Below are positions 1 to 64,000 of a DNA stretch of 64,000 nt, piece by piece; position 1 is the stretch's first letter; each line of letters starts with the position of its first letter. Origin of the DNA: an uncultured Candidatus Saccharibacteria bacterium. Its GTDB lineage: Bacteria; Patescibacteriota; UBA1384; CAILIB01. Under the pieces are notes generated by a model, which made no database searches, had not been told where the DNA came from, and was given only the letters and a program-made list of their open reading frames with translations. The stretch is from positions 425,929 to 489,928 of the forward strand of contig CAZQKK010000001.1 of assembly GCA_964593885.1 (NCBI GenBank), written 5' to 3'. The position numbers and the translations under genes are program-made.

Positions 1-1
1 C

Positions 2-1099
2 ATCTTAGACTTCCACAAAGACTACCCTGAAGCGGTGACCATTAAGCTAGAGCAGAACTACCGTTCAACCCAGAATATCTTGGATGCCGCGCAGGCAGTG
101 ATTACCAAAAACCAGGATAGGAGCGATAAGAAGCTCTGGACCGATGGCCCAACCGGAACACCCGTTACCGTGGTTGAGTGTCTGAATGAGAAAGATGAAG
201 GGGAGTTCATTATCAGGGAGATTCAGGGCTTAGTCAGGGCAGGAGACTACACCGGGGTGAGGTCTCTCGATGACTGTGTGATCTTGTATCGCACCAATGC
301 CCAATCACGTCTTCTAGAAGAAACCCTCATCAGGGTTGGCATTCCGTACAGGATTGTTGGTGGGGTGAGGTTCTACGAGCGAAAAGAGATCAAGGACATC
401 ATCTGCTACCTTCGCCTCCTCCATAACCCAGTTGATTGGGTGGCACTCGAGCGAGTGATTAACGTACCAGCTAGAGGAATTGGGCCAAAGACAGTCACTG
501 GGCTTCGCGAACTCAACCTTGAGGATAGGGGAAGTCTACCGCCAAAGGTTCAGAATTTCTTTGGCATGATTGATGGGCTTCGCTCCAAGGTATCATCGCT
601 CAAGCCAGATATCTTGCTTGAAGATGTGATTGCCGTGACGGGGTACCGAGACTACATCAAAGACGGCACCATAGAGGGCGAGAGTAGGTGGGAGAACATC
701 CTAGAGTTGATTGGCGCCGCCTCACGCGCCGAAGACCTTGAAACCTTCCTTGAAGAAGTAGCCTTGGTTCAGGAGCTTGATGACACCCAGTCTACCAAGG
801 GTGAAAATCGCTACGAGGGGATGATTACCCTGATGACCCTCCACGCCGCAAAGGGCCTCGAGTTTCCCGTGGTGTTCATGGCAGGCATGGAAGAGGGGAT
901 TTTTCCACACAACCGCGCCCTTGAAGATAAGCAGCAGATGGAAGAGGAGCGAAGGCTTGCCTACGTTGGAATGACCAGGGCAATGAAGCGGCTGTACCTG
1001 TTGTACGCCTTTGAGAGACGTCTCTACGGCCTGCTCCAGGCAAACCCGCCATCTCGTTTTGTTAACGAGATACCTGAGGAGTTGCGCGAGAAAATCTAG
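2..1099 (+). CDS. UvrD/PcrA-family ATP-dependent DNA helicase, C-terminal portion (5' end of gene is upstream of window)
   Basis: ORF 35..1099 is open in-frame to the window edge; helicase motif-IV-like QNYRSTQNILDAA; UvrD C-terminal motifs (LYRTNAQSR, GLEFPVVFMAGMEEGIFPH, RLAYVGMTRA). Confidence 0.85.
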   Translation: MLDFHKDYPEAVTIKLEQNYRSTQNILDAAQAVITKNQDRSDKKLWTDGPTGTPVTVVECLNEKDEGEFIIREIQGLVRAGDYTGVRSLDDCVILYRTNAQSRLLEETLIRVGIPYRIVGGVRFYERKEIKDIICYLRLLHNPVDWVALERVINVPARGIGPKTVTGLRELNLEDRGSLPPKVQNFFGMIDGLRSKVSSLKPDILLEDVIAVTGYRDYIKDGTIEGESRWENILELIGAASRAEDLETFLEEVALVQELDDTQSTKGENRYEGMITLMTLHAAKGLEFPVVFMAGMEEGIFPHNRALEDKQQMEEERRLAYVGMTRAMKRLYLLYAFERRLYGLLQANPPSRFVNEIPEELREKI

Positions 1100-1108
1100 G
1101 CTCTCGCT

Positions 1109-2446
1109 CTAGAGCACACCCAGTACCGAAGGGAGAACCAGCCTGATAACGAGGAGGAAGAGGATACCCTGGAGGATAAAGCTCGTTAGGTAGTGCTCTG
1201 CCTGATCCTTGCTTTCTTGGACAAACCTTACGGTACTGCCATCTGGCCTTACTACCTCGTTTACTGCGGGAGCACTAGGACCTCCAAGGGGTGGGAGTGG
1301 CTCGCCAAGACCCCAGAGTGGCTGGTGGGTAACCTCGGTGGCTTCTACACCTACTGGGTGCTTACGTGATCGAGCGCTCAAGACGAAGGCGAGGACAAAG
1401 AGGAGGCTACCAATAACGAGGACGAGTACCGGCCAGGAAATTTCAGCAGCGGCAAAGGCGGCAAAGAGGAGCTGTGCAATGAGGACACCTGTGATAAACC
1501 AACTGACTGCTGTAGTTGTCTTCAGCTTCAGCCTTACCGCAAATACTAGGGAAGCGGTTGAGACAAGGAGGGCGATGAGAATCTGGGGAATGGCATCCTC
1601 TACGCCAAGGCTGGTGGCGATGAGAGCTGTTGGGATGGCAGCAAGGAGGAGGAGTGACTGCTCTGATACCAAACGTAGTTCGCCGTACATCCTCTCGCCC
1701 TGATCCTTCCACTGTTTAGCGGCAGCTACTGCAACCATAATGCCCATGACACCGAGGAGGGCGTACGCAAGCAGTACAATCACATCTATGGTAAGCGTTG
1801 GAATTTCTGAGTTGTACTCGCCAAAGCTACTCCTAATGCTGCTATCGAGGGTGAAGACCGTGGTGAAGAACGAGAGGGACCCAAGCATCAGGTAGGTTCT
1901 CAGCTGCCTTCGGCCTTCTTCGCCCGGTACAACCATGTGGATACCAAGGAGGGTAATGAGACCGATGCCAATGAACACGAGGTCTACGAAGAATGGGGTG
2001 TTTGGCAGGGTGCTTCCCGTTGCCACCACCCACGCCGCAAGTGCCGTGTAGGTGAGGAAGCTGTTCTGCCTGACCTTTAAGATGAACTCAACTATGCAGA
2101 ACCAGAGGAAGCTGATCCCACTAACGAGAGCCATGAATCCACCATCAATAGCAGGTGCACCAGCTAGTTCGAAGATGGCAACACCAAGTACGAAAGGAAA
2201 GGCGAGGTTTGCCGTGACGAGGGAAACGGTGCCTACCTCTTTGAAGTGCTCTTGGCTACGGGTGAAGAAGCCTGCAAGGTAGAGGCCAACAACTGGAATA
2301 CCGAGGATGGTAACTTTTGCAACGCTGCTGAAAGTTCCCCAGTTAGTACTAACGAGGGCAATTACTGCAGCAACCACCAGCGCGCCACCAACAATGGCGC
2401 TAATGGTCGCAGCCGAGAGCGGTTGACGGTGAGCTGGTTGCTCCAT
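1109..2446 (-). CDS. polytopic integral membrane protein, function unknown (about 12 predicted TM helices)
   Basis: 445-aa ORF, almost entirely hydrophobic helices; directly downstream of the RDD gene on the same strand. Confidence 0.6.
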   Translation of the reverse strand: MEQPAHRQPLSAATISAIVGGALVVAAVIALVSTNWGTFSSVAKVTILGIPVVGLYLAGFFTRSQEHFKEVGTVSLVTANLAFPFVLGVAIFELAGAPAIDGGFMALVSGISFLWFCIVEFILKVRQNSFLTYTALAAWVVATGSTLPNTPFFVDLVFIGIGLITLLGIHMVVPGEEGRRQLRTYLMLGSLSFFTTVFTLDSSIRSSFGEYNSEIPTLTIDVIVLLAYALLGVMGIMVAVAAAKQWKDQGERMYGELRLVSEQSLLLLAAIPTALIATSLGVEDAIPQILIALLVSTASLVFAVRLKLKTTTAVSWFITGVLIAQLLFAAFAAAEISWPVLVLVIGSLLFVLAFVLSARSRKHPVGVEATEVTHQPLWGLGEPLPPLGGPSAPAVNEVVRPDGSTVRFVQESKDQAEHYLTSFILQGILFLLVIRLVLPSVLGVL

Positions 2447-2455
2447 AGGAGTTGC

Positions 2456-3118
2456 TTAGGCTTTTACCACGTAGGTACCAGCAGCCTTGTCGTGCCAAGT
2501 CTGGTGCTCCTTGTTGAAGAATGCCCAGAGGTAGCCAAGGCCACCAACTGCAGCGCTGAGAAGTGAGACGAGGTACCTCATGGTAGCCACCCCAAAACTT
2601 GGGTGCTCACCTGTAGTGGTAACAACTTTAATACCCATGATGCGCTTTCCTGGGGTTTGACCCATTGAGCCAATGAAGTAGATGTAGTAGGCGCCGTAGA
2701 TGACCAGACTAATGAGTTGGGACATCATGTAGGTCATACCACCTGATTGCACGAGGTTACCGTAGGCATCTACCGTTACCTCAGAGTCACCGCCAAGGCT
2801 GCTGATACCGTAGCTCACAATTCCGAGAACTACTCCATCAAGGAAGAGAGCGACAAAGCGCTTGCCAATACCGGCGTAGACCATTGTTTGGTCTGAGGCT
2901 GGTGCGGGAGTTGCGGCTGGAGTACTCACCGGGGCTGCCATAGGTGCAGCTACAGGTGCTGGAGACGCAGCAATTGGATCCTGACTTGCTACAGGTGCTG
3001 GTGCAGGGGCAACAGGCTCAACAGGGGCCATTGTTTCTTCAGCGGCTGGCATCTCAGGTGCCTGGGTTTCTGGCGCTGGGGTGGTCTCGGGTGTAGCAGT
3101 TGGGTCGGTAGGTTCCAT
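2456..3118 (-). CDS. RDD family membrane protein with Pro/Ala/Thr-rich N-terminal region
   Basis: C-terminal domain GIGKRFVALFLDGVVLGIV...GQTPGKRIMGIKVV...TWHDKAAGTYVV matches the RDD-family pattern; N-terminal about 75 aa is low complexity (PAPAPVA). Confidence 0.7.
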   Translation of the reverse strand: MEPTDPTATPETTPAPETQAPEMPAAEETMAPVEPVAPAPAPVASQDPIAASPAPVAAPMAAPVSTPAATPAPASDQTMVYAGIGKRFVALFLDGVVLGIVSYGISSLGGDSEVTVDAYGNLVQSGGMTYMMSQLISLVIYGAYYIYFIGSMGQTPGKRIMGIKVVTTTGEHPSFGVATMRYLVSLLSAAVGGLGYLWAFFNKEHQTWHDKAAGTYVVKA

Positions 3119-3276
3119 GGGGAAACATTATGAAATGTGCTACTACCATGCTATTCCCAATCGAGAGTAGCTGCAAGGATATCCTGTCCTACTACTAGGA
3201 TGAACCTACATTTTACAGGTTCAAATGAGATTGAGGCTACTAGACAATGCCTTGTAGCTGGCGTACAATTGAGTTC

Positions 3277-4308
3277 ATGCACGTCACTCGCGGGCTTGCC
3301 ACGGTTCTCGCTTTCACGCTCACCGTCGGCATCCCATCAGCTGGTTTCGCCACTTCTCCTCAACGTTACTCCACCACCTTTGCTGCCGTTGAGAGGCTTT
3401 CTCCTCCAGTAGTGCTCCCAGGATCTCCAGCCAGTACTGAAGATTACAGCGGGAGCTTTTTTGAAACCACGCTTGAGGGTATGCTCTCACGCTTAGGTGT
3501 TGTGTTGGCTCCAGAAGATAGGGTGGCAGTCTTTCCAGATCCTGCCCTGGGCATTGGAAGTCAGATTAGAATTGAGCGAGCACCAACAGTTACCATTGTG
3601 GATGCCGGCACCAGTTACCAGGTGCGAACCTGGGCAACATCGGTTGATCAGCTAGCAACTGAGAGGCGACTTGAACTGGCACCAAAGGATATCGTGAAGC
3701 CAGCTCTCAATGAGAGTATTACCAACGGCACCACCGTTACGGTAACCAGGGTTGCTGAGGTGGAAATTACCAAAAAGGAACCAATCATTTTTTCAGTTTC
3801 AAAGAAGAATACCGTAGACCTTGAGAAAGGTGAGAGTCAGGTTACCACCAAAGGGGTGAGTGGTGAGAAAGAGGTGACCTACCTGGTGAAGCGGGTGAAT
3901 GGGAAAGAGGTTTCACGAAAAGTAATTGCCACCGTGGTGACGAGGCCTGCTGTTACAGAGCAAGTACTGGTTGGAATTGGCCCAAAGCTTACCAAGGAAG
4001 GTCCCCACAAAGATCTCATCAATGCTGCTGCAAAGAAGTACCTCATTAATGGTACGGCGCTGCACTGTCTGATGATTGCAGAGTCGGGCGGGAGACCACA
4101 GAGTGCGTCATCTAATGGGCTGTATAAAGGTCTCTTCCAGTACACCGATGGCTTCTGGGCAAGCGCCAGTGCCGCCGCCGGCTACAAGGGTGCGAGTATC
4201 ACCAACACTGAGGCGCAGATTTTTGCTACTGCGAAAGCAATCTCAAGTAATAGCACTGCCTGGGTAAAGGGAAAGTGGCCACCATGGTCACAATGTTCTA
4301 ATCTTTAG
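3277..4308 (+). CDS. exported G5-domain protein with C-terminal Rpf-like (lysozyme-like transglycosylase) domain, RpfB/YabE-like
   Basis: signal-anchor MHVTRGLATVLAFTLTVGIPSAGFA; central G5-like repeat region (VTVTRVAEVEITKKEP...GEKEVTYLVKRVNGKEV); C-terminal IAESGGRPQSASSNGLYKGLFQYTDGFWAS resembles the Rpf motif CESGGNW..GLQF..TW; alternative start at 3247. Confidence 0.65.
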   Translation: MHVTRGLATVLAFTLTVGIPSAGFATSPQRYSTTFAAVERLSPPVVLPGSPASTEDYSGSFFETTLEGMLSRLGVVLAPEDRVAVFPDPALGIGSQIRIERAPTVTIVDAGTSYQVRTWATSVDQLATERRLELAPKDIVKPALNESITNGTTVTVTRVAEVEITKKEPIIFSVSKKNTVDLEKGESQVTTKGVSGEKEVTYLVKRVNGKEVSRKVIATVVTRPAVTEQVLVGIGPKLTKEGPHKDLINAAAKKYLINGTALHCLMIAESGGRPQSASSNGLYKGLFQYTDGFWASASAAAGYKGASITNTEAQIFATAKAISSNSTAWVKGKWPPWSQCSNL

Positions 4309-4317
4309 AAAAAATTG

Positions 4318-4347
4318 TTGACTTCCTCAAACACTTGGCAGTACCAT
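4318..4347 (+). promoter_or_regulatory. candidate sigma70-like promoter (TTGACT-18 nt-TACCAT) upstream of the HTH regulator gene
   Basis: TTGACT at 4318-4323, 18-nt spacer, TACCAT at 4342-4347, in the 40-nt gap after the preceding gene. Confidence 0.35.
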
Positions 4348-4373
4348 AGGTGTACCAAGCGGTAACGTATCCA

Positions 4374-4709
4374 ATGTTCGTGCGAGATATTCAAGGAATG
4401 GGGCTCACGGAAAAAGAGGCAAAGTTCTACCTCACCAGCTTACGGCTAGGGCCTTCAAGCATGCAGGTGCTTGCGCGAAAGGCCAAGATTGATAGGGGAA
4501 CCGCCTACCACGTTGCCATGACACTCGAGCAGAAGGGGCTCTTCGCCCAGCTTTCGCAGGGGAAGCGTCCGCTCTTTGGCGTTACCAACCCTCGCAGCCT
4601 CTTCAGTTTTGTAGAAACACGCCGGCAGGAAGTTGAGCAGCAGTTCAAGACAGCCGAGAGCATGATTGGAGACTTGGAAGAGCTCTACAGTACTGGTTTT
4701 TCCTCCTAA
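4374..4709 (+). CDS. small HTH transcriptional regulator (TrmB/MarR-like winged helix)
   Basis: ORF 4350 (GTG)..4709; ATG at 4374 fits the upstream promoter better; LTEKEAKFYLTSLRLGPSSMQVLARKAKIDRGTAYHVAMTLEQKGL resembles the N-terminal TrmB-type HTH. Confidence 0.5.
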   Translation: MFVRDIQGMGLTEKEAKFYLTSLRLGPSSMQVLARKAKIDRGTAYHVAMTLEQKGLFAQLSQGKRPLFGVTNPRSLFSFVETRRQEVEQQFKTAESMIGDLEELYSTGFSS

Positions 4710-4731
4710 AAATTGCTAAGGTGAGCCTCAC

Positions 4732-5586
4732 ATGAACGTGAGAATCTCACCTGATTTTGTAGTATCTCGTCTGCGCCAACTGGGCGTGAGAGCCCAGCAC
4801 TCACTGGGGCAAAACTTCCTCGTAGATGAGGAAGTACTCTTAGAGGTAGTGAGAGGGGGCGAAGTTACACCTACAGACACGGTAGTTGAGGTGGGTCCAG
4901 GGCTTGGGGTGCTCACTGAGGCGCTCCTCGCAACTGGAGCTACTGTCCATGCCCTCGAGTTTGACCCCTTGATGCTCAGCGTCTTAGAATCTGATTTTGC
5001 CGAGGCAATTGCTAGCGGAAAACTCATCCTCCACCAGGGAGATGCCGTGAAGCTGCTGCCATACCTCATCCAGACACTCCCAGAGTACAAGGTGGTGGCA
5101 AACGTGCCATACCAGATAACCACGCCACTCTTCCAGGTTCTCCTGCAAGATGCCGGGGCACATCGCCCCAAGCTCCTTTCGCTCCTCGTGCAGCGCGAAC
5201 TTGCAGAGCGTCTCTGTGCGCGGGAGAAAACGGGTGAGCGAAGCTACCTCTCGGTGCTTGCCCAGTACTTCACCACACCTTATATTTTGAGGAAGGTTGC
5301 GCCTACCTCCTTTATGCCTGCTCCCAAAGTGGATTCAGCGGTTCTGAAGCTGGTGGCCAAACCAGTTCTTTCGCTCCCGGCTGGTGAAGAGGTGAAGTTC
5401 TTCAAGTTTGTGAAGGCCGCTTTCCAGGAGCGAAGGAAACAGCTCAAAAACGTCCTTGCTGGCATGAAGGCAATGCCAACGGCTGAAGTTGGCGAGTGGC
5501 TGGTGTCCCACAACCTCCCGGTAACGGTGAGATCACAGGAACTGAGCGAAACCGATTGGCTAAACCTCTACCATGACAAAATCTAG
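4732..5586 (+). CDS. rsmA: 16S rRNA (adenine1518/1519-N6)-dimethyltransferase RsmA/KsgA
   Basis: HSLGQNFLVD motif, SAM-binding VVEVGPGLGVLT, NVPYQITTPL motif. Confidence 0.9.
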   Translation: MNVRISPDFVVSRLRQLGVRAQHSLGQNFLVDEEVLLEVVRGGEVTPTDTVVEVGPGLGVLTEALLATGATVHALEFDPLMLSVLESDFAEAIASGKLILHQGDAVKLLPYLIQTLPEYKVVANVPYQITTPLFQVLLQDAGAHRPKLLSLLVQRELAERLCAREKTGERSYLSVLAQYFTTPYILRKVAPTSFMPAPKVDSAVLKLVAKPVLSLPAGEEVKFFKFVKAAFQERRKQLKNVLAGMKAMPTAEVGEWLVSHNLPVTVRSQELSETDWLNLYHDKI

Positions 5587-6307
5587 CGCCACCCTCTACC
5601 TGGTAGCAACGCCAGTTGGCAACCTTGAGGACATGACGTACCGAGCTGTGAGAGTGCTCTCTGAGGTCTCTGAGATTTTTGCCGAAGACACCAGGGTTTC
5701 TCGAGTGCTCTTGGAGAAGTACGGCATTACCACCCACCTTACTTCTTACCGGGAGGCTGCACCCCGTGGCATGGTTGAGCGAACCATAGCCGACGTACTC
5801 TCCCGCCTCAAGCAAGGCGAATCTGTTGCCTACATCAGCGACGCCGGGACACCTGCGGTCTCAGACCCGGGAAGCTACCTTGTGAAGCGGGTGGTTGAAG
5901 CGGGCTTTACTGTTTCACCTATTCCAGGCGCCAGTGCGTTACCGATGATCATCAGCGTTTCGGGCATGCCGGTGATGCAGCCACTCTTTGTTGGGTTTTT
6001 ACCGCGCAAGAAGGGCAAGCAAACCCTCCTCAAACGCTTGAAGGAAGCACTGGTGAGCGAAACCGCTGACGTGGTTATCTTCTACGAATCTCCTGAGCGA
6101 ATAACCTCGCTCCTTGAGTACCTCGGTGAGTGGGAGTTGCCCCTACAGCTCTGTGTTGGGCGCGAGCTCACCAAGAAGTTTGAAGACGTCTTCCATGGCA
6201 ACCTCGCAGAGATGCAGGAGGTGTTTGCTGATAAGGGGAAGCAGCGCGGTGAGTTTGTGGTACTCGTAGGTCTTGCGGGCAGAGAAGCCAAAGATTCGCT
6301 AGAATAG
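5573..6307 (+). CDS. rsmI: 16S rRNA (cytidine1402-2'-O)-methyltransferase RsmI (tetrapyrrole-methylase fold)
   Basis: LYLVATPVGNLEDMTYRAVRVL...AEDTR...ISDAGTP(A)VSDPG pattern typical of RsmI; overlaps rsmA by 14 nt. Confidence 0.85.
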   Translation: MTKSSATLYLVATPVGNLEDMTYRAVRVLSEVSEIFAEDTRVSRVLLEKYGITTHLTSYREAAPRGMVERTIADVLSRLKQGESVAYISDAGTPAVSDPGSYLVKRVVEAGFTVSPIPGASALPMIISVSGMPVMQPLFVGFLPRKKGKQTLLKRLKEALVSETADVVIFYESPERITSLLEYLGEWELPLQLCVGRELTKKFEDVFHGNLAEMQEVFADKGKQRGEFVVLVGLAGREAKDSLE

Positions 6308-6311
6308 CGGT

Positions 6312-7856
6312 ATGGATCAAAAGACCACCTACATCACCACCTCCATTCACTACCCAAATGCCCTCCCACACATGGGGCATGCGCTTGAGGTAGTCCAGGC
6401 TGACTTCCTTGCACGCTACCACCGGGAGTTTTCGCTCACCGATGTGAGGTTCCAAACCGGGGTAGATGAGCATGGCCTCAAGATGTACCGCGCAGCCGGA
6501 GCTGCCGGGAAAGAGGTTGCAACCTTCACTGAAGAGCAGCAGGCCAACTTTGTCTCGTTGTTTCAGGAGCTAGGAGTAGAGGCTGATAGGTTCATCAGAA
6601 CATCTGAGCCTGCCCACAAGGAAATGGCACAGGCGCTCTGGAAGGCCTGTGAAGCCAAAGGCGATATCTACATCAAAACCTACCGTGCCTGGTACGACGT
6701 GAAAGAGGAGGAGTTCCTCGCCTCAGCCGATGAGGTTACCGATCCTTCTGTCTTTGGGATTGAGGAGAGGTTCCTCGAGCTCATTGAAGAGGAGAACTAC
6801 TTCTTTGCCGCCTCAAAGTACACGTCACAGGTACGTGAGCTCTTGGCTAGTGATACCTACAAGATTGTTCCTGAAAACCGCAAGCTTGAAATCCTCAATT
6901 TCCTTGATCAAAAAGGGATGCAGGATGTCTCAATTTCGCGCCAGAAATCAAAGCTCCCATGGGGTATTGAGGTTCCCGGAGATGACACCCAGGTGATGTA
7001 CGTCTGGTTTGATGCGCTCACCAACTACCTCACCGGAGCCGCAAGCGTCGTGGATGGGGTAATTGTTCCTGATGCATTTTGGCCAGCAATGCTCCACTGT
7101 GTAGGGAAGGATATCTCGCGTTTCCACGCACTCCTGTGGCCAGCGATGCTCATGTCGGCTGGCATTTCGCTCCCACAAAACCTCCTCACCCACGGGTTTG
7201 TCCTGGGCGAAGGTGGAAGGAAGATGAGTAAGAGCCTGGGGAACGTGGTTGATCCCCGTGAGATGCTCCAACTCTACGGACAGAGTGCTGTCAGGTGGTA
7301 CCTCCTCAAAGAGATTCCAACCCTCGGGGATGGGGTGTTTACCCAGAATCGGATTGCCGAGGTGTATGCCTCAGACCTGGCAAATGACTACGGAAACCTG
7401 GTGAGCCGCGTGGTTACCATGGCGAAGAAGTACGCTGACGGAAAGGTTCCTTCTGCAGATCACGTTGCCGCTGGTAACGCTGAGCAAGCGGTGGTTGAAG
7501 AGAAGTGGCGAGACTACCATGCAGCAGTTGAAAAGTATGAGATCAATACCGCTCTTGAGCTTGCGCATAGCCTGGTGGTGTTTGCTAACAAACGGATTGA
7601 AGAGCTGAAACCTTGGGTGATGGCGAAAGAGGGAGATACCGAGAGGCTCCACGAGTTCCTCTACGAGCTCCTCGAGCTCATCAGGCACGTTACCCTCATG
7701 TACCTCCCAGCTATCCCAGAAACAGCTTCACGGGTGCTCTCGCTCATCTACAGTACCGTTGATGGCGGCGACCAGCCGTGGGTGTGGGGCCTCCTTCAAT
7801 CTGGAGCACAGCTTCCAGAAGAAACACCCATCCTCTTCCCAAGATTGCAGGCATGA
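6312..7856 (+). CDS. metG: methionyl-tRNA synthetase
   Basis: class I HIGH motif (PHMGHA) and KMSKS motif (RKMSKSLGNVVDP); anticodon-binding C-terminal region. Confidence 0.9.
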   Translation: MDQKTTYITTSIHYPNALPHMGHALEVVQADFLARYHREFSLTDVRFQTGVDEHGLKMYRAAGAAGKEVATFTEEQQANFVSLFQELGVEADRFIRTSEPAHKEMAQALWKACEAKGDIYIKTYRAWYDVKEEEFLASADEVTDPSVFGIEERFLELIEEENYFFAASKYTSQVRELLASDTYKIVPENRKLEILNFLDQKGMQDVSISRQKSKLPWGIEVPGDDTQVMYVWFDALTNYLTGAASVVDGVIVPDAFWPAMLHCVGKDISRFHALLWPAMLMSAGISLPQNLLTHGFVLGEGGRKMSKSLGNVVDPREMLQLYGQSAVRWYLLKEIPTLGDGVFTQNRIAEVYASDLANDYGNLVSRVVTMAKKYADGKVPSADHVAAGNAEQAVVEEKWRDYHAAVEKYEINTALELAHSLVVFANKRIEELKPWVMAKEGDTERLHEFLYELLELIRHVTLMYLPAIPETASRVLSLIYSTVDGGDQPWVWGLLQSGAQLPEETPILFPRLQA

Positions 7857-8650
7857 TTGATACCCACTGTCACCTCCAGTATCCCGGTCTCTCCGAGGAT
7901 GTCGAAGGTGTGCTAGAGCGTGCCTCTGAGGTTGGAGTGAGCAAGATCATCGTGCCGGGAACAGGTGTGACCACCTCAGAAGAAGCTCTCAAGCTATCGG
8001 AGATGTACCCCAACGTCTACGCAGCCCTCGGGGTACACCCGGTGGACGATGAAGCAACCCCAAACGATGCTGCTGCCATCCGCTCACTCTTTGAACAGGG
8101 GCAGGGAAAGGTTGTGGCTGTGGGCGAAGTTGGTATGGACTACTACCACCTCCCAACTGGTGATGCAGAGATTGCTATAGCAAAAGAAGAGCAGGTAGAA
8201 CGGCTCTACCAGTTTACCCAGCTAGCACTTGAACTCCAGCTTCCACTCATCATCCACAGTAGGGAGTGTTTTAGTGACCTCTATGCGAGGTTGCGCGAGT
8301 GGGCACCTAACCACAAGACGGTGATCCACTGCTTTGTTGGCAACCAAGAGGAGGCTGATATGTGGCTTGACCTTGGCTACCACCTTTCATTTACCAACAT
8401 CCTGACCTACCCAAAAAATACTGAACTGCGCGAAGTAGCAAAGCGTGTACCTGCCGGAAGGTTCATGCTTGAAACTGATGCTCCTTTCCTGCCACCAAGA
8501 AGCCGTAGAGGGGGGTTGTGCGAGCCAGCTGATGTGTACTCAGTTGCTGAGTGCCTCGCTGAGGTGAGGGGTGAGACGCTTGCGAGTATTGCAGATCAGA
8601 CTACCGCAACCGCAGAGTCTTTCTTTGGGCTAAACGGGCTCGTGAGATGA
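7853..8650 (+). CDS. tatD: TatD family metal-dependent hydrolase/deoxyribonuclease
   Basis: MIDTHCHLQ N-terminus, GEVGMDYY, IIHSRE motifs; ATGA overlap with the metG stop. Confidence 0.85.
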   Translation: MIDTHCHLQYPGLSEDVEGVLERASEVGVSKIIVPGTGVTTSEEALKLSEMYPNVYAALGVHPVDDEATPNDAAAIRSLFEQGQGKVVAVGEVGMDYYHLPTGDAEIAIAKEEQVERLYQFTQLALELQLPLIIHSRECFSDLYARLREWAPNHKTVIHCFVGNQEEADMWLDLGYHLSFTNILTYPKNTELREVAKRVPAGRFMLETDAPFLPPRSRRGGLCEPADVYSVAECLAEVRGETLASIADQTTATAESFFGLNGLVR

Positions 8651-9798
8651 AGATTGTCGTTGCGATGTCAGGTGGTGTAGATTCCTCGGTTGCCGCTGCT
8701 CTCCTCCAGAAAGAGGGACACGAGGTGCAAGGGGTGTTCATGAAGAACTGGTCTCCACTAGACGGGCAGAGCCTCACTGACTGTCCCTGGGAAGTAGACC
8801 AGGCAGATGCTGAAGCAGTCTGTAACCATCTTGGTATCCCATTTCGCTCAGTCAATTTTGAGAGGCAGTACCGAGAAAAGGTGGTGGACAACCTGGTTAG
8901 CGAGTACGCCGCAAGTAGGACACCTAACCCTGATGTTCTCTGTAACAAAGAGATAAAGTTCTCAGCATTCTGGGAGGTGGCAAAAGAGCTAGGAGCAGAA
9001 GCCATTGCCACAGGTCACTACGTAAGGCTCGAGAACGGGGAGCTGCTCCGAGGTGTTGATCCTGGGAAAGACCAGTCCTACTTCCTCTACTCACTCACCG
9101 GTGAGCAGCTTTCACATGCGCTATTTCCCATTGGGAAGTACCCAAAACCTGAGGTTAGGAAGCTGGCGGAGGAGTTTGGACTCCCAACCGCCTCAAAGAA
9201 AGATAGCCAGGGGATCTGTTTCATTGGCCACCTTAACCTGAAAGATTTCCTTGAGGGCGAGCTAGGTTCACAACCAGGTGAGCTCAAGTTGCTTCCGAAA
9301 GGCGGGGGAAACCTTGCCGAAAGGATGGCAAATGCAGTAGTTGTGGGTGAACACCGGGGAGCCGCTTTCTACACCACGGGTGAGCGAATGGGAGGTTACC
9401 TCGACAATCGACTGTACAGCAAGGCCCGGGGCGAAACCGACGTAAAGCACACGTACGTTGTCTCAAAAGATGCCTTGAGTAATACGGTGTACGTTACCGA
9501 TGATCATGACGATAGCGACCTCTTTTCCCAGGTTATTTTTCTAGAAAGTAGCTACGTATGTGGAGGAAGTGGAGAAGTATCGCTGGTCGATATAACATCT
9601 CAAATTCCCGTTGAAGAGCTTACAGCGCAACTTCGCTACCACCAGCAACCACTGGGTGTAAAGCGGGTTGCGTACGAAGCTGACAAGGTAGTTGTTGAGC
9701 TCTCCGAAGCTGCCTGGGCAGCATCACCTGGACAATCACTTGTCTTGTACCGTGGAGATCGAGTACTTGGGGGAGGAGTGGTATGCGCTACCAGGTAA
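8647..9798 (+). CDS. mnmA: tRNA-specific 2-thiouridylase MnmA
   Basis: PP-loop VAMSGGVDSSVAA, catalytic Cys region and ATGHY motif (IATGHYVR). Confidence 0.9.
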   Translation: MKIVVAMSGGVDSSVAAALLQKEGHEVQGVFMKNWSPLDGQSLTDCPWEVDQADAEAVCNHLGIPFRSVNFERQYREKVVDNLVSEYAASRTPNPDVLCNKEIKFSAFWEVAKELGAEAIATGHYVRLENGELLRGVDPGKDQSYFLYSLTGEQLSHALFPIGKYPKPEVRKLAEEFGLPTASKKDSQGICFIGHLNLKDFLEGELGSQPGELKLLPKGGGNLAERMANAVVVGEHRGAAFYTTGERMGGYLDNRLYSKARGETDVKHTYVVSKDALSNTVYVTDDHDDSDLFSQVIFLESSYVCGGSGEVSLVDITSQIPVEELTAQLRYHQQPLGVKRVAYEADKVVVELSEAAWAASPGQSLVLYRGDRVLGGGVVCATR

Positions 9799-11816
9799 CA
9801 GACCCTGTAAGGATACTTGATGGTGTAGGCCCGCGGCTTGCCGAGGGCCTCGCCCTCATGGGCATTGAGACCATAGGCGACCTGATGTTTTGGAAGCCAC
9901 GAGCCTACCTAGATGGTAGCCAAGTTAAAGCTGTGAGTGAGGTAAAACCAGGTGAGACGGTTGCCATGAAGCTCACCGTTCATACAATGAAACAGGATAG
10001 GGTGAGAGGCGGGAGGTTGCCACTCATCAGGGTGGTAGCAGGAGATGAGACAGGTGAGATTGGGCTCCAGTGGTTCAACCAACCCTACCTTGCAGCAAAA
10101 CTGCAGCCAGGTAGGGAGTATGTGGTAATGGGGAAAGTTGGCTGGTTCAACGGTCACAAGGTAATGGTTTCACCACGGCTCGAAGAGAGTGGGAGAATCA
10201 TCCCCCGCTACCCTCAGACAAAGCTGGTAACCTCAACGTTTCTCGGAAAACTGGTGTCTCAAGTACTTGAGACAACTGAAGTACCTGAGGTACTTCCCAA
10301 TGAGGTGACGCTTGAGCGCGGTCTACTCCCTATTGCTACAGCTCTCAAGTACCTCCACCAACCTTTGAGCATGTCTGAGGTAGAGGAGGCGTCAAAGACG
10401 CTGGCAGTCTGTGAGGCATGGCAGTTCTTCAGGTCTCTCAGCCCAGCTGAAACCTACGCCAAGCAGGAGGGTAGGAAGATTCCCGCTGATGCTGAGTTCC
10501 TCGCGGCAACCGTGGCAAAGCTCCCATTCTCACTTACGGCAGGACAGAAGCGGATAGTCTGGGATGCGGCACTCCAGATGCAAGATGGCAAGGTAATGAC
10601 CAGGCTCCTCAATGGCGACGTGGGTTCGGGGAAGACTGTTGTGGCATCTCTCCTCGCCTGTTTAGTGGCGAAGGCGGGATACCAGAGCATTTTCATCGCC
10701 CCAACTGAGATTCTGGCAGTGCAGCACTACCAGAGCATTGGAAAACTCTTCCAAGAAGTTGGCTTACGGGTAGCACTGTGGACGGGTAGCAAGAAGGAGG
10801 AGGCAGCACTGGGCGAAGCAGACCTCGTTATTGGCACCCATGCTCTCCTCAATGGGGGGTACCGGGTGGGTTCTGTAGCGTTGGTAGTGATTGATGAGCA
10901 GCACCGGTTTGGTGTGAGGCAGCGGTCGCTCTTACGCGATGCACACCAGGTTCCACCACATGTCTTGAGTATGACGGCAACCCCAATTCCAAGAAGCTTG
11001 GCGCTCACCCTCTTTGCGGGTCTTGAGGTTTCGTTCTTGCGCGAAAAGCCAGTAGGGAGGCAGCCGATAGTTACTACGCTAGTGGGGAGTGCAGCGGCAC
11101 GATCTCGCATGGAGGAGGTAATTCTTACAGAAGTCTCACAGGGGCGACAGGTGTTTGTAATCTGCCCAGCAATTACAGAATCTGAGGATGAAGGAGAGCC
11201 TGAAGGGCTTCTCCACCTGTTCTCGGGAGGTGAGGGTATTGCTAAGAAGGCTGTTGAACAGGAAGCTACCAGGCTCCAGGGGAGATTTCCTCAACTCAAG
11301 ATTGGGGTAGTTCACGGTAAGCTGACGAGCCAGAAGAAAGCCTCAGTGATGCAGATGATGGCTGAAGGACAGGTTGATATCCTGGTTGCAACAACAGTAG
11401 TAGAGGTTGGGGTAGATGTGCCAAATGCGAGCGTCCTGGTGGTAGAGAACGCCGAGAGGTTTGGTCTCGCCCAGCTCCACCAGCTTAGGGGTAGGGTTGG
11501 GAGAGGTAGTGCAGCGAGCTACTGCTTCCTGGTGTCCGGCAGCTCAAGTCTCCAAGCACGTGAGAGGTTGCAGGTACTTGTGGACAGTGATGATGGTTTT
11601 GAGATTGCTGAAGCTGATCTCGCTCAACGAGGTCCAGGTGACCTGACAGGTATCTCGCAGGCAGGATTGCCAGAATTTAGGTTTGCAACGTTGTCACGGT
11701 TGGATCAGTTGGTTGAGGTACGAGACAGTCTGCATGCTTACCAACAACTACATCCTGAATACAAGCTCTCTGAAGGACAAATCACCTATTCCGGAATTGA
11801 AGTAAAGTTGGAATAG
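9783..11816 (+). CDS. recG: ATP-dependent DNA helicase RecG
   Basis: N-terminal wedge domain, Walker A GDVGSGKT, DEQHRFGV, TATPIPRS, and the HQLRGRVGRG motif. Confidence 0.9.
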   Translation: MRYQVTDPVRILDGVGPRLAEGLALMGIETIGDLMFWKPRAYLDGSQVKAVSEVKPGETVAMKLTVHTMKQDRVRGGRLPLIRVVAGDETGEIGLQWFNQPYLAAKLQPGREYVVMGKVGWFNGHKVMVSPRLEESGRIIPRYPQTKLVTSTFLGKLVSQVLETTEVPEVLPNEVTLERGLLPIATALKYLHQPLSMSEVEEASKTLAVCEAWQFFRSLSPAETYAKQEGRKIPADAEFLAATVAKLPFSLTAGQKRIVWDAALQMQDGKVMTRLLNGDVGSGKTVVASLLACLVAKAGYQSIFIAPTEILAVQHYQSIGKLFQEVGLRVALWTGSKKEEAALGEADLVIGTHALLNGGYRVGSVALVVIDEQHRFGVRQRSLLRDAHQVPPHVLSMTATPIPRSLALTLFAGLEVSFLREKPVGRQPIVTTLVGSAAARSRMEEVILTEVSQGRQVFVICPAITESEDEGEPEGLLHLFSGGEGIAKKAVEQEATRLQGRFPQLKIGVVHGKLTSQKKASVMQMMAEGQVDILVATTVVEVGVDVPNASVLVVENAERFGLAQLHQLRGRVGRGSAASYCFLVSGSSSLQARERLQVLVDSDDGFEIAEADLAQRGPGDLTGISQAGLPEFRFATLSRLDQLVEVRDSLHAYQQLHPEYKLSEGQITYSGIEVKLE

Positions 11817-11853
11817 ACTTCTCGAGAGCTGACTCAATAGCTACTGTTGCGAC

Positions 11854-12513
11854 ATGGAAACATACGAAGCAACACTAGCTAGGTTACGAGAGGCATGGAG
11901 TGGTGCGGCAGCTTACTGTCGTCGCAACTGGAAGCAACTGATTGCAGTGGGTGTTTTATGTGGGGTGGTGCTGGCCCTCGTGTTTGTAAGAGATACCGTT
12001 ACCTCTGGTGCAAAACGCTTGCTAACCCAGACAGTTCTGCAGGAACAAACAACTGTAGAGGTACCCGCTACAACCTTAGAAGAAAGGTTTGCGGAACTGT
12101 CTACAAAAGTTTCTTCACTTGAAAGCTCACTCAAACAGTCGGCTTCACAAACATCACTCCTGCGTGAAACGTTTGAACACGCCCTCGCTGAGGTGGCTGC
12201 CCAGAACGACCAGCTAGTAGCTCAGGCAGAAAAGCTAACTGCGGCTCTCGCGAAAGTTCCTGGGTTGGCTTCAGCAACAAGTAGCACCTCAAAGCCAGCG
12301 CAACCAACCAAGGATACTTCGGGAAAGGTGAACATTAATACCGCGACACCACAACAGCTTGATACCCTGCCAGGTATTGGTCCATCGTACGCTGAGCGCA
12401 TCGTGGCTTACAGAACTGAGCATGGGAACTTCCTCAGCACCGAAGATATCCAGAACGTGCCAGGTATCGGGCCTGCAACATACGCAAAAATTGAGGCGCT
12501 CATCTCGGTGTAG
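11854..12513 (+). CDS. comEA: ComEA-family competence protein (membrane anchor plus tandem helix-hairpin-helix DNA-binding domain)
   Basis: C-terminus VNINTATPQQLDTLPGIGPSYAERIVAYRTEHGNF...IQNVPGIGPATYAKI is a classic ComEA HhH pair; N-terminal TM helix. Confidence 0.8.
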   Translation: METYEATLARLREAWSGAAAYCRRNWKQLIAVGVLCGVVLALVFVRDTVTSGAKRLLTQTVLQEQTTVEVPATTLEERFAELSTKVSSLESSLKQSASQTSLLRETFEHALAEVAAQNDQLVAQAEKLTAALAKVPGLASATSSTSKPAQPTKDTSGKVNINTATPQQLDTLPGIGPSYAERIVAYRTEHGNFLSTEDIQNVPGIGPATYAKIEALISV

Positions 12514-12578
12514 TACTTGTACCAACCTGCAGTATGCCAGTAGGCTAGAGGTACTACATTTTTTTACCTCAAGAATCT

Positions 12579-13898
12579 ATGGCAAAGCAGCCTGAAGAAA
12601 TCCAACCAGCACCAGCTGGGAAGGCTTACAACGGTAGGTTCAAGAAACCCCTAGAATTCTGGCAGAATCTGGGACCAGGGCTCACCACTGGGGCTTCAGA
12701 TGATGATCCATCTGGTATTACCACGTATTCACAGGCAGGTGCTCAGTATGGTTTCAGGTTGCTCTGGATGGCGCCTTTCACCCTTCCTTTCATGGCTATT
12801 GTCCAGGAGATGTGTGCGAGAATTGGCCTGGTAACCGGCAGAGGGCTTGCAGCAAACATTAGAACTCACTTTCCAAAACCAGTTCTCTATACCTGCGCAG
12901 CGCTGCTATTCATTGCAAATAGCTTCAATCTTGGCGCAAACCTAGGTGCGATGGCAAAGGCTGCACAGCTGCTCCAACCATCTCTCAACTTTGGTTTTCT
13001 CGTCTGTGGTTTTGCCCTCGTGAGCCTCTTCTTTGAAATCTTTAGTAGTTACCAGAAGTATGCAAAGTACCTTAAGTGGCTTGCTCTGGTGCTCTTCGCC
13101 TACATTTTTTCAGCTCTCAGTGTCCCAAACTTGGATTGGGGCCAGGTAGTCAGCAATACCCTTACATTCCAGTTTGAGTGGACTAAAGATTTCCTGATCA
13201 TGGTTTGTGCCCTTCTTGGTACTACCATTTCTCCTTACCTATTTTTCTGGCAAACCTCTCAGGAGGTAGAAGAAGAGATCTTGGCAGGAAAGACCAGCGT
13301 TGCTCAACGCATACGAGAGACTTCAGCAGCTGATGTAAAGAAAATGAGGACAGATGTTTGGTCGGGTATGCTGCTCGCAAACCTGGTAATGTTCTTTATT
13401 ATGGTTGCCTGCGGAGCAACACTCTTTACTTCCGGAGGAACTATCACAACTGCTGCAGATGCTGCAAATGCGCTCAGGCCATTTGCAGGAGACACCGCCT
13501 ACCTCCTCTTTGCATTTGCGGTTATTGGGACAGGACTCCTCTCAATCCCTGTTCTTGCGGGATCAAGTTCGTACGCCATTTCAGAGAGCTTCGGCTGGAG
13601 AGAAGGACTCTACAGGAGGCTCAACAAGGCTAAAGCATTCTACGCAATTATCATTGCCTCAACCCTTGCTGGTCTGACGATGAACTTTGTTGGCATCGAT
13701 CCAATTAAAGCCCTCATCTACGCGGCGGTGCTCAATGGGGTGATTGCACCAGTTGTACTCTTCCTCATCGTCATTCTCTCGAGCAACAAGAAGATTATGG
13801 GAGCTTGGGTAAATACTCCAGTGAGGGCAACACTAGGTTGGATTATCGCAACCATCATGACGCTGGCGGGTATCGGGGCGATTTGGGCACTTACCTAG
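12579..13898 (+). CDS. NRAMP-family divalent metal (Mn2+/Fe2+) transporter
   Basis: GPGLTTGASDDDPSGITTYSQAGAQYGF signature of the Nramp/MntH family; 11-12 TM helices. Confidence 0.85.
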   Translation: MAKQPEEIQPAPAGKAYNGRFKKPLEFWQNLGPGLTTGASDDDPSGITTYSQAGAQYGFRLLWMAPFTLPFMAIVQEMCARIGLVTGRGLAANIRTHFPKPVLYTCAALLFIANSFNLGANLGAMAKAAQLLQPSLNFGFLVCGFALVSLFFEIFSSYQKYAKYLKWLALVLFAYIFSALSVPNLDWGQVVSNTLTFQFEWTKDFLIMVCALLGTTISPYLFFWQTSQEVEEEILAGKTSVAQRIRETSAADVKKMRTDVWSGMLLANLVMFFIMVACGATLFTSGGTITTAADAANALRPFAGDTAYLLFAFAVIGTGLLSIPVLAGSSSYAISESFGWREGLYRRLNKAKAFYAIIIASTLAGLTMNFVGIDPIKALIYAAVLNGVIAPVVLFLIVILSSNKKIMGAWVNTPVRATLGWIIATIMTLAGIGAIWALT

Positions 13899-13959
13899 CA
13901 GGAGACACAAGGTCTTTTTGAGTTGAGAAAAATGGCTTCCTCTGGTATGCTTCCCACGT

Positions 13960-14045
13960 GCCTGGGTGGTGGAATGGTAGACACGCTAGCCTTAGGAGCT
14001 AGTGCCCGCAAGGGCGTGGAGGTTCGAGTCCTCTCTCAGGTACCA
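13960..14045 (+). tRNA. tRNA-Leu (anticodon UAG) with encoded 3' CCA
   Basis: manual cloverleaf: 7-bp acceptor stem GCCTGGG/CTCAGGT (two G-U pairs), 3-bp D stem, anticodon stem CTAGC/GCTAG with loop CTTAGGA (anticodon TAG), long variable arm GCCC-GCAA-GGGC, T arm GGAGG-TTCGAGT-CCTCT, discriminator A, CCA. Confidence 0.85.
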
Positions 14046-14147
14046 AAAAACAACTAGGAAAAAAGATCGTTCACAAGAGGTAGTATCTACTTCTAACAGT
14101 ACACCTACGGTGTACGTTCAATATCTTTTTTCCTAGTTGTTTTTTGG
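14043..14147. repeat. perfect 25-bp inverted repeat (CCAAAAAACAACTAGGAAAAAAGAT / ATCTTTTTTCCTAGTTGTTTTTTGG) with a 55-nt loop containing a nested hairpin; left arm starts on the tRNA CCA
   Basis: arms 14043-14067 and 14123-14147 are exact reverse complements; inner palindrome GTACACC-TACG-GTGTAC at about 14098-14116. Confidence 0.8.
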
Positions 14148-14561
14148 TTACTTGGTGGGAAGAGGACGAGAACCTGAAAGGGGTCGGGAAAACAGCGTTT
14201 TCCCGTAGAGGAGAGTAGCGAACTTGTGAGCGCAGAGAACCGTGGGTTCTCTGGGAGCGAAGCGACGGAGAGTCCTCTCTGCCTTTTTGGAACTACCTTC
14301 TGGGACGTATTTTGTATTGTATTTTCGCTCCTGCAGAGGTATACCTAGACTATAGATTACTAAGCTGCCCATATGGCTGATAACAATGGGGGTTCAAACT
14401 ACTACTGCATCGAGGGTCTCTTTGCAATTGGCGGGGTTGCTTTCGCCATTGCTCTCGGTGTCTACTTTGTTGTTAGGCTCGTATAGCACAGGTTTCGCCA
14501 GGTACGGTGTTCGCGTTGTGCTAGGATGTAGGTGTATACGTAACTAACATAGGAGGTATGC

Positions 14562-14831
14562 ATGGGACTACTCTTTACGATTCTTATCGGAGCACTCATC
14601 GGTTGGATTGCTAGTAAGCTGATGGGAACAGACCAGGAGCAAGGGGCGCTCGCAAACGTAGTGGTGGGTATTGTGGGTTCAATCCTTGGAAGGTGGCTCT
14701 TTGGTGACATTCTCGGTTTCGGTGGAGCAATTAGAGCAGGAGAATGGAGCTTAATTGGACTCTTTTGGGGAGTTGTAGGTTCAGTTATCTTGATTATCAT
14801 TCTGAAAGCTTTCAAGGTTTTCAGTAAGTAG
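14562..14831 (+). CDS. GlsB/YeaQ/YmgE-family small membrane protein (transglycosylase-associated stress protein family)
   Basis: [22 protein letters not shown]...[20 protein letters not shown] matches the family consensus; strong SD TAGGAGGT upstream. Confidence 0.75.
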
Positions 14832-14933
14832 GACGTACTACTGCAGTAAAAAGCGGGCTCTTTGGAGCTCGCTATTTTAATCTCAATCTGCTATACATGA
14901 TCTGCGTTCCAGGAGGGAACGAAGGCATACGAC

Positions 14934-15299
14934 ATGGAAAAAGGAGATAGGAAGTGCTTGATCAGATCGATGAGCACTCGAGAGCACAACAGTCGAATGT
15001 GGTTGGTCTACGGAGAGACCAAACTTCAGCTTACGCTGAGCTGGTACCGCAAGTGTGATGACGGCACTGAGATTGAGTGGGAGTACTTCTGTGATGGAAG
15101 GGTTCTCATCTCGAACAATGTCGGAGAAGGATGCCTACAGCTCACCTTCGATGAAGGTGTGGTGGTAGACATTGTCTGCGCTCAACCTCAATCACAACAG
15201 GCGGGTTTTCACTTCATCGCTCCAGAAGAAGTGAGGCTCTACCAGCACGAAGAAGCGGAGGAGAGGGGGATCGCTATTCCACGAATTTCAAACAGCTGA
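14934..15299 (+). CDS. hypothetical cytoplasmic protein
   Basis: 121-aa ORF ending in an intrinsic terminator; no recognised motif. Confidence 0.5.
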   Translation: MEKGDRKCLIRSMSTREHNSRMWLVYGETKLQLTLSWYRKCDDGTEIEWEYFCDGRVLISNNVGEGCLQLTFDEGVVVDIVCAQPQSQQAGFHFIAPEEVRLYQHEEAEERGIAIPRISNS

Positions 15300-15317
15300 T
15301 AACCAGCTGTTTTTTTG
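15292..15317 (+). terminator. rho-independent terminator (ACAGCTG-ATAACC-AGCTGT plus T7)
   Basis: hairpin overlapping the stop codon of the 14934..15299 gene, followed by TTTTTTT. Confidence 0.7.
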
Positions 15318-15376
15318 TTGCACAATTGAGCTTCGCCATGTACAAATGAACGAGTAACCCGTAATGAAAGACGAGT

Positions 15377-15889
15377 ATGCTTCGTACCGAATCTGACCAT
15401 ATTTCAGGAATTGGAGAACTAGAGCTAGTAGAGTACGGAGACTTTGAGTGTCCAGACTGCGGCGAAGCTTACCCACTGGTAAAGGAGTGGCAAAAGGAGC
15501 TTCAGGGAAAGCTTACCTTCGTGTTCCGCAACATGCCACTTGACCAGCTCTACCCAATTCACCCCAACGCAACCATGGCAGCACAAGCCGCTGAGGCAGC
15601 TGGTAAGCAGGGAAAGTTTTGGGAAATGCATGATCTCCTCTTTACCCACCAGGCAGATTTGGGTGAGGATTCGCTCATCGAACTTGCCAGCAGGCTAGGC
15701 CTAGACGAACAGCAGTTTACTGATGACCTGGATTCTCCAGAAGTTGCCGAGAAGGTACAGAGGAGTGTTGCAGACGGCCAGGCTAAAGGAGTAACTGCTA
15801 CACCTACATTCTTCATTAACGGTGAAAAGGTTGAGGAATCCAGGAACTACTCACAGCTCTTGGAACTCCTGAAGGGAAAAATCTCGTAA
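15377..15889 (+). CDS. DsbA-family thioredoxin-fold oxidoreductase (CPDC active site), apparently without a signal peptide
   Basis: CxxC motif GDFECPDCGEAY, DsbA-like C-terminal TPTFFINGEKV. Confidence 0.7.
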   Translation: MLRTESDHISGIGELELVEYGDFECPDCGEAYPLVKEWQKELQGKLTFVFRNMPLDQLYPIHPNATMAAQAAEAAGKQGKFWEMHDLLFTHQADLGEDSLIELASRLGLDEQQFTDDLDSPEVAEKVQRSVADGQAKGVTATPTFFINGEKVEESRNYSQLLELLKGKIS

Positions 15890-15892
15890 CCT

Positions 15893-16243
15893 CTACGAGA
15901 GGCTTGGCGAAAGCTTTGCCTTGCGGTTTACGGTTTGAGTTGACTCGCCCCACTGGTTGAGCTGCTTGAGGATGGGTCTGAGTGAAAGGCCCTTTTCAGT
16001 GAGGGCGTACTCAACGGTTGGAGGTGTGGTAGGGAAGACGGTTTTGGCAACGAGCTCGTTTTTGACGAGTTCTTTGAGGCGTGCTGAGAGCACCCGTGGG
16101 CTGATGCCTGAGATTTGACGCTCAATTTGGTTAAAGCCCTTGGGCTCTGAACAGAGGTTCCAAATGATCTGCATGGTCCACTTTGACCCAATGAGGGTGA
16201 GGGTTTTTTGGACGCCGCAGCTGGCGGGGGTGTCTGGACACAT
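15893..16243 (-). CDS. HxlR-family winged-helix transcriptional regulator
   Basis: LTLIGSKWTMQIIWNL...GFNQIERQISGISPRVLSARLKELVKNELV...EYALTEKG matches the HxlR pattern. Confidence 0.8.
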   Translation of the reverse strand: MCPDTPASCGVQKTLTLIGSKWTMQIIWNLCSEPKGFNQIERQISGISPRVLSARLKELVKNELVAKTVFPTTPPTVEYALTEKGLSLRPILKQLNQWGESTQTVNRKAKLSPSLS

Positions 16244-16289
16244 AGGTACTATTGTCTAGGTAACTTCTTGTAAGTACCCCTACTCTAGC

Positions 16290-16304
16290 TACTATCAAAT
16301 AGTA
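16290..16304. promoter_or_regulatory. candidate operator: 6-3-6 inverted repeat TACTAT-caa-ATAGTA in the divergent HxlR/NTF2-like intergenic region
   Basis: perfect inverted repeat between divergent genes 15893..16243(-) and 16340..16687(+). Confidence 0.35.
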
Positions 16305-16339
16305 AGTAAATAGCATTGAGTAACTAGAAAGGGGTCAAG

Positions 16340-16687
16340 ATGATGACAACTGAACAGGTTGCAGCGCGACTAACAGAGCTATTCAACCAGGGTAAGGCGG
16401 TGGAGGTAGAGCGTGAGCTCTACGCCGAGGGAGTGGTTTCACACGAGCAAGACGGGAGGACGGTGACTGGGCTTGCTGGGGTGATTGAGAAGACAGAACA
16501 GTCCTTTGGCCACATTGCAGAGTTTAGGAAGGGGGAGATAACCAAGACCATGGTCAACCAGGACAGTATCCTTGCTGTCTTTGACGTAGATTTTACCCTG
16601 GGTAACGGTCACGTGGTGAGCGGGCTTGAGTATGGCTACTACAAAGTTGTCGACGGAAAAATTGTCGAAGAGTACTTCTACATGTAG
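16340..16687 (+). CDS. NTF2-like/SnoaL-like small protein (ketosteroid-isomerase fold)
   Basis: 115 aa, N-terminal TEQVAARLTELFNQGKAVEVE...LYAEGVV typical of SnoaL-like polyketide-cyclase-fold proteins; SD AAAGGGG; divergent from the HxlR regulator. Confidence 0.5.
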   Translation: MMTTEQVAARLTELFNQGKAVEVERELYAEGVVSHEQDGRTVTGLAGVIEKTEQSFGHIAEFRKGEITKTMVNQDSILAVFDVDFTLGNGHVVSGLEYGYYKVVDGKIVEEYFYM

Positions 16688-16802
16688 CACTTGGTTGCTC
16701 TGAGAGGAGGGTCAAACTTTCTTTGGCCTCTCTCTTACTTCGCCAAGCACGCGTTTTCTGGTAGGCTAGCAACGTTAGACAAAAAATTCACCTACTTTTT
16801 TC

Positions 16803-18095
16803 ATGAAAAAAGGTTTCAAGCTCAGTCCCCTCGCAATTGTATTTGCCATTGTATTCTTTGACCTCCTTGGGTTTGGTATTCTCATTCCTGTCATTCCGCA
16901 ACTCCTGGCAAACCCAATTTCACCAGACTACCTCCTACCTGCTGGTTGGACGCTCAAGGATGGGTTCATCGCACTTGGGTTCCTTACAGCTCTCTACTCG
17001 TTTGGGCAGTTCATTGCAAACCCAATTCTCGGTGAGCTCTCAGATAAGTACGGCCGAAAACGTATCCTTGCCATCTGTCTGGCGGGAACGGCCCTCTCCT
17101 ACGTTGTCTTCGCCTACGCTATCATTACCAAGAACCTTCCACTCCTCTTCATCTCACGTTTCGTTGATGGAATTACCGGTGGAAACATTTCAGTAGCTCA
17201 GGCGGTAATCGCAGATATTACCAAGCCATCAGAGCGCGCGAAATCATTTGGCCTCATTGGCGCAGCCTTTGGCCTTGGTTTCATCCTCGGACCTTACATT
17301 GGCGGAAAGCTTGCAGATCCAAGTGTTGTCAGCTGGTTTAGTGCCTCAACTCCATTCTGGTTTGCCGCAATCTTGGGGGCACTCAACTTCTTTGCAGTAC
17401 TGTTCTGGCTCCCAGAAACTCTCAAAGATAGGAAAGAGAAGATTAAACTTCACCTCTTGCAGTCCTTCCACAACATTGGGCAGGTTTTCAAGCTTCCTCC
17501 CCTCAGAACCATTTTCATCACCAGTTTCCTCATGCAGGGTGGTTTCACCTTCTTCACCACCTTTGCCAGCGTCTTCCTGATCACTCGCTTTAGTTTTACC
17601 CAAGGAAACATTGGTGACTACTTCTCGTACCTTGGCTTGTGGATTGCTTTCTCGCAGGCAGTGGTAACCCGAAAGGTTTCGGCACTCTTCAGGGAAGACC
17701 AGATCCTCAAGGTTACCATCATTGGTATGGCAGTCTGTATCGCTGCATTCTTCCTCCCAACGGTGAGGTGGCAGCTCTTCCTCATCGCTCCTTTCTTTGC
17801 CATGTTCAACGGTCTGACTATGGCTAACATGACCTCGCTGGTGAGCAAGCAGGCTAGTGCTGGCAACCAGGGCGAGGTGCTCGGTATCTCATCAAGTGTG
17901 CAGGCACTTGCTCAGACAATCCCTGCTGCAATCTCAGGGTACATTGCTGCCTCACTTGCTTCTGATACACCACTGATTGTTGGTTCTCTCACTGTTCTTG
18001 CGGCTGGTCTTGCCTTCAACTTCTTCTACCGGAACAGCAACCAAGAGTTCAACGATAGAGGTGGTAAAGATGCCTCACCAGCCCTCTCACACTAG
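16803..18095 (+). CDS. MFS transporter (drug:H+ antiporter-like, 12 TM)
   Basis: MFS motif A-like GELSDKYGRKRIL, 12 hydrophobic segments. Confidence 0.85.
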   Translation: MKKGFKLSPLAIVFAIVFFDLLGFGILIPVIPQLLANPISPDYLLPAGWTLKDGFIALGFLTALYSFGQFIANPILGELSDKYGRKRILAICLAGTALSYVVFAYAIITKNLPLLFISRFVDGITGGNISVAQAVIADITKPSERAKSFGLIGAAFGLGFILGPYIGGKLADPSVVSWFSASTPFWFAAILGALNFFAVLFWLPETLKDRKEKIKLHLLQSFHNIGQVFKLPPLRTIFITSFLMQGGFTFFTTFASVFLITRFSFTQGNIGDYFSYLGLWIAFSQAVVTRKVSALFREDQILKVTIIGMAVCIAAFFLPTVRWQLFLIAPFFAMFNGLTMANMTSLVSKQASAGNQGEVLGISSSVQALAQTIPAAISGYIAASLASDTPLIVGSLTVLAAGLAFNFFYRNSNQEFNDRGGKDASPALSH

Positions 18096-18813
18096 GGGAC
18101 TTCCAAAGCTTATTGCGGTTATTGGGCCAACCGCCTCGGGCAAAACGTCTCTTGGCGAATACATCTCACTCCAGTTTGGGGGCGAGGTGGTCTCGGTGGA
18201 TGCTAAGCAGGTGTACCGCGGCATGGATTTGGGAACCGCTAAGGAAACACAGCTCAAGGTCCCTCAGCACCTGATAGATGTGAAAGACCCAGGCGAGGGC
18301 ATTACGGTTGCCGAGTACCAGCAGCTTGCCTACACCTGCATTGATCAGCTCGTCTCGCAGGGGAAACTGCCAGTTCTGGTAGGAGGGAGCATGCTCTACG
18401 CGGAAGCGGTACTCAATGGGTACCTGTTTAAGGGTGGCCAGAAGAGCACTGAGCAACTGAAGCGATACGATGCCCTCAAGCTGGGGATTACGTGGGAGCG
18501 AAGTGAACTCAAAGCCTGGGCTGGTGAGAGGCTGAGGCAGCGAATAGACGCGGGACTGCTTGACGAAATACGTGGACTCCTTGACCAGGGAGTCTCGAGG
18601 GAGTGGCTCCTGAGCTGTGGCATGGAGTACCGCTACCTTACCCTCCAGGTGCTTGGAGAGCTGACACCTGAAGAGGCTTTCACCAAGACCCACCAGAGTA
18701 TCAATCAGTACATTAAGCGGCAGTACACGTGGTGGCGAAGGCACCCAGATGTGGTGTGGGTTTCGGGGAGTGTTGAGGCGAGGCACCTCGTGGAGCAGTT
18801 TCTTGAAGGATAA
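18070..18813 (+). CDS. miaA: tRNA dimethylallyltransferase MiaA (short form)
   Basis: P-loop LIAVIGPTASGKTSL; DVKDP, YQQLA motifs; ATG at 18070 with SD GAGGTGG; overlaps the MFS gene by 26 nt. Confidence 0.8.
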   Translation: MPHQPSHTRGLPKLIAVIGPTASGKTSLGEYISLQFGGEVVSVDAKQVYRGMDLGTAKETQLKVPQHLIDVKDPGEGITVAEYQQLAYTCIDQLVSQGKLPVLVGGSMLYAEAVLNGYLFKGGQKSTEQLKRYDALKLGITWERSELKAWAGERLRQRIDAGLLDEIRGLLDQGVSREWLLSCGMEYRYLTLQVLGELTPEEAFTKTHQSINQYIKRQYTWWRRHPDVVWVSGSVEARHLVEQFLEG

Positions 18814-18872
18814 GAGAAGGGGGATTTTTGAAAGCCCTCCGCTAAATCGAGAAACGTGGTATACTCCTACAT

Positions 18873-19793
18873 ATGCCAGCTCGTGCTACCCGTCAAGAAC
18901 CAGAGGCAACTACTACTTCAGACGCTGCGGCGTCTCCTTCGCAAGCATCCCCTGATGCTATTTCCGCGCCAAAGCGGATCATGAGCGCTGGGAAAACACG
19001 CCTGAAGAAGGCTATGAGTGCAGTAAGGCCCCCTGTAGCTGAGACCTCAGACCAGTCGCCAGAGGCTACGGCTCCTGCCGCAACAGATGCTGGAGCACCC
19101 CTATCGCGCCCAGTCCTCGTTGAATTTAGGGAGGTTTCAAAACACTACGGTGAACACGCTGCGCTCGATAACGTCTCCCTCAAACTCTACAAGGGAGAAT
19201 TCTTGAGTTTAGTGGGACCTTCTGGAGCCGGGAAGTCTACCCTCATTAAGTGCCTCACCCTCCAGGAACGTCCTGAGGAGGGGAGAATTATTGTTGCCGG
19301 GAGGGATATCACCCTGTTACGCAAGCGAGAGCTTCCATTCTACCGTCGTAAGGTTGGATTCATTTTCCAAGACTACAAGCTCTTGGCAAGTAAAACCGTC
19401 TACGAGAATGTGGCCTTCGCACTTGAGGTATCGGGTGTGGCAACCCGCGAGATTAGGGATAGGGTTCAGCTCATGCTCGAGACCGTAGGAATGACCCCTA
19501 AACGCGATAACTTCCCCCACGAGCTATCAGGTGGTGAGCAGCAGCGTGTGGCCATTGCCCGCGCCCTCGTCCACGATCCACGCATCCTCATTGCCGATGA
19601 GCCAACCGGTAACCTAGACCCGGTGAACACCTGGGAAATTATTGAGCTCCTCTACAAGATCAACCGATCAGGTACCATGGTCATCTTGGCTACCCATGAT
19701 CGTGAGATTGTAGATGCGCTCAAGAAACGGGTGGTAACCATCAGGGCAGGGCAGATTGTCGCCGATCAAGAGAAAGGAACCTACCTCGTATGA
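18873..19793 (+). CDS. ftsE: cell-division ABC ATPase FtsE with an approximately 85-aa low-complexity N-terminal extension
   Basis: Walker [13 protein letters not shown] signature [15 protein letters not shown], Walker [13 protein letters not shown]; immediately followed by ftsX. Confidence 0.85.
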
Positions 19794-20743
19794 TGTTTCC
19801 TACCTTCCTCAGAATCTTACTGTATGGGGTGTTTGGTTTCCGTCGCCATATCTGGCTTTCGGTTATTGCGGTGATCACCATGACCATGACGCTCATGACG
19901 GTTACTGTGTTTGCGATGACAGATGTTATCGCCGCCCAGCAGCAGAAAGAGCTTGAGAACAAGATTGACTACGTCATCTTTGTCAAAGACGAGGCAAGTG
20001 ATACGGATGTTAACCTCCTGATCACCCAGATTGAAGCGCAGCCAGAGGTGAAGGATGTTAGCCTCCTCAGCAAAGAAGACGCTAGGAAGCAGTTTGAGCA
20101 AACCCTAGGTACTCTCCCAGAGTTGCAGGGTCTCATCACAGAGGAGCGAAATCCACTCCCTCGCCAAGTGTCGGTAGGCTTCAACAATGTTGAGGGAATC
20201 ACGGAGTTCAACCAGTTCGTCTCTCAGGACAGGTTTAAGCAGATTATTTTCCTCACTAGCTACGAGGAAAACCAGGATATCATCAAGAACTACATTAGTA
20301 CGGCAAACCTGCTCAAGGTTATCGGTTTTGCTTTTACCTTCTTCTTCTTGCTCATTGCCTTCATGGTTATCTTCAATGTCATTAGGCTGGCTATTCACTC
20401 CAGGAGACAGGAAATCGAGGTAATGAGGTTGGTTGGGGCTAGTCCCGGCTTCATTAAAGGACCCTTCTTTGTGGAAGCTGTGCTCTACGCGTTGCTCAGT
20501 ACCGTTGCGGCCTCAAGTCTCACCTGGCTCACCCTTACTCAGCTCCAGCACCTCGTCCAGCAGAGCTACGGAACTGGTGGTAATACCCTCACAGCACTCT
20601 TTTGGCCCATTCTCACCACAAACGGCGATGGTTCCCTGAGCAGCATCCTAAGCTACCTCTTCGTACTCCAACTCCTCGTTGCGGTTATCCTGGGGATAAT
20701 CTGTAGCGGCGTGGCAGTGAGAAGGTACTTGAAAGAAGCCTAA
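19790..20743 (+). CDS. ftsX: cell-division permease-like protein FtsX
   Basis: N-terminal TM, periplasmic domain, then C-terminal 3-TM bundle; ATGA overlap with ftsE. Confidence 0.8.
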   Translation: MMFPTFLRILLYGVFGFRRHIWLSVIAVITMTMTLMTVTVFAMTDVIAAQQQKELENKIDYVIFVKDEASDTDVNLLITQIEAQPEVKDVSLLSKEDARKQFEQTLGTLPELQGLITEERNPLPRQVSVGFNNVEGITEFNQFVSQDRFKQIIFLTSYEENQDIIKNYISTANLLKVIGFAFTFFFLLIAFMVIFNVIRLAIHSRRQEIEVMRLVGASPGFIKGPFFVEAVLYALLSTVAASSLTWLTLTQLQHLVQQSYGTGGNTLTALFWPILTTNGDGSLSSILSYLFVLQLLVAVILGIICSGVAVRRYLKEA

Positions 20744-20768
20744 GTTAGACGTATACTCTCCCTACACT

Positions 20769-21968
20769 ATGCGTAACCGTTCCGCACTTTCGCGCACTGT
20801 CATCGCACTCTTCTCTCTCACCGTTCTTACTGTATCCGGAAGTACTACTTGGCTTATCCCGGTTCGTCCACAGGTAGTAAGAGCGGCTTCAGTAAAAGAC
20901 CTCGAGGCAAAGAAAAAGGCTGCCGCAGAGGCTGCTAAGAAGGCTGCCGCTGAGGCTGCAAAGAAGAAAGAGCAAGCAGCAGCCGCTGCTGCAAAGGTAA
21001 AGCAGGTCACAGGGCAAATCTCTGAGATTGAAGGGGAAATTGTTGAGACGCAGTCAACTATTGTTACCACCCAGACAGAGGTAGAAAAGAAAACTCAGCA
21101 GCTTGCTCTCCTAGAGTCTGACCTGAGGCGTATCCAAGATCAGCAGGATGCCTTGGTTAGGCAGCTCTACATCACCATGGTGAGTCTCCCAGACGAGCTA
21201 GCATTTTTCTCAAACGAGAGTGTCAGCGATAAAGAGAAGAAGCGGGCACAGTTTATTGCTCTCAAGAAGTCTGTTGCCCTCATGTACACCCAGACAACCG
21301 CAGCAAAAATGGCGGTAGAGGAAACGCGTACTGGTTTGGCACGTAAGGCAGACCAACTTGAACAGTTCAAGATGCAGCAGGGCGAGCAGAAGAAGGGACT
21401 TGCTAACTACAAGAGTGCGCAGTCAGATCTCCAGAAAGATGCTGTTGCTGCTGCGGCAAAACTTGAGGCTCAGGCAGCTCAGGCACAGAAGGATGTGGCA
21501 AAAATTGAGCAACAGATTCAGGTAGAGATTAGCAAGGCTATTAAGAGTGGTAACTTTACCGGCGGGGGACCAGGGGTTGGAACGCGTGTAACACGGGGCA
21601 CCTACATTGGGGCAATGGGTTGCACCGGATACTGTACTGGCCCTCACGCTCACCTAGAGTTACGTATTAACAATATTCCAGTAAACCCAACAGGCTACTT
21701 GAGTAACGGCACCTTGAGTTACCCTGTAGCAAACTACACACTTACCCAAGGCTTTGGGTACACCTCGTACGCAGCATCGGGTGCATACGGTGGCAATATC
21801 CACACAGGACTCGATCTCGCAGCCAAGTATGGTACACCAATCTACGCTCCAGCAGATGGTACGGTGATCCTCAATTCGTTCTACCGTGGCTATGGCTATG
21901 CCTGGGCTGCTAAACTAGATTCAGACCCAAACAAAGTGGTCCTCATTGGTCACATGGTGGCCAGGTAA
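20769..21968 (+). CDS. M23 (LytM) peptidase with N-terminal coiled-coil, EnvC/PcsB-like
   Basis: signal peptide, long coiled-coil (KKAAAEAAKK repeats, QQ-rich), C-terminal M23 motifs HTGLDLAA...GTPIYAPADGTV...GHM; follows ftsEX. Confidence 0.8.
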   Translation: MRNRSALSRTVIALFSLTVLTVSGSTTWLIPVRPQVVRAASVKDLEAKKKAAAEAAKKAAAEAAKKKEQAAAAAAKVKQVTGQISEIEGEIVETQSTIVTTQTEVEKKTQQLALLESDLRRIQDQQDALVRQLYITMVSLPDELAFFSNESVSDKEKKRAQFIALKKSVALMYTQTTAAKMAVEETRTGLARKADQLEQFKMQQGEQKKGLANYKSAQSDLQKDAVAAAAKLEAQAAQAQKDVAKIEQQIQVEISKAIKSGNFTGGGPGVGTRVTRGTYIGAMGCTGYCTGPHAHLELRINNIPVNPTGYLSNGTLSYPVANYTLTQGFGYTSYAASGAYGGNIHTGLDLAAKYGTPIYAPADGTVILNSFYRGYGYAWAAKLDSDPNKVVLIGHMVAR

Positions 21969-21989
21969 CAGCTAGCTAAGGAGTTCCCC

Positions 21990-23231
21990 ATGCAGATAGA
22001 TAAAGGTAGGCGTTTTGTAGTGCCAGCGGCTCTCCTCGTTGTCGTGCTTCTCCTCGTTTCTGGTGCCGGCATAACAGGTTACCAGTTTGGACTCCAGCGA
22101 GCAGGGGGATCGGTTACCGTTTCTGGCGATAGGCCAAACCTAGGTACTTTCTGGGAAGCTTGGAACATCCTCGACAAAAAGTTTTACGGCGATACCTCTA
22201 CCGATGCGCGTGTTGACGGAGCCATTTCAGGCATGGTTGCCGGTCTTGGCGATCCTTACACTACCTACCTCGCTCCAAAGCAGGATAAGCTCTTTAGGTC
22301 TGGCCTTGAGGGAAGCTTTGGTGGTATTGGAGCTGAGCTTGAGGTGATCAATGAGCAGCTCACCATTGTCAGCCCGCTCCAAGGAACTCCATCTGAGAAG
22401 AGTGGATTAAAGGCGGGTGATATCATATTGAAAATTGATGGCGAAGAAACAAAGAACCTCAGCTTCCTGGATGCAGTAGACAAGATTAGGGGCGAAAAGG
22501 GTACCGATGTAACTCTCACCATTGGCCGTTCTGGAAAGGATGAGCCTTTTGACGTGAAAGTTACCAGGGATACCATTACGGTAAAGAGCGTGAGCAGCGA
22601 GAACATCGGGCCTAATGGGGAAGTTGCCTACATAAAGCTCAACCAGTTTGGCGAAGATACCTCAAAGCTCTTCAGAGACGCCCTTGCCACAGCTGTTGCT
22701 GATGGTAAGAAAGGGGTTATCGTAGATCTGAGAAACAACCCTGGAGGATTTCTCACCACGGCAATTGATGCAATTGGCTTTGTCCTTCCAGAGACCATTG
22801 CTAGTGATAATGAGTTCCTGAAAGCAAGGACTGCGGTGAGAGAGACGTACAAGAACAAGATAGAAGATAAGCAGGTTGCTACCAACTCACCCGTTGCAGA
22901 CACCATGCCAATGGCGGTGCTTGTGAACGGGGGATCTGCCTCAGCCTCTGAGATTTTTTCTGGAGCGATGAAGGACTACGGCCGAGCAAAACTGGTAGGA
23001 CAGAAAACCTTTGGTAAGGGGAGCGTTCAAGATTTAGTTGAGCTCAAGAATGGTGGTAGTATAAAGGTAACTATTGCACACTGGCTCACCCCACTAGGTA
23101 CAGAGATCAACAAAAAGGGAGTAGTTCCTGACGTTGAGGTCTCACTCAAAGAGGGAGAAAAGCTAAGCTCAAGTGATAGTCAGGTCATTGCAGCTCTCGC
23201 GCAGCTTGGAAGTTCGCTCGCCAAAAAGTAA
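21990..23231 (+). CDS. ctpA: carboxyl-terminal processing protease (S41, PDZ domain)
   Basis: PDZ GLKAGDIILKIDG; S41 motifs VDLRNNPGG and NGGSASASEIF...KTFGKGSVQ. Confidence 0.85.
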   Translation: MQIDKGRRFVVPAALLVVVLLLVSGAGITGYQFGLQRAGGSVTVSGDRPNLGTFWEAWNILDKKFYGDTSTDARVDGAISGMVAGLGDPYTTYLAPKQDKLFRSGLEGSFGGIGAELEVINEQLTIVSPLQGTPSEKSGLKAGDIILKIDGEETKNLSFLDAVDKIRGEKGTDVTLTIGRSGKDEPFDVKVTRDTITVKSVSSENIGPNGEVAYIKLNQFGEDTSKLFRDALATAVADGKKGVIVDLRNNPGGFLTTAIDAIGFVLPETIASDNEFLKARTAVRETYKNKIEDKQVATNSPVADTMPMAVLVNGGSASASEIFSGAMKDYGRAKLVGQKTFGKGSVQDLVELKNGGSIKVTIAHWLTPLGTEINKKGVVPDVEVSLKEGEKLSSSDSQVIAALAQLGSSLAKK

Positions 23232-23249
23232 CAAGCTCTCTCAACACCT

Positions 23250-25370
23250 ATGGCTGAAGACTCGCTCCCACCAGTTCCACCACCAGTACCTGGCGTTGTA
23301 CCACCAGCTAGCCCACAGCCTCCTGTAGCTATTCCTGTGCCACCACCAGTTACTCCAGGGCCTGCAAGTAGCCCAGCTCCAGCGAGTGACGTTAGTGATG
23401 AAGATGTGCCACGCTCAAACCTTAGCCCTTTCAAGTTGCTGGCTAAGAAAGACCAAGGATCCGCAGCCCCACAGGCAAACGTGGTTCCACCACCAACACC
23501 AGTAGCTCCTACTATTCCCCAGCCTAGTCAGCCAGCTGGAGGAATTATGGTTGCAACTCCTAGCCGTGAAGAGCTCCTCAAGCAGGCCGCTGAAGCACCT
23601 GAAGCAAGCTTTATCCTGCCTCCACCTGAGATTATCGCTACCCAGAATAGCCAGGCAACACCTCTAGTGAGTCAGGTTCCACGTCAACCGGGAGCTGCCA
23701 TGCAGCCACTCTTTGAAAAGGATGTGCCCGCACCTAGTAAGCCAATACCAGTAAGGCAAGGTGCTCTTGGAACACCTGCGGCTCCACTTCGCGCTCAGCA
23801 GGTTCCCTTTACACCTCCAAAACAGATGGGTGCGCCAATACCACTCAATGGCGGGGTAAAGCCAAAAATCCCGGGGAGGGTCACGCCTGCCGTGCAAAAT
23901 TCGCTCAACGTAGCTGCTAAAACAGGTTTTGGTGCTGCTCCAAAAAAGCGTAACTTCACTGGTACGCTCATTATTGGGTTGCTCATCTTCATTATTGTCG
24001 GGAGTGGCGCCGCCTACGTAATGGCTAAGAATGGCTCACGCGTTCCCGTGCTCTTTAAGGTGGTTAGTGGCTTAGAGGCTAGTGGCCTTGCAAGCAATAC
24101 GCAGGCACTCTCCTACGTCCAGGCACGTACCCGATACCAGGTGCAGGGTGAGGTTGAGTTGGTGCGATCAGATCTTGTAGATGCAACAGGGAAACCTACC
24201 CTCACCAATGCCGGAGATGCGGCGGCAGGGAGTGTCTACCGCCTGAAGAGCCAAATGGGCCAAGGTGAGTTTAGCGAGAAGGGTGCCAACCACGTAGCAC
24301 TGCTTGCCCTTACGGTAAACCAGAACGATCCTATTCAGCTTGCCCTTAAAGAGAAGCCAGCCAGTACTGACACCGATAACTGGTCTATGTACTTCTCAAG
24401 CAACGATAAGCCACAGCTCTCCTCAATCAAGAGTAGTTTGGTGGCAAAATCGCTCCTCCTTCCAATTCTCCAACCTATCCCACTTGAGAAGCTGCTGACA
24501 CTCCCAACAGGGGAGCTTGCCTACCAGAAGCAGGTGGGAACAAAGGCTGGTACCGTGCTATCTGCCCACAAGTACACCGTTGCTAGCGACAAGCTTAAGG
24601 ACTACTTCCCGGCCAGTGCGGTACTTGAGAACTTTACCCTCACTTCGCGATACACCTGGGCTCAGGGTACAACCCCAGCTGCTCAGACCAGCACCGCAGA
24701 CCTAGAGGGAAAGGTGACGTACCTCCAGAAAACCTATAACTACACCGCTAAGTGGCGCTACGGAAGTTGGGATCAAGCCATAGATGCAAGTGGCGATACC
24801 AGTGGAGCAATAGCAAAGGTAACTGGGATCGAAGTTCCTACACCCACAAGCATGGCAAGTGCTACGGCGCTCATGGGGATTCTCAACCTTACTTCGCTCC
24901 CTAACACGCTTACGGAAGCCGAGGGTGGAAGTGTCTCCACTACCACCGGTGGTGGAAATTCAGGTAGCGCTATCACCCCAACTGGTGAAGGCATCACGGT
25001 GGCGGGTTCAAAGATTACCGTTGCACCCCCAGTTCCCACAAAGCCAGCTTCTACTGAGGCAAAGGCACGTGATACTCAGCGCATCAAGGACCTCGCCGAT
25101 ATCAAGCAGGCGCTCACCGCCTACAAAACCGCAAAGGGAAGCTACCCGGTGAGTATCACGCTCCTCCAGACTGCTGAAGGTGGGGTACTCCTCTCAGAAC
25201 TGGTTCCAACTTACCTGACAAAGCTCCCAATAGACCCCACAAAGACAACCTACTGGTACGAGTACACTTCTACGGGAAGTAGCTTTACCCTGAGGGCGGT
25301 TGCGGAAGATCCAGAAAGTGCTACGGTGAAAAAAGGAAGCATTTACCCATACTTTGAAGTAACTAACTAG
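23250..25370 (+). CDS. large membrane-anchored surface protein: Pro-rich N-terminus, one TM helix, extracellular domain, C-terminal pseudopilin(GspG)-like domain
   Basis: 706 aa; PPVPPPVPG repeats; TM LIIGLLIFIIVGSGAAYVMA; C-terminus ARDTQRIKDLADIKQALTAYKTAKGSYP resembles the type II secretion/type IV pilin core region but without an N-terminal prepilin motif. Confidence 0.55.
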   Translation: MAEDSLPPVPPPVPGVVPPASPQPPVAIPVPPPVTPGPASSPAPASDVSDEDVPRSNLSPFKLLAKKDQGSAAPQANVVPPPTPVAPTIPQPSQPAGGIMVATPSREELLKQAAEAPEASFILPPPEIIATQNSQATPLVSQVPRQPGAAMQPLFEKDVPAPSKPIPVRQGALGTPAAPLRAQQVPFTPPKQMGAPIPLNGGVKPKIPGRVTPAVQNSLNVAAKTGFGAAPKKRNFTGTLIIGLLIFIIVGSGAAYVMAKNGSRVPVLFKVVSGLEASGLASNTQALSYVQARTRYQVQGEVELVRSDLVDATGKPTLTNAGDAAAGSVYRLKSQMGQGEFSEKGANHVALLALTVNQNDPIQLALKEKPASTDTDNWSMYFSSNDKPQLSSIKSSLVAKSLLLPILQPIPLEKLLTLPTGELAYQKQVGTKAGTVLSAHKYTVASDKLKDYFPASAVLENFTLTSRYTWAQGTTPAAQTSTADLEGKVTYLQKTYNYTAKWRYGSWDQAIDASGDTSGAIAKVTGIEVPTPTSMASATALMGILNLTSLPNTLTEAEGGSVSTTTGGGNSGSAITPTGEGITVAGSKITVAPPVPTKPASTEAKARDTQRIKDLADIKQALTAYKTAKGSYPVSITLLQTAEGGVLLSELVPTYLTKLPIDPTKTTYWYEYTSTGSSFTLRAVAEDPESATVKKGSIYPYFEVTN

Positions 25371-25375
25371 CCACC

Positions 25376-25933
25376 ATGTTGCCACTCTACATCGTCCTCG
25401 GAGTTCTCGCCCTCGTTCTCGTCTGGCTCTTCTTCGCCTATAACGGCCTCATTGCTACTAGAAACCAAGCTGATGAAGCACTCAGCGATATTGATGTGCA
25501 GACCAAGCGTCGCTACGACCTCATTCCAAACCTCGTTGAGTCTGTGAAGGGCTACGCCAAGCAGGAGTCTTCAGTTCTTGAGAAGGTTACGGAAGCTCGT
25601 GCTGCCGCTATCAACGCTGGTCAGAGCGGTCTCAAGCAGTCTGAAGAGGCTGAGAATGTCCTTACCGGTGCCCTCAAGAGCGTCTTTGCAGTTGCTGAGA
25701 GCTACCCAGACCTCAAGTCTTCAGCAAACTTCCAGCAGCTCTCCTCTGAGCTTTCAGACACAGAGAACAAGATCATGGCAGCTCGTAGGTTCTACAACGC
25801 AACGGTTCGTGAATTCAACACCAAGCTCCAGGTGCTCCCAACTAGCATCTTTGCTAGGAGCCTGGGCTTCACCGCCAAAGAGTTCTTTGCCAGCGACGAA
25901 GCCTCAAAAGAGGTTGTCAAAGTTTCATTCTAG
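25376..25933 (+). CDS. LemA family protein
   Basis: N-terminal TM plus NGLIATRNQADEALSDIDVQTKRRYDLIPNLVE...ESYPDLKSS pattern of LemA. Confidence 0.85.
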   Translation: MLPLYIVLGVLALVLVWLFFAYNGLIATRNQADEALSDIDVQTKRRYDLIPNLVESVKGYAKQESSVLEKVTEARAAAINAGQSGLKQSEEAENVLTGALKSVFAVAESYPDLKSSANFQQLSSELSDTENKIMAARRFYNATVREFNTKLQVLPTSIFARSLGFTAKEFFASDEASKEVVKVSF

Positions 25934-25965
25934 TTTTTCTACGCGGCTGGTAGGCCGTAATCAAG

Positions 25966-26874
25966 ATGACGCTCTACACGCAAGTTGCCTCAAACCGTTT
26001 TAAAACGGCTTTCTACCTTGGGCTCTTCAGCCTCATCTTCCTTGGTGTAGGCTGGGCGTTTGCCTGGTACTTCCAGATGCCTGGCATCCTGGTGGTTGCC
26101 TCCTTCATCGTGATCATCCAGGGCATTGTCAGCTACTGGTTCTCAGATAGTATCGCTCTAGCAGCCTCTCAGGCACAGCCTCTGTCAAAAGTCTTACAGC
26201 CAAACCAGGAGGCGAGGGTAAGGAAGCTCACCGAGAACCTCTGCATCACGGCAGGGCTCAAGGTGCCACGGCTCTACGTCATCCCCGATACAGCTCTCAA
26301 TGCCTTCGCAACGGGGCGAAACCAAGACCACGCCGCAGTAGCCCTGACGGCTGGATTGGTAGAGCAGCTGGATGACAACGAGCTCTCTGGGGTTATCGCC
26401 CATGAGCTCTCCCACATTGGGAACGAAGACATCAAGCTCATGAGCATGGTAATGGTAATGGCAGGCCTGATTGCCCTGGTTTCAGACTTGGGCATGAGGA
26501 GTATGTTCTACGGAGGAGGCAGGCGGCGCAGCGATGATAACGGAGGAGGAGGTGTCATGCTCTTGATTGCTATTGCCTTGGCTATCTTGGCGCCAATTGC
26601 CGCTACGCTGATTCAACTGGCAATCTCGAGGAAGCGTGAGTTCATGGCCGATGCCACGGCGGTACTGATTACCCGCTACCCAGAAGGCCTGATTTCGGCC
26701 CTCAAAAAGATCAGCGGGGACACTGAGCCACTTGAGGTAGCCAACCGAGGGAACGCCTTCATGTACTTCTCAAACCCCCTCCACAAACAGTTCATGGCGG
26801 GTCTCTTCGCCACCCACCCTCCAGTTGAGGAGCGAATAAAGGCACTTCAGCAGGGTACGGGGATCTCTCTGTAA
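25966..26874 (+). CDS. htpX: M48-family zinc metalloprotease HtpX
   Basis: HEXXH (IAHELSHIGNED), 4 TM segments, C-terminal GLFATHPPVEERI. Confidence 0.85.
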   Translation: MTLYTQVASNRFKTAFYLGLFSLIFLGVGWAFAWYFQMPGILVVASFIVIIQGIVSYWFSDSIALAASQAQPLSKVLQPNQEARVRKLTENLCITAGLKVPRLYVIPDTALNAFATGRNQDHAAVALTAGLVEQLDDNELSGVIAHELSHIGNEDIKLMSMVMVMAGLIALVSDLGMRSMFYGGGRRRSDDNGGGGVMLLIAIALAILAPIAATLIQLAISRKREFMADATAVLITRYPEGLISALKKISGDTEPLEVANRGNAFMYFSNPLHKQFMAGLFATHPPVEERIKALQQGTGISL

Positions 26875-26883
26875 ACCATACAT

Positions 26884-26906
26884 AAAAAACCACCCGTGAA
26901 GGGTGG
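26884..26906 (-). terminator. intrinsic terminator hairpin CCACCC-GTGAA-GGGTGG with A6/T6 run, oriented for the minus-strand ThyX-like gene
   Basis: 6-bp GC stem flanked by A-run on + strand (T-run on - strand) 20 nt downstream of the stop at 26927. Confidence 0.6.
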
Positions 26907-26926
26907 TTGGAACGTTACTCCGGTGA

Positions 26927-28666
26927 CTAGAGCGGGATTTTTGGGTTTCCTCTGGCGAAAGCGTACGCCGGGGTGCGATCGCCACGAGAGAACATCTCCC
27001 ACTCGGGGAAGATCGCAACAGTGGCCACGTGCATCTCGAGAACCTTCTGTCTCACCTCGTGGTTGACATCAGGTTTTCCTCGCTGGAACGCGACGAAGTC
27101 TTGCTGGCGCAAGTTTGCCGCGTACATGTAGCCAACCAGCCAACCCATGGGCAGGATGTACTGGAGCGAGGTGGTATCGATGCCGGCCTGTAGTAGTTTC
27201 TCGTAGAGGTCCCTACTAGCATCTGCTACCCCCATGAGTGCATCGTGGAGCTCGCCAGGCGCGGGTTTGTCGTACCAGTAGAAGCCAATATCTGGAGTTG
27301 CCAGAGTTCGCTTGTGTGTGGACATCCCCATCCGGTGCAGGTCTCGCCAACCTCGGTAGCTGATTACTCCTTTGTAGGCTACGGTGACAACTTCAAACTC
27401 CCGGGGGAGCTTGTCGTACTCACCTCTACCAGCGCTGAAGAGGAGCGAATGGGCTTCCTCAAGGCTACCAGGAGGTTCAGCCCACAGACCGAAGCTGTTG
27501 AGCAGTGTTGTCTCGATTGAGCCCTCAGCATGGACGCTCGTAACGGTCGTATGCCCATAACCTGAGAAGCAAGGAGTATCGAGGTAGTTCCACGCAATGA
27601 CATTTGCCGGTGTCGGCTCGTAGTGACGAGCAAACTGGTCGGCGCCAACCAGAGCTGATTCCTCGAGGAGTAGCTCTACGAGAACCAGGTTCTCGGCAGT
27701 GCCGTCCAGGATGAGGTGTCTGAGGATGCTGGGGAAGCTTTCCCCAGAGCACGTGACACCCAGAGAGGTGCACGTACAGTTGGGCAGGAAGTTCCCACCA
27801 ACATCACAGAGCTCCCCGAAGACCGCCATATCGAGCTCCGAGCTTTTCTCGAAGCCATGACCGTAGGTCTCCCTAAGGAAGGGTCCGAAGTACCCGTCGT
27901 TGTAGTTGTTGGTAGCACTGCCTTGCATCTCGCGATACTTGGTGAAGTAGCTGGCAACCACATCTTGGATCCACAGCGATGTTTCTTCGCTGATGTCCCA
28001 CTCCTCCCAGATAGGGTAGAGCAGGGCATTCGCCAGGTTGACGTAACGGCTGGATAGTTCCACGTAGCCAGCACCCGGTCGAGTCCATTCGATTGACTTC
28101 GCGGTAAGGATCGAAACCCCTTCCACTAAGAAGTGAATGACCCCCATCCGAGCGATGGAGTTGTGGCCGTACTTGTCCAGCCAAACGCTGATGAAGCGTC
28201 TGGCCCGGATGCTCGAGGCGATGCTCGCCCAGAGTGACTTGGGGATCTGGAATGCCGTGAGGAATGCACCTACGAGTTCCGCCGCTTCTGTTGAGTAGTC
28301 GATGAACTCCTGCAAGCAGGTGATCTTCTTCTCAGCGAGGAAGCTCAGTGGGTTCTCGCTCCACTTCTCGTTTTCGATTACCTCGGTGAGGCCCGTTGAT
28401 AGCGTGGAAGGTATCCAGCTGTCAACGAAGATTCCCCGAGCGCCACGTGAGTTCGTCATGCGGCTATACATCGAGAGGAGAGCGGTAACAGCGGTTTCGG
28501 GCAGGTTCTTCAAGAACGCAACACGCTTGGTGCGGTTGGTGAAGAAGCAGTCAATGATTGATCCTTCCAAATCCGTGAAGGAGTATGGAAGGGGGGCTGT
28601 AAGGAACGTTCTTGCAGCAGCGAGGGCGCGTAACGAAGCTTTCATAAGTTTTTCTGGTCCTCCCAT
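26927..28666 (-). CDS. ThyX-family (flavin-dependent thymidylate synthase) homologue, unusually long with two ThyX-like segments and a degenerate signature in the first
   Basis: aa ~165-210 KYGHNSIARMGVIHFLVEGVSILTAKSIEWTRPGAGYVELSSRY aligns to ThyX [42 protein letters not shown] (RHR replaced by TRP); C-terminal LPMGWLVGYMYAANLRQQDFVAFQRGKPDVNHEVRQ aligns to ThyX [36 protein letters not shown]; a second RHR-like segment YRGWRDLHRMGMS lies at aa ~440. Confidence 0.6.
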   Translation of the reverse strand: MGGPEKLMKASLRALAAARTFLTAPLPYSFTDLEGSIIDCFFTNRTKRVAFLKNLPETAVTALLSMYSRMTNSRGARGIFVDSWIPSTLSTGLTEVIENEKWSENPLSFLAEKKITCLQEFIDYSTEAAELVGAFLTAFQIPKSLWASIASSIRARRFISVWLDKYGHNSIARMGVIHFLVEGVSILTAKSIEWTRPGAGYVELSSRYVNLANALLYPIWEEWDISEETSLWIQDVVASYFTKYREMQGSATNNYNDGYFGPFLRETYGHGFEKSSELDMAVFGELCDVGGNFLPNCTCTSLGVTCSGESFPSILRHLILDGTAENLVLVELLLEESALVGADQFARHYEPTPANVIAWNYLDTPCFSGYGHTTVTSVHAEGSIETTLLNSFGLWAEPPGSLEEAHSLLFSAGRGEYDKLPREFEVVTVAYKGVISYRGWRDLHRMGMSTHKRTLATPDIGFYWYDKPAPGELHDALMGVADASRDLYEKLLQAGIDTTSLQYILPMGWLVGYMYAANLRQQDFVAFQRGKPDVNHEVRQKVLEMHVATVAIFPEWEMFSRGDRTPAYAFARGNPKIPL

Positions 28667-28709
28667 CTAATGGGTCACCATGAAGCTACCAGAACTGGCT
28701 CCTGAAAGC

Positions 28710-28742
28710 AAAAAAATGCCGCCAAGTTGCTACTTAGGCGGC
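28710..28742 (-). terminator. intrinsic terminator (GCCGCC-loop-GGCGGC plus T7 on minus strand) overlapping the tmk stop codon
   Basis: 6-bp GC stem 28718-28742, A7 on + strand at 28710-28716. Confidence 0.55.
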
Positions 28743-29456
28743 GCGGAGAATGGGCTCTACAATCGCCCAGATGTCGTTGGCGGTTTCCTCCACGGGCTTG
28801 AGGGTGTTACCAACCTTGTCGTGGCAGTCAACCAGGTGCCAGTTGGCGTAGTGTCCGGCGAGCTCCTGGTAGAGGTTGGCAATCTTCTGGACGTGAGCAT
28901 CGCTGCTCTCGTGACCATCCTTGCCTTCCCCTCCTGTTGCCTGACGAGCATCTGCCATGGCCTGGGTGACCGAGGCTGGTGCTGTTTGAACGATGACCAG
29001 ATCTTCAACAAGGATGCCATTGTGGTGGTACTCTAGGTTGGTAAGCCAGTTGAGGTATTCCTCTAGTTCAACGGGATCGTCGATCTTGGCACCCTGGTAG
29101 GCCATGTTACTTGCCACGTACCTGCCAGTGACGATGTTGATTCCTGCTTCCAGCTTTGGCAACACTTCGCGGGTGAATTCCATCCGATCAACCGCGTACA
29201 GCACGCTCGCGAGCTTGTAGTGGATGTCGTTGGTCTCGCCAAGGCGCCTGCCCAGGTACTCCTTGATGAGTTGACCGTAGGGACCTGCTTCGTAACGGGG
29301 AAGTGCTGCTTCAGCGACGCTGAAACCAGCTTCGCCAATGCGCTTGCACAGCTCTCTGACCTGGGTAGTTTTACCCACGCCACCCGCACTGTCGAGGACT
29401 AAGAGTTTTCCGGGGTAGTTACCCCGGAGTTGGTGGTAGGGACGTAATTGCATCAT
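28734..29456 (-). CDS. tmk: thymidylate (dTMP) kinase
   Basis: P-loop LLVLDSAGGVGKTTQ, Tmk DRY-region TGRYVASNMAYQGA, lid region; aligns along its length with E. coli Tmk. Confidence 0.8.
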   Translation of the reverse strand: MMQLRPYHQLRGNYPGKLLVLDSAGGVGKTTQVRELCKRIGEAGFSVAEAALPRYEAGPYGQLIKEYLGRRLGETNDIHYKLASVLYAVDRMEFTREVLPKLEAGINIVTGRYVASNMAYQGAKIDDPVELEEYLNWLTNLEYHHNGILVEDLVIVQTAPASVTQAMADARQATGGEGKDGHESSDAHVQKIANLYQELAGHYANWHLVDCHDKVGNTLKPVEETANDIWAIVEPILRAA

Positions 29457-29522
29457 GTTGGTTCACGTTTTCCTCACTTGAAACGTCTCTCTCAGCATAG
29501 CGAAAGCCACGTGGAGGGCAAG

Positions 29523-29547
29523 AAAAAACCACACCGGGAGGGTGTGG
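29523..29547 (-). terminator. intrinsic terminator CCACACC-GGGAG-GGTGTGG with T6 on the minus strand, downstream of the dCTP-deaminase-like gene
   Basis: 7-bp stem and A-run (+) / T-run (-), 15 nt after the stop at 29563. Confidence 0.6.
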
Positions 29548-29562
29548 TAGAGGACAAGGGTT

Positions 29563-30669
29563 TTAGGGATTAGGCTCAGCGAAGAACTTCGCCAACCTGA
29601 CGCAGTCTTGGTTCTGGTAGTTGTTGGTACCCGTGCTTCCGTAGGGTTTCTCAGGTGGGGCGCTCATCATCTCCAGCTGGAGCAAGCCAACTGGCTGCTG
29701 GTGTCCGAGTATGAGGGTAGTTAACCCGATGTTCCTAATCTCAAACACCGCACGAGCGCCGCGAAACGCAGGTTTCTCGTTCCAGCCAAAGTGGGGATCG
29801 AAGAACCCCGCATCGTGGCTGAGGAGGGCGCCGTACCGGTGGTCGTGGGCAACCATCTCGCCGCAGACATCCATGGGGATGCAGAGCTGCTCGCACGAAG
29901 CAGCAAGCACGCACTGACCAGGATCGAGGTAGAGCTTTCCCTTGTAGAGACCCTTCGGGGCGAAGTAGTCTGTGGGGTCGGTGTCCTTCCGGCTCAGATC
30001 TAGGGTTCGTCCCGTTCGCCTACCGAGGTAGTTACTGGGAGAGAGTGAGAGATCAAGGTGGAGCTGGATACCGTTCTCCTGCACTGATCCAGGGCACGTA
30101 CCGCCATCAAGCACCCTGTACTGTTCGATGAACTGCCTGAGGGCATTGCCGCGGATGGTCTTGAGCCTCCCAGACTTGATCCGAAGCTGGGCGGCGGGTT
30201 CGCCACCACGTACCGTCAACCTGATGATTTGGGGGGTGATGAGCATGTAGAGCCTGCCCTGGTACCCCTTTGGTACGTGGTTGATGGCGGTGGGATTCTC
30301 GGTGACCACCTGGATTCCCGCAAAGATTCTCCCGAAGGAGCTCTTGGGGTTCACCAGGCCGTCCAAGTACGGGGGGAGGTGCAGGCTTCCCGGGATTTCT
30401 GTGATGTACAGGCTTCCCGGGCTGAGTGTGACGCTCCCTCCCATAGATAGGACGTGGTCATTGAGCCTGTGGCTCTTGATGAAGTCTAGGATGTGGGTGG
30501 TGCCGTCAAGGTTGGGAACCGTCGAGATCTCGGTGATTCTATCGCCAATGACGAGGTCCCACGAGCTTGGCTGCAGGTGCTGAAGGTCGAAGCGCTCAAG
30601 AAAGCGCTGGTCGGCAAGGGTTTTGAGCTGGGTATCGCAGAGCGTTCCAGCGGCGTATGGGTTTTTCAT
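29563..30669 (-). CDS. large (368 aa) dCTP-deaminase-like protein of the dUTPase superfamily (two-lobed 'DCD'-type)
   Basis: C-terminal HDHRYGALLSHDAGFFDPHFGW resembles the dCTP deaminase/dUTPase motif (TAGWIDPGF.G); about twice the size of canonical Dcd; adjacent to tmk and the ThyX-like gene. Confidence 0.6.
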   Translation of the reverse strand: MKNPYAAGTLCDTQLKTLADQRFLERFDLQHLQPSSWDLVIGDRITEISTVPNLDGTTHILDFIKSHRLNDHVLSMGGSVTLSPGSLYITEIPGSLHLPPYLDGLVNPKSSFGRIFAGIQVVTENPTAINHVPKGYQGRLYMLITPQIIRLTVRGGEPAAQLRIKSGRLKTIRGNALRQFIEQYRVLDGGTCPGSVQENGIQLHLDLSLSPSNYLGRRTGRTLDLSRKDTDPTDYFAPKGLYKGKLYLDPGQCVLAASCEQLCIPMDVCGEMVAHDHRYGALLSHDAGFFDPHFGWNEKPAFRGARAVFEIRNIGLTTLILGHQQPVGLLQLEMMSAPPEKPYGSTGTNNYQNQDCVRLAKFFAEPNP

Positions 30670-30754
30670 GTCCGTAGGTCTCCGAAGAGGGCGCTGAAAC
30701 AGGCTCTCAATGCTTGTTATACCAGGTTACTTGCGGGGCGAAAAGGCGGAGTAA

Positions 30755-32819
<2,065 letters not shown>

Positions 32820-32821
<2 letters not shown>

Positions 32822-32841
32822 AAAACACCTCGGGTGAGGTG
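32820..32841 (-). terminator. hairpin CACCTC-GGGT-GAGGTG with A6 (+) / T6 (-), oriented as terminator for the minus-strand membrane-protein genes
   Basis: immediately after the ligA stop; T-run is on the minus strand. Confidence 0.5.
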
Positions 32842-32849
32842 TGGGGGAT

Positions 32850-33311
32850 TTATGCTGGAGTGCCAGGAGGGAGGCTGCAAACTCCCCTGTACGCTTTCCG
32901 AGCCTTGAGCTTTACTTTCACTTTTCGCCTCCGCCCTTTTGGGGGCTTTGGTCTGAAGTAGACTATCCAGAAGATAGCGCAAAGGATGGCTGGAAGGTAC
33001 GCGGCAGGATCTTTCCCGGAGCCTCCGCTTCCGTAGAAGTAGAGGAAGCTGAAAATTCCCAGATTGAGGAGAACAAAGAAGACGAGCTTCGACTCTCGAT
33101 CACTGAGAGTGAGTGAGATGAATGCGTAGAACGCATAGTTTGAGAAAGCGATACCCGCCAGAAAAATGATGAACCTAATGATGCCATGTTCCAAGTTGTG
33201 CAAGAACCTCTGGTAACGTTGTACCAGAAAACCACGAGATACAAAAAAGCCCCGGCTCTCGCCGAGGCTTTTCTTGTAGCCGGGTGGACTACATTTCGAT
33301 GAGCCAGCCAA
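32850..33311 (-). CDS. hypothetical small membrane protein with very basic C-terminus (uncertain)
   Basis: 153-aa ORF, 3 hydrophobic segments, C-terminal KPPKGRRRKVKVKLKARK; supported only by the minus-strand terminator downstream. Confidence 0.3.
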   Translation of the reverse strand: MAGSSKCSPPGYKKSLGESRGFFVSRGFLVQRYQRFLHNLEHGIIRFIIFLAGIAFSNYAFYAFISLTLSDRESKLVFFVLLNLGIFSFLYFYGSGGSGKDPAAYLPAILCAIFWIVYFRPKPPKGRRRKVKVKLKARKAYRGVCSLPPGTPA

Positions 33312-33675
33312 CTACCATACCAAGGACTACAAAGCTCAGAACCCAGTTAGCAATAATTGCCCATTCCAGGTTAGCCTTAGCCTTGAAGTAGCCTGCATCT
33401 GCAAAGAGCGGGATCATGAAGAACGGTACGCCAACCATGAGACCGAGTTGGAACCCTTTCATCACACTGCTCACATCACCGGCGTTGTAGTTCTTGAAGA
33501 GCATAATGAACATCCACGAAATGATGTACATCCCAACTCCTGCAATCACAAACCTGGTAGGGGTGAGCTTCACCGCACTATCGCCTATAAACGACTTAAA
33601 GAGAACACCGTAACACAGAACACCAACCACGAAGATGGCAAGTAAGCCAAAGAGTGCCATCAAGTATTCGTTCAT
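33289..33675 (-). CDS. DUF1761-like 4-TM membrane protein
   Basis: 128 aa, four hydrophobic helices, pattern resembles the DUF1761 family (recollection; unverified). Confidence 0.5.
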   Translation of the reverse strand: MNEYLMALFGLLAIFVVGVLCYGVLFKSFIGDSAVKLTPTRFVIAGVGMYIISWMFIMLFKNYNAGDVSSVMKGFQLGLMVGVPFFMIPLFADAGYFKAKANLEWAIIANWVLSFVVLGMVVGWLIEM

Positions 33676-33782
33676 GGAACCTCCGATGTGGTCTACTGAT
33701 TAGATACCACCAGTGAAGTACGTTTCTGCCCTAAATACAAGCGTTTTGGCAAACAGGAGCGCTTTTGCTAGGATGAACAGGT

Positions 33783-34106
33783 ATGAGCAAGCTCTCCAAA
33801 ACAGACGTCCAACACCTCGCTAGCCTTGCTCGCCTCAACCTGACGGCAGCGGAGTCTGAGCGGTACGCAGACCAGCTTTCAACCATCGTTTCCTACGTTG
33901 ACCAACTCACTAGTGTAGACACTGGAGTTGCTGGGAGCGAAGGGGTCTCGGGTCTCACCAACGTACTCCAGGCAGATGAGCCTCGGGGAAGTGAGAGCCT
34001 TGGAAACCTTAACCCAGACGAGGCACTTGCAGGGGCACCGCTTCGTGACGGGTCTAACCTTGTGGTACGGGCAGTGCTCGGTGCCTCAGATGCGGAGGCA
34101 GCATGA
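33783..34106 (+). CDS. gatC: Asp/Glu-tRNA amidotransferase subunit C
   Basis: LSKTDVQHLASLARLNLTAAE...YVDQL pattern of GatC; ATGA overlap with gatA. Confidence 0.85.
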   Translation: MSKLSKTDVQHLASLARLNLTAAESERYADQLSTIVSYVDQLTSVDTGVAGSEGVSGLTNVLQADEPRGSESLGNLNPDEALAGAPLRDGSNLVVRAVLGASDAEAA

Positions 34107-35608
34107 GCGAAATTTCTAAACCACTCTTTTCGCTTACCGTTGCAGAAGCCGCAGGTTACCTTGAGGACGGCAGCGTCACTTCGCTCCAGCTCACTGAAGC
34201 CTGTCTCAAGCGTATAGAAGAGCTTGAACCAAAGATTAACGCCTTCACGTGGGTTGGCAGAGACCAGGCAGTTGCAGCAGCAAAGGCCAGCGATGAGCGC
34301 CGGGCTGCTGGAAAGACTAAGGGAAAGCTTGATGGGATTCCCTACAACCTCAAAGATGTCTACGCCACCAAGGGAATGCCAACCACTGCCTCTTCACACA
34401 TGCTTGAAGGCTGGATTTCCCCCTACAACGCCACGGTGTTCCAGAAACTTGAGGATGCCGGTTGTGTGCTCCTGGGAAAGACCAACACCGATGAGTTCAC
34501 CATGGGAGTTTCTACTGAAACCTCGTACATGGGAGTTACCCGCAACCCCTGGGACCTGGAGCGGGTGAGCGGGGGATCTAGTGGGGGGCCAGCTGCCTCT
34601 ATGAGCGCCCACATGGGACTCTTCTCTATTGGTACCGATACCGGTGGCTCTATAAGGCAGCCTGCAGCTTTCTGTGGCGTTACGGGCCTAAGGCCAACCT
34701 ACGGGAGAATCAGCCGGTTTGGCGAATTGCCCATGGCATCATCTCTCGATCAAACTGGCCCCATCACCAAAACCGCCTACGACGCAGCGCTCATCTTAGA
34801 GGTGCTCTCAGGGCACGATGAGCTTGATGCCACATCTTCACCAGAACCGGTTGGTGCCTATGCTGCAGACATTGACTCACTCCCACAGGAGAAGCCACTT
34901 GCAGGCATGAAAGTTGGAGTGGCAGAAGAGTACTTTGGCGAAGGGGTGAAGCCAGAGGTTGAAGCTCTCGTGAGAGATGCCATTAAGGAACTTGAAAAGC
35001 AAGGTGCCACTATTGTGGAGGTATCGCTCCCTAACGCCATGCACGCGCTGGCAGTCTACTACATTATCGCTCCAGCTGAGGTCTCCTCAAACATGGCTCG
35101 TTACGATGGCATCAGGTTTGGACACTCCATTGAGCGCGAAGATGGGGAGGGCGCTAAGCACAGTCTCCAGGATATCTACACCAAGAGCCGTACTGAAGGT
35201 TTGGGTGCCGAGGTGAAACGCCGAATTATGCTGGGAACCCACGTACTCTCATCTGGTTACTTTGACGCCTACTACAAGAAGGCTGAGGCAGTTAGGGAAG
35301 TGGTGAGGAGCGAATTTAAGCAGGTCTTCACCCAAGTGGATGCCCTGGTGGCTCCCGTTTCGCCTCACACTGCTTTCAAGATTGGTGAGCAGGTGGGAGA
35401 TCCTCTCGCCATGTACAAGGAAGACATCCTTACCGTTCCCCTCAACATTGCAGGTATTCCAGGTATCAGCATCCCTTGTGGGCAGGCTAACAGCATGCCG
35501 GTAGGGCTGCAGATCATGGCAGACCACTTTGATGAAGCAAGCATTTTCAAGGTTGCTGCTGCCTACCAGCGTGCTACCAACCACCACCAAGAGTTTCCAA
35601 AAGTATAA
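34103..35608 (+). CDS. gatA: Asp/Glu-tRNA amidotransferase subunit A (amidase signature family)
   Basis: amidase signature GGSSGGPAA...GTDTGGSIRQPAAFCGV. Confidence 0.9.
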   Translation: MSEISKPLFSLTVAEAAGYLEDGSVTSLQLTEACLKRIEELEPKINAFTWVGRDQAVAAAKASDERRAAGKTKGKLDGIPYNLKDVYATKGMPTTASSHMLEGWISPYNATVFQKLEDAGCVLLGKTNTDEFTMGVSTETSYMGVTRNPWDLERVSGGSSGGPAASMSAHMGLFSIGTDTGGSIRQPAAFCGVTGLRPTYGRISRFGELPMASSLDQTGPITKTAYDAALILEVLSGHDELDATSSPEPVGAYAADIDSLPQEKPLAGMKVGVAEEYFGEGVKPEVEALVRDAIKELEKQGATIVEVSLPNAMHALAVYYIIAPAEVSSNMARYDGIRFGHSIEREDGEGAKHSLQDIYTKSRTEGLGAEVKRRIMLGTHVLSSGYFDAYYKKAEAVREVVRSEFKQVFTQVDALVAPVSPHTAFKIGEQVGDPLAMYKEDILTVPLNIAGIPGISIPCGQANSMPVGLQIMADHFDEASIFKVAAAYQRATNHHQEFPKV

Positions 35609-35636
35609 ATCCGTTAGTACGTAACCCAAGGACCCT

Positions 35637-36287
35637 ATGAAACCACTCGGACTCATTGCACTCATCCTCGTTCTCCTCATGCCACTTGGTGCCTTCTTCC
35701 TGTCTAACAACCTCAATGTTCCTCTTGATGAGGCCTCACCTTCCCCAACTGTAGCCACTACCACTAACCCAAGTAATATGACCGATCCAGCCGATGTTGT
35801 AAGCGCCCGCGTTGTTATCCTCTCAACCTCAAAGGGAGACATTAAGCTCAACCTCTTCCGAGATGAGACGCCACAGACAGTCAAGAACTTCGTTACCCTC
35901 GGCAAGCGCGGAGCCTACAAGGATGTTATCTTCCACCGCGTCATCCGTGACTTCATGATTCAGGGTGGCGATCCAACCGGTACCGGCAGCGGTGGCTCAA
36001 GTATCTACGGGGCGAAGTTTGCCGATGAGTTTGGTAACGTCGCCACTAGGAAAATGGAGCCAGGTACCATTGCCATGGCCAACTCTGGGGCAAACACCAA
36101 CGGAAGTCAGTTCTTCATCGTTACCGAGACCAACCAGCCACACCTAGACGGCAAGCACACCAACTTCGGGAAGGTTGCCGATGAAGCAAGCATGGCAGTA
36201 GTACGTGCTATTGCGGCAGTTGCAGTTGATAGTCAAGATCGTCCATTGGAGCCAATCACCATTACGGGTTTCAGCATTGTTGAGTAA
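35637..36287 (+). CDS. secreted cyclophilin-type peptidyl-prolyl cis-trans isomerase
   Basis: signal peptide; FHRVIRDFMIQGGDPTGTGSGG...GSQFFIV cyclophilin motifs. Confidence 0.85.
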   Translation: MKPLGLIALILVLLMPLGAFFLSNNLNVPLDEASPSPTVATTTNPSNMTDPADVVSARVVILSTSKGDIKLNLFRDETPQTVKNFVTLGKRGAYKDVIFHRVIRDFMIQGGDPTGTGSGGSSIYGAKFADEFGNVATRKMEPGTIAMANSGANTNGSQFFIVTETNQPHLDGKHTNFGKVADEASMAVVRAIAAVAVDSQDRPLEPITITGFSIVE

Positions 36288-36292
36288 GCCAC

Positions 36293-36784
36293 ATGGCACA
36301 GGACTACCGCCACAACCAGAGGAAACAGCCAAAGGTATCTGCTGAGCAGCAGGTGGTTGAGGCAATTGCCAAGGGGATTTGGGCGGTGGTCAGTTTCCCT
36401 TTCAAGCTTGGAAAGCGGGGAGGATCCTCAAAGAAAGCTGGGTTAGTTCCAGCTACAGTGGCTCAGGAACTGGGGCAGCACTGGGAGGTGGTCTCGCTCT
36501 ACAGCCAGACTCCCAACACCTTTGCAGTTGCCATCTCAGAAGCTGACAAGCTCTTGGACAATGCCCTCAAGGCAGCTAACTTTGCAGGCACCACCATGGG
36601 GGAGAGACTCAAAGCCTCTCAGCACATCTTTGATCCCTACCTCTACAATATGATCTGGGAAGCTCACAAGCTGAGGAATCGCCTTGCCCATGAGGTTGGT
36701 ACCAGTGTGAACGGCCAGGAGGTGCAGCAGGCTCTCCACGCATTTGAGCAAGGGCTAGTAAGGCTAGGTGTATTCATTCACTGA
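36293..36784 (+). CDS. hypothetical protein
   Basis: 163-aa ORF in a coding-dense + strand run; no recognised motif. Confidence 0.45.
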   Translation: MAQDYRHNQRKQPKVSAEQQVVEAIAKGIWAVVSFPFKLGKRGGSSKKAGLVPATVAQELGQHWEVVSLYSQTPNTFAVAISEADKLLDNALKAANFAGTTMGERLKASQHIFDPYLYNMIWEAHKLRNRLAHEVGTSVNGQEVQQALHAFEQGLVRLGVFIH

Positions 36785-36789
36785 AAACC

Positions 36790-37233
36790 ATGGCATTCCC
36801 AGAAAGCCCCAATATCACTCCAGTCTTTGAAACTCCACCAACACGTGAGCAGCTGAGGCAAAGTCTGATAGCTGATCCTTACAATGCCATTATCCGCTCT
36901 GTTGAAGATATTGCTGAGCAGGCGCGAGATCAGTTTGAATCACTGGCCCCTGAAGTTCCTGAAAACCAGGAAAGCATCGTCAATATGTACCGAGAGCTGC
37001 TCACCAATAACTTCGCCCAGCTCCTCCAGAAGGTATCCGAGGAACGAGATGCTCGTCTTACGGAATTTGATAAGCAACCAGAAGAGATTAGCGCCGATAC
37101 AATCACCAAGTGGTACAGTGGCGTTGCCACAAAAGCAGCATCGCTCCAGGTTGCCTACACTTCACGAGCACGTGAAATCCAGAATAGTGCAGTGATGCCG
37201 CTCACCCAATTTGCTAATGCCCACAACCGCTAA
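36790..37233 (+). CDS. hypothetical protein
   Basis: 147-aa ORF, acidic, no recognised motif. Confidence 0.45.
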   Translation: MAFPESPNITPVFETPPTREQLRQSLIADPYNAIIRSVEDIAEQARDQFESLAPEVPENQESIVNMYRELLTNNFAQLLQKVSEERDARLTEFDKQPEEISADTITKWYSGVATKAASLQVAYTSRAREIQNSAVMPLTQFANAHNR

Positions 37234-37236
37234 GCC

Positions 37237-38697
37237 ATGTCACACCAGCTTCCCTACACCATTACCGTTGGCCTCGAGGTTCACGTGGAGCTCTCCACCC
37301 AGACAAAGATGTTCTGCAGGTGCTTGAACAACCCCTTCCTTGCCGAGAAGCCAAACATGTACGTCTGCCCGGTCTGCCTTGGTCTACCTGGTGCTCTTCC
37401 CGTGCCTAACAAGGAGGCGGTGAGGAAAACGGTGCTCGTAGGTTTGGCGCTCAACTCGGAGCTTAGTAAGCTCTCAAAGTGGGATAGGAAGCACTACTTC
37501 TACCCAGACCTCCCCAAGGGGTACCAGATTTCCCAGTTTGACCTCCCATTCTGTGTTGGGGGGAGCATTGATCTTCTGGGCGAAGATGGCACGGTGGCAT
37601 CTACGGTTAGGTTTGAGCGAGCTCACCTTGAGGAAGACGCTGGTAAGCTCCAGCACGGTGGAAAGCCGGGTTACTCGGTGGTAGACCTCAACCGAGCCGG
37701 GGTACCACTCTTGGAAATGGTTACCAAGCCAGACATCACCTCGGCAACCCAGGCGCGCCAGTTCCTCCAGGAGATGCAGCAGCTGGTGAGGACACTTGGA
37801 GTTTCTGATGCTGACATGGAGAAGGGTCAGATGAGGTGCGATGTAAACATCAGCATCCAGTTCCCCGAGCTTACTGCGGCAGGACTTCCCCACACCCCAA
37901 TTACCGAGGTGAAGAACGTCAACTCAAGCCGGGCGGTTGAGAGGTCAATTACCACTGAAGCTCAGCGCCAGTACGATGAGTGGATGGCGGGTGGTTCTAT
38001 CACTAAGCGCACCGGAAAAATCACGGTGGGCTGGGACGAAAATACCGAGACCGTGAACCTGCAGCGCGCCAAAGAGGGGACAGCTGACTACCGCTACATG
38101 CCCGAGCCAGATCTCCCACCGGTGAGGGTGTACGATGACCCAGAGCTCAACCCAGACGTGTTGCGTAAGACTTTGCCAGAGCTGCCAAATGCCAGAAAGC
38201 TGCGGTACGTCTCAGCTGGTATCACCGTCAAAGATGCCACCACTCTCATGCTCGATGCCTCACGCCTCGCCACCTTTGATGCCTCACTTGCTCTAGATGT
38301 AAGTAAGGCAAAGCAGCTGGCCAACTGGCTTATCAATGCAGATGGGGCGGCTAGCTTCGCCCCCAAAGATCTCGTTGAGCTGGTGGCACTTGCCGAGGCT
38401 GGTGAAGTTTCATTCTCGGCGGTGAAGCCAAAACTCCCTCTCGTACTCGAGAAAGTAGCGGGTGGAAGCAACCTTAAAGATGCCATCTCGACACTAGGTC
38501 TCCTCCAGGTGCACAATGAAGCTGTGGTACAATCAGCTGTAGCAGCAGTTCTTGCCGAACACGCAGCAGTGGTTGCTGACTACAAGGCAGGAAATGAGAA
38601 GGTCTTTGGGTTCCTCGTCGGTCAGGCCATGCGAAAGGCTGCCGGAGGCGCTCAACCTGCAAAGCTCCAAGACTCACTACGAGAAGCACTCAAGTAA
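37237..38697 (+). CDS. gatB: Asp/Glu-tRNA amidotransferase subunit B
   Basis: N-terminus YTITVGLEVHVELSTQTKMFC, GatB/YqeY C-terminal domain. Confidence 0.9.
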   Translation: MSHQLPYTITVGLEVHVELSTQTKMFCRCLNNPFLAEKPNMYVCPVCLGLPGALPVPNKEAVRKTVLVGLALNSELSKLSKWDRKHYFYPDLPKGYQISQFDLPFCVGGSIDLLGEDGTVASTVRFERAHLEEDAGKLQHGGKPGYSVVDLNRAGVPLLEMVTKPDITSATQARQFLQEMQQLVRTLGVSDADMEKGQMRCDVNISIQFPELTAAGLPHTPITEVKNVNSSRAVERSITTEAQRQYDEWMAGGSITKRTGKITVGWDENTETVNLQRAKEGTADYRYMPEPDLPPVRVYDDPELNPDVLRKTLPELPNARKLRYVSAGITVKDATTLMLDASRLATFDASLALDVSKAKQLANWLINADGAASFAPKDLVELVALAEAGEVSFSAVKPKLPLVLEKVAGGSNLKDAISTLGLLQVHNEAVVQSAVAAVLAEHAAVVADYKAGNEKVFGFLVGQAMRKAAGGAQPAKLQDSLREALK

Positions 38698-38709
38698 CCA
38701 AATTCACCA

Positions 38710-40392
38710 ATGGCTGAAGATGAAGTACTGCAGGCTGAGGGGAATGCAGGTGATGCGCCAGCAGAGAGCGCACCTGATCCTGTAGTTGAGAAGCCAGAGG
38801 ATGCACCAGAGAAAGAAAAGGGCAAGGCAAAAGTTTCTGGTAAGCGCTCAAAGTGGCCCTACATTATTACTGGAACCATCCTGGTACTGGGTGTTGCCAG
38901 CTACGCTTTCCATATACCGGAGAGACTCCTGGACATGTACCAGACAACCTCGGTTACCCTCAAGGTTAAGGAAGCCGATAAGTTTCCTGTTGAGGGAGCA
39001 GTGGTTACTGTAGACGGGAAAACGTACACTAGCGATACAAACGGTAAGGTAACCATTCCTGCAATTATTGAGGGGAACTACACGGTAACCATTACAAAGG
39101 ATGGCTACCAGGCCTTCAGTGGTGAGCTCAATGTCCTGAGAGGAAGTGATGAGCTCAAGGTGTACTCACTCATTAAAGAAGGTGAAAAACTCTACGGCAT
39201 CAGCGGTGTAGTGAACAACTTTGTTACCGGTGCTGCTCTTGCAGATGTCCAGGTAACCTTGGGGAGTACCACGGTGAATACCAATGCAGCGGGTGAGTAC
39301 AGCTTCACAAAACTTGCTAGTGGCGACCAGAAGCTCACCTTTGGCAAAACCGGCTACAGTGTGGTTACCAGGAGCGAAACAATTCTTACCGAAGATCTCA
39401 AGCTCACAGCAACCGCTCTCAGCCCAGTAGGGAAGGTTGTTTTCGTCTCAAACAGAACCGGTGGGAAGCGAGCAATCTACCAGAGCAACTACGACGGAAC
39501 CGAGCAGGCACTCCTCGTTACTCCCGTTGGTACTACCGAAGACTACGGGCCAAAGTTTTCACCAGACGGTTCATACGTTGTCTTCTCAACGAGTCGCGAT
39601 GGCGTCGTCTCCCCTTACGGCGGTGAGCTTACCAAGCTCTACCTGGTTGGCAAAGATGGCAAAAACCTCAAGAAGCTGTCAGATGACTACAGTGCCCAGG
39701 CCTTGGTTTGGTCGCCAACCGGAAGTAGCCTCTACTTCAGCGCCTACAGCGATACCAAGCTCTCATCCTCAGTGAGTAAGTTCTACAACATCGGGAAGGG
39801 TGACGTCTTTGAGATAGAAAAAGGGGCTGCTAACGTAACCTTCAGCGAGAAGAGTGAGAAAGCCCTCTACACCACCTACAGCGATACTGTCTCGGTGATG
39901 CGAACGGTTAACCCAGTTACCGGTGAACGCGCGATCATCTCACAGAAGGTAGGGTACATGGAGACTCCAGTTTGGGCAGATAACGATGCTACCGTTACCT
40001 ACGGCTTGGTTAAACAAGATGGTAGTAGGGTGTACTACAAACTCCAGGTTGCTGACGGCAGTGAGGTTGAAGTTGCTGCGCCAAGCCAAACCGCAACCAA
40101 AACTCTCATTGCATCGCCTAACGGGAAGTACTCAGTCTTTGTGGCTGAACGCGATGGCAAGAAAGACCTATTCAGGCAGGATGCAAATGGCAAGAACGAG
40201 CTCAAGCTTACAACCCTTGGGGTAGTTAGTAGCGCCACCCAGCCTCGCTGGGATCCAAGCGGTTCGTACCTCACCTTTGCGGTGGTACGTGAGAATGAAA
40301 CCGCTCTCTACATAGTGAGCGCTGATGGGGGAAGTGCCCAGAAGATTACTGATTTCTTCAACGATCCAAACCCTCCTAGCTACGGCCTCTAG
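38710..40392 (+). CDS. membrane-anchored protein with carboxypeptidase-regulatory-like (Ig-like) domains and C-terminal TolB-like beta-propeller (PD40 repeats)
   Basis: TM helix; repeats GKVTIPA..GNYTVTITKDGY and GEYSF..GDQKLTFGKTGY; PD40-like VVFVSNRTGGKRAIYQSNYDG...FSPDGSYVVFSTSRDG. Confidence 0.65.
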   Translation: MAEDEVLQAEGNAGDAPAESAPDPVVEKPEDAPEKEKGKAKVSGKRSKWPYIITGTILVLGVASYAFHIPERLLDMYQTTSVTLKVKEADKFPVEGAVVTVDGKTYTSDTNGKVTIPAIIEGNYTVTITKDGYQAFSGELNVLRGSDELKVYSLIKEGEKLYGISGVVNNFVTGAALADVQVTLGSTTVNTNAAGEYSFTKLASGDQKLTFGKTGYSVVTRSETILTEDLKLTATALSPVGKVVFVSNRTGGKRAIYQSNYDGTEQALLVTPVGTTEDYGPKFSPDGSYVVFSTSRDGVVSPYGGELTKLYLVGKDGKNLKKLSDDYSAQALVWSPTGSSLYFSAYSDTKLSSSVSKFYNIGKGDVFEIEKGAANVTFSEKSEKALYTTYSDTVSVMRTVNPVTGERAIISQKVGYMETPVWADNDATVTYGLVKQDGSRVYYKLQVADGSEVEVAAPSQTATKTLIASPNGKYSVFVAERDGKKDLFRQDANGKNELKLTTLGVVSSATQPRWDPSGSYLTFAVVRENETALYIVSADGGSAQKITDFFNDPNPPSYGL

Positions 40393-40401
40393 GCAACCAC
40401 C

Positions 40402-40695
40402 ATGCTCTCTACACTAGATCTCCTCTACATTGTTCTCTCACTCTGCTGCATCATCGTTACGGTGATGCTGGTACTGCTCGGCAGCGAGCTGTTACGTATC
40501 CTCAAAGATGCCCGAAGTATCGCGAACAATATCGAGCAAATTTCACACCTAGTTCACAGGGTGGCTGCTATTATTATTCCAGGGGTTGAGAGGGCTGCCC
40601 ACAAGGCAGACACCACCGTTTCAGAGGTGCAAGATACCGTTTCAAGCCTCATTGGGAGATTTAGCCGTAACGCCTCAAAGAAGAGTAAGAAATAG
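40402..40695 (+). CDS. DUF948-like small membrane protein
   Basis: 97 aa, N-terminal TM then coiled region (ARSIANNIEQISHLVHRV) as in DUF948/YtxG-like proteins. Confidence 0.45.
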   Translation: MLSTLDLLYIVLSLCCIIVTVMLVLLGSELLRILKDARSIANNIEQISHLVHRVAAIIIPGVERAAHKADTTVSEVQDTVSSLIGRFSRNASKKSKK

Positions 40696-40701
40696 ACTAG
40701 C

Positions 40702-41979
40702 ATGACAAAGACACAACCTATGGAAAGCGAAGAGACAACCCACATTCCAGAGCCAGACCACGAGTGGCATGCCAGGCACGGGGTGCAGCACCAGCGCAGA
40801 GACCTGCGTAAGCCTTTTGCGGTGTTCTTGGCACTCCTAGTAGTGCTCATGGTGGGAGGAGCTGGGGGAGTTATTGGTTTCATTAGCCTCACCAATAGCG
40901 ATGCACCATGGGCCAGGGAGGCTCGTTCGCTCCTGAAACTTGATGAGCTCTCAGAGCTACGCGTACCTATTAAGCAGGATCTCAAACTTGAAGAGAGTTC
41001 AGCGGTTATTGATGCGGCAAAGAAGGTTTCACCTGCGGTGGTTTCAGTTACTGCTAACGCAAACGTTACCGACTTTTTCACCGGCACAACCTCTAGTCAA
41101 GAGGTGGGTGGTGGGACTGGTTTCATCATTACCTCAGACGGTCTCATCATCACCAACAAGCACGTCATCAGCCAGCAGGCCAACTACAAGGTGGTCTTGA
41201 GCGATGGGAGAATCTTTGATGCCACCATTAAGGCAGTTGATCCCCTCAATGACCTTGCCGTAGTGAAGATTGATGCAAAGGATCTTCCCGTTGTAGAGCT
41301 TGGTAGCTCAGATGGTCTCCAGATTGGCCAGTACGTTATTGCAGTTGGAAATGCCCTAGGTGAGTTCAAGAACTCAGTTACCCTAGGTGTGGTTTCAGCC
41401 AAAGATAGGAAGCTTGAGAACGTAGGGAGTGGTAGCCAGACAGAGACCCTCACCGATCTCATCCAGACAGATGCTGCTATTAACCCAGGAAACTCAGGAG
41501 GTCCACTGGTAAACATGGCTGGACAGGTGGTTGGCATCAACACCGCCATTGCCTCAAATAGCGGTGGATCAATTGGCCTCGGGTTTGCCATCTCAATTGA
41601 TAGCGTCAAAACCGTCATTGAGAGTGTCAGAAAAACAGGAGAAATTGTCAGGCCTTACATGGGGGTTAGGTACGTTCCAATTACCAAAGCTGTCCAGCAG
41701 GCAAACAACCTCACAGTAGACTATGGTGTTCTGGTGAGTCGCGGTACAAGTAGCCTCCTGGAGCTTGCAGTCATCCCTGGAAGTCCAGCTGATAAAGCTG
41801 GCATTATCGAGAACGACATCATCCTCAGCATCAACGGAGACAAGATTGACGCCACCAACACGCTCCCACGTCGCATGGCAAAGTTCCAGGTAGGCGAAAC
41901 GGTTGATGTGAAGATCCTCAGGAAGGGTGAAGAGCAAACCATCAAGGTAACCCTGGAGAAACTCCAGGCTAGCAACTAA
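40702..41979 (+). CDS. htrA: HtrA/DegP-family serine protease with PDZ domain
   Basis: catalytic triad context TNKHVI, DLAVVKI, GNSGGPLVN; C-terminal PDZ (GSPADKAGIIENDIILSING). Confidence 0.85.
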   Translation: MTKTQPMESEETTHIPEPDHEWHARHGVQHQRRDLRKPFAVFLALLVVLMVGGAGGVIGFISLTNSDAPWAREARSLLKLDELSELRVPIKQDLKLEESSAVIDAAKKVSPAVVSVTANANVTDFFTGTTSSQEVGGGTGFIITSDGLIITNKHVISQQANYKVVLSDGRIFDATIKAVDPLNDLAVVKIDAKDLPVVELGSSDGLQIGQYVIAVGNALGEFKNSVTLGVVSAKDRKLENVGSGSQTETLTDLIQTDAAINPGNSGGPLVNMAGQVVGINTAIASNSGGSIGLGFAISIDSVKTVIESVRKTGEIVRPYMGVRYVPITKAVQQANNLTVDYGVLVSRGTSSLLELAVIPGSPADKAGIIENDIILSINGDKIDATNTLPRRMAKFQVGETVDVKILRKGEEQTIKVTLEKLQASN

Positions 41980-42689
41980 TGACTTTTCTAGGAGGCATGT
42001 TTGGGGGCGCTGAAGGACTTCCTCCTGTAGAGAAAGTGGTAACTCCAGAGCTTGCCATAGAGCGAAGGTTGGGCGAGGAGGCACCCGATGAACATGAGGT
42101 TGTAGTTGAGATTCACCCAACCAACCCTCCTAGCGTCCAGCGCTTTGAGCAAGATCAGTCTGCTACGCCATCGCTTGCTGCTCAGGCACCATGGCTGCGC
42201 CCCGGTGTTGCTGTGGGTGAGCTACATTTCAGCTTCACTTCAGCAGGCTCTCCATCAGATAGTGTTGCTGAGAAGCCAGCACCAGTTGAGCAGGAAACCA
42301 CCGAGGTGGTTACTGAAGTAGTGCCAAGGCGGGTGCGTGCAGAGAGGTTTAAGCCAGGTGAGGAAATCCTCGCCCTCGATATTGAGCGAGCAAATCTTAG
42401 AGCTGAAATTGGAGATCTTGAAGGTGCCCTTGCAGCGCTTGAAGACGAAGTTGCAGCAACTCCCATACTGCGGAGGCAGTTGCTGGTTGTGCGCAGCCTG
42501 AGACATAAAAAAGATACAGAACTGCAACTTGCTAGAGCCCAAGCTCAGCTTGCAAAGAAGGAGTCTCGCCGGACCTACCTGCTCAGTGTACGAGATGGCC
42601 TCAGGAAGCTTGGCGAGGACCAGGAAAAAATGGGTGAAATTGACTTCGACGACTGGGTTGAAGAGAAACCTACGCCTGAAGAGGAATAA
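41979..42689 (+). CDS. hypothetical protein with C-terminal coiled-coil
   Basis: 236 aa; TAATG overlap with the htrA stop suggests co-translation. Confidence 0.45.
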   Translation: MTFLGGMFGGAEGLPPVEKVVTPELAIERRLGEEAPDEHEVVVEIHPTNPPSVQRFEQDQSATPSLAAQAPWLRPGVAVGELHFSFTSAGSPSDSVAEKPAPVEQETTEVVTEVVPRRVRAERFKPGEEILALDIERANLRAEIGDLEGALAALEDEVAATPILRRQLLVVRSLRHKKDTELQLARAQAQLAKKESRRTYLLSVRDGLRKLGEDQEKMGEIDFDDWVEEKPTPEEE

Positions 42690-43584
42690 TCTCGAGGATA
42701 CGGTCTAGATCTGCGTAGTCTTTGTGGACGGTGATGGTGGCCCCTGGGAAAGCAGCTTGAGCGAGGGGTTTGAGAGCAGGAGTTTGATCCTCGCCGTACT
42801 CAACGATGACGCGTCCACCCGGTGCTAGGTAGGAAGGTGCTTCGGCAAAGAAGGAGCGATAGAGACCAAGGCCATCTTCGTCCCCCCCAAAGAGCGCTAC
42901 ATCAGGCTCATGGAAGAGGACATCAGGTTGAGCATCAGGGTTCATTCGCCAAGCGGGAGCGATGTAGGGGAGGTTTGCGGTAATGAGCTGGAAGCGCTTC
43001 CCGGCAAATTTTTCGTGGGCGAAGAGGTCTGCTTCCAGGAAAGAAATTGCTGTGTGGGGGCTAGGCCTTGGGTTGAGTGTTTCGTAGTTTTCTCTGGCGA
43101 GAGCAAGGGCTTCGGCTGAGACATCAGTGAGGATGAGGGTGGCAGGGATGTGTAACGCCTCAAGCTCAAGTGCTAGGGTGACGCCAATGTTTCCAGCACC
43201 AGTGCCAAGCTCTAGGACCGAAACCGGGCAGGGCTTGTTGGTTGCCTTGGCGTTAGTGGTAAACCACTGGGTGAGAAATGGTACGGCGAGATCAATTACC
43301 CCCTCAGTTTCGGGGCGAGGAATGAGGGCTCGCGAATCACACTTGAAAGGTCTGCTGTAGAACTCTTTAACGCCGGTGATGTAGGCTACTGGCTCGTTGT
43401 GCTGCCTTCGCTCCAGAAAACTCTGGTAGGTTGCAACCTGTTCTGGGGTGAGGAGCTGCTCCGGGTGGGTGTGGAGGTGCTCACGCGAGCAGGTAAGGAC
43501 ATGGGCGAGGAGAACCTCAGCTTCCCTAAAGGAAACTGGGATGCTGCTGACGTTGAGAGCTTGAGAGATAGTGGTGGGTGACAT
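42670..43584 (-). CDS. prmC: release factor glutamine N5-methyltransferase PrmC/HemK
   Basis: N-terminal SFREAEVLLAHVL, SAM motif VLELGTGAGNIG, substrate motif ANLPY (NPPY variant); ORF extends to a GTG at 43671 but the ATG at 43584 matches the E. coli N-terminus. Confidence 0.8.
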   Translation of the reverse strand: MSPTTISQALNVSSIPVSFREAEVLLAHVLTCSREHLHTHPEQLLTPEQVATYQSFLERRQHNEPVAYITGVKEFYSRPFKCDSRALIPRPETEGVIDLAVPFLTQWFTTNAKATNKPCPVSVLELGTGAGNIGVTLALELEALHIPATLILTDVSAEALALARENYETLNPRPSPHTAISFLEADLFAHEKFAGKRFQLITANLPYIAPAWRMNPDAQPDVLFHEPDVALFGGDEDGLGLYRSFFAEAPSYLAPGGRVIVEYGEDQTPALKPLAQAAFPGATITVHKDYADLDRILEIIPLQA

Positions 43585-43655
43585 ACAGCGCCAAGCATAG
43601 CAGAAATCAGGTAAACATTGCACATACGTTGTCTGGGGCTGTACACTGTAAGCGT

Positions 43656-43943
43656 ATGAAGTCTCCTGCACATTTTTTGAAGGCTCACCGGTACTTGGTG
43701 ATTTCAGTTGCCTACGTAGCGGTTATGGCGGGTGCTAGCTACTGGCCAGCACCAGGTGGAGAGGTTGCTGGGGTAACAGACCACCAATTCTCTGTAGAAA
43801 AGCTTCCGAGTAACTTGCCAAATAGGGATTTAGCTATTGAGGAAGCGATTGCAAAGGGTCAGAAAAGTTACGTATTTACTACTAACTTCATTCCTGGGAT
43901 TGGAGTTGTCTCCCAGGAAGGAAGCATGAACCTCAACCAGTAA
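43656..43943 (+). CDS. hypothetical small exported/membrane protein
   Basis: ATG at 43656 inside ORF 43578..43943; N-terminal hydrophobic segment YLVISVAYVAVMAGA; first of four consecutive + strand hypotheticals. Confidence 0.35.
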   Translation: MKSPAHFLKAHRYLVISVAYVAVMAGASYWPAPGGEVAGVTDHQFSVEKLPSNLPNRDLAIEEAIAKGQKSYVFTTNFIPGIGVVSQEGSMNLNQ

Positions 43944-43952
43944 TAACTACCC

Positions 43953-44792
43953 ATGCGTTTACTTCGCTCACAACTTGTGGCGCCAGCTCTCACCTTCCTC
44001 TGCTTTGGCATAGGATCTGCCTTCTTGGTTTCAGGTGTGGTGCCAAAGATCTTTGGCGAGACAAAGGCTGTTGAAGCAGCTGCTAAGCAGTACACCAGTA
44101 CCTGGACTGCCAAAAGGGTGATCAGGGCGCAGTGGGGAGGGTTATGTGTGAGAGGCGTTGGATGTACCCTACAGCAGACCACCTACACAAATGCGGGGAA
44201 AAGCTACCCATATGGTGGTAACTACATCAATGAGTCACTTTCTGGTAGGTCTGTTTCTATTGGGGTGGCCGAATGGGAGGTGAAGGGTCAAGTTCCCTCA
44301 AATGGTACCTACTTCAAAGAAACGTGGGCTATTCCTGGTAGTAAGGATTTAGATGTGAGGTTTGAGAAGGTTGATAACAACTTCAGCACTACTGGAAAAC
44401 GAGTGGTTACCAGTGTATCACCAGATACTGTTAACCTGAAACAGTTCCTCATTGGTATCTCAGACCAATCTTACGCGGTAAGGCTCTTCACAACTACAGC
44501 CCCTACAAGTGGACCGGTTGGCGCAAACAGTGGTACTCAGTTTGGGAATGGTGCCTCAAGCTGTAATGGTACCGGTGGTGAGACAGGGAGTGGTGGTATG
44601 ATGGGCTCCTTCTGTATAACCTCTACTGGTAGCTACGGTTGGTACCGTGGGAAAGCAGGGGCAGATGTGGGGGGAAGTTCGTATTTCCCAACGTACACAT
44701 CTGATAGTAATGCTGCAGGAACTTTCATGCCACTTAGCTGGACAGTTGTTGGGAACGTCTGTGACAAGGCCACTGACCCAGAGTGTAAGTAG
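43953..44792 (+). CDS. hypothetical exported Cys-containing protein
   Basis: 279 aa, N-terminal signal-anchor LTFLCFGIGSAFLVSGVV; 8 Cys mostly paired (CVRGVGC, CDKATDPEC). Confidence 0.5.
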   Translation: MRLLRSQLVAPALTFLCFGIGSAFLVSGVVPKIFGETKAVEAAAKQYTSTWTAKRVIRAQWGGLCVRGVGCTLQQTTYTNAGKSYPYGGNYINESLSGRSVSIGVAEWEVKGQVPSNGTYFKETWAIPGSKDLDVRFEKVDNNFSTTGKRVVTSVSPDTVNLKQFLIGISDQSYAVRLFTTTAPTSGPVGANSGTQFGNGASSCNGTGGETGSGGMMGSFCITSTGSYGWYRGKAGADVGGSSYFPTYTSDSNAAGTFMPLSWTVVGNVCDKATDPECK

Positions 44793-44830
44793 CTCGTTTC
44801 GCCTAACTTCACCACATAAGGAGAACTCAC

Positions 44831-45568
44831 ATGAGCGATTGGTCAAACGGACTCCAACTCCCCGACGAAAAGCCTGAGACAGAGAAGCCAATGCCCCTGC
44901 ACGAGGAGAGGCAGCCCTCACCCGAGGCACGGCACGAGCACCCACATGAGGTGCGGCACGAGAAGGTGCTCCACACCGATAAGCGTAAAGTTGGGAAGGG
45001 TAAGCCTGCCTTTTCGGGTATCTCCCAGGTTCAGATAGGTATTGGGGTGGCGACCGTCCTCGTTATCTCCCTCACTGCGGTACTGGCGTACCGAAGCACT
45101 GACAACGTGAGGAAGACTGAGGAACAGAATGAGCTCACCCAGCAGAGCAAGCGCTCACTAGAGCCAGGCGTCTGGGTGGCTGAGAACTTCGTTGCAACCT
45201 TCAAGGTAACATCGCCTTGGGAGGTGGTGCTTTCGGATACTGATATGTGGATAGCATCCTACAAGGAGGAGGGAATCACCGGCCAGCTTGAGGCGAGCAT
45301 CCAAGATAGTAGCTTCTCTGATCCCCTCAATGGTACCCCTCTGGATTTTGCAAGTATCCAAGGTTTGTACTCCCAGACCAGCCAGCTGACGTTTGATGGT
45401 GGTAGCGAGGTGAGGCGGGTAACCAGCATCGTAGGTGCTCTCTACAAAGGAACTCAAATTGGCATCCAGTTTACCCTCCAGGGGAGCGAAGATGTGCTGA
45501 CAGATGAAAAAGTAGCTACTCTCACCACACAGTTCAAGCAATTCCTTTCAGATGCCACGATTGAGTAA
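44831..45568 (+). CDS. hypothetical membrane-anchored protein (His/Glu-rich N-terminus, one TM, C-terminal globular domain)
   Basis: 245 aa; TM IGIGVATVLVISLTAVLAY. Confidence 0.5.
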   Translation: MSDWSNGLQLPDEKPETEKPMPLHEERQPSPEARHEHPHEVRHEKVLHTDKRKVGKGKPAFSGISQVQIGIGVATVLVISLTAVLAYRSTDNVRKTEEQNELTQQSKRSLEPGVWVAENFVATFKVTSPWEVVLSDTDMWIASYKEEGITGQLEASIQDSSFSDPLNGTPLDFASIQGLYSQTSQLTFDGGSEVRRVTSIVGALYKGTQIGIQFTLQGSEDVLTDEKVATLTTQFKQFLSDATIE

Positions 45569-46541
45569 GCTTTCTCGTTTTGCGGTGGCATTCCTCCTCA
45601 TATCGGCGCCATTTGTTTCTGCTACGCCAGTAGGTGCTACGGCGCCTCCGCCAGCTAGTAACCTCTGTGCCATTATTGTGGGGCTCTGTGATGCAGCTCC
45701 GGCACCCCTTCCAGACTTTAGGTTTACGGTAAGGTCTGGCGCCACGTCACGTACGGTAATTAACAACACCGAGTTAGCCTTTCCAGTAACCCTTAAGGTC
45801 ACCAATGGAAGTGATGAGTTTACACTCTCAAGTGTGAGGTTCTACGATCAGAAGCGTGTTCTCCCTCCTGACACAACCTGCTATGCCTTCAGAACAAACC
45901 TGCTCTCTCCAGGTATTGGGGTGAAGGGACCTGCGAGCAACCCAAACGTCCCCTGGAAGCAGGCGGTAAACAACGAGCCGTGGGGGCCAAGTTTCGGACC
46001 AAGCTCAATTACCTTCACCAACATCCCTCGCAACAAGCTGAGCAAGGTGCAGATTGGGATTTCATGTGACTACCTGGGGCAGACGTACCGTCGCTCGGTA
46101 CTCTTCAGTATCCAGGGTTTTGACGACACAACCGGAGGGGTGGCAGCAATGACTTTCCACAGGGTAAATCCTCCACCTATTGATAGGACAAGTGCCATTC
46201 AAACAGGAACAGCCCTTCTGTGGTGGACCATTCGTAACAATGTGGGTGTCTGTACGATTACCGAGGTGAGGAGCGATGGCAACTACCAGCCACCTATTAG
46301 TAGGTGGGGGACAGATGCCTACATTAAGGCAAACCTGGGGAGTAGCCTAGGGGTAGGGCTGACCGTAGACTACCCAGCGGTGCCTGGTTCAAATCGCTAC
46401 ACCTTCACCATGAAGTGTAGCAACGTGACAAACCCAATTGACGCAACCATCACTGCTACGAGGATAAACAACGGCGGAGGAGGCGGAGGATCTAGCCAGG
46501 GGAAGGTACTTGACTACGGTAGGGGAACCCAGAGGTTCTAG
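45552..46541 (+). CDS. hypothetical secreted protein with Gly-rich C-terminal tail
   Basis: signal peptide MPRLSKLSRFAVAFLLISAPFVSA; 329 aa; C-terminal NNGGGGGGSS. Confidence 0.5.
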   Translation: MPRLSKLSRFAVAFLLISAPFVSATPVGATAPPPASNLCAIIVGLCDAAPAPLPDFRFTVRSGATSRTVINNTELAFPVTLKVTNGSDEFTLSSVRFYDQKRVLPPDTTCYAFRTNLLSPGIGVKGPASNPNVPWKQAVNNEPWGPSFGPSSITFTNIPRNKLSKVQIGISCDYLGQTYRRSVLFSIQGFDDTTGGVAAMTFHRVNPPPIDRTSAIQTGTALLWWTIRNNVGVCTITEVRSDGNYQPPISRWGTDAYIKANLGSSLGVGLTVDYPAVPGSNRYTFTMKCSNVTNPIDATITATRINNGGGGGGSSQGKVLDYGRGTQRF

Positions 46542-46563
46542 TTTCGTACAGATGACGGGTATC

Positions 46564-46594
46564 AAAAAAACTCAGGCCAGATGCCTGAGTTTTT
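46564..46594. terminator. bidirectional intrinsic terminator (A7-CTCAGGC-CAGAT-GCCTGAG-T5)
   Basis: lies between convergent genes 45552..46541(+) and prfA(-). Confidence 0.7.
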
Positions 46595-47681
46595 AGTTTT
46601 GAGCCGCGTGAGCTGCAGCTTCTCGCAGCTGCTCCTTTTGCTTATCGAGGAGCACCGTGATGATAGGCTGAATTGCCCCGTCCATAATGCCTGGGAGGTT
46701 TGACCAGGATTCGTTGATTCTGTGGTCGGTGATCCTATCCTGGGGGAAGTTGTAGGTTCTAATTTTCTCAGACCTATCGCCACTTCCAATCTGGGAGGCT
46801 CTTGCTTCAGCTCTCTCAGAGCGAAGCCTCTCTTGCTCCTGCTCGTAGAGGCGCGATCTCAGTACCGTCATTGCTTTGAGGCGATTCTTGATCTGTGACC
46901 TCTCGTCTTGGCAGGTTACCACGAGCCCCGATGGCTTGTGGGTAATACGTACGGCTGAGTCTGTGGTGTTGACGTGCTGGCCTCCGGCACCACCTGAGCG
47001 GTAGACATCAACCTGGAGGTCACCCTCGTTGATTTGAATGTCGGCTTCCTCGGCCTCTGGGAGGATGGCAACGGTTGCTGCAGAGGTGTGAATTCGTCCC
47101 ATCTTCTCTGTTGCGGGGACTCGCTGTACCCGGTGAACACCACTCTCAAACTGGAGGTGACGGTAGACATCTTCGCCACTCACCTGGGCGGTAACCTCTT
47201 TGATACCCCCAAGCTCACTGCGAGACAGGTTGGCTATCTCAACCTTCCAGCCCTGCACCTCGGCGTAGCGAGAGTACATTCTGAAGAGCTCACCGGCGAA
47301 GAGCTCGGCTTCATCGCCCCCAGTGCCTGCCCTGATTTCTAGGATGACATCCTTGCCTTCATTGGGGTCGCGGGGGAGGATCAGGTCTTCAACCTCAGCT
47401 TCAAGACGTGAGACTTCTGCCTCAAGCTCAGGAACCTCTGCTGCAGCAATCTCGGCTAGCTCAGGGTCATCTGCGGTGAGGAGTTCCTGGTTATCCTTGA
47501 GCTGCTGTGAGACGTCTAGGTAACGTTGGTAGGTGGTGACAACTGTTTCCAGCTGGCGGTGTCGCTTCCCAAGCTTTGCGGCGCGCTCAGGATCATCAAA
47601 GAGAGAGCTCTCCTGCAATTGCAAGGAGAGCTCTTTGTACTCGGCTTCTAGAGGGGCAAGGGAGGCTGCCAGCGAAGCCAT
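46593..47681 (-). CDS. prfA: peptide chain release factor 1
   Basis: GGQ motif ([20 protein letters not shown]), PxT-region; 362 aa. Confidence 0.9.
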
Positions 47682-47690
47682 GGGGAGTAA

Positions 47691-47966
47691 TTACTCGTTG
47701 GTGTCAGTATCGGCCTTGGCTGCCTTTGCAGCGGCACGAACAGCAGCTTCAGCCTTAGCGGCTTCTGCCTGCTTTTGGCGAGCAGCAAACTTATCAACAC
47801 GTCCAGCAGTGTCTACAAGTTTTGACTTTCCAGTGTAGAGCGGGTGACAGTTTGAGCAAATTTCTACGCGAAGATCCTGGCCGAGGGTTGAACCAGCTTG
47901 AAAGCTGTTGCCGCAGGCGCATGAGAAGGTAGAAACGGTGTAATCAGGGTGAATTCCAGTCTTCAT
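47691..47966 (-). CDS. rpmE: 50S ribosomal protein L31 (Cys-type zinc ribbon) with Ala/Lys-rich C-terminal extension
   Basis: MKTGIHPDY...CxC...[10 protein letters not shown] signature; about 25-aa extra [18 protein letters not shown] tail. Confidence 0.85.
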
Positions 47967-48059
47967 GATGAGACATTAACGATGTGCAGTGCTCACACTA
48001 CCAGGCTAGCATCAGATTTGCAAGGGGTGAGGCGTCCTGCTATCTTGGCAAAACCTAGC

Positions 48060-48437
48060 ATGCTAGCTGGGAGGTTACTATTGGGTTATTGGAAGGATCC
48101 ACAAGAGAGAAATAGGTTACTCAGGTTCACTCCTGAGTTCAAAATTGCCACAGCACAGCTGGCACACGTCGCACCGGTAGCCAAAGGTTACTTCTGGGGC
48201 AAGAATAGGGGAAAGAAGGGCAGGAAACGCTTTCAGCACGCTGTTGAGCTTCACCAGGTTGAGGTCAGGCGCCTGGCGAAGTACCTCATCAAGCAACACT
48301 TCCGTGAGAAGGAGCGTGAGGCGAAGCGGCAGCAACAGCTCCGCCAGAGAGCAGCGCCACTGCCTGCCCAGTTTAGACCTAGGCCTAAGTCTGAGGTCTA
48401 CGGCTGGGATATGATCGGTTCCATTGGCTGTGACTAG
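48060..48437 (+). CDS. hypothetical highly basic small protein (uncertain; start undetermined within ORF 47949..48437)
   Basis: Arg/Lys-rich ORF followed 10 nt downstream by a strong + strand intrinsic terminator; N-terminal part overlaps the rpmE start on the opposite strand. Confidence 0.3.
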   Translation: MLAGRLLLGYWKDPQERNRLLRFTPEFKIATAQLAHVAPVAKGYFWGKNRGKKGRKRFQHAVELHQVEVRRLAKYLIKQHFREKEREAKRQQQLRQRAAPLPAQFRPRPKSEVYGWDMIGSIGCD

Positions 48438-48449
48438 CGCGTATTTCTA

Positions 48450-48476
48450 CCACCCACACGAGCGGGTGGTTTTTTT
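48450..48476 (+). terminator. intrinsic terminator CCACCC-ACACGAGC-GGGTGG plus T7
   Basis: GC-rich 6-bp stem followed by TTTTTTT on the + strand. Confidence 0.7.
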
Positions 48477-48685
48477 ATGCTTCCAACCTGGTTGTCAGGG
48501 GTGAGAAGTTCTGGTACAGTAGCTCTGTTCGCCCAATCGCCACGCAACAAACGTGCAGAGGGTAACGCTCAACAACTTACTAACGGTTACGCTGATGGCT
48601 CTCTCCTGGCCCTGCTCATGCAGTGCTTCCCAGAGCTAGATGACGCGCTAACCAATCTGCCCACCCTTGGGCAAAGGAGAACTAG

Positions 48686-49582
48686 ATGGCTCTACCAACT
48701 ATCCCGGATGTCCGGGAACTCATGGATGCTGGTGTTCACTTTGGACACGCATCAGGTAAATGGCACCCAAAGATGGCGCCTTACATTTTCTGTACCCGCG
48801 ACAAGCTGCACATCATTGACCTCGAGAAGACCCGTGAGCAGCTAGAGAAGGTACTTCCAGTTATTGAGGAGCGAATTGCCTCAGGCAAGAGCTTCATCCT
48901 GGTTGGCACCAAGCGTCAGGTTGCCGACATGGTGAAGGAAATGGGAACTGAGCTCGACATTAACTTCGTTAATGAGCGATGGCTTGGTGGTACCATGACC
49001 AACTTTGGTCAGATGATGCAGAGTATCAGCCGCATGAAGAAGACCGAGGAAACCCTCGCTTCAGACGATGCTGCCAAGATGATTAAGAAAGAGCGCGTAA
49101 TGCTTGCTTCAGACCTCAAGCGCATGCACGCAAAGTTCTCAGGTCTCCGTAACTTCACCAAGAAGCCAGACTTCCTGATCATCATCGACCCTTCCTACGA
49201 GCACAACGCCATCAAGGAAGCTCGTTTTGAGGGAATTGAGATGTTTGCCCTCGTTGATACCAACTCAGACCCAAGTCAGGTAGATTTCGTCATCCCAGCT
49301 AACGATGACGGTCCAAAGTCACTCAAGCTCATGCTTGGCCTCCTCAAGGAGACCATCACTTCTGGAAAAGCAAAGCTTGCTGCAAACAAGCAGGCTGCTG
49401 AAGCTGCTGTGCCAAAAGAGTCTGCTAAGGAAGAGATTGCGGTTGCAACTCCTTCTGAAGAAGAGCTCGTAGCAATTGAGGAAAAGATTGAAGAAGTTGT
49501 AGATAAAGAGAAGAAAGAGGTAAAGAGCGCAAAATCTCCAAAAGAAGCTAAAGCAGAGGTAACAACCGAAAAGGAGGACTAA
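48686..49582 (+). CDS. rpsB: 30S ribosomal protein S2 with Lys/Glu-rich C-terminal extension
   Basis: LMDAGVHFGHASGKWHPKM N-terminus; SD AAAGGAGAA; about 60-aa charged tail. Confidence 0.9.
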   Translation: MALPTIPDVRELMDAGVHFGHASGKWHPKMAPYIFCTRDKLHIIDLEKTREQLEKVLPVIEERIASGKSFILVGTKRQVADMVKEMGTELDINFVNERWLGGTMTNFGQMMQSISRMKKTEETLASDDAAKMIKKERVMLASDLKRMHAKFSGLRNFTKKPDFLIIIDPSYEHNAIKEARFEGIEMFALVDTNSDPSQVDFVIPANDDGPKSLKLMLGLLKETITSGKAKLAANKQAAEAAVPKESAKEEIAVATPSEEELVAIEEKIEEVVDKEKKEVKSAKSPKEAKAEVTTEKED

Positions 49583-50037
49583 TGGCAGGCTACACCACAG
49601 CAGACATCGCAGAGCTCCGCGAGCAGACCGGAATGGGTCTCATGGACATCAAGAAGGCTCTCGATGAATCCAAGGGAAATAAGGCTAAGGCTCTTGAGAT
49701 TCTCAAGGAACGCGGCGCCCAGATTATGGCCAAGAAGGCTGATAGGACTGCTGCTGAGGGGATTATCGATGCCTACGTCCACGCCGGTAAGATTGGTGTA
49801 CTGGTAGAGGTTAACTGCGAGACAGACTTTGTAGCACGTGGCGATGATTTCAAAACCTTCGTCCACGACCTCTCCCTCCAGGTTGCAAGCATGGCTCCAA
49901 CAACAGTTGAAGAGCTCTTAGAGCAAGACTTCTTCAAGGATGGCAGGAAGATTAGCCAGTACCTCTCAGACGTTACTGGTAAGCTAGGCGAGAAAATTGT
50001 GATCAAGCGATTCACCAGAATTACCCTGGGCGAATAG
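49582..50037 (+). CDS. tsf: elongation factor Ts, short form (151 aa)
   Basis: UBA-like N-terminus ADIAELREQTGMGLMDIKKALDESKGNKAKALEILKERG; VEVNCETDFVAR core motif; ATGG overlap with rpsB. Confidence 0.8.
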   Translation: MAGYTTADIAELREQTGMGLMDIKKALDESKGNKAKALEILKERGAQIMAKKADRTAAEGIIDAYVHAGKIGVLVEVNCETDFVARGDDFKTFVHDLSLQVASMAPTTVEELLEQDFFKDGRKISQYLSDVTGKLGEKIVIKRFTRITLGE

Positions 50038-50053
50038 GACATTCTCACCTAAA

Positions 50054-50076
50054 GCGTAACAAACCTCCCCAAAAGG
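50054..50076 (+). terminator. intrinsic terminator CCTCCCC-AAAA-GGGAGG plus T6 after tsf
   Basis: hairpin plus T-run 17 nt after the tsf stop. Confidence 0.75.
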
Positions 50077-50127
50077 GAGGTTTTTTGCTAGAGTAGCGCT
50101 ACTTGCAGCAACCTGCAGGAGGCAACG

Positions 50128-50367
50128 ATGCATTTTGGTTGTACATTCTACAATTGTCCCGGGTGTGAGCGCAGGAAGACGCGAGAGCGGGTGAGGAAGC
50201 CTGTTGTGCCAAAGCCGCTCTCAGAAGCAGAGCAGGCCCACAACTCAGACCTCGCCCGGCGAATTACGGATCCGTTCTACGTCGGGAACTCCCACCGACA
50301 CAAGGTTAGGGGAGCTACTACCCCCGATCCCGGCTCCAGTCTCCTCAGAGGCTTCGAAGGTCTCTAG
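50128..50367 (+). CDS. hypothetical small basic protein with N-terminal Cys cluster (CTFYNCPGC)
   Basis: 79 aa; canonical SD AGGAGG 6 nt upstream of the ATG; own intrinsic terminator at 50379-50404. Confidence 0.5.
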   Translation: MHFGCTFYNCPGCERRKTRERVRKPVVPKPLSEAEQAHNSDLARRITDPFYVGNSHRHKVRGATTPDPGSSLLRGFEGL

Positions 50368-50378
50368 GAACCATCACT

Positions 50379-50404
50379 ACACCGCGTATCCGCGGTGTTT
50401 TTTT
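50379..50404 (+). terminator. intrinsic terminator ACACCGCG-TATC-CGCGGTGT plus T7
   Basis: 8-bp stem followed by TTTTTTT, 12 nt after the stop of the small Cys protein gene. Confidence 0.75.
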
Positions 50405-50465
50405 GTGGGAGCTTTCGCCACAAAAACCTGCTATGCTAATCCTGACAAGTAACGTTTTTCACCCT

Positions 50466-51026
50466 ATGGATGTCAAAAGCATGGTCGCGGCTGCAAAGCC
50501 AAAAATGGAAGCTGCAGTAGCTCACTTCACAGAAGAGCTCAAGTCAGTGAGAACAGGTAGGGCAACCACCCAGATGCTCGATGGTGTGATGGTTTCGTAC
50601 TACGGCAGTATGGCGCCCCTGCGCCAGATGGCAACCATCAGTGTGCCAGAGCCAACACAACTCCTCATTCAGCCGTTTGATGCCAACGCGCTCTCAGACA
50701 TTCGTCAGGGAGTAGAGCAGGCACAGCTTGGCTTCTCACTGAGCGATGATGGTCGCGTGCTCCGCGTGGTTATCCCACCGCTCACCTCAGAGCGTCGTGA
50801 CGAGATGGTTAAGAAGGTTGGGAAGCTCGCCGAAGAGGCACGCATTTCAGTACGTACTGCTCGCGGTGAAGGTTGGGAGAAGATTCAGGAGAGCCAGAAG
50901 AAGGGTGAAATCACCGAAGACAACCGAGATTGGGGCCGCGAAGAGCTCGACAAGGTTGTGGGTGAATTCAACAAGCGCATTGAAGAGCTGGCAAAAGAGA
51001 AGGAAGTTGAACTTCGTACCGTCTAA
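50466..51026 (+). CDS. frr: ribosome recycling factor
   Basis: aligns with E. coli Frr from MDVKSMV (KSVRTGRATTQMLDGVMV...); the longer ORF from 50403 begins with a non-homologous leader. Confidence 0.85.
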   Translation: MDVKSMVAAAKPKMEAAVAHFTEELKSVRTGRATTQMLDGVMVSYYGSMAPLRQMATISVPEPTQLLIQPFDANALSDIRQGVEQAQLGFSLSDDGRVLRVVIPPLTSERRDEMVKKVGKLAEEARISVRTARGEGWEKIQESQKKGEITEDNRDWGREELDKVVGEFNKRIEELAKEKEVELRTV

Positions 51027-51036
51027 GTAAGGCGCA

Positions 51037-51231
51037 ATGTCTATCCTAGAATCTAGCATCGCTCCCTACCTCACCATTCTCGTGACGTTTGCGGTCCTGG
51101 CGGGGTTCTTCAGGAAGACACTCATTAAGGTGATTATTATTCTCATTGCCGAAGTTGCTCTTCTGGCACTGTTCCCCGCACTCCTGCTCAAGTTTGTAGA
51201 GCTGGTTCAGGCTGTTCGCGGTATGTTCTAA
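51037..51231 (+). CDS. hypothetical 64-aa two-TM membrane peptide
   Basis: two hydrophobic helices; between frr and rseP; weak SD AAGG. Confidence 0.4.
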   Translation: MSILESSIAPYLTILVTFAVLAGFFRKTLIKVIIILIAEVALLALFPALLLKFVELVQAVRGMF

Positions 51232-51241
51232 CCAAATTCTC

Positions 51242-52354
51242 GTGCTTGCATTCCTCATTTCTCTCGCCGTTTTTGTACTCCTCCTCAGTTTCCTGGTCTT
51301 TATCCACGAACTGGGTCACTTTGCGGTAGCTAAGTGGACGGGGATGCGGGTAGATGAGTTTGCCATCGGTTTTCCTCCACGTATCTGGCAGAAGAAACGG
51401 GGCGAAACCACCTACGCCATTGGTTCAATTCCCTTTGGCGGCTACGTCAAGATTCACGGCGAAAACCACGACCAAGAAGAGGAGAGTGATGAGGATCCTC
51501 GCTCGTTTGACCACAAGCCAGTACGCGCCCGTATTGCGGTAATCTTAGCGGGAATTGCGATGAACACCCTCTTCGCCTTCGTTGCCCTCACCATCGCCTT
51601 TAGCGTAGGGTTTAGCTCAATCAGCCAAGATCTGGCTTCACGGAGCGATGCCACCGTTATCAGGCAAGAAGTGCTGGTTTCATCAGTTGGCGTAGGAAGT
51701 CCTGCTGACAAAGCGGGGATTAAGCCTGGTGATGTGGTACTTGGTCTCACCCCGGCAGGCGAGAGCGAGGTGCAGGTTGGAAACATTAATGAACTGGTGA
51801 GCTTTACCAAAGGATTGCAGGCAAAGGGCAACCTCTCCCTGAGAGTTGACTACGATAGGGCAGGAACCGCGACAACCGTAGACGTTTCACTAAACCCTAC
51901 TGGTCCCGCAATGGGTGTAAGCATTCAATCACTCGATACGGTTAAGGTACCTTTCTGGAAAGCTCCAGGCGTGGCGGTCCACGAAATGGGTGCCATCCTC
52001 GGTCTCACCTGGGACGCACTCGCCGGATTTGGCAAGAAGCTGGTGAAGGCAGAGCTCGATGAGAACGTTTCAGGTCCCATCGGCATCTACCAAGCCACTG
52101 CTACCGCTACAAAAATGGGGTTTGCCCAGGTTGCGTTCCTCGCCATTGTCCTTTCACTCAACCTTGCACTCCTGAATCTCCTACCCATTCCAGCCCTCGA
52201 TGGCGGGAAGTTCGTCTTCCTCATGGTTGAAGGGGTATTCAGGAAGAAAGTTATCCACAGAAAACTAGAACAGGGGATGACCGCCGTGAGCTTTTTCCTC
52301 CTCATAGGACTCATGGTTATCCTTACCGGGAGAGATATCTTCAAGCTCTTCTAG
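51242..52354 (+). CDS. rseP: RIP site-2 zinc metalloprotease RseP/YaeL family with PDZ domain
   Basis: HEXXH in the first TM (IHELGHFAVA), PDZ (GIKPGDVVLGL), C-terminal LDGG motif (IPALDGGKF). Confidence 0.85.
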   Translation: MLAFLISLAVFVLLLSFLVFIHELGHFAVAKWTGMRVDEFAIGFPPRIWQKKRGETTYAIGSIPFGGYVKIHGENHDQEEESDEDPRSFDHKPVRARIAVILAGIAMNTLFAFVALTIAFSVGFSSISQDLASRSDATVIRQEVLVSSVGVGSPADKAGIKPGDVVLGLTPAGESEVQVGNINELVSFTKGLQAKGNLSLRVDYDRAGTATTVDVSLNPTGPAMGVSIQSLDTVKVPFWKAPGVAVHEMGAILGLTWDALAGFGKKLVKAELDENVSGPIGIYQATATATKMGFAQVAFLAIVLSLNLALLNLLPIPALDGGKFVFLMVEGVFRKKVIHRKLEQGMTAVSFFLLIGLMVILTGRDIFKLF

Positions 52355-52382
52355 GGTCTCCTGTTCGCACTAAGATTATTTC

Positions 52383-53645
52383 ATGAAACAGTCAGCTCTC
52401 TTTTATACAACGAAACGTGAGGCGCCAGCTGGTGAGGTTAGCGTAAACGCCATCCTCCTTGAGCGCGGCGGCTACATTACCAAAACCATGGCAGGAGCCT
52501 ACAGCTTCCTCCCATTGGGTCTAAAGGTACTTCGAAAGATTTGTGACGTTATTCGCCAAGAGATGGATGCGCTTCCACGCACCTCTGAGGTACAGATGAC
52601 GGTACTCCAGCCTAAGGAAGTTTGGGAGGAAACCGGCAGGTGGGACGATGCGGGGATGAAGGAGGTAATGTACCGGGTAGGGGAAGATGCCAACGTAGGG
52701 CTTGGTGCCACCCACGAGGAGAACATTGCCGACATTTTCAGGCACATGTTTGCTTCGCACAAAGATCTCCCAATCAACGCCTACCAAATTCAGACAAAGT
52801 TTAGGAAAGAAGCACGGGCAAAATCCGGGCTCCTCAGGGGTAGGGAATTTTTAATGAAAGATCTCTACAGCTTCCACGTTTCTGAAGAAGACCACAACCA
52901 GTACTACGAAGAGGTTGCGGCTGCCTACACCAAGATCTTCACGAGGCTAGGCATGAACGCCATTAGAACAGAGGCTTCAGGAGGCGTTTTCTCCAAACAG
53001 CACAGCCATGAGTACCAGGTTATCTGTGAGGTAGGGGAGGATGACATCTACCTCAACCCTGCGGGAGACTACGCCTGGAACAAAGAGGTGGTAACCGGTG
53101 AGGATGACCCAAAGCTCTTAGAGTTCTGCCGGGGCGAAATCCGTAAAGCATCGGCGGTCGAGGTTGGAAACATTTTCCACCTGGGAACCAAGTTCTCAAC
53201 TCCTATGAATGCTTCAGTTACCCTGGAAAATGGCGAGAGACAGCCTGTGTACATGGGCTCGTACGGCATTGGGCCAAGTAGGGTGATGGGAGTACTGGTA
53301 GAGCTCTTTGGAAAGCTTGGTGAAAACGGCAGGGGAGCTCAGATTGTTTGGCCTAAGGGTCTGTCCCCTGTGTCTGTGCACATTTTGGACCTAGTAGCAG
53401 ATGGCGTTGCGATGGATCTCTACGAAAATCTTACAAAAGCTGGTGTTGAGGTGCTCATTGATGACCGTGAGGGTAAGACTGCCGGTGAAAAGTTTGCTGA
53501 TGCAGACTTGGTAGGCGCGCCTCACAGAATTGTGGTGAGCAAACGCTCTCTTGAAGCAGGAGGAGTAGAGTACCGCCAGTGGCCAGCTGAGGAAACCAGC
53601 ATCTTGGCCGTTGGTGATGTACAAGGCAAGGTGAGCGAGAAATAA
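52383..53645 (+). CDS. proS: prolyl-tRNA synthetase (short class II form lacking the editing insertion)
   Basis: class II motifs; N-terminus MKQSALFYTTKREAPAGEVSVNAILLERGGYI typical of ProS; 420 aa. Confidence 0.85.
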   Translation: MKQSALFYTTKREAPAGEVSVNAILLERGGYITKTMAGAYSFLPLGLKVLRKICDVIRQEMDALPRTSEVQMTVLQPKEVWEETGRWDDAGMKEVMYRVGEDANVGLGATHEENIADIFRHMFASHKDLPINAYQIQTKFRKEARAKSGLLRGREFLMKDLYSFHVSEEDHNQYYEEVAAAYTKIFTRLGMNAIRTEASGGVFSKQHSHEYQVICEVGEDDIYLNPAGDYAWNKEVVTGEDDPKLLEFCRGEIRKASAVEVGNIFHLGTKFSTPMNASVTLENGERQPVYMGSYGIGPSRVMGVLVELFGKLGENGRGAQIVWPKGLSPVSVHILDLVADGVAMDLYENLTKAGVEVLIDDREGKTAGEKFADADLVGAPHRIVVSKRSLEAGGVEYRQWPAEETSILAVGDVQGKVSEK

Positions 53646-53666
53646 AAAACCACCCAGTGTGGGTGG
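53644..53666 (-). terminator. hairpin CCACCC-AGTGT-GGGTGG with A6 (+) / T6 (-); oriented as terminator of the minus-strand uvrC transcription unit
   Basis: adjacent to the proS stop but the T-run is on the minus strand. Confidence 0.55.
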
Positions 53667-53692
53667 TTGGAATGGTTGTGGCGTAGCGGGTG

Positions 53693-53812
53693 CTAGCCGA
53701 GAAACTCACCGTGGTAGTGCTCTTTCACTGGCTGACTAGGCTCGGTGGGTTGTTCCACCTGCTGCTCTTCAGGAGTGATGTCGGTGCTATGGTCTTTTTC
53801 TTTGATGTCCAT
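53693..53812 (-). CDS. hypothetical 39-aa acidic peptide (MDIKEKDHSTDITPEEQQVEQPTEPSQPVKEHYHGEFLG) downstream of uvrC (uncertain)
   Basis: ATG preceded by GGGGGAGAA with 6-nt spacing; lies between the uvrC stop and the terminator; too short for the ORF track. Confidence 0.3.
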   Translation of the reverse strand: MDIKEKDHSTDITPEEQQVEQPTEPSQPVKEHYHGEFLG

Positions 53813-53885
53813 GAAATTCTCCCCCAGGCACGTAGCCTAGGTACTTTACGGTTTATACCACAAAATCCCCCACAAGTAAACGTAC

Positions 53886-55307
53886 CTACCTCCCCAGTAC
53901 CGCTTTTCGGTGGAGGTTTCGGTAGTAGGAAATGGCAAACCTATGGGCTTCTTCGCGCATCAGCTCGGAGACTTGGTGCCATCGCTCCTTACTCACCTGA
54001 GAGTACACATCCCAACCTCCCCCGTAGAGGTCGGTGCGCTTGCGGGTAGGTCCTTTGGCAACGCTGGCTACCTGGAGCTTGTCTTCTAGCTTGAGTTCGC
54101 GCTGTACAGCTGTCACCGCGTTGAGCTGCCCTTTTCCACCGTCAATGATCACCATATCCGGTAGGCTCCACTGGGAGGCGCGCTTGAACCTTCGCCGCAA
54201 CACCTCCTGGAGCATCTCGGTGTCAGAGATACCAACCACGGTTTGGATTTTGAACTTCCGGTAGCGGGCTTTTTCCCAAACAAAGGCTTTCTTCACATCC
54301 TCGGCGGTGGTGATGGGCGAAACTTTGGCACCCTTCACAATGGCGGTGACCATGGAACCTACGGCATGCGAGCCCTGGTTGTTGGAGATGTCGTAGCACT
54401 CCAGCCTAATGTCTTCGTCGGGGTTGTAGGTGGGTCCCCCGACATCAACTTGTCGGCGCGATGTCTTGAAAGTATCTACCACGTACTGGAACCGCTTTAG
54501 CCCAAACAAACGGTTACGTAAGATTGCCGCAAGCTCAAACTGCTCGTTTTCAGAGGCAAATTGCATTTGGTCTTCAACTTCTTGCACTAGGGTTGCGTGT
54601 TCGCCCCGGAGAAACTTCCTGAGCTGCTGAATGTTGGTGAGGTACTCCTCGGGTGTGACCTTCCTGATGCAGGGAGCGTTGCAAACGTGGAGGTTGGCGA
54701 AGATGCAACCGTGTCCCAATACTGCAAACTGGTTGAACTTCTGGGTGGAGCAGTCCCTGAAAGGCCAAATCCCCCTGACCGTTTTGAGTACTGCTCTCAC
54801 GGAGTACGCTGAAGGGAACGGGCCGTAGAACTCAACCTTGTCCACTTTCTGTCTGATGGCGTTTGAGGTTGCCTGGGGGCGGCGTTTTTTCTCAAGTAAC
54901 GCTTCCAGGTCTTTCTCGCGTGCAATCCCAACTACCGGGTACTCGTGGTTGTAGTCAATCTTGATGAGGAGGTAGGATTTATCGTCCCTCAGGGCAATGT
55001 TGTAGCGAGGTTTATGTCTACGAATCAGGCGGGCTTCCAGGAGGAGGGCTTCTGGCTCGGAGCCTGCCAGGATGTGTTCAAGGATCACCGCCATCCCCAT
55101 CATCTGCTCAATCCCAGGGTTGCGGGTAATGGCAATATCCTTGGCGAAGTAGCTCCTCACCCGCTCGCGCAGGATGTTAGCCTTGCCCACGTAGAGCACC
55201 TCCCCCTCAGTATTCTTGAAGAGGTAGACACCTGGGTGAACGGGGAGGCCGGCTGCCTGCTGGCGAAGCGAGGCAAGTCTCTCGAGTGGATCGGGTATTT
55301 TCACCAC
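53886..55307 (-). CDS. uvrC: excinuclease ABC subunit C, short form lacking the C-terminal (HhH)2 domain
   Basis: GIY-YIG (GVYLFKNTEGEVLYVGKANILRERV), UvrBC-interaction region, RNase-H-like domain ending in the REEAHRFAISYYRNLHRKA motif; stops where E. coli UvrC continues into HhH. Confidence 0.8.
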   Translation of the reverse strand: MVKIPDPLERLASLRQQAAGLPVHPGVYLFKNTEGEVLYVGKANILRERVRSYFAKDIAITRNPGIEQMMGMAVILEHILAGSEPEALLLEARLIRRHKPRYNIALRDDKSYLLIKIDYNHEYPVVGIAREKDLEALLEKKRRPQATSNAIRQKVDKVEFYGPFPSAYSVRAVLKTVRGIWPFRDCSTQKFNQFAVLGHGCIFANLHVCNAPCIRKVTPEEYLTNIQQLRKFLRGEHATLVQEVEDQMQFASENEQFELAAILRNRLFGLKRFQYVVDTFKTSRRQVDVGGPTYNPDEDIRLECYDISNNQGSHAVGSMVTAIVKGAKVSPITTAEDVKKAFVWEKARYRKFKIQTVVGISDTEMLQEVLRRRFKRASQWSLPDMVIIDGGKGQLNAVTAVQRELKLEDKLQVASVAKGPTRKRTDLYGGGWDVYSQVSKERWHQVSELMREEAHRFAISYYRNLHRKAVLGR

Positions 55308-55350
55308 CTGATACTAGCAGAAACCTGTCAAAATCTCGTACAATGTAACC

Positions 55351-56130
55351 ATGCATACACGAGAAAAGCTGATAGTTGGGAACTGGAAGATGAACACGGT
55401 GAGCTTGGCGGAAGCCGAGACTCTCGCTAGGGGAGTTTTGCACGGGGTTGAGCACATTGAGCGAATCACCACGGTGATCTGTCCCCCCACCATCTGGCTG
55501 GTGCCGCTTGCCCACGAGCTTCCTCAGCTTCCCCACTTCAAGTTGGGAGCCCAGAACGTCTACTCCGAGGAATCTGGTGCCTTTACCGGGGAGGCGTCTC
55601 CCCTGATGCTCAAGAAGCTGGTTGACTACGTCATCCTAGGGCACTCGGAGCGAACCCACATTTTCAGGGAAACCATCAGCATGGTGGCTGAAAAGGTTAC
55701 CTCTACCCTTGAGCACGGCTTCACGCCCATCTTGTGTGTGGGCGAAGATGAGCCCTCAGACCAACCTGCTGCCCACGTTGCCCAGCGCCTCAACCACCTG
55801 GTGAGTGAACTCACCCAAATGGAACTCGAGCAGCTGGTGGTAGCCTACGAGCCGGTTTGGGCAATTGGCAGTGGCACTCCAGCAACTCCGCAGTACGCTG
55901 AGACGGTGATGGCCGCCCTCAGGCACGTCACCACCCCAAAGACTCGCATCCTCTACGGCGGCAGCGTCAACGAGGAGAATGCTCCAGGCTTCCTGGCACT
56001 CCCAGACTGTGATGGGTTGCTCATTGGTGGTACCAGCCTCAAGCTGAAACCTTTCCTCACCATCTGCCAGCAGGCGGACGATGTAGCACAGGCTGCCGGT
56101 CACCTTTCGCTCCATCCTCACCACTCCTAA
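55351..56130 (+). CDS. tpiA: triosephosphate isomerase
   Basis: LIVGNWKMN, catalytic AYEPVWAIGSG, YGGSV motifs. Confidence 0.9.
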   Translation: MHTREKLIVGNWKMNTVSLAEAETLARGVLHGVEHIERITTVICPPTIWLVPLAHELPQLPHFKLGAQNVYSEESGAFTGEASPLMLKKLVDYVILGHSERTHIFRETISMVAEKVTSTLEHGFTPILCVGEDEPSDQPAAHVAQRLNHLVSELTQMELEQLVVAYEPVWAIGSGTPATPQYAETVMAALRHVTTPKTRILYGGSVNEENAPGFLALPDCDGLLIGGTSLKLKPFLTICQQADDVAQAAGHLSLHPHHS

Positions 56131-56139
56131 CCCATCCCT

Positions 56140-57282
56140 ATGAACAAGCTACGAGGCGCACAACTTTCCGGAAAGCGGGTTCTCTACCGTCCTGACTACA
56201 ACGTTCCCCTGAAGAACGGCCAGATTCACGATGAGTTCAGGATTACCGCAACCTACCCAACCCTGGATTTCCTGATGGAGCAGGGTGCGAAGATCATCAT
56301 TGTGAGCCACCTAGGGAGGCCCGATGGTCACGTCATGGAGGAGTTTAGCCTGAGGCCAGTGGCAGAGGCGCTTGCAAACCACTACAAGGGCAAGAGTAGG
56401 GTGCAGATGGCCAACCAGCTCTTCAATCCACAGGTGGACAGCACTATCGCCAACATGCAGGGTGGGGACATCTTAGTGCTACCAAACGTTAGGTTCTTTG
56501 AGGGTGAAGAGAGCAATAATGACGTCTTTGGCCACCAGCTCTCTGAGCTTGCCGATGTCTTTGTCCTCGATGCCTTCGCCTGTGCCCACCGCGCCCACGC
56601 TTCTATTGTCGCCCCGGCAAAGTACCTCCCTTCCTACGCAGGATTCTTGATGGAGAAAGAGTTGGAGCACCTCGGCTCAATTGTAAATGACCCAGTACAC
56701 CCGTTTGTGGTGATTATGGGAGGCGCCAAAGTTTCGGACAAGATTGAGATGATGAAACTCTTGGGTGAGAAAGCTGACACTATCCTGGTTGGTGGGGCAA
56801 TGGCAAACACCTTCCTCTTGGCTCAGGGTGAGCCTGTGGGAGACTCACTGGTAGAGAAGGAGAAGCGCTACGTTGCCGAGGAGCTCATGCATACCCTGGG
56901 CGCCAAGCTCTTCCTGGCACCTGACTACGTGAAGGACGGTGAAGGGGAGCACTTCAGGTACCTAGATATCGGGGAGAAGTCTATCGCCCAGTTTAAGGAG
57001 CGCATGGCAGACGCAAAACTCATCTTCTGGAACGGAAGCCTTGGGTACACCGAGGAAGCTCCCTACGACAAGGCAAGTAGAGAGATTGCTGAATTCCTGG
57101 CTGAGCGAACTAAGGATGGTGTTACCACCATTGTGGCCGGGGGAGACACGGTTGATATGATCACCCGCCTCAAGATGCACGACAAGCTGACCTTCGTCTC
57201 AACCGGAGGAGGCGCAGCCCTCGAGTTCCTCTCAGGAAAAGAGCTCCCTGGCGTTGCGGCACTCAATAACGCAACTGCTTAG
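56140..57282 (+). CDS. pgk: phosphoglycerate kinase
   Basis: RPDYNVPL, VSHLGRP, GGGA...GGDT motifs. Confidence 0.9.
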   Translation: MNKLRGAQLSGKRVLYRPDYNVPLKNGQIHDEFRITATYPTLDFLMEQGAKIIIVSHLGRPDGHVMEEFSLRPVAEALANHYKGKSRVQMANQLFNPQVDSTIANMQGGDILVLPNVRFFEGEESNNDVFGHQLSELADVFVLDAFACAHRAHASIVAPAKYLPSYAGFLMEKELEHLGSIVNDPVHPFVVIMGGAKVSDKIEMMKLLGEKADTILVGGAMANTFLLAQGEPVGDSLVEKEKRYVAEELMHTLGAKLFLAPDYVKDGEGEHFRYLDIGEKSIAQFKERMADAKLIFWNGSLGYTEEAPYDKASREIAEFLAERTKDGVTTIVAGGDTVDMITRLKMHDKLTFVSTGGGAALEFLSGKELPGVAALNNATA

Positions 57283-57288
57283 CGGCAA

Positions 57289-57318
57289 CAAAAAAAGTCT
57301 ATGCGTGTTGCATAGACT
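57289..57318 (-). terminator. hairpin AGTCTATGC-GTGTT-GCATAGACT with A7 (+) / T7 (-); terminator for the minus-strand hypothetical gene, possibly also a weak terminator for pgk
   Basis: 9-bp stem; T-run is on the minus strand. Confidence 0.6.
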
Positions 57319-57350
57319 TAGACATTTTCCTACTCAGCGCCCGATGCTGG

Positions 57351-57896
57351 TTAGGAGCCCGATACGCCGGCAAATTCCGGCTGAGAAGTGCTGCCTCGCA
57401 GTTGTTGCTGCGGGGGCTGCGCCTTTACCAGTGCCCGACTGGCGTTAAAGGTGCAGCTGAGGACGACGTTGCCCTTACCGTCCACCGTGAATGCATGTCC
57501 CTCGATGTCGTTTGCGTTTCGTTTGAATGCGAAGTAGCAGTTCTCCGCTGACCGGTTGTGGCCAGGGGGAGTGAATGGGCCGAAGTTGATCCTCGGCAGC
57601 AGATCGTGCTGCTTGATCTCGTCAAGGTTTCCGACCATGGTGGTCAAGAGGCGCTTGAGAGTAGCCTCGTCCTTGACGTTGCCCTGGATCTGAATGGACC
57701 CTTCGAGTGCGCGATTGCCGTGCATGAGAACCTGGGAGTGGCCAAAGCCATCTGGGTTCTCGCTGCTTTCGTACCTGCGAACTTTATCAGTGCTGATGTT
57801 GACTTCCTTTCGGAAAGCCAGACGACGGCCCGTGCCGTGTGATGCCTGTACCACTTGTGATGGCACAATGAAACTTGTGGTTTCTTTTTTACACAT
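57351..57896 (-). CDS. hypothetical cytoplasmic protein (181 aa)
   Basis: ORF with GGGGG SD-like sequence 10 nt upstream of the ATG and its own terminator; no recognised motif. Confidence 0.5.
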   Translation of the reverse strand: MCKKETTSFIVPSQVVQASHGTGRRLAFRKEVNISTDKVRRYESSENPDGFGHSQVLMHGNRALEGSIQIQGNVKDEATLKRLLTTMVGNLDEIKQHDLLPRINFGPFTPPGHNRSAENCYFAFKRNANDIEGHAFTVDGKGNVVLSCTFNASRALVKAQPPQQQLRGSTSQPEFAGVSGS

Positions 57897-58022
57897 GCGT
57901 TGTTAACCCCCTCATCCATGTGAGGTACTAGTTTTTCCTTCTCAGATGACACCAAAAAAGTAAAACTTGCTCCCAAATCTACCAGATTGAGTAAGGTGTG
58001 TAAATATGCTAGGCTAAAAAGC

Positions 58023-59201
58023 ATGAAAAACACTCCTTCAATCCAACGAAAAAACCTAGACCAGAGCCGAGTTCGGCTTACAGTCCCGGTTTTCAATGCT
58101 ACCTACCAGCCAGCTTTCCAGCGTGAGCTTGAAACCATCGCCAAAGACATTCGTATTGAAGGCTTTAGGCAGGGGAAGGCTCCCCTGAGCCAGGTTCTGG
58201 CCCAGGTAGGAAAGCAGCGGATTGAAGCAGGAGCTCTGGATAGGGCAATCAACACCGCCTACGTGGAGGCACTTGAGGCGGAGAAGATTCTCCCGGTTGC
58301 CAACCCAGAGATCACCCTGGATAGTTACGTCGCTCCGGGCGAAGATGCAGATGATGAGGTGGTGGTTGCAACTTTTACCGCAGAGATGGATGTGCTCCCA
58401 GAGGTAAACCTTAAGCACTACGATAGAATTAAGGTGAAGCAGCCGAAAGCTGTTGAGGTGACAGACAAGGACCTCCAGGAAGTGATTGACTACCTCCGCA
58501 AGCAGCAAGCATCTCTCAAAGAGCTAGAGCCTACCGTAAAGGCAGCCAAGGGCATGTGGGCAGACATTGGCTTTAAGGGGATGATTGATGGTGTTGCGCG
58601 TGAGGAAATGAACAGTGACCACCACCCATTGGTACTTGGCGAAGGTCAGCTGATCCCAGGTTTTGAAGACCAGATTTTTGGCATGGTGAAAGACGAAGAG
58701 AAAACCTTCAAGATTACCTTCCCTAAGGATTACCACGCTGCAGGACTTGCTGGAAAAGAGGCTGAGTTCACCGTGAAGATCCACGAGCTGCGAGACGTAG
58801 TCCTCCCAGTGGTAGACGGGGAGTTCTCCAAGAAGTTTGGTCACGAGAACGTTGAGAAGCTTGAGATGGCAATTAAGGAGAACCTGGTACTAGAGCGTGA
58901 GCAGGAGCGAAAACTGAAGCTTGAAGAGCTAGTCATGGAAGAGCTCCTCAAAGGTACCAAGTTTGAAGTGCCAGTTTCTCTCGTTACTGGGGAAGAGCAG
59001 CGTCTGCGTGAGCAGGCCAGCAAGCAGCTTGGGGGAGTGCCACTTTCAGATAAGCTTGCGGAGCAGCTCCACGAACAGGCGGTTAAGAATGTAAGAATTG
59101 GCATTGCTCTTGGTAAAGTTGTTGAGCTTGAGAAGATTGAAGAGCGTGAGACTGCAAGTAGAACCGCCCTTGATAGGTTAGTAGCAATTGCAACTAGGTA
59201 G
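58023..59201 (+). CDS. tig: trigger factor
   Basis: ribosome-binding N-domain (GFRQGKAP motif), PPIase-like and C-terminal domains; ATG at 58023 within ORF 57987..59201. Confidence 0.85.
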   Translation: MKNTPSIQRKNLDQSRVRLTVPVFNATYQPAFQRELETIAKDIRIEGFRQGKAPLSQVLAQVGKQRIEAGALDRAINTAYVEALEAEKILPVANPEITLDSYVAPGEDADDEVVVATFTAEMDVLPEVNLKHYDRIKVKQPKAVEVTDKDLQEVIDYLRKQQASLKELEPTVKAAKGMWADIGFKGMIDGVAREEMNSDHHPLVLGEGQLIPGFEDQIFGMVKDEEKTFKITFPKDYHAAGLAGKEAEFTVKIHELRDVVLPVVDGEFSKKFGHENVEKLEMAIKENLVLEREQERKLKLEELVMEELLKGTKFEVPVSLVTGEEQRLREQASKQLGGVPLSDKLAEQLHEQAVKNVRIGIALGKVVELEKIEERETASRTALDRLVAIATR

Positions 59202-59204
59202 CAT

Positions 59205-59798
59205 ATGTCATACCTCATCCCAACTGTCCTCGAGAAATCACCCTTTGGCGAGCGCGCCTACGATATCTACTCTCGTCTCCTCAAAGACAGGATTATTTTC
59301 CTGGGGGGAGCCATTGATAGCGAGGTGGCAAACCTCATCAACGCTCAGCTCCTCTTCCTAGAGAGTGAAGATCCAAAGAAAGACATTAGGCTCTACATCA
59401 ACAGCCCAGGCGGATCAGTGTACGCCGGACTCTCCATCTACGACACCATGAACCTGGTCAAGCCAGATGTGCAGACCATCTGCATTGGGATGGCGGCAAG
59501 CATGGGAGCAGTTCTTCTAAGTTCTGGTGCTAAAGGGAAGCGCTTCGTCCTACCAAACTCCCGGGTGATGATTCACCAGGTGCTTGGGGGAGCTGAAGGA
59601 CAAGCCTCAGATATTAAGATTCAGGCTGAGGAAATTTTGAGCCTCAAACAGCGGCTCAACGAGATCTTGGCACAGAACACCGGAAAGTCGGTTTCCCAGG
59701 TTGAGAAAGATACTGATAGAGACTACTACCTCAACGCCGCAGCCGCCAAGAAGTACGGGCTGGTTGATAGTATTATGGGGGACGTTACGAAGAAATAG
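59205..59798 (+). CDS. clpP: ATP-dependent Clp protease proteolytic subunit
   Basis: catalytic Ser context GMAASMGA, His (MIHQ), [11 protein letters not shown] motif. Confidence 0.9.
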
Positions 59799-59830
59799 TC
59801 ACTTCTCCGCACGGAAGACTATAGCGCTAC

Positions 59831-59863
59831 AAAAAAGAGCTCAGACGAATGTCTGAGCTTTTT
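59831..59863. terminator. bidirectional intrinsic terminator (A6-GAGCTCAGAC-GAAT-GTCTGAGCT-T4)
   Basis: between convergent clpP(+) and the beta-lactamase-family gene(-). Confidence 0.7.
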
Positions 59864-59878
59864 AGATGGAGGCACTCG

Positions 59879-61042
59879 CTAGTTACCCATCTGATTGAGT
59901 AGTGGGCAGAGCACCTGGTTGATGTAGTCCTGAGCCCAGTAGTTGTCCTTGGGCATGCCACCTGAGTTGAATACCACGGATATCAGCTGTCCGTTTGCAC
60001 GGTACATGATGGCTGCATTGCAACCTTCAAGGCTGCCACCGTGCTGGAGGGTGTAGCCACCGTTTGACTCAACAGTCACGCTGAACCCAAGTCCAGTGTA
60101 GTTGCGAGACCCTCTGGCGTATGCCGGAGGAATCACCACTTGAGCCTGGAGTTCAGCACTTATCAGCTTTGGCAGCGCCTGCTGGAATTGGATGAGTGCG
60201 CGAGCACTCATCACCCATCCACCAGATGAGTCCATCTCCCCAAGGGTATAACACCCATAGGGGAAAGGTACTCGCTTTAGGTTGTCGCCCGGGTAGAGTG
60301 ACATGCCCACCCTGCCTGGCAGATCCCAGTAGCGGGTTTCTCCTTCACGAAGGTTCTTGCTGTGGCCAACGTAGGCCTCAGTAGCGGAGATCCCAGCCGG
60401 AGCCAGAATTGCCGCCCGGACGTAGTCCTCGTAGCCCCTGCCGGAGACTTTCTCGATGATCTTTCCAAGGATACGAAATCCAATGTTGGAGTACGAGAAG
60501 CGGGTTCCAGGTGTTGAGACGAGGGATTCTTTCTCAAAGGCAAGTAGTACTTGGATATCCTTTGGGATCGGAAGTGGGGTGCCATACCGTTTTGAGGTTG
60601 TGACCTGTTCGTTGAGGAACGTGTCACTTCCCCAACCACCAGTGTGCTGGAGTAGGTGCCTCACCGTAACGGTGCGCATCTCTGCTTGCCTTGGCTTGAT
60701 TGGGTGCTCGCGGTCCTTGTTGAGGATATCGAGGACGAAATCGTCAAGATTCAGCTTGCCATCTCGCACGAGGCAGAGAACGGCGGTGGTGGTATACGTC
60801 TTGGAAACGCTGGCCACCCGGTTTGGAGTGGTGGCGAGGAAGGGATCTCCCTTCTCGTTTCGTACCCCAAATGGGACGGTGACGGTATCAGAACCGTTGG
60901 TAACGATGAGCGCTCCGCCATGTGCGCCCTTACTCTGGGCGTACTGGCGGAAGGATGATTCGATGGCCGATGTCTCAGCCGGGGAGAACCCCGTGTGTGG
61001 GAGACCGACCATTGCAATGAACGCAAGGGCAGATGTAATCAT
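59879..61042 (-). CDS. secreted serine hydrolase of the beta-lactamase/class C PBP family
   Basis: signal peptide; SxxK motif (VASVSKTYTT), YxN-like and HGG-like (LQHGGSLEG) regions. Confidence 0.8.
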   Translation of the reverse strand: MITSALAFIAMVGLPHTGFSPAETSAIESSFRQYAQSKGAHGGALIVTNGSDTVTVPFGVRNEKGDPFLATTPNRVASVSKTYTTTAVLCLVRDGKLNLDDFVLDILNKDREHPIKPRQAEMRTVTVRHLLQHTGGWGSDTFLNEQVTTSKRYGTPLPIPKDIQVLLAFEKESLVSTPGTRFSYSNIGFRILGKIIEKVSGRGYEDYVRAAILAPAGISATEAYVGHSKNLREGETRYWDLPGRVGMSLYPGDNLKRVPFPYGCYTLGEMDSSGGWVMSARALIQFQQALPKLISAELQAQVVIPPAYARGSRNYTGLGFSVTVESNGGYTLQHGGSLEGCNAAIMYRANGQLISVVFNSGGMPKDNYWAQDYINQVLCPLLNQMGN

Positions 61043-61155
61043 AAGAACCTCAGATTGTCAGGCCTCTTTCGCGGGGTGCGGAAAAGGGAGCAAAATCTGC
61101 GGTGATAGTAGGGTATTTGCCCCCAAAAAGCAAGCAGGAGTACACTAAGTACATG

Positions 61156-61668
61156 AAAGCTACAGGAACGTACAGTACCGAGAGTTTGCGTAAGGTGGTT
61201 ACCGTTACCATCTGCGTATTTGCCATGACAACAATGTTTGCTCACACCTTCCCAACACTCATTGGTTTTTCTTCCTTGAGAAAGCTTACCGATGCAAGCC
61301 TGCAAACCCTGGGAATTCACGAAAAGTGGAGGATGTTTACCTCAAAAGACACGTCAGCAGTACCACTCAAAATGGAGCTCATCTACACCAGTGGAAAGAC
61401 ACAAACGGTGGTGCTACGAGCAGAAAGGGTGAGCTTTTCGAGGAGTGCTGAGAATCGTTTCAGTGAAACGGTCCTCTGGAATACGTTCTCGCCTCTTACG
61501 GGGTCTTTCCTTGAGGCAAGCTGCAAACGGTACACGAGTACTAATGATCGGCTGGTAAGTGCATCGCTCAACCAGGCAACCATCATGCTTCCCTCATCTC
61601 TTACCGCAAGTGAAAGCAAGATGCCTCTGCAGTACAAGCAGGTTAGGAACCTCCAATGTCCCAAATAG
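61156..61668 (+). CDS. hypothetical exported protein, candidate SdpA-like partner of the downstream HTTM protein
   Basis: ATG at 61156 within ORF 61102..61668; N-terminal hydrophobic segment VVTVTICVFAMTTMFAHT; overlaps the HTTM-1 gene start by 13 nt; SdpA-like call is by genomic context only. Confidence 0.45.
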   Translation, partial: KATGTYSTESLRKVVTVTICVFAMTTMFAHTFPTLIGFSSLRKLTDASLQTLGIHEKWRMFTSKDTSAVPLKMELIYTSGKTQTVVLRAERVSFSRSAENRFSETVLWNTFSPLTGSFLEASCKRYTSTNDRLVSASLNQATIMLPSSLTASESKMPLQYKQVRNLQCPK

Positions 61669-62576
61669 TCGAAAACATTCGTGGTTCACTGGCAAAGCTG
61701 CTCAACGAGGCATTCTTTTCGCCTTTTAAGGAAAACCAACTTAGGCTTTTCAGGGGAGCGGTTGGAGTTGCCCTGATTATTACCTCACTCTCTTGGGTCC
61801 AATCTTTCAGATGGTTTTTCGCCCCAGACGGGTACGTTCCGCTTTCGCTGGCGCCAAGCCTTGGGAAGTACACGGTAAGCTGGCTCCACCTTTTCAACTA
61901 CGAGGCGCTCTCGGGTTTGCCTTTCCTCTATGCTGGCTACCTCCTCATGCTAGTTGCTGCAGGTTTCCTCGTTATTGGGAAGTACGAGAAATATGCAGCT
62001 CCTGTAGCCTACATTCTCTTACTTAGCTTCCTGGGACGAAACCCAGCATTGAGCTATGGCGGCACCGATGTGCTCCAGTTCTTGCTCCTAGCGGTAGTTC
62101 TCCTCAGCCTCCCCGGCAAGAAGCAGGCTGAAAAGTGGCCGATTGTCCTGGTTCAGTTCCAGTTTGCCGTTCTCTACCTATCGGCAGCAATCAGTAAGAT
62201 GCAGGTTCCCGAGTGGTTTAACGGCACCAAGATGTTCTTTGGGATGTCAGATCCAACCTTTTCCTACATCAACCCAAACTTTCTCCTAAGCGTACCGGCA
62301 CTCCTTGCCTTCATCACGTGGTACGGGTTCATGTCAGAGATTGGCTTCACCTTCCTCATTTGGTCAAAGGGTACGAGGAGGTTTGCACTGGCTATGGTAG
62401 TACTCCTGCACGTTGGGATTGCGCTGACCATGAACGTACACCTATTCAGTGAGGTGATGCTCCTAGGCTTTACCGCACTCTTAACTGAAAGTGAATCAAC
62501 GTGGCTACTTGAGCGACTTCGCGCAGCGAAAACCGGTGTAGTTTCTGTTGTACGAAGGTCCAAGCGCAAGGTCTAG
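61656..62576 (+). CDS. HTTM-domain (vitamin-K-dependent gamma-carboxylase-like / SdpB-like) polytopic membrane protein, copy 1
   Basis: 306 aa, about 8 TM helices; conserved C-terminal block FTFLIWSKGTRRFALAMVVLLHVGIALTMNVHLFSEVML; paralogous to the partial ORF at 63521..64000. Confidence 0.75.
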   Translation: MSQIVENIRGSLAKLLNEAFFSPFKENQLRLFRGAVGVALIITSLSWVQSFRWFFAPDGYVPLSLAPSLGKYTVSWLHLFNYEALSGLPFLYAGYLLMLVAAGFLVIGKYEKYAAPVAYILLLSFLGRNPALSYGGTDVLQFLLLAVVLLSLPGKKQAEKWPIVLVQFQFAVLYLSAAISKMQVPEWFNGTKMFFGMSDPTFSYINPNFLLSVPALLAFITWYGFMSEIGFTFLIWSKGTRRFALAMVVLLHVGIALTMNVHLFSEVMLLGFTALLTESESTWLLERLRAAKTGVVSVVRRSKRKV

Positions 62577-63524
62577 CGAGTAGATTCCTGAGTTTTCGTT
62601 GTTTGCCCAGGCGCCACCCCGCGTAACCGCCTTGAATGGTGAGGTTGGGGTAATGAGATTGTTGTATTCCCAAGACCAACCTGGGTTGAGTGATATTTTG
62701 CCAATGCCGTTTACTGAGGTAAGGGTGCTATCAGGGAGCTGGCTACCATCCATCTTGCCATAGTCTTTCACCTCGTTGTATTCAATCCAGCGGGTCTTTG
62801 TGATGGGGAAAGTTGCCTTGATGCCGTTACCGGTAAGGCCGTCAGAGTCAATTTCAAACGTTTCTCCAGTACCGGTTTTCTCTTCAAAAATGTAGGGATC
62901 TGACATCCACTCCCAGAGGTTTCCAGTGAGGTCCCAGAGTACCTCGCCGTTACTGAGGACGGTAGTGCGTGAGAGGCTGCGGCTTGGTTCACCCGGAACG
63001 TAGGGGGTAACCCAGTTTCCGGCGGTGCCTGTGTAGCTGAGGTTGCTCCTCAGTGAGCATGAGGCGTTTTCTGGGGTATCAAGACCAGAAGAGAGGTTGC
63101 ACTTGGCAAGAGATGGTGAGACATCAGGAACAGCCTGTACAAACTTTTGCCCAGCTGTGTTGCCATTGGTGAGCTGGGGGCCGGGTTCGCTGCTGAGGTC
63201 ATTGATGGGAGTTTTCAAGATGTCAGCCGCAATGGTCATCCACTCACTGCTACTGAGGAGGTGGTAGCCAGTCCCAAGGTCTGCGCAGGCTTGTTTCGCC
63301 CCAGGTGAGGTTTGGAAATTCCAGGGGAAATCGCCCAGTTTGCTGACGGGGAGACCTGAAGGACTCTTTTGAGCTTCAGTTCGCATAACGCAGAAGCCTC
63401 CTCCTGGCACCTCAATGTAGCCCTCTGGGCATCCGGTAGTATCTGGTTGAGGCCTCGTTGCCAACCACCCAGCCGTCACAGCAACTAGGATGAGGAAGAG
63501 GAGGTTGCTTTGCTTGCCAGTCAT
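62505..63524 (-). CDS. membrane-anchored formylglycine-generating-enzyme (FGE/SUMF1) family protein
   Basis: N-terminal signal-anchor; FGE-sulfatase domain hallmarks GNLWEWMSDPY, RGGAWANNENSG, GFRCAK; ATG overlaps the stop of the upstream HTTM gene (ATGA). Confidence 0.8.
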   Translation of the reverse strand: MTGKQSNLLFLILVAVTAGWLATRPQPDTTGCPEGYIEVPGGGFCVMRTEAQKSPSGLPVSKLGDFPWNFQTSPGAKQACADLGTGYHLLSSSEWMTIAADILKTPINDLSSEPGPQLTNGNTAGQKFVQAVPDVSPSLAKCNLSSGLDTPENASCSLRSNLSYTGTAGNWVTPYVPGEPSRSLSRTTVLSNGEVLWDLTGNLWEWMSDPYIFEEKTGTGETFEIDSDGLTGNGIKATFPITKTRWIEYNEVKDYGKMDGSQLPDSTLTSVNGIGKISLNPGWSWEYNNLITPTSPFKAVTRGGAWANNENSGIYSLDLALGPSYNRNYTGFRCAKSLK

Positions 63525-64000
63525 GCTCGGCGCAGTTTCCGCTGGGCTTTAGCGCCTTTGTAAACTCGCTTGAGGAATGCAGCTGCAGCTACGATGTCAT
63601 CCTCCAAGAGGAAGATGGTAGCAATGGAGAGCATGGTCTCAGCAAAGTAGCTGACGTTGAGGGTAATGAGGCTACTACCGTGGATGATAAGTAAGCCGAA
63701 TAGGGCAAACCTTCGGGTTTCCTTGAACCAAACGAAGAATGGGAAAGATACCTCTAGGAGGAGCGATCCCCAGGTCATGAGCCCCATAATGAGCGGGAAG
63801 GCGGCAAGCCAGGTGAAGTTCATGGTGGCGTACTCGAAGTTGAGGACTTTCCCAGCTTCAGTTCCTTGGACAAACCAGGCATCTGCTCGCACCTTGGCAA
63901 AGCCTGCAAAGAGGTAAACGAAGGCAAAGTTGAGCTGAATGAGCCTTGCCGACCATCCGGCAACCATGCCTGCTTTGTCGGGTTGGGGGAGCATTAAGTA
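63521..64000 (-). CDS. HTTM-domain membrane protein, copy 2 (3' part only; N-terminus beyond window end)
   Basis: FPFFVWFKETRRFALFGLLIIHGSSLITLNVSYFAETML aligns with HTTM copy 1; reading frame stays open upstream of the listed Met to the window edge. Confidence 0.7.
   Translation of the reverse strand, partial: YLMLPQPDKAGMVAGWSARLIQLNFAFVYLFAGFAKVRADAWFVQGTEAGKVLNFEYATMNFTWLAAFPLIMGLMTWGSLLLEVSFPFFVWFKETRRFALFGLLIIHGSSLITLNVSYFAETMLSIATIFLLEDDIVAAAAFLKRVYKGAKAQRKLRRA

What the first reader, a model, noticed from the sequence alone, without database searches (positions are those of the whole stretch)
26927..30669. Minus-strand thymidylate-synthesis cluster (dCTP-deaminase-like, tmk, ThyX-like) between + strand housekeeping genes
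Three consecutive minus-strand genes form a coherent dCTP to dUMP to dTMP to dTDP route: a large dUTPase-superfamily dCTP-deaminase-like protein, thymidylate kinase and a ThyX-family protein. Each has its own downstream hairpin terminator. The block sits between htpX and ligA, both on the + strand. In a reduced genome, clustering a complete thymidylate branch suggests a self-contained module, possibly horizontally acquired. Both the deaminase and the ThyX-like protein are atypical (see separate findings), so a nucleotide-modifying or dNTP-pool-manipulating role cannot be excluded; dCTP deaminases are also used in anti-phage nucleotide depletion.
Basis: partly seen in the sequence, partly recalled or inferred. 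Interest (0 to 1): 0.6.

Follow-up and report, generated by a model that had tools for sequence, protein, structure and literature searches.

The report
Swappable thymidylate-synthesis gene cassette
Three real genes for making thymidine nucleotides sit between htpX and ligA in a reduced Patescibacteria genome, and close relatives carry different but functionally equivalent thymidylate gene sets at the same spot, so this is housekeeping metabolism in a slot that gets swapped, not a defence or DNA-modification system.

Summary
Window 26927-30669 carries three minus-strand genes: a two-domain dCTP deaminase (368 aa), thymidylate kinase (240 aa) and a long, internally duplicated ThyX (572/579 aa). 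Each is followed by a hairpin plus U-run. htpX and ligA flank the block.

The long ThyX belongs to a Patescibacteria-wide family that is often encoded next to tmk and a dcd-like gene. PADLOC found no defence-system match of note.

The main new result is comparative. In the closest relative (L046; flanks about 83% nt identical, HtpX 95% aa) the same slot holds thyA, a DHFR-HIT fusion, a dCMP-deaminase-like gene and a cytidylyltransferase-like gene. In two further relatives (L043, L049/L044) dcd and tmk are orthologous and syntenic. There only the thyX coding sequence is replaced, by an unrelated 462-aa fused ThyX type, between a shared ribosome-binding site/start codon and a shared terminator.

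The block is therefore a housekeeping dTMP/dTTP module sitting in a displacement hot spot. Whole-block recent acquisition and the anti-phage reading are not supported.

Still unknown: enzyme activities, the source of dUTPase activity, and the direction of the thyX swap.

The parts
29563..30669 (-). dcd: two-domain (pseudo-dimeric) dCTP-deaminase-like protein, 368 aa. It is the first gene of the module.
   Evidence: It matches Pfam DCD_N, DCD_C and DCD. NF005734 scores 193.5 bits, below its cutoff of 283. It aligns over its full length with PDB 2R9Q from Agrobacterium (E 4e-38). The KSSxGR motif survives only in the N-domain (NPKSSFGRI). The AGFFDP motif and the catalytic-Glu position (VFEIRN, aligned to M. 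tuberculosis D119/E129) survive only in the C-domain. Orthologues are 78% identical in L043 and 75% in L044, at the same position.
28734..29456 (-). tmk: thymidylate (dTMP) kinase, 240 aa.
   Evidence: It matches Pfam Thymidylate_kin (54.3 bits, cutoff 27). NF005923 scores 104 bits, below its cutoff. A P-loop, GGVGKTT, is visible in the translation. Orthologues are 65% (L043) and 80-83% (L044, L049) identical.
26927..28645 (-). thyX, long form: fused, internally duplicated flavin-dependent thymidylate synthase homologue. It is 572 aa from the ATG at 28645; the ORF extends to 28666.
   Evidence: It matches Pfam Thy1 in two stretches. A profile built from the family matches T. maritima ThyX in both halves. 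The AF2 model has pLDDT 87.7 and pTM 0.88. All top Foldseek hits are ThyX or PolB, with probability 1.0 and target TM-score 0.6-0.7. About 175 homologues of 560-620 aa were found; every named one, and all 39 genome loci, are Patescibacteria.
28658..28664 (-). Shine-Dalgarno-like GGGAGGA for thyX. It lies in the segment conserved with L043 up to ATGAAAG.
   Evidence: Junction alignment.
26888..26908 (-). Terminator hairpin plus U-run after thyX. It is conserved in L043 downstream of the other ThyX type, and absent in L046.
28710..28742 (-). Hairpin (GCCGCC..GGCGGC) plus U7 that overlaps the tmk stop codon. It is conserved in L043.
29528..29548 (-). Terminator hairpin plus U-run after dcd. It is 82% similar over 22 nt to the hairpin after thyX.
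30762..30790 (-). Sigma-70-like promoter (TTGAGA-17-TATAGT) upstream of dcd. It lies in the ligA-side flank, which is conserved in L046, where thyA occupies the first position instead.
   Evidence: Function is inferred only.
26869..30752 (.). The variable slot. This whole segment is non-homologous to the closest relative L046, while both flanks align at about 83% nt identity.
   Evidence: blastn aligns window 20407-26868 with L046 1-6455 (83.2%) and window 30753-42832 with L046 10047-22115 (82.4%).

Best explanation
This is the housekeeping thymidylate module of a Patescibacteria (CPR) genome.

Proposed pathway:
- The two-domain DCD deaminates dCTP to dUTP (or to dUMP, if it is bifunctional).
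- The long fused ThyX methylates dUMP to dTMP using methylene-tetrahydrofolate, FAD and NAD(P)H, so no DHFR is needed.
- Tmk phosphorylates dTMP to dTDP.

Transcription probably starts at a promoter in the ligA-dcd divergent region and is modulated by a hairpin after each gene.

The module sits in a slot between htpX and ligA that is a hot spot for functional displacement. Within one small clade the slot holds one of three sets:
- dcd-tmk-thyX(long), in this window.
- dcd-tmk-thyX(462-aa type), in L043 and L049/L044.
- thyA, DHFR-HIT, a dCMP-deaminase-like gene and a cytidylyltransferase-like gene, in L046-L048.

dcd and tmk are ancestral to the clade. The L046 state is derived.

Shown: gene identities by family, fold of the ThyX, synteny, breakpoints and hairpins. 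Inferred: enzymatic activities, promoter use, and one composite active site per fused chain.
For: Families and fold.

The long ThyX is lineage-typical and linked to the pathway:
- All 39 GTDB loci found are Patescibacteria.
- tmk lies upstream on the same strand in 12 of them (in one, L039, with dcd in between) and nearby in 5 more.
- A dcd-like gene is adjacent in 8, including the same dcd-tmk-thyX order in L007.
- The arrangements tmk-thyX (L001, L002) and thyX-dcd-tmk (L045) also occur.

Functional equivalence shown by in situ displacement:
- L046/L047/L048 have thyA (TIGR03284 149.6 bits, above the cutoff of 108) and DHFR in the identical slot, with HtpX 95%, LemA 97% and LigA 91% identical.
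- L043 and L049 have a 462-aa ThyX at the thyX position. Homology with the window stops just after the start codon and resumes at the last codons and the terminator.

Complementary retention of catalytic positions in the long ThyX, all invariant in 25 sequences unless noted:
- N-half: H168 (T. maritima H53), R196 (R78), E203/S205/R207/Y208 (E86/S88/R90/Y91; E203 is present in 24 of 25 and position 208 is Y or F).
- C-half: R445, N518, R529 (R174).
- ThyX active sites lie at subunit interfaces (PMC5954106, PMC3498832), so complementary halves are plausible.

No DCD or ThyX hit in PADLOC. Codon usage is normal.
Against: - No enzyme activity has been tested.
- All three proteins score below the NCBIfam equivalog cutoffs.
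- The long ThyX lacks the canonical RHR triplet in both halves (R-P-G in the N-half, R-(M/Q)-G in the C-half). The R147 position is Asn or Gln.
- No dUTPase is assigned. Whether the genome has dut, thyA or folA elsewhere could not be checked, because only 64 kb was available.
- Three terminator-like hairpins inside one supposed operon are unusual.
- The window's arrangement rests on a single assembly.
Confidence: 0.75

Rival explanations
1. The whole three-gene block is a recently acquired horizontal island in this genome.
For: - Slot GC is 0.562, against 0.523-0.528 in the flanks.
- dcd GC3 lies 2.5 sd above the window mean.
- The block is absent from the closest relative, L046.
Against: - dcd and tmk orthologues (65-83% aa) sit in the same position and orientation in L043, L044 and L049, which branch outside the window+L046 pair. 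L046 is therefore the derived state.
- The codon-preference score is within -0.3 to +0.9 sd.
- htpX has the same high GC3.
- There are no mobility genes and no flanking direct repeats.
Confidence: 0.08
2. The cluster is an anti-phage or dNTP-pool-manipulating or DNA-modification system, for example dCTP depletion or a hypermodified pyrimidine made by a ThyX-like enzyme.
For: - The DCD and ThyX forms are atypical.
- The long ThyX lacks the RHR motif.
- Its top Foldseek hit is PolB, a UMP/dUMP methylase of antibiotic biosynthesis.
Against: - PADLOC gave nothing for DCD or ThyX, and only a weak generic kinase hit for Tmk.
- The long ThyX is near-universal in Paceibacteria-type genomes and is operon-linked to tmk.
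- The slot is filled by thyA or another ThyX type in sister genomes.
- There are no toxin, sensor or nuclease partners.
Confidence: 0.04
3. The long ThyX is not the cell's thymidylate synthase. It is a degenerate paralogue or has another substrate, and dTMP comes from salvage or from another gene elsewhere in the genome.
For: - It scores far below the TIGR02170 cutoff (24.4 against 87.9).
- It lacks equivalents of H79, R80 and R147.
- The rest of the genome was not seen.
Against: - Conservation is strong, with 52% mean column identity over 25 diverse sequences and many invariant Arg, His and Ser residues at ThyX positions.
- tmk linkage is conserved.
- Bona fide thymidylate synthase genes replace it at exactly its position.
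Confidence: 0.1

Closest known systems
Canonical homotetrameric ThyX (T. maritima TM0449, PDB 1O26/1KQ4; M. tuberculosis ThyX)
   Same: The fold is the same (Foldseek probability 1.0). Conserved equivalents of H53, R78, E86, S88, R90, Y91, N163 and R174 are present. Coupling to dTMP metabolism is shared.
   Different: It is a single chain of about 575 aa with two ThyX-like halves and a helical insert of about 90 aa (residues about 75-165). Catalytic positions are split between the halves. The RHR triplet is reduced to a single Arg in each half. It falls below the TIGR02170 cutoff.
Duplicated-domain ThyX noted in Chloroflexi and a few other species (PMC3224940), and the 462-aa fused type (Armatimonadota, Verrucomicrobiota and others)
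   Same: Both have a two-domain fused architecture. The N-halves are homologous by profile-profile comparison (probability 97.8%, E 1e-12). Both have the substrate-loop motif (E-x-S-T-R-Y/F) only in the N-half. The 462-aa type occupies the same genomic position in sister genomes.
   Different: Pairwise identity is only about 25% over 256 aa. The 462-aa type keeps RHR in its C-half and the R147 equivalent in its N-half. The window's family is about 110 aa longer and was found only in Patescibacteria. PMC3224940 called the duplicated form uncharacterised in 2009. From memory and unverified, the roughly 529-aa Chlamydia trachomatis ThyX was shown to be active in 2005.
Two-domain 2'-deoxycytidine 5'-triphosphate deaminase, PDB 2R9Q (Agrobacterium; Pfam PF06559 + PF22569)
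   Same: The alignment is collinear over the full length (residues 8-363 against 11-367, E 4e-38). The split of motifs between the N- and C-domains is the same.
   Different: The sequence is divergent and falls below the NF005734 cutoff. The only close relatives found are two clade members at 75-78% identity. The lineage is Patescibacteria.
Non-homologous displacement of thyA and thyX by lateral transfer (Stern et al. 2010, PMC2826268)
   Same: One thymidylate synthase type replaces another between related genomes. thyA travels with DHFR.
   Different: Here the exchange is resolved at a single locus between genomes with about 83% nt-identical flanks. Three states are seen. Whole pathway sets are exchanged (the dCTP-deaminase route against the dCMP-deaminase route). 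One swap is precise to the coding sequence and joins two fused ThyX types.

Membership tests
ThyX / Thy1 (PF02511, TIGR02170) | Pfam Thy1 match above the gathering score | tested here: met
   57.1 bits against 24.8, in two stretches.
ThyX / Thy1 (PF02511, TIGR02170) | NCBIfam equivalog score (TIGR02170) | tested here: not met
   24.4 bits against a cutoff of 87.9. Only the C-half region 474-555 matches.
ThyX / Thy1 (PF02511, TIGR02170) | ThyX fold | tested here: met
   The AF2 model has pLDDT 87.7. The 50 listed Foldseek PDB hits are all ThyX or PolB, with target TM-score 0.5-0.7.
ThyX / Thy1 (PF02511, TIGR02170) | Contiguous ThyX signature RHR-x7-S-x-R-Y | tested here: not met
   The N-half reads R196-P-G ... 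E203-x-S205-x-R207-Y208. The C-half reads R445-(M/Q)-G with no S-x-R-Y. His and Arg of RHR are absent from both halves.
ThyX / Thy1 (PF02511, TIGR02170) | C-terminal substrate/FAD Arg (T. maritima R174) and N163 | tested here: met
   N518 and R529 are invariant in 25 sequences.
ThyX / Thy1 (PF02511, TIGR02170) | FAD-bound oligomer that converts dUMP to dTMP | not testable with these tools
   Needs biochemistry or genetic complementation.
Two-domain dCTP deaminase (PF06559/PF22569; 2R9Q) | DCD_N plus DCD_C architecture, collinear with 2R9Q | tested here: met
Two-domain dCTP deaminase (PF06559/PF22569; 2R9Q) | NCBIfam NF005734 equivalog score | tested here: not met
   193.5 bits against a cutoff of 283.
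Two-domain dCTP deaminase (PF06559/PF22569; 2R9Q) | Catalytic Glu and motif-III Asp of dUTPase-like dCTP deaminases | tested here: met
   The C-domain AGFFDP and VFEIRN align to M. tuberculosis D119 and E129. KSSFGR is in the N-domain.
Two-domain dCTP deaminase (PF06559/PF22569; 2R9Q) | dCTP deamination, mono- or bifunctional with dUTPase | not testable with these tools
I found no paper on 2R9Q-type enzymes.
Thymidylate kinase | Thymidylate_kin domain with P-loop | tested here: met
   PF02223 scores 54.3 bits against 27. GGVGKTT is present in the sequence. Equivalog cutoffs are not reached.
Anti-phage dCTP deaminase / defence system | Match to known defence-system protein models | tested here: not met
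   PADLOC gave no hit for DCD or ThyX.
Horizontally acquired genomic island | Absent from related genomes at the same site | tested here: inconclusive
   The block is absent from L046, but dcd and tmk are present at the site in L043, L044 and L049. Only the thyX coding sequence differs there.
Horizontally acquired genomic island | Deviant composition, mobility genes or flanking repeats | tested here: not met
   GC is 3.5-4 points higher and codon usage is normal. There is no integrase or transposase in the slot, and no repeats at the slot borders.

The most novel reading that the evidence does not exclude
In these reduced genomes, thymidylate synthesis behaves as an exchangeable cassette plugged in behind a fixed promoter next to ligA. 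Whole alternative routes, and even single coding sequences, are swapped between lineages. In addition, the Patescibacteria long ThyX is a mechanistically distinct flavin-dependent thymidylate synthase. It would be a covalent pseudo-dimer with one composite active site per chain, binding its flavin without the canonical RHR motif.
Probability: 0.3. Interest if true: 0.6.

Novelty: new variant of a known kind. Interest (0 to 1): 0.45.

Why it matters
ThyA/ThyX displacement has so far been inferred mostly from patchy phylogenetic distributions. This locus shows it directly. Three functionally equivalent states sit in one slot between genomes whose flanks are about 83% identical, and the breakpoints can be read at the nucleotide level. 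Partner enzymes travel with each synthase: a dCTP deaminase with ThyX, and a dCMP-deaminase-like gene plus DHFR with ThyA.

It also gives the strongest available genomic argument that the uncharacterised long ThyX of Patescibacteria really is their thymidylate synthase. That family lacks the textbook RHR motif. ThyX is a drug target and a mechanistically unusual enzyme, so this makes the family a worthwhile target for biochemistry.

For genome annotation, the cluster should be read as ordinary dTTP synthesis, not as a defence island.

Tried and rejected
- Looking up the source contig through P0001 returned no record. Cluster look-ups gave no organism names, so the lineage is known only as Patescibacteria, from its relatives.
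- A profile comparison of the N-half against the C-half of the long ThyX found no similarity. The duplication is supported only by each half matching ThyX profiles and by the fold.
- The long ThyX has no match in GenBank phages or in IMG/VR. The L046 ThyA shows only generic similarity, about 32%, to phage ThyA. No phage donor could be named.
- A metagenome scan with HtpX found no further close relatives (best 61%). None of those 80 loci had a thymidylate synthase next to htpX, so the slot association is specific to this clade.
- I considered using the relic PE-stop codons downstream of the window's thyX stop codon to polarise the thyX swap. I rejected this as decisive, because microhomology at the junctions is expected for either direction.
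- Literature searches for CT632 and for 2R9Q/PF06559 gave nothing usable. The Griffin 2005 and Leduc 2004 papers are not held.
- A mis-specified hairpin pattern search returned nothing and was dropped.


Full report
**What is there**

The region holds three consecutive minus-strand ORFs.
- 29563-30669 (368 aa) matches DCD_N, DCD_C and DCD. It aligns end to end with the 370-aa Agrobacterium 2'-deoxycytidine 5'-triphosphate deaminase, PDB 2R9Q (E 4e-38).
- 28734-29456 (240 aa) is a thymidylate kinase.
- 26927-28666 (579 aa) matches Pfam Thy1 in two stretches.

All three fall below the NCBIfam equivalog cutoffs, so they are divergent members of their families. LemA and HtpX precede the block on the + strand, and LigA follows it.

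The consensus scan found terminator-like hairpins after dcd and after thyX. Folding shows a third hairpin plus U7 that overlaps the tmk stop codon.

The thyX start is most likely the ATG at 28645, giving 572 aa, the same as database protein P0001. A GGGAGGA ribosome-binding site lies upstream.

**The long ThyX is a lineage-wide form, not an oddity**

- A database search gave 175 homologues of 560-620 aa at 39-49% identity. Every one that carries a source name is from Parcubacteria-type CPR lineages or is labelled only 'bacterium'.
- A scan of one genome per GTDB species returned 39 loci, all Patescibacteria.
- An exhaustive profile search found 193 cluster representatives at E<=1e-30 and 2246 at E<=1e-3. 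These include a broad second tier of fused proteins of 470-700 aa, one of them from a Woesearchaeota archaeon.
- An AlphaFold model built on 25 sequences is confident (pLDDT 87.7, pTM 0.88). All of its PDB matches are ThyX or the ThyX-like PolB.

**Residue mapping against T. maritima ThyX**

- The N-half keeps invariant H168 (H53), R196 (R78) and S205/R207 (S88/R90). E203 (E86) is present in 24 of 25 sequences, and position 208 (Y91) is Y or F.
- The C-half keeps invariant R445, N518 and R529 (R174).
- The His and Arg of the RHR signature are missing from both halves.
- The R147 position is Asn (N-half) or Gln/Glu (C-half).

ThyX active sites are built at the interface of subunits (PMC5954106, PMC3498832). 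I therefore infer, but could not test, one composite site per fused chain.

The two-domain DCD shows the same kind of split. KSSxGR is found only in the N-domain. The AGFFDP motif and the catalytic Glu position are found only in the C-domain.

**Pathway linkage elsewhere**

I built profiles iteratively from the fetched loci and scanned the 39 genome loci.
- tmk lies upstream of the long thyX on the same strand in 12 loci (in one, L039, with dcd in between). It is within a few kb in 5 more.
- A dcd-like gene, long or short form, is adjacent in 8 loci.
- L007 has the same dcd-tmk-thyX order as the window. L045 has thyX-dcd-tmk.
- Genomic contexts differ widely, for example after rplK/rplA or next to secDF.

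The three genes therefore form a functionally coupled set that moves around within Patescibacteria genomes.

**The key comparative result**

Four relatives share the window's wider gene order: ftsEX, M23 and S41 peptidases, a pseudopilin-like protein, lemA, htpX, then the slot, then ligA and gatCAB.

L046/L047/L048 are the closest.
- The assemblies come from three sequencing samples, and a further seven places with the same neighbours were not shown.
- HtpX is 95%, LemA 97% and LigA 91% identical.
- blastn gives 83.2% over 6.5 kb on the left and 82.4% over 12.1 kb on the right.
- Homology stops at window 26868 and resumes at 30753.
- Between those points L046 carries a cytidylyltransferase-like gene, a dCMP/cytidine-deaminase-like gene, a DHFR-HIT fusion and thyA (TIGR03284 149.6 bits, cutoff 108).
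- The right breakpoint lies about 20 nt upstream of the ligA ATG. The promoter-like TTGAGA-17-TATAGT element that faces dcd stays in the conserved flank.

L043 and L049/L044 are further out.
- They keep orthologous dcd (75-78%) and tmk (65-83%).
- At the thyX position they carry a 462-aa fused ThyX that is only about 25% identical to the window's over 256 aa.
- The nucleotide alignment runs through the tmk hairpin, the ribosome-binding site and ATGAAAG. Similarity is then lost for the whole coding sequence. It returns at CC(A/G)GAGTAAC and the shared terminator.
- The 462-aa family (MKVT...EGSAEPE) occurs at 52-59% identity in Armatimonadota, Verrucomicrobiota, Bacteroidota and Clostridia. It also occurs on eight large IMG/VR contigs.
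- Its N-half is homologous to the N-half of the window's family (probability 97.8%).

**History of the slot**

A neighbour-joining tree of LemA+HtpX gives (((window, L046), L049), L043), with L021 and L041 as outgroups. dcd and tmk at this site are therefore ancestral to the clade, and the thyA set in L046 is a derived whole-module replacement.

The direction of the thyX swap is unresolved.
- Evidence that the 462-aa type is ancestral: the ladder topology, and the PE-stop relic that sits just past the window's thyX stop codon (two bases intervene).
- Evidence that the long form is ancestral: its ubiquity in Patescibacteria, the dcd-thyX(long) pair near lemA-htpX in L041, the high GC of the 462-aa gene in the low-GC genome L043 (0.569 against 0.44-0.53), and the jump in L043-L049 identity at the thyX boundary (0.61-0.64 in tmk against 0.78-0.88 in thyX).

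**Composition**

- The slot is 56.2% GC, against 52.3-52.8% in the flanks.
- z-scores against 62 window genes are 1.2-2.1 for GC and 1.3-2.5 for GC3. htpX (both GC and GC3) and ligA (GC only) share the trend more weakly.
- Codon preference is normal.
- No mobility genes and no repeats at the slot borders were found.
- No second copy of any of the three families is present in the window.

**Interpretation**

The cluster is ordinary dTTP synthesis. It combines the dCTP-deaminase route (route a in PMC10733785) with a flavin-dependent synthase that needs no DHFR. The sister genome uses the dCMP-deaminase, ThyA and DHFR route (route b). Replacement of the gene, or of the whole set, by bona fide thymidylate synthases at the same position is the best available evidence that the long ThyX does the same job.

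The anti-phage and nucleotide-modification ideas have no support. Extensive lateral displacement of thyA and thyX is already established (PMC2826268), and a duplicated-domain ThyX has been noted as uncharacterised (PMC3224940). The finding is therefore a well-resolved new variant of known things, not a new kind of system.

**Limits**

- No activities were tested.
- The dUTPase step is unassigned.
- The rest of the genome was not seen.
- The window's state rests on one assembly.
- Donors were not identified.

Noticed in passing
L046:8020-8985 (minus strand): In the sister genome's thymidylate set, dihydrofolate reductase is fused to a C-terminal HIT (histidine-triad nucleotide hydrolase) domain (DHFR_1 at residues 7-172, HIT at 215-300). 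I do not know of this combination.
   Followed up: partly
L130-L137 (IMG/VR contigs of 63-479 kb): The 462-aa fused ThyX type occurs on eight large contigs classed as viral (37-47% identity), without dcd or tmk beside it. The Patescibacteria long ThyX was not found in IMG/VR or in GenBank phages. Whether these contigs are truly viral was not checked.
   Followed up: partly
window 23250-25370 (+): A 706-aa protein with a long Pro/Ala/Val-rich low-complexity N-terminal region and a C-terminal type II secretion pseudopilin (T2SSG) domain. It is conserved in size and position in L043, L046 and L049.
   Followed up: no
window 26884-26905 and 29523-29544: The terminator hairpins after thyX and after dcd are 82% identical over 22 nt (AAAAAACCAC(C/A)C...GGGTG). 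This suggests a shared terminator family or duplication.
   Followed up: partly
L101, L108, L129 (about 7-9 kb downstream of lemA-htpX): Two adjacent, slightly overlapping thymidylate-kinase-like ORFs in tandem in three distant Patescibacteria contigs.
   Followed up: no
L004, L008, L011, L030, L039: Short (190-263 aa) dCTP-deaminase-like genes, rather than the two-domain form, lie next to the long thyX in five genomes. Both DCD architectures therefore pair with this ThyX.
   Followed up: partly
L045:11761-11764, L041:7857-7873: thyX and dcd overlap by a few bases in two relatives (thyX stop / dcd start in L045; the dcd and thyX ORFs in L041). This suggests translational coupling, in contrast with the hairpin-separated genes of the window.
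   Followed up: no
window 13960-14045 (+): A single tRNA-Leu is the only RNA gene detected in the 64-kb window.
   Followed up: yes

What the first reader, a model, noticed from the sequence alone, without database searches (positions are those of the whole stretch)
26927..28666. 579-aa tandem ThyX-like protein with degenerate RHR signature in the first repeat
Canonical ThyX is about 220-250 aa. This ORF aligns to ThyX twice. Segment 1 preserves KYGHNS and the downstream YxELSxRY, but the catalytic RHR triad reads TRP and the NAR region reads CSG. Segment 2 retains HR...S and N-LR...H-E motifs. There is also a roughly 90-aa insertion. This resembles a fused pseudo-dimer in which one active-site half has degenerated. 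That arrangement would be a notable variation on the homotetrameric ThyX, whose active sites form at subunit interfaces. Alternatively the protein may have a different substrate, for example hydroxymethylation instead of methylation.
Basis: seen in the sequence. Interest (0 to 1): 0.65.

Follow-up and report, generated by a model that had tools for sequence, protein, structure and literature searches.

The report
Tandem two-domain ThyX thymidylate synthase
This gene encodes a double-length, internally duplicated version of the flavin-dependent thymidylate synthase ThyX, in which each half keeps a different part of the active site; the architecture is widespread and already annotated, but this Patescibacteria branch has lost the classic RHR signature in both halves.

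Summary
The ORF is real: 26927-28666 on the minus strand, 579 aa. NCBI starts it at M8, giving 572 aa. It consists of two complete ThyX-fold domains, D1 (~28-351) and D2 (352-579). Pfam, profile-profile alignment through an intermediate family, and two AlphaFold models with Foldseek hits to ThyX crystal structures all support this.

The two halves have degenerated in complementary ways. D1 keeps GH-x-S and the substrate loop E-L-S-x-R-Y. D2 keeps R441/D442/R445, N518-x-R520 and R529 (T. maritima R174).

The fusion is not new. A broader tandem-ThyX family of about 500-550 aa occurs in Tectomicrobia, NC10, Dependentiae, cyanobacteria and DPANN archaea, and gives thousands of database hits. A 2009 paper noted a domain-duplicated ThyX in Chloroflexi.

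The Patescibacteria subfamily is a derived branch of that family:
- D2's RHR has become R-[Q/M]-G.
- D1's NAR has become S-G-E.
- E58 has become R173.
- D1 carries a ~77-aa helical insertion relative to T. maritima ThyX.

The neighbouring genes point to dTMP synthesis. tmk lies next to the gene in 17 of 40 related loci, and dcd/dut, tdk and glyA also recur.

Most likely the protein works as a dimer of fused pseudo-dimers with two composite active sites instead of four. Interest is moderate.

The parts
26927..28666 (-). Full ORF of the tandem ThyX, 579 aa including the stop codon. The probable true start is M8 at 28645, giving 572 aa.
27614..28585 (-). D1, the first ThyX-fold domain (residues ~28-351).
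   Evidence: Pfam Thy1 E=1.1e-9. hhalign to broad-family D1 E=8e-50, and that domain to Tm ThyX E=9e-12. D1-only AF2 model with Foldseek hits to Mtb/Tm ThyX.
28211..28462 (-). Helical insertion in D1 (residues 69-152). It begins with the invariant S68-R69...R74-G75-x-R77-G78.
   Evidence: All-helical in the AF2 secondary structure. Invariant residues in 120/120 homologues. About 50 aa longer than in the broad tandem family (mapping).
28148..28171 (-). YGHNSIAR (166-173), equivalent to the Tm H51-G-H53-E-T55-P-F-E58 motif. H168 and S170 are kept; E58 is replaced by the invariant R173.
28043..28099 (-). KSIEWTRPGAGYVELSSRY (190-208). It holds the degenerate RHR (W194-T195-R196) followed by the intact substrate loop E203-L-S205-S-R207-Y208 (Tm E86, S88, R90, Y91).
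27740..27748 (-). S307-G308-E309 in place of Tm N163-A164-R165. Invariant or nearly so in the subfamily.
26930..27613 (-). D2, the second ThyX-fold domain (residues 352-579). Its N-terminal ~64 aa (352-415) are variable.
   Evidence: hhalign D2 vs Tm ThyX probability 79-83%. D2 vs broad-family D2 E=5e-27, and that domain vs ThyX E=8e-14. PDB profile hit to TM0449 E=2.4e-4. Whole-chain Foldseek hits.
27308..27355 (-). RGWRDLHRMGMSTHKR (438-453), the D2 counterpart of the ThyX motif. R441 = Tm R74, D442 = Q75, R445 = R78. H79 has become M446 and R80 has become G447. There is no S88/R90 loop; H451 and R453 are invariant instead.
   Evidence: The ungapped match to the broad-family consensus 'GAYRDLQRHRMxTQ'; conservation.
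27047..27115 (-). NLRQQDFVAFQRGKPDVNHEVRQ (518-540). N518 = Tm N163, R520 = R165, R529 = R174 (the uracil-activating Arg). N535-H536-E537 and R539 are also conserved.
28734..29456 (-). tmk (dTMP kinase), immediately upstream on the same strand and probably co-transcribed.
   Evidence: Pfam PF02223 and NF005923. tmk is a neighbour in 17 of 40 related loci.
29563..30669 (-). Two-domain dCTP deaminase (DCD_N + DCD_C) upstream on the same strand.
   Evidence: DCD/dUTPase-like neighbours recur in related loci.
26888..26908 (-). Terminator-like hairpin plus T-run directly after the thyX stop codon.
   Evidence: consensus scan only

Best explanation
The gene encodes a flavin-dependent thymidylate synthase of the tandem (domain-duplicated) ThyX type. 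One chain carries two ThyX folds that stand in for two subunits of the canonical homotetramer. By inference, two chains would therefore form a pseudo-tetramer.

In canonical ThyX each active site is built from three subunits:
- Subunit A gives the RHR motif and R174, which bind the flavin and activate the uracil.
- Subunit B gives T55/S and R165, which bind the flavin phosphates.
- Subunit C gives the loop E86-S88-R90-Y91, which binds dUMP and acts as a lid.

In this protein D2 retains the A-role residues (R441, D442, R445, R529, plus N518/R520). D1 retains the C-role loop (E203, S205, R207, Y208) and the H168-x-S170 motif. Only sites that combine D2 as 'A' with D1 as 'C' can be complete, which gives two composite sites per pseudo-tetramer instead of four.

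The product, dTMP, would go to the adjacent dTMP kinase. dCTP deaminase upstream would supply the dU nucleotide.

The Patescibacteria subfamily is a derived branch of the tandem family that has rebuilt the phosphate/flavin pocket:
- H79 and R80 are lost in D2.
- R147 and R165 are lost in D1.
- New invariant basic residues appear: R173, R438, H451, R453, K467.

What is shown: the two ThyX domains, the complementary residue pattern, the strong purifying selection, and the gene neighbourhood. What is inferred: the quaternary arrangement, the number of sites, the flavin cofactor, and the activity.
For: Two ThyX domains.

Residue mapping through the intermediate family, with conservation in 120 subfamily and 50 broad-family sequences.

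Subunit roles of the residues:
- Review of Mtb/Hp ThyX structures (PMC6514825, section 3.1): RHR and R199 come from subunit A; S71 and R190 from B; S105, R107 and Y108 from C.
- PBCV-1 structure paper (PMC3498832): S88 and Q89 in one monomer, Q75 and R182 in another.
- PMC8316439: R174 activates dUMP; S88, R90 and Y91 assist methylene transfer.

Selection: more than 40 positions are invariant in 120/120 homologues, spread over both domains, and they include the catalytic residues S205, R207 and R529.

Context:
- tmk is adjacent here. Among two neighbours on each side in 40 Patescibacteria loci, tmk occurs 17 times, DCD-like 9, dUTPase 4, thymidine kinase 3 and SHMT 2.
- No ThyA or second Thy1 was found among the window ORFs of 150 aa or more that were scanned.
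- The whole-chain AF2 pTM of 0.90 means the two domains pack in one confidently predicted arrangement.
Against: - No canonical RHR exists in either domain. H79 and R80 are described as binding the FAD phosphates and dUMP.
- Equivalents of R147 are absent in both domains.
- The TIGR02170 thyX equivalog score is 24 bits against a cut-off of 87.9.
- I could not read the model coordinates. Whether D1 and D2 reproduce a ThyX subunit interface, and which one, is therefore untested.
- Only 64 kb of the genome was seen, so another thymidylate synthase elsewhere cannot be excluded.
- No biochemical data for this subfamily were found.
Confidence: 0.68

Rival explanations
1. Neofunctionalised ThyX-like enzyme. 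The Patescibacteria subfamily keeps the ThyX chemistry scaffold but uses another flavin form (for example FMN rather than FAD). Alternatively it acts on another nucleotide, such as UMP as PolB does, or dCMP, or it performs hydroxymethylation.
For: - Of the five residues that the review lists as hydrogen-bonding the FAD phosphates and ribityl (R78, H79, R80, T55', R165'), only R445 and S170 are strictly kept. R520 is kept in 81/120 sequences.
- The dUMP-phosphate ligands R80 and R147 are lost.
- Many new invariant polar residues are specific to the subfamily.
- The PolB UMP/dUMP methylase is among the structural neighbours.
Against: - The uracil-activating R529 and the S205/R207/Y208 loop are invariant.
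- tmk is the commonest neighbour, and dcd/dut, tdk and glyA also recur. That fits a dTMP product.
- No other thymidylate synthase was seen in the window.
Confidence: 0.15
2. Only one domain matters. D1 is a decayed structural appendage, and D2 domains from different chains form the working sites among themselves.
For: D2 resembles canonical ThyX more closely than D1 does at the profile level. D1 has charge-reversing substitutions at R165 and near R174.
Against: - D2 has no equivalent of the S88-R90-Y91 loop in either the subfamily or the broad family. That loop is present and invariant only in D1.
- D1 carries as many invariant polar residues as D2.
Confidence: 0.05
3. Catalytically inactive pseudoenzyme or regulator derived from ThyX.
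For: The hallmark RHR motif is lost, and the score against the thyX equivalog model is low.
Against: Known catalytic residues are invariant, and the gene lies in a conserved thymidylate-metabolism neighbourhood. According to PMC12455944, dTMP synthesis belongs to the minimal gene repertoire of groundwater Patescibacteria.
Confidence: 0.04
4. A single ThyX domain with an unrelated extension, the second match being chance.
For: A direct D1-versus-D2 profile comparison within the subfamily is not significant.
Against: - Each half matches Thy1 independently.
- Each half matches full-length ThyX through the intermediate family at 97-98% probability.
- In the broad family, D1 and D2 match each other at 93.7% probability, E=2e-7.
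- The D1-only model hits ThyX structures, and the whole-chain hits, which have different identity and TM values, fall on D2.
Confidence: 0.01

Closest known systems
Broad tandem (domain-duplicated) ThyX family, about 500-550 aa. Named members come from Candidatus Entotheonella/Tectomicrobia, NC10/Methylomirabilis, Dependentiae, the cyanobacterium Chroococcopsis, and the DPANN archaea Micrarchaeota and Aenigmarchaeota. A duplicated ThyX was noted for Chloroflexi in PMC3224940.
   Same: - The architecture is collinear, D1 then D2.
- D1 matches D1 at E=8e-50 and D2 matches D2 at E=5e-27.
- The division of labour is the same: the S88/R90/Y91 loop occurs only in D1, and R74/R78/R174 only in D2.
- Shared domain-specific invariants include S68-R69, K190, R196, D288, P295, E325, E425, R441-D442, R445, R529 and R539.
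   Different: - The broad family keeps a canonical R-H-R in D2 (R 80/80, H 76/80, R 78/80 in the 80-sequence tier-2 set). It also keeps N-A-R, E58 and R147 in D1.
- The window's subfamily has R-[Q/M]-G, S-G-E, R173 and G291 at those positions.
- The subfamily has a D1 insertion about 50 aa longer, and it has many private invariant residues.
Canonical single-domain ThyX/FDTS (T. maritima TM0449, M. tuberculosis Rv2754c, PBCV-1 A674R): homotetramers of about 220-250 aa subunits.
   Same: Each half has the same fold. The shared key residues are split between the halves: H53, T55/S, E86, S88, R90 and Y91 in D1; E58, R74, R78, N163, R165 and R174 in D2. The gene sits in a thymidylate-metabolism context.
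   Different: - Two domains are fused in one chain.
- No single domain carries the full RHRxxS...SxR signature.
- H79, R80 and R147 are absent.
- The protein scores below the TIGR02170 cut-off.
- Two rather than four complete sites are expected (inferred).
Chlamydia trachomatis ThyX (Griffin et al. 2005, J Biol Chem 280:5456; the reference is confirmed).
   Same: From memory only, this enzyme is about 529 aa. That is double length and would place it in the tandem class. It was shown to be an active FDTS.
   Different: I could not retrieve its sequence or a statement of its length with the tools. Its relation to this subfamily is untested.
PolB UMP/dUMP methylase of Streptomyces cacaoi (PDB 4p5a).
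   Same: A ThyX-fold enzyme that appears among the structural matches. It shows that the fold can change nucleotide specificity.
   Different: It is single-domain. No specific sequence affinity to it was seen.

Membership tests
ThyX / Thy1 superfamily (Pfam PF02511) | Significant match to the Thy1 profile above the gathering score | tested here: met
   57.1 bits against a cut-off of 24.8 for the whole protein. D1 alone scores 38.8 bits. D2 alone scores 21.4 bits, slightly below the cut-off.
ThyX / Thy1 superfamily (Pfam PF02511) | ThyX fold | tested here: met
   Foldseek probability 1.0 to TM0449, Mtb ThyX and others, for the whole chain and for D1 alone. Full-length profile-profile matches for both domains.
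Canonical FDTS (NCBIfam TIGR02170 equivalog) | Score above the equivalog cut-off | tested here: not met
   24.4 bits against 87.9.
Canonical FDTS | ThyX motif RHRxxSxxxxSxR within one domain | tested here: not met
   D1 reads W-T-R-P-G-A-G-Y-V-E-L-S-S-R: the S-x-R part is kept and R-H is lost. D2 reads R-M-G-M-S-T-H-K-R-T: only the first Arg is kept.
Canonical FDTS | Uracil-activating Arg (Tm R174) and the N163/R165 flavin contacts | tested here: met
   Present in D2 only: R529 in 120/120, N518 in 119/120, R520 in 81/120.
Canonical FDTS | Homotetramer with four sites, each at the interface of three subunits | not testable with these tools
   Model coordinates are not readable and no multimer prediction is available. 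The roles were inferred from the literature.
Canonical FDTS | Bound FAD and dUMP-to-dTMP activity with CH2-THF and NADPH | not testable with these tools
   Needs biochemistry.
Tandem (domain-duplicated) ThyX family | Two collinear ThyX domains, each matching its counterpart domain in other tandem ThyX proteins | tested here: met
   hhalign D1-D1 E=8e-50 and D2-D2 E=5e-27; the cross pairs are not significant. HMM hits at E 1e-46 to 1e-35 to proteins of 450-560 aa.
Tandem (domain-duplicated) ThyX family | Substrate loop (E86-S88-R90-Y91) only in D1; R74/R78/R174 only in D2 | tested here: met
Tandem (domain-duplicated) ThyX family | Canonical R-H-R in D2 and N-A-R, E58 and R147 in D1 (consensus of the broad family) | tested here: not met
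   The window subfamily has R-[Q78/M40]-[G88] in D2, and S-G-E, R173 and G291 in D1.
Thymidylate-synthesis gene neighbourhood | Linkage to tmk, dcd/dut, tdk or glyA | tested here: met
   tmk and dcd are adjacent in the window. In 40 related loci: tmk 17, DCD-like 9, dUTPase 4, TK 3, SHMT 2.

The most novel reading that the evidence does not exclude
The Patescibacteria tandem ThyX has dispensed with the His and second Arg of the RHR motif in both domains, and with R147 and the D1 R165. It has replaced them with a private set of invariant basic residues (R173, R438, H451, R453, K467). This could mean a different way of holding the flavin and nucleotide phosphates. For example, it might use FMN or another flavin without the AMP moiety, which could suit organisms with minimal cofactor metabolism. 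It might also have an altered nucleotide substrate, all within a two-site pseudo-tetramer.
Probability: 0.15. Interest if true: 0.7.

Novelty: new variant of a known kind. Interest (0 to 1): 0.4.

Why it matters
ThyX is an antibacterial target and a mechanistically unusual enzyme whose active sites need three subunits.

Tandem ThyX proteins are natural asymmetric versions in which each residue's subunit role is hard-wired into one of two domains. They could be used to dissect which subunit contributes what, and whether two sites suffice. No solved structure of a tandem ThyX was found in the PDB copy searched.

The Patescibacteria branch also shows that the 'essential' RHR signature can be reduced to single arginines split over two domains. 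If the enzyme is active, this would redefine the minimal ThyX motif. It would also matter for annotation, because the protein fails the thyX equivalog model.

Tried and rejected
- A direct phmmer search of the protein against PDB sequences found nothing relevant. The family profile gave only weak hits to TM0449.
- Direct hhalign of subfamily D1 against D2 was not significant. Homology of the halves had to be shown through the broader tandem family.
- The weak alignment of residues 272-337 to the N-terminus of TM0449 was rejected. It would have implied a second domain starting at about residue 280. The AF2 secondary structure and the intermediate-family alignment place those residues in the C-terminal half of D1.
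- Three different registers for the D1 'RHR' region were obtained: ungapped by eye, HMMER, and through the intermediate family. I adopted the last, which is ungapped against T. maritima in the broad family.
- Literature searches for tandem, fused or duplicated ThyX, for CT632, and for ThyX in Patescibacteria gave only the 2009 remark on Chloroflexi. Key papers were not held: Leduc 2004, Koehn 2012 and Ulmer 2008.
- I could not obtain the Chlamydia or Chloroflexi sequences. Two cluster look-ups of 20 tier-2 proteins gave organism names for only two (Tectomicrobia and Dependentiae); two others carried only the name 'thymidylate synthase ThyX'.
- A simple tblastn for the window's Tmk and DCD in the related loci under-detected them. 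The Pfam scan of neighbouring ORFs was used instead.
Full report
**The observation**

The ORF is at 26927..28666 on the minus strand and encodes 579 aa. An identical NCBI protein (P0001, from a 497-kb contig) is 572 aa. It starts at M8, whose ATG at 28645 lies 12 nt downstream of a GGAGGA.

**Two ThyX domains**

- Pfam Thy1 (PF02511) matches the whole protein at E=2.6e-15 in two stretches.
- Scanned separately, residues 1-351 (D1) give E=1.1e-9 (38.8 bits, profile positions 36-159). Residues 352-579 (D2) give E=2.4e-4 (21.4 bits, profile positions 108-191).
- The thyX equivalog TIGR02170 is far below its cut-off, 24 bits against 87.9.
- A profile of 40 homologues hits T. maritima TM0449 in the PDB only weakly.
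- Subfamily D1 and D2 do not match each other directly.

The link became clear through an exhaustive HMM search. After about 65 close Patescibacteria representatives comes a second tier of proteins of about 450-560 aa, at E 1e-46 to 1e-35. These are also two-domain proteins. The profile-profile results are:

| Comparison | Probability | E-value | Coverage |
|---|---|---|---|
| Window D1 vs tier-2 D1 | 100% | 8e-50 | |
| Window D2 vs tier-2 D2 | 99.7% | 5e-27 | |
| Tier-2 D1 vs canonical ThyX | 97.4% | 9e-12 | Tm 13-211 |
| Tier-2 D2 vs canonical ThyX | 98.1% | 8e-14 | Tm 4-211 |
| Tier-2 D1 vs tier-2 D2 | 93.7% | 2e-7 | |

The structure predictions agree:

- The whole-chain AlphaFold2 model has pLDDT 90 and pTM 0.90. 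Its best PDB matches are ThyX structures, with TM 0.65 normalised to the target and 12-14% identity.
- A D1-only model (pLDDT 85) also hits Mtb and Tm ThyX, at E=1e-5, TM 0.52-0.56 and 18-21% identity.
- Because the identity and TM values differ, the whole-chain match must lie on D2.

**Anatomy**

D1 spans about residues 28-351 and contains an all-helical insertion (residues 69-152) between helix 1 and the GH-x-S helix. The S68-to-Y166 distance is 98 aa. It is 21 aa in T. maritima and 48 aa in the broad tandem family.

D2 spans residues 352-579. Its first ~64 residues are variable and less confidently predicted.

**Residue mapping**

I mapped T. maritima residues through the intermediate family and counted conservation in 120 subfamily and 50 broad-family sequences.

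| Tm residue(s) | Window D1 | Window D2 |
|---|---|---|
| H53, T55 | H168, S170 kept | not kept |
| E58 | invariant R173 | E425 kept |
| R74, Q75 | K190, S191 | R441, D442 kept |
| R78-H79-R80 | W194-T195-R196 (only the Arg equivalent to R80 survives) | R445-M446-G447 (only the first Arg survives) |
| E86, S88, R90, Y91 | E203, S205, R207, Y208 kept | loop absent; invariant H451 and R453 instead |
| R147 | G291 | Q502 |
| N163-A164-R165 | S307-G308-E309 | N518-L519-R520 (R520 in 81/120) |
| R174 | H317 | R529 kept, invariant |

In the broad tandem family D2 reads R-H-R (80/80, 76/80 and 78/80 in the 80-sequence tier-2 set). D1 there still has E58, R147, N163 and R165. The division of labour is therefore ancestral to all tandem ThyX: the substrate loop sits in D1, and the RHR and R174 sit in D2. 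The Patescibacteria subfamily is a further-derived branch.

More than 40 positions are invariant in 120/120 subfamily sequences, and they are spread over both domains. Neither half is decaying.

**How it most likely works**

Published structures assign the residues of one ThyX active site to three subunits (PMC6514825):

- RHR and the Arg equivalent to Tm R174 come from subunit A.
- S/T55 and R165 come from subunit B.
- The S88-R90-Y91 loop comes from subunit C.

The PBCV-1 structure paper agrees (PMC3498832). R174 activates dUMP, and S88, R90 and Y91 assist methylene transfer (PMC8316439).

Applied to this protein, D2 can play role A, and D1 can play role C (and, in the broad family, role B). 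A dimer of fused chains would then form a pseudo-tetramer with two complete sites and two dead ones. This is inference. I could not read the model coordinates, so the intrachain interface was not compared with a real ThyX interface.

**Function from context**

- tmk lies immediately upstream on the same strand, and a two-domain dCTP deaminase lies above that.
- A terminator-like hairpin follows thyX, and another follows dcd (consensus scans only).
- In 40 related loci, all Patescibacteria, I scanned two neighbouring ORFs on each side. The commonest families were thymidylate kinase (17), DCD-like (9), dUTPase (4), thymidine kinase (3) and SHMT (2).
- The rest of the window is ordinary Patescibacteria housekeeping, with no ThyA or second Thy1 among the ORFs of 150 aa or more that were scanned.

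This supports dTMP synthesis and gives no support to hydroxymethylation.

**Comparison with what is known**

- The broad tandem family is large. A profile of 50 tier-2 proteins finds 5776 proteins at E<=1e-10.
- Its named members come from Entotheonella/Tectomicrobia, NC10/Methylomirabilis, Dependentiae, a cyanobacterium and DPANN archaea. They are annotated 'FAD-dependent thymidylate synthase'.
- The Patescibacteria proteins carry the same PGAP name.
- From memory only, Chlamydia trachomatis ThyX is about 529 aa and was shown to be active (Griffin 2005; the reference is confirmed). I could not verify its length or sequence.
- No tandem ThyX structure appeared in the PDB searches.

**Verdict**

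Two points need correcting. The degeneration is complementary in both halves rather than confined to the first. The architecture is an established, if poorly studied, kind.

What is distinctive here is the Patescibacteria variant:

- It has no RHR in either domain.
- It has lost R147 and the D1 R165.
- It has a private set of invariant basic residues.
- It has a long D1 insertion.

That leaves a minority possibility (about 15%) of altered cofactor or substrate handling.

Interest is moderate (0.4). Novelty: new variant of a known kind.

Noticed in passing
window 29563-30669 (-): The dCTP deaminase upstream of tmk-thyX is the 368-aa two-domain form (DCD_N PF06559 plus DCD_C PF22569; NF005734 at 193 bits, below its cut-off of 283). 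It is itself an internally duplicated dUTPase-fold protein. Two neighbouring nucleotide-metabolism genes are therefore both fused pseudo-oligomers.
   Followed up: partly
window 28645 vs 28666 (-): The start codon is ambiguous. The mechanical ORF starts at ATG 28666, directly after a TAG. The NCBI protein starts at ATG 28645 (M8), which has a GGAGGA 12 nt upstream.
   Followed up: partly
proteins P0395, P0420, P0452, P0498, P0355 (and 65 tables): The broader tandem ThyX family includes DPANN archaea (Micrarchaeota, Aenigmarchaeota, Bilamarchaeaceae) and Dependentiae. It also includes large-genome Tectomicrobia, NC10 and a cyanobacterium. This patchy, cross-domain distribution suggests horizontal transfer.
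   Followed up: no
window 25376-26874 (+); loci L018, L042, L044 and others: The LemA-HtpX pair lies next to the tandem thyX here. It recurs near the gene in several related Patescibacteria loci: LemA in 9 of 45 and HtpX in 3.
   Followed up: no
window 23250-25370 (+): A 706-aa ORF with a very proline-rich N-terminal third and an apparent membrane-spanning segment. It was not scanned on its own against any protein library.
   Followed up: no
window 13960-14042 (+): A single tRNA gene is the only Rfam match at gathering threshold in the 64-kb window.
   Followed up: no
window ORFs of alignment A4 (exact ORFs not identified): Two ORFs in the window match the HTTM domain (PF05090, best E=2.6e-11). 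I did not identify which of the 30 ORFs they are.
   Followed up: no

Follow-up and report, generated by a model that had tools for sequence, protein, structure and literature searches.

In the standard prfA–prmC operon, the genes for peptide chain release factor 1 (prfA) and for its glutamine N5-methyltransferase (prmC) lie on the same strand downstream of rpmE, and in B. subtilis the two are co-transcribed (PMC8073009). Here, we describe a locus in a 64-kb stretch of DNA (the window) in which both genes are intact and keep this usual order and strand downstream of rpmE, but in which an antisense operon of four genes, O1 to O4, and a candidate terminator intervene. The block also resembles the lineage-specific islets of exported hypothetical proteins of CPR/Patescibacteria, with which it shares a small co-directional cluster, fast evolution, signal peptides or transmembrane anchors and a narrow distribution. 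It differs from such islets in two ways: it interrupts a highly conserved translation-factor operon, and its four families travel as a module. We consider it probable that an ancient opposite-strand insertion of these four genes between prfA and prmC has been retained, and that their products form a surface assembly.

The interval between prfA and prmC

On the minus strand, prmC (42670..43584; Pfam PrmC_N at 1e-18 plus methyltransferase domains) and prfA (46593..47681; Pfam PCRF at 3e-73 and RF-1 at 1e-43) are 3,008 nt apart, with rpmE, encoding ribosomal protein L31 (47691..47966, minus strand; Pfam Ribosomal_L31 at 3e-28), upstream of prfA. The Pfam matches of the prfA and prmC products exceed the curated cut-offs, and the N-terminus of PrmC lines up with the PrmC starts of outgroups. 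Between the two genes lie a divergent spacer of 71 nt, defined by the geometry of prmC and O1 (43585..43655), and the four plus-strand genes that the initial annotation had placed there: O1 (43656..43943, 95 aa), O2 (43953..44792, 279 aa), O3 (44831..45568, 245 aa) and O4 (45552..46541, 329 aa). They are tightly packed in 2.96 kb, with spacings of +9, +38 and −17 nt, the start of O4 overlapping the end of O3 by 17 nt.

The initial annotation regarded prfA and prmC as normally adjacent and the block as a cassette inserted into their operon, and comparison with other genomes agrees with both claims. In the three nearest outgroups (L001-L003; PrfA 71-72% identical) prmC abuts prfA, the two ORFs overlapping in L001 and L002 and showing an alignment gap of 15 nt in L003, and the surrounding synteny is kept (rpmE-prfA-prmC ... 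htrA-small TM-PD40-gatB, shown for L002). Among about 65 further genomes that encode both genes, most likewise have prmC directly downstream of prfA, an adjacency that spans Acidobacteriota, Bacillota, Chloroflexota and other CPR lineages, and no O1–O4 ORFs were found in 80 outgroup loci. Adjacency in the outgroups means that the split is derived, and because gene order and strand are kept, it arose by insertion and not by inversion. The reverse history, an ancestral split followed by loss of the block in the outgroups, would fit the fact that the block is common to all known members of the window's clade. It is extremely improbable, as adjacency is found in all three nearest outgroups and across the phyla named above, and none of the outgroups carries a trace of O1–O4.

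L081/82, L083, L085, L087 and L096-98 carry this block at the same junction. These block-bearing relatives represent six lineages; PrfA identity is 92-99% for those that allow comparison. Presence in relatives, which had been named as an outcome that would speak against an insertion, is therefore found among close lineages at shallow depth only, and it does not extend to the nearest outgroups. Judged by sequence comparison, the insertion is ancient and fixed in the block-bearing clade; the point of entry would have been precisely the prfA–prmC junction, in the ancestor shared by a small lineage of ultra-small Patescibacteria (CPR). Co-transcription of prfA and prmC is here very unlikely.

Could the block instead be a recently acquired mobile island, or the remnant of a prophage or defence system? 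Its opposite-strand position in a conserved operon, its patchy distribution and the occurrence of the module at another locus in the genome L090 are what such an origin might leave behind. Nevertheless, this explanation is largely refuted and we hold it to be very improbable. The GC content of the block (0.47-0.54) is normal against 0.526 for the window and its GC3 (0.46-0.62) is within the range of neighbouring genes, so that the compositional analysis suggested earlier gives no sign of foreign origin. No repeat pairs the junctions at 43585-43655 and 46542-46592, where a look for direct repeats had been suggested, and a search of the junctions revealed neither a target-site duplication nor inverted repeats. 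The block contains no integrase, transposase or other mobility genes, the sole tRNA in the window is at 13960-14042, away from the block, no matches to PHROG or PADLOC families and no relatives in viral contigs were found, and dS is saturated among the six lineages in which the block is fixed. Nothing in the sequence suggests a recent transfer.

Four predicted exported or anchored protein families

A lack of coding signal had been named as grounds for rejecting the four ORFs; measured against the close relative L087, dN/dS comes to 0.058 for O1, 0.054 for O2, 0.107 for O3 and 0.055 for O4, and values of 0.05-0.11 indicate that they are real genes. Since the insertion, purifying selection would have maintained O1–O4. 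Between lineages the block proteins are only 36-57% identical, compared with 92-94% for PrfA, 84-87% for HtrA and 71-79% for PrmC. Such fast divergence is typical of surface proteins.

Export signals were judged by Kyte-Doolittle hydropathy, and in line with the signal peptide or anchor first proposed for all four proteins, each ORF has a single N-proximal hydrophobic segment that is preceded by basic residues and conserved in homologues. Windows above 1.8 cover residues 7-34 of O2, 61-89 of O3 and 7-30 of O4, and the stretch in O1 (approximately residues 14-32, maximum 1.52) is slightly weak. Alignment of seven homologues, together with motif scan, dN/dS and hydropathy, defines O1 as an N-terminal signal-anchor followed by the conserved C-terminal motif RDxAIxxAxxxGxKxYxxTTxFIPG. 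O2, which motifs, hydropathy and dN/dS suggest is exported or anchored, has three consecutive Cys pairs (65/71, 204/221, 270/278) and the motifs YTSxWxAxR, GVAEWxVxG, FKExWxIPG, TGSYGW and FxPLxWTVxGxxC; its AF2 model, from a four-sequence alignment, has a pLDDT of 31. O3, preceded by the Shine-Dalgarno sequence AAGGAG, appears from hydropathy and dN/dS to be a single-pass membrane protein, with a His/Lys-rich cytoplasmic head of 60 aa containing an invariant MSDW.NGLQLP, a TM helix spanning residues 61-89 and, beyond it, some 155 aa of ectodomain.

None of O1–O4 nor their distant homologues matched Pfam, NCBIfam, PHROGs, PADLOC or PDB sequence profiles, nor could any of the four be assigned to an adhesin, pilus-assembly, sortase or S-layer family. 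A sequence motif scan found no LPXTG or lipobox in O1–O4, and a regex scan found no type IV pilin class III signal peptide (G/F-T-L-x-E). The earlier statement that the four proteins have no recognisable domains thus holds at the sequence level only, as O4 has a predicted Ig-like fold. No paralogues of O1–O4 were found elsewhere in the window, profile-profile comparison of O2, O3 and O4 gave no paralogy, and an exact sequence look-up of O4 returned no match. O2 and O3 of this genome are already on record at NCBI.

The description of the block as a cassette gains weight from the distant genome L090, which has all four gene families as a unit, in the order O2-O1-O3-O4, at an unrelated locus flanked by a DEAD-box helicase gene and by msrB/clpB. 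L094 and L095 carry O2-O2-O1 without O3 and O4. The joint occurrence of all four in L090, and of O2 with O1 alone elsewhere, indicates that O1–O4 form a module. This module is extremely rare as far as sequence searches reach, a profile search with O4 of 1.84 billion representative proteins yielding only four relatives, and the comparative support is accordingly thin.

The predicted fold and the C-terminal tail of O4

Invariant alignment columns, dN/dS and the AF2 model together portray O4 as a secreted protein with six invariant cysteines (39/46, 110/172, 234/289); paired cysteines, noted at the outset in one of the four proteins, occur in O2 and in O4. The model, with a mean pLDDT of 68 and a disordered tail, predicts two disulfide-containing Ig-like beta-sandwiches followed by a Gly linker and a conserved tail. 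Domain 1 (residues ~55-190, plus strand 45714..46121; invariant Cys110 and Cys172) has a pLDDT of ~66-80, and domain 2 (~198-305, 46143..46466, plus strand; invariant Cys234 and Cys289) reaches ~83-94 over most of its length. It is this second domain that recurs in P0015 and L090, both longer homologues. In a Foldseek search of the model against the PDB all 152 matches at E<=1e-3 were Ig-like; Foldseek matched O4 to CfaB pilins, RTX-adhesin repeats, SbsB/Sap S-layer proteins, intimin and phage tail or Ig-like domains; the TM-scores are low (0.2-0.3), and the matches represent generic Ig-like folds. Compared with tandem Ig-like surface proteins (CfaB-type pilins, RTX-adhesin repeats, intimin D00-D0, SbsB/Sap), O4 shares a signal peptide and, after it, two beta-sandwiches, both of which contain an invariant Cys pair, with repetition of the domains in longer homologues. 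It differs in having no sequence-level relationship to a Pfam or NCBIfam family and no LPXTG, lipobox or prepilin motif.

The poly-Gly tail of the initial annotation belongs to O4, whose C-terminal end reads GGGGGGSSQGKVLDYGRGTQRF. This Gly-rich linker and conserved tail (46473..46538, plus strand) follow the pattern G5-6 ... VL-D/N-Y-G-x-G-T-x-R/Q-F-COOH, with L320, Y322, G323, G325, T326 and F329 invariant, and the tail is present in P0015, P0016 and L090. The wider consensus among homologues is N-Y/F-G-x-G-S/T-x-R/Q-F, and it is kept in every O4 homologue, distant multi-repeat ones included. When the motif was sought across the proteins of the window and of all compared loci, it was found on O4 homologues only, and no curated Pfam or NCBIfam model matched the Gly linker and NYGxG(S/T)x(R/Q)F tail. 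With LPXTG/sortase, PEP-CTERM/exosortase and GlyGly-CTERM/rhombosortase systems O4 shares a conserved motif at the extreme C-terminus after a low-complexity linker. Unlike in those systems, it ends in ...VLDYGRGTQRF, with no TM helix or basic cluster after the motif; the block contains no sortase-like gene and no NCBIfam sorting domain matched O4.

What might such a tail do? Donor-strand insertion is known from chaperone-usher and type V pili, and O4 might by analogy be a fibre or pilus subunit whose tail supplies a donor beta-strand to the Ig-like domain of the next O4, while O1–O3 act in membrane-bound assembly or anchoring. Donor-strand-complemented CfaB pilin fusions are among the best PDB fold matches, domain 2 has only six strands in the AF2 model, and the tail, which is more conserved than the domains of O4, follows its Gly linker exactly as the internal domain-2 repeats do in L090 and P0015. 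By eye, it also alternates like the first strand of these repeats (TYSLAVTD, FTFAATA versus VLNFGYGS, VPNYGYGS). Set against this are the generic nature of the fold matches at TM-scores of 0.2-0.3, the failure to recognise an usher, chaperone, sortase or processing protease in the block and the lack of the motif that such an assembly gene would act on (LPXTG, lipobox plus Arg/Lys cleavage site). We consider a pilus subunit decidedly unlikely. In the surface assembly that we favour, the tail would most plausibly dock onto a partner, which may be one of O1–O3 or another copy of O4.

Transcription and possible role of the block

The block was initially said to end in a bidirectional terminator, and a suitable hairpin is indeed present between the convergent O4 and prfA genes (46563..46600, by folding). 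An A-run (46563-46569) precedes a stem of 8 bp with 5 G-C pairs (46570-46577/46583-46590), which is followed by a T-run that overlaps the prfA stop codon. The flanks A7 and T5AGT4 provide a U-tract on either strand, and the element folds at -20.4 kcal/mol (z = -2.95). Across the five lineages examined, L087 conserves the hairpin and L083 retains it through compensatory changes in the stem; L081 and L085 lack it. A consensus terminator scanner did not list the hairpin, although direct folding supports it, and we regard it as a terminator-like element and a candidate terminator for both strands.

At the other end of the block, the layout of the genes implies that the 71-nt spacer must hold the transcript start of O1–O4 and probably that of prmC as well. 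TGTACA(C/G)T lies 8 nt before the O1 ATG and is conserved in four of five genomes, AAGCATAGCAGAAA is conserved in three of five, and a sigma-70 consensus scan of the spacer found no match. O1–O4 would thus be transcribed from a spacer shared divergently with prmC, their transcription ending at the hairpin that would also terminate prfA. The geometry further suggests that prmC, having lost co-transcription with prfA, has its own start in or near the spacer.

The analysis began with a proposal of surface or secreted proteins, and this is supported by hydrophobic segments near the N-termini, by conserved cysteines that occur in pairs and by the predicted Ig-like fold of O4. From topology and fold, O1–O4 most likely make up a cell-surface complex and possibly an adhesin. 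The four products would work jointly on the outer side of the cytoplasmic membrane. O1, with its signal-anchor, and O2, with its Cys-paired ectodomain, would be the conserved core pair; O3 would cross the membrane once and have a cytoplasmic head; and O4 would be secreted, with two Ig-like beta-sandwiches braced by disulfides and, after them, a flexible Gly linker and the conserved tail of 10 residues. The assembly may be a cell-surface structure that evolves fast, and its most likely task would be to attach to other cells or interact with them, as would be expected of epibiotic CPR bacteria.

The module might alternatively serve envelope structure or maintenance, as a wall- or S-layer-associated scaffold or an accessory of folding and quality control, and not be an adhesin. 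The fold matches of O4 include the S-layer proteins SbsB and Sap, the block has envelope-related neighbours in the PD40/TolB-like protein, a small TM protein and HtrA, the O2-O2-O1 core of L094 directly follows an exported cyclophilin, and the block is stably retained in six of six lineages. However, the same neighbours are found in outgroups without the block, which makes the linkage incidental, and fast divergence with a very patchy distribution argues against a core structural role. We see this as a minority reading, with perhaps one chance in a handful. Somewhat less likely still, O1–O4 would be a new four-component surface system of Patescibacteria, with an O1/O2 core, accessory O3 and O4 and a fibre or adhesin for host contact, in which the O4 tail is a new docking or donor-strand signal that may polymerise O4 or tether it to an O1–O3 membrane platform.

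In conclusion, an antisense operon can permanently separate a widely conserved gene pair while both genes are kept, which implies that RF1 and its methyltransferase need not be co-transcribed in this lineage; the split is a real but modest evolutionary curiosity. O1–O4 add four linked families that are absent from curated libraries, a conserved, fast-evolving extracytoplasmic set in CPR bacteria, a group in which, to our knowledge, little is known of surface biology and of the machinery for attachment to hosts beyond type IV pili. The block may prove to be another lineage-specific surface-protein islet; if, on the other hand, the O4 tail is an assembly or anchoring signal, it would represent a new mechanism of surface display.

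Gene layout and transcription at the prfA–prmC junction

The window, a Patescibacteria (CPR) genome fragment with a GC content of about 52.6%, carries three minus-strand genes recognized by Pfam: prmC (42670–43584), prfA (46593–47681) and rpmE (47691–47966). Between prmC and prfA lie four plus-strand ORFs, which together we call the block: O1 (95 aa, 43656–43943), O2 (279 aa, 43953–44792), O3 (245 aa, 44831–45568) and O4 (329 aa, 45552–46541). All elements described in the initial annotation are present, including the hydrophobic segments, Cys pairs, Gly tail and hairpin in addition to prmC, prfA and the four ORFs. The flanking prfA and prmC are ordinary genes, and the only feature of a prfA–prmC operon that is missing here is adjacency.

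Successive genes of the block are separated by 9, 38 and −17 nt; the prmC–O1 spacer is divergent and 71 nt long, and the O4–prfA spacer is convergent and 51 nt long. The tight spacing, the 17-nt overlap of O3 and O4 and an AAGGAG upstream of O3 suggest that the block is one operon. Its transcript would start in the divergent spacer and stop at a bidirectional hairpin in the convergent one, where an 8-bp GC-rich stem between A7 and T5AGT4 folds at −20.4 kcal/mol (z −2.95). The T-run of this hairpin overlaps the prfA stop codon. Three of five lineages keep the hairpin, and in one of them, L083 (a genome of the block-bearing clade), the stem is compensatory. In B. subtilis, prfA and prmC are co-transcribed (PMC8073009). 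Here prmC would no longer be co-transcribed with prfA, so its transcription would have to start in or beyond the 71-nt spacer. In that spacer, a palindromic TGTACA(C/G)T (43640–43647), 8 nt before the O1 ATG, is kept in four of five lineages while the rest diverges; the palindrome may be a site bound by a regulator, or a −10-like element from which a nearly leaderless transcript starts. The plus-strand GC skew is strongly positive across prmC (0.19–0.23) and drops abruptly where the block begins (window 42400–43800).

Several features nearby deserve mention in their own right. On the far side of prmC, an acidic hypothetical protein of 236 aa (41979–42689, plus strand) has its start on the htrA stop codon, and at the 3′ end its last 20 nt lie within the convergent prmC. 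It is fast-evolving (34–46% identity between lineages, dN/dS 0.11), and L002, one of the nearest outgroups, has a different 188-aa ORF on the opposite strand at this position (not a direct comparison), so the other side of prmC also appears variable. Beyond rpmE, the spacer to rpsB (47967–48685, about 720 nt) contains a terminator-like hairpin (48449–48470) and two candidate ORFs, one of 162 aa (47949–48437, basic) and one of 122 aa; in relatives, the genes called there are small and vary in length (70–97 aa). The ORF after rpsB, in the tsf position (49582–50037, plus strand), encodes 151 aa and is 92–95% identical in relatives, with counterparts in L083, L085 and L087 carrying the Pfam EF_TS domain. 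Typical bacterial EF-Ts is about twice as long.

Origin and age of the block

What explains the separation of prfA from prmC? A PrfA scan with one genome per GTDB species yielded three nearest outgroups, L001–L003 (71–72% identity), and 77 more distant loci. L002 retains the full neighborhood (rpmE–prfA–prmC, followed by htrA, a small TM protein, a PD40 protein and gatB) and L001 retains rpmE–prfA–prmC plus part of htrA. In these two genomes the prfA and prmC ORFs overlap at the end of prfA; in L003 the alignment gap between the two genes is 15 nt. In most of the approximately 65 loci having both genes, prmC lies directly 3′ of prfA, and none of the 80 outgroup loci contains relatives of O1–O4. 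Within the block-bearing clade (L081/82, L083/84 [GCA_965609665.1], L085, L087/88 and L096–98), every genome reached via O2, O3 or O4 homologues has the same four genes between prmC and prfA, in the same order and orientation, and PrfA is 92–99% identical where comparable. An inversion as the origin of the split can be ruled out: the order and strand of the two genes are unchanged, which points to a simple insertion of approximately 2.96 kb.

The coding signal on which the initial annotation depended is found in all four ORFs. Compared with L087, a close relative whose PrfA is 99% identical, dN/dS is 0.058 for O1, 0.054 for O2, 0.107 for O3 and 0.055 for O4, and 0.014 to 0.08 for the flanking housekeeping genes; O1–O4 are real genes. 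Block proteins are only 36–57% identical between lineages whose PrfA is 92–94% identical, and dS is near saturation even in the closest pair, which together indicate that the insertion is old. The block's GC and GC3 values lie inside the range of neighboring genes. The proposed insertion into the prfA–prmC operon thus holds as a derived event, and it is old, fixed and clade-wide rather than recent. The short direct repeats suggested for the junctions were not found, nor were inverted repeats pairing them. No mobility gene, nearby tRNA or viral relative of the block was found, and by every criterion tested the block is not a mobile island. In evolutionary terms, we are confident that a conserved module of four genes, whose products are exported or anchored in the membrane, was inserted here long ago and is fixed.

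Independent interruptions of the junction occur in further CPR and uncultured lineages: a same-strand nucleotidyltransferase-like gene in L046, L052 and L065 (8987–10690), two opposite-strand ORFs in L047 and L054 (9040–10380) and an opposite-strand methyltransferase-like gene in L025 (1075–2051). Genes between prfA and prmC are thus uncommon, but the block is not the only case.

Rarity of the module and properties of its proteins

The block families are, by our sequence searches, extremely rare. Word-index searches of 5.8 billion proteins returned four to five relatives each for O2, O3 and O4, and for O4 a full HMMER profile search, covering 1.84 billion representatives, returned four. Two of these four, P0015 and P0016 (L090:7797–9080), are longer, with the second O4 domain repeated two or three times and the same tail at the end. 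L090 is a 226-kb contig (56.6% GC); its module is flanked by a DEAD-box helicase gene on one side and msrB/clpB on the other, and encodes homologues of O2 (32% identity), O1 (motif RDxAIxxAxxxGxKxYxxTT) and O4 (34% identity, E 2e-30), together with a single-pass protein resembling O3 (136 columns, hhalign E 2e-4). A scan of metagenomes using the O2 profile brought in L094/L095, which carry an exported cyclophilin, O2, O2 and O1, and L092/L093, with a lone O2-like gene in two copies on one groundwater contig. Taken together, these loci indicate that the four genes travel together, and on gene content O1 and O2 are the core pair and O3 and O4 the accessory pair. The L092 and L093 copies (7929–8579 in each) are near-identical, short and 12.8 kb apart on a 423-kb Hainich contig; each copy comes after a PlsC-like acyltransferase ORF (228 aa) and before an ORF of 157 aa on the opposite strand, whose product has a hydrophobic segment at its N-terminus as well as Cys and may be a lipoprotein. 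The arrangement resembles a local segmental duplication.

None of O1–O4 matches Pfam, NCBIfam, PHROGs, PADLOC or PDB sequences, and no relatedness among O2, O3 and O4 is detectable. Each protein has one N-proximal hydrophobic segment, which in O3 comes after a 60-residue cytoplasmic head. This head (44831–45010), rich in His, Lys and Glu, begins with MSDW(S/T)NGLQLP in five of five lineages and diverges thereafter, and the L090 counterpart shares only MSD; this pattern suggests a clade-specific cytoplasmic interaction. O2 has three consecutive Cys pairs, and its AF2 model, at a pLDDT of 31, gives no usable structure.

O4 has six invariant Cys as three pairs and ends in GGGGGG-SSQGKVLDYGRGTQRF. 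Its AF2 model, from a five-sequence alignment, has a mean pLDDT of 68 (83–94 for most of domain 2) and comprises a disordered N-terminal region with the signal peptide and a conserved TAPPPAxNLCAIIxGLCD Cys loop, beta-sandwich domains at about 55–190 and 198–305, and a disordered Gly linker and tail. Foldseek matched the model to more than 150 PDB entries at E ≤ 1e-3, all tandem Ig-like modules, including CfaB pilin fusions, RTX-adhesin repeats, SbsB/Sap S-layer domains and intimin D00–D0; viral tail and Ig-like proteins gave similar generic matches, and the TM-scores are only 0.2–0.3. These results support reading O4 as an extracellular surface protein of the Ig-like type, but no finer assignment. 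O4 shares the fold of such proteins, yet falls in no described family.

The O4 tail and a possible surface function

The best-conserved part of the O4 family is its tail (residues 318–329 in O4), L/V-x-N/D-Y/F-G-x-G-S/T-x-R/Q-F-COOH. It contains neither a TM helix nor an LPXTG, lipobox or prepilin motif, and O4 lacks every signature of known surface-anchoring and assembly systems that was tested; among the compared sequences, the tail motif was not seen on other proteins. In homologues with several repeats, every internal Gly-rich linker leads into the first strand of the next domain, and the O4 tail occupies the same position after its linker, with a similar alternating pattern. This resemblance raises the speculative idea that the tail is a donor strand or docking element.

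How might the four proteins act? Their products may assemble at the cell surface, with O1, O2 and O3 tethered to the membrane and O4 secreted and docked by its tail. Fast divergence of O1–O4 fits a role exposed to other cells, and a surface-complex or adhesin function is a tentative proposal, with the odds slightly against it.

In conclusion, the block appears to be a lineage-specific surface-protein operon, of a familiar kind at an unusual site. What may be novel is mainly the O1–O4 module itself, along with the role of the conserved O4 tail.
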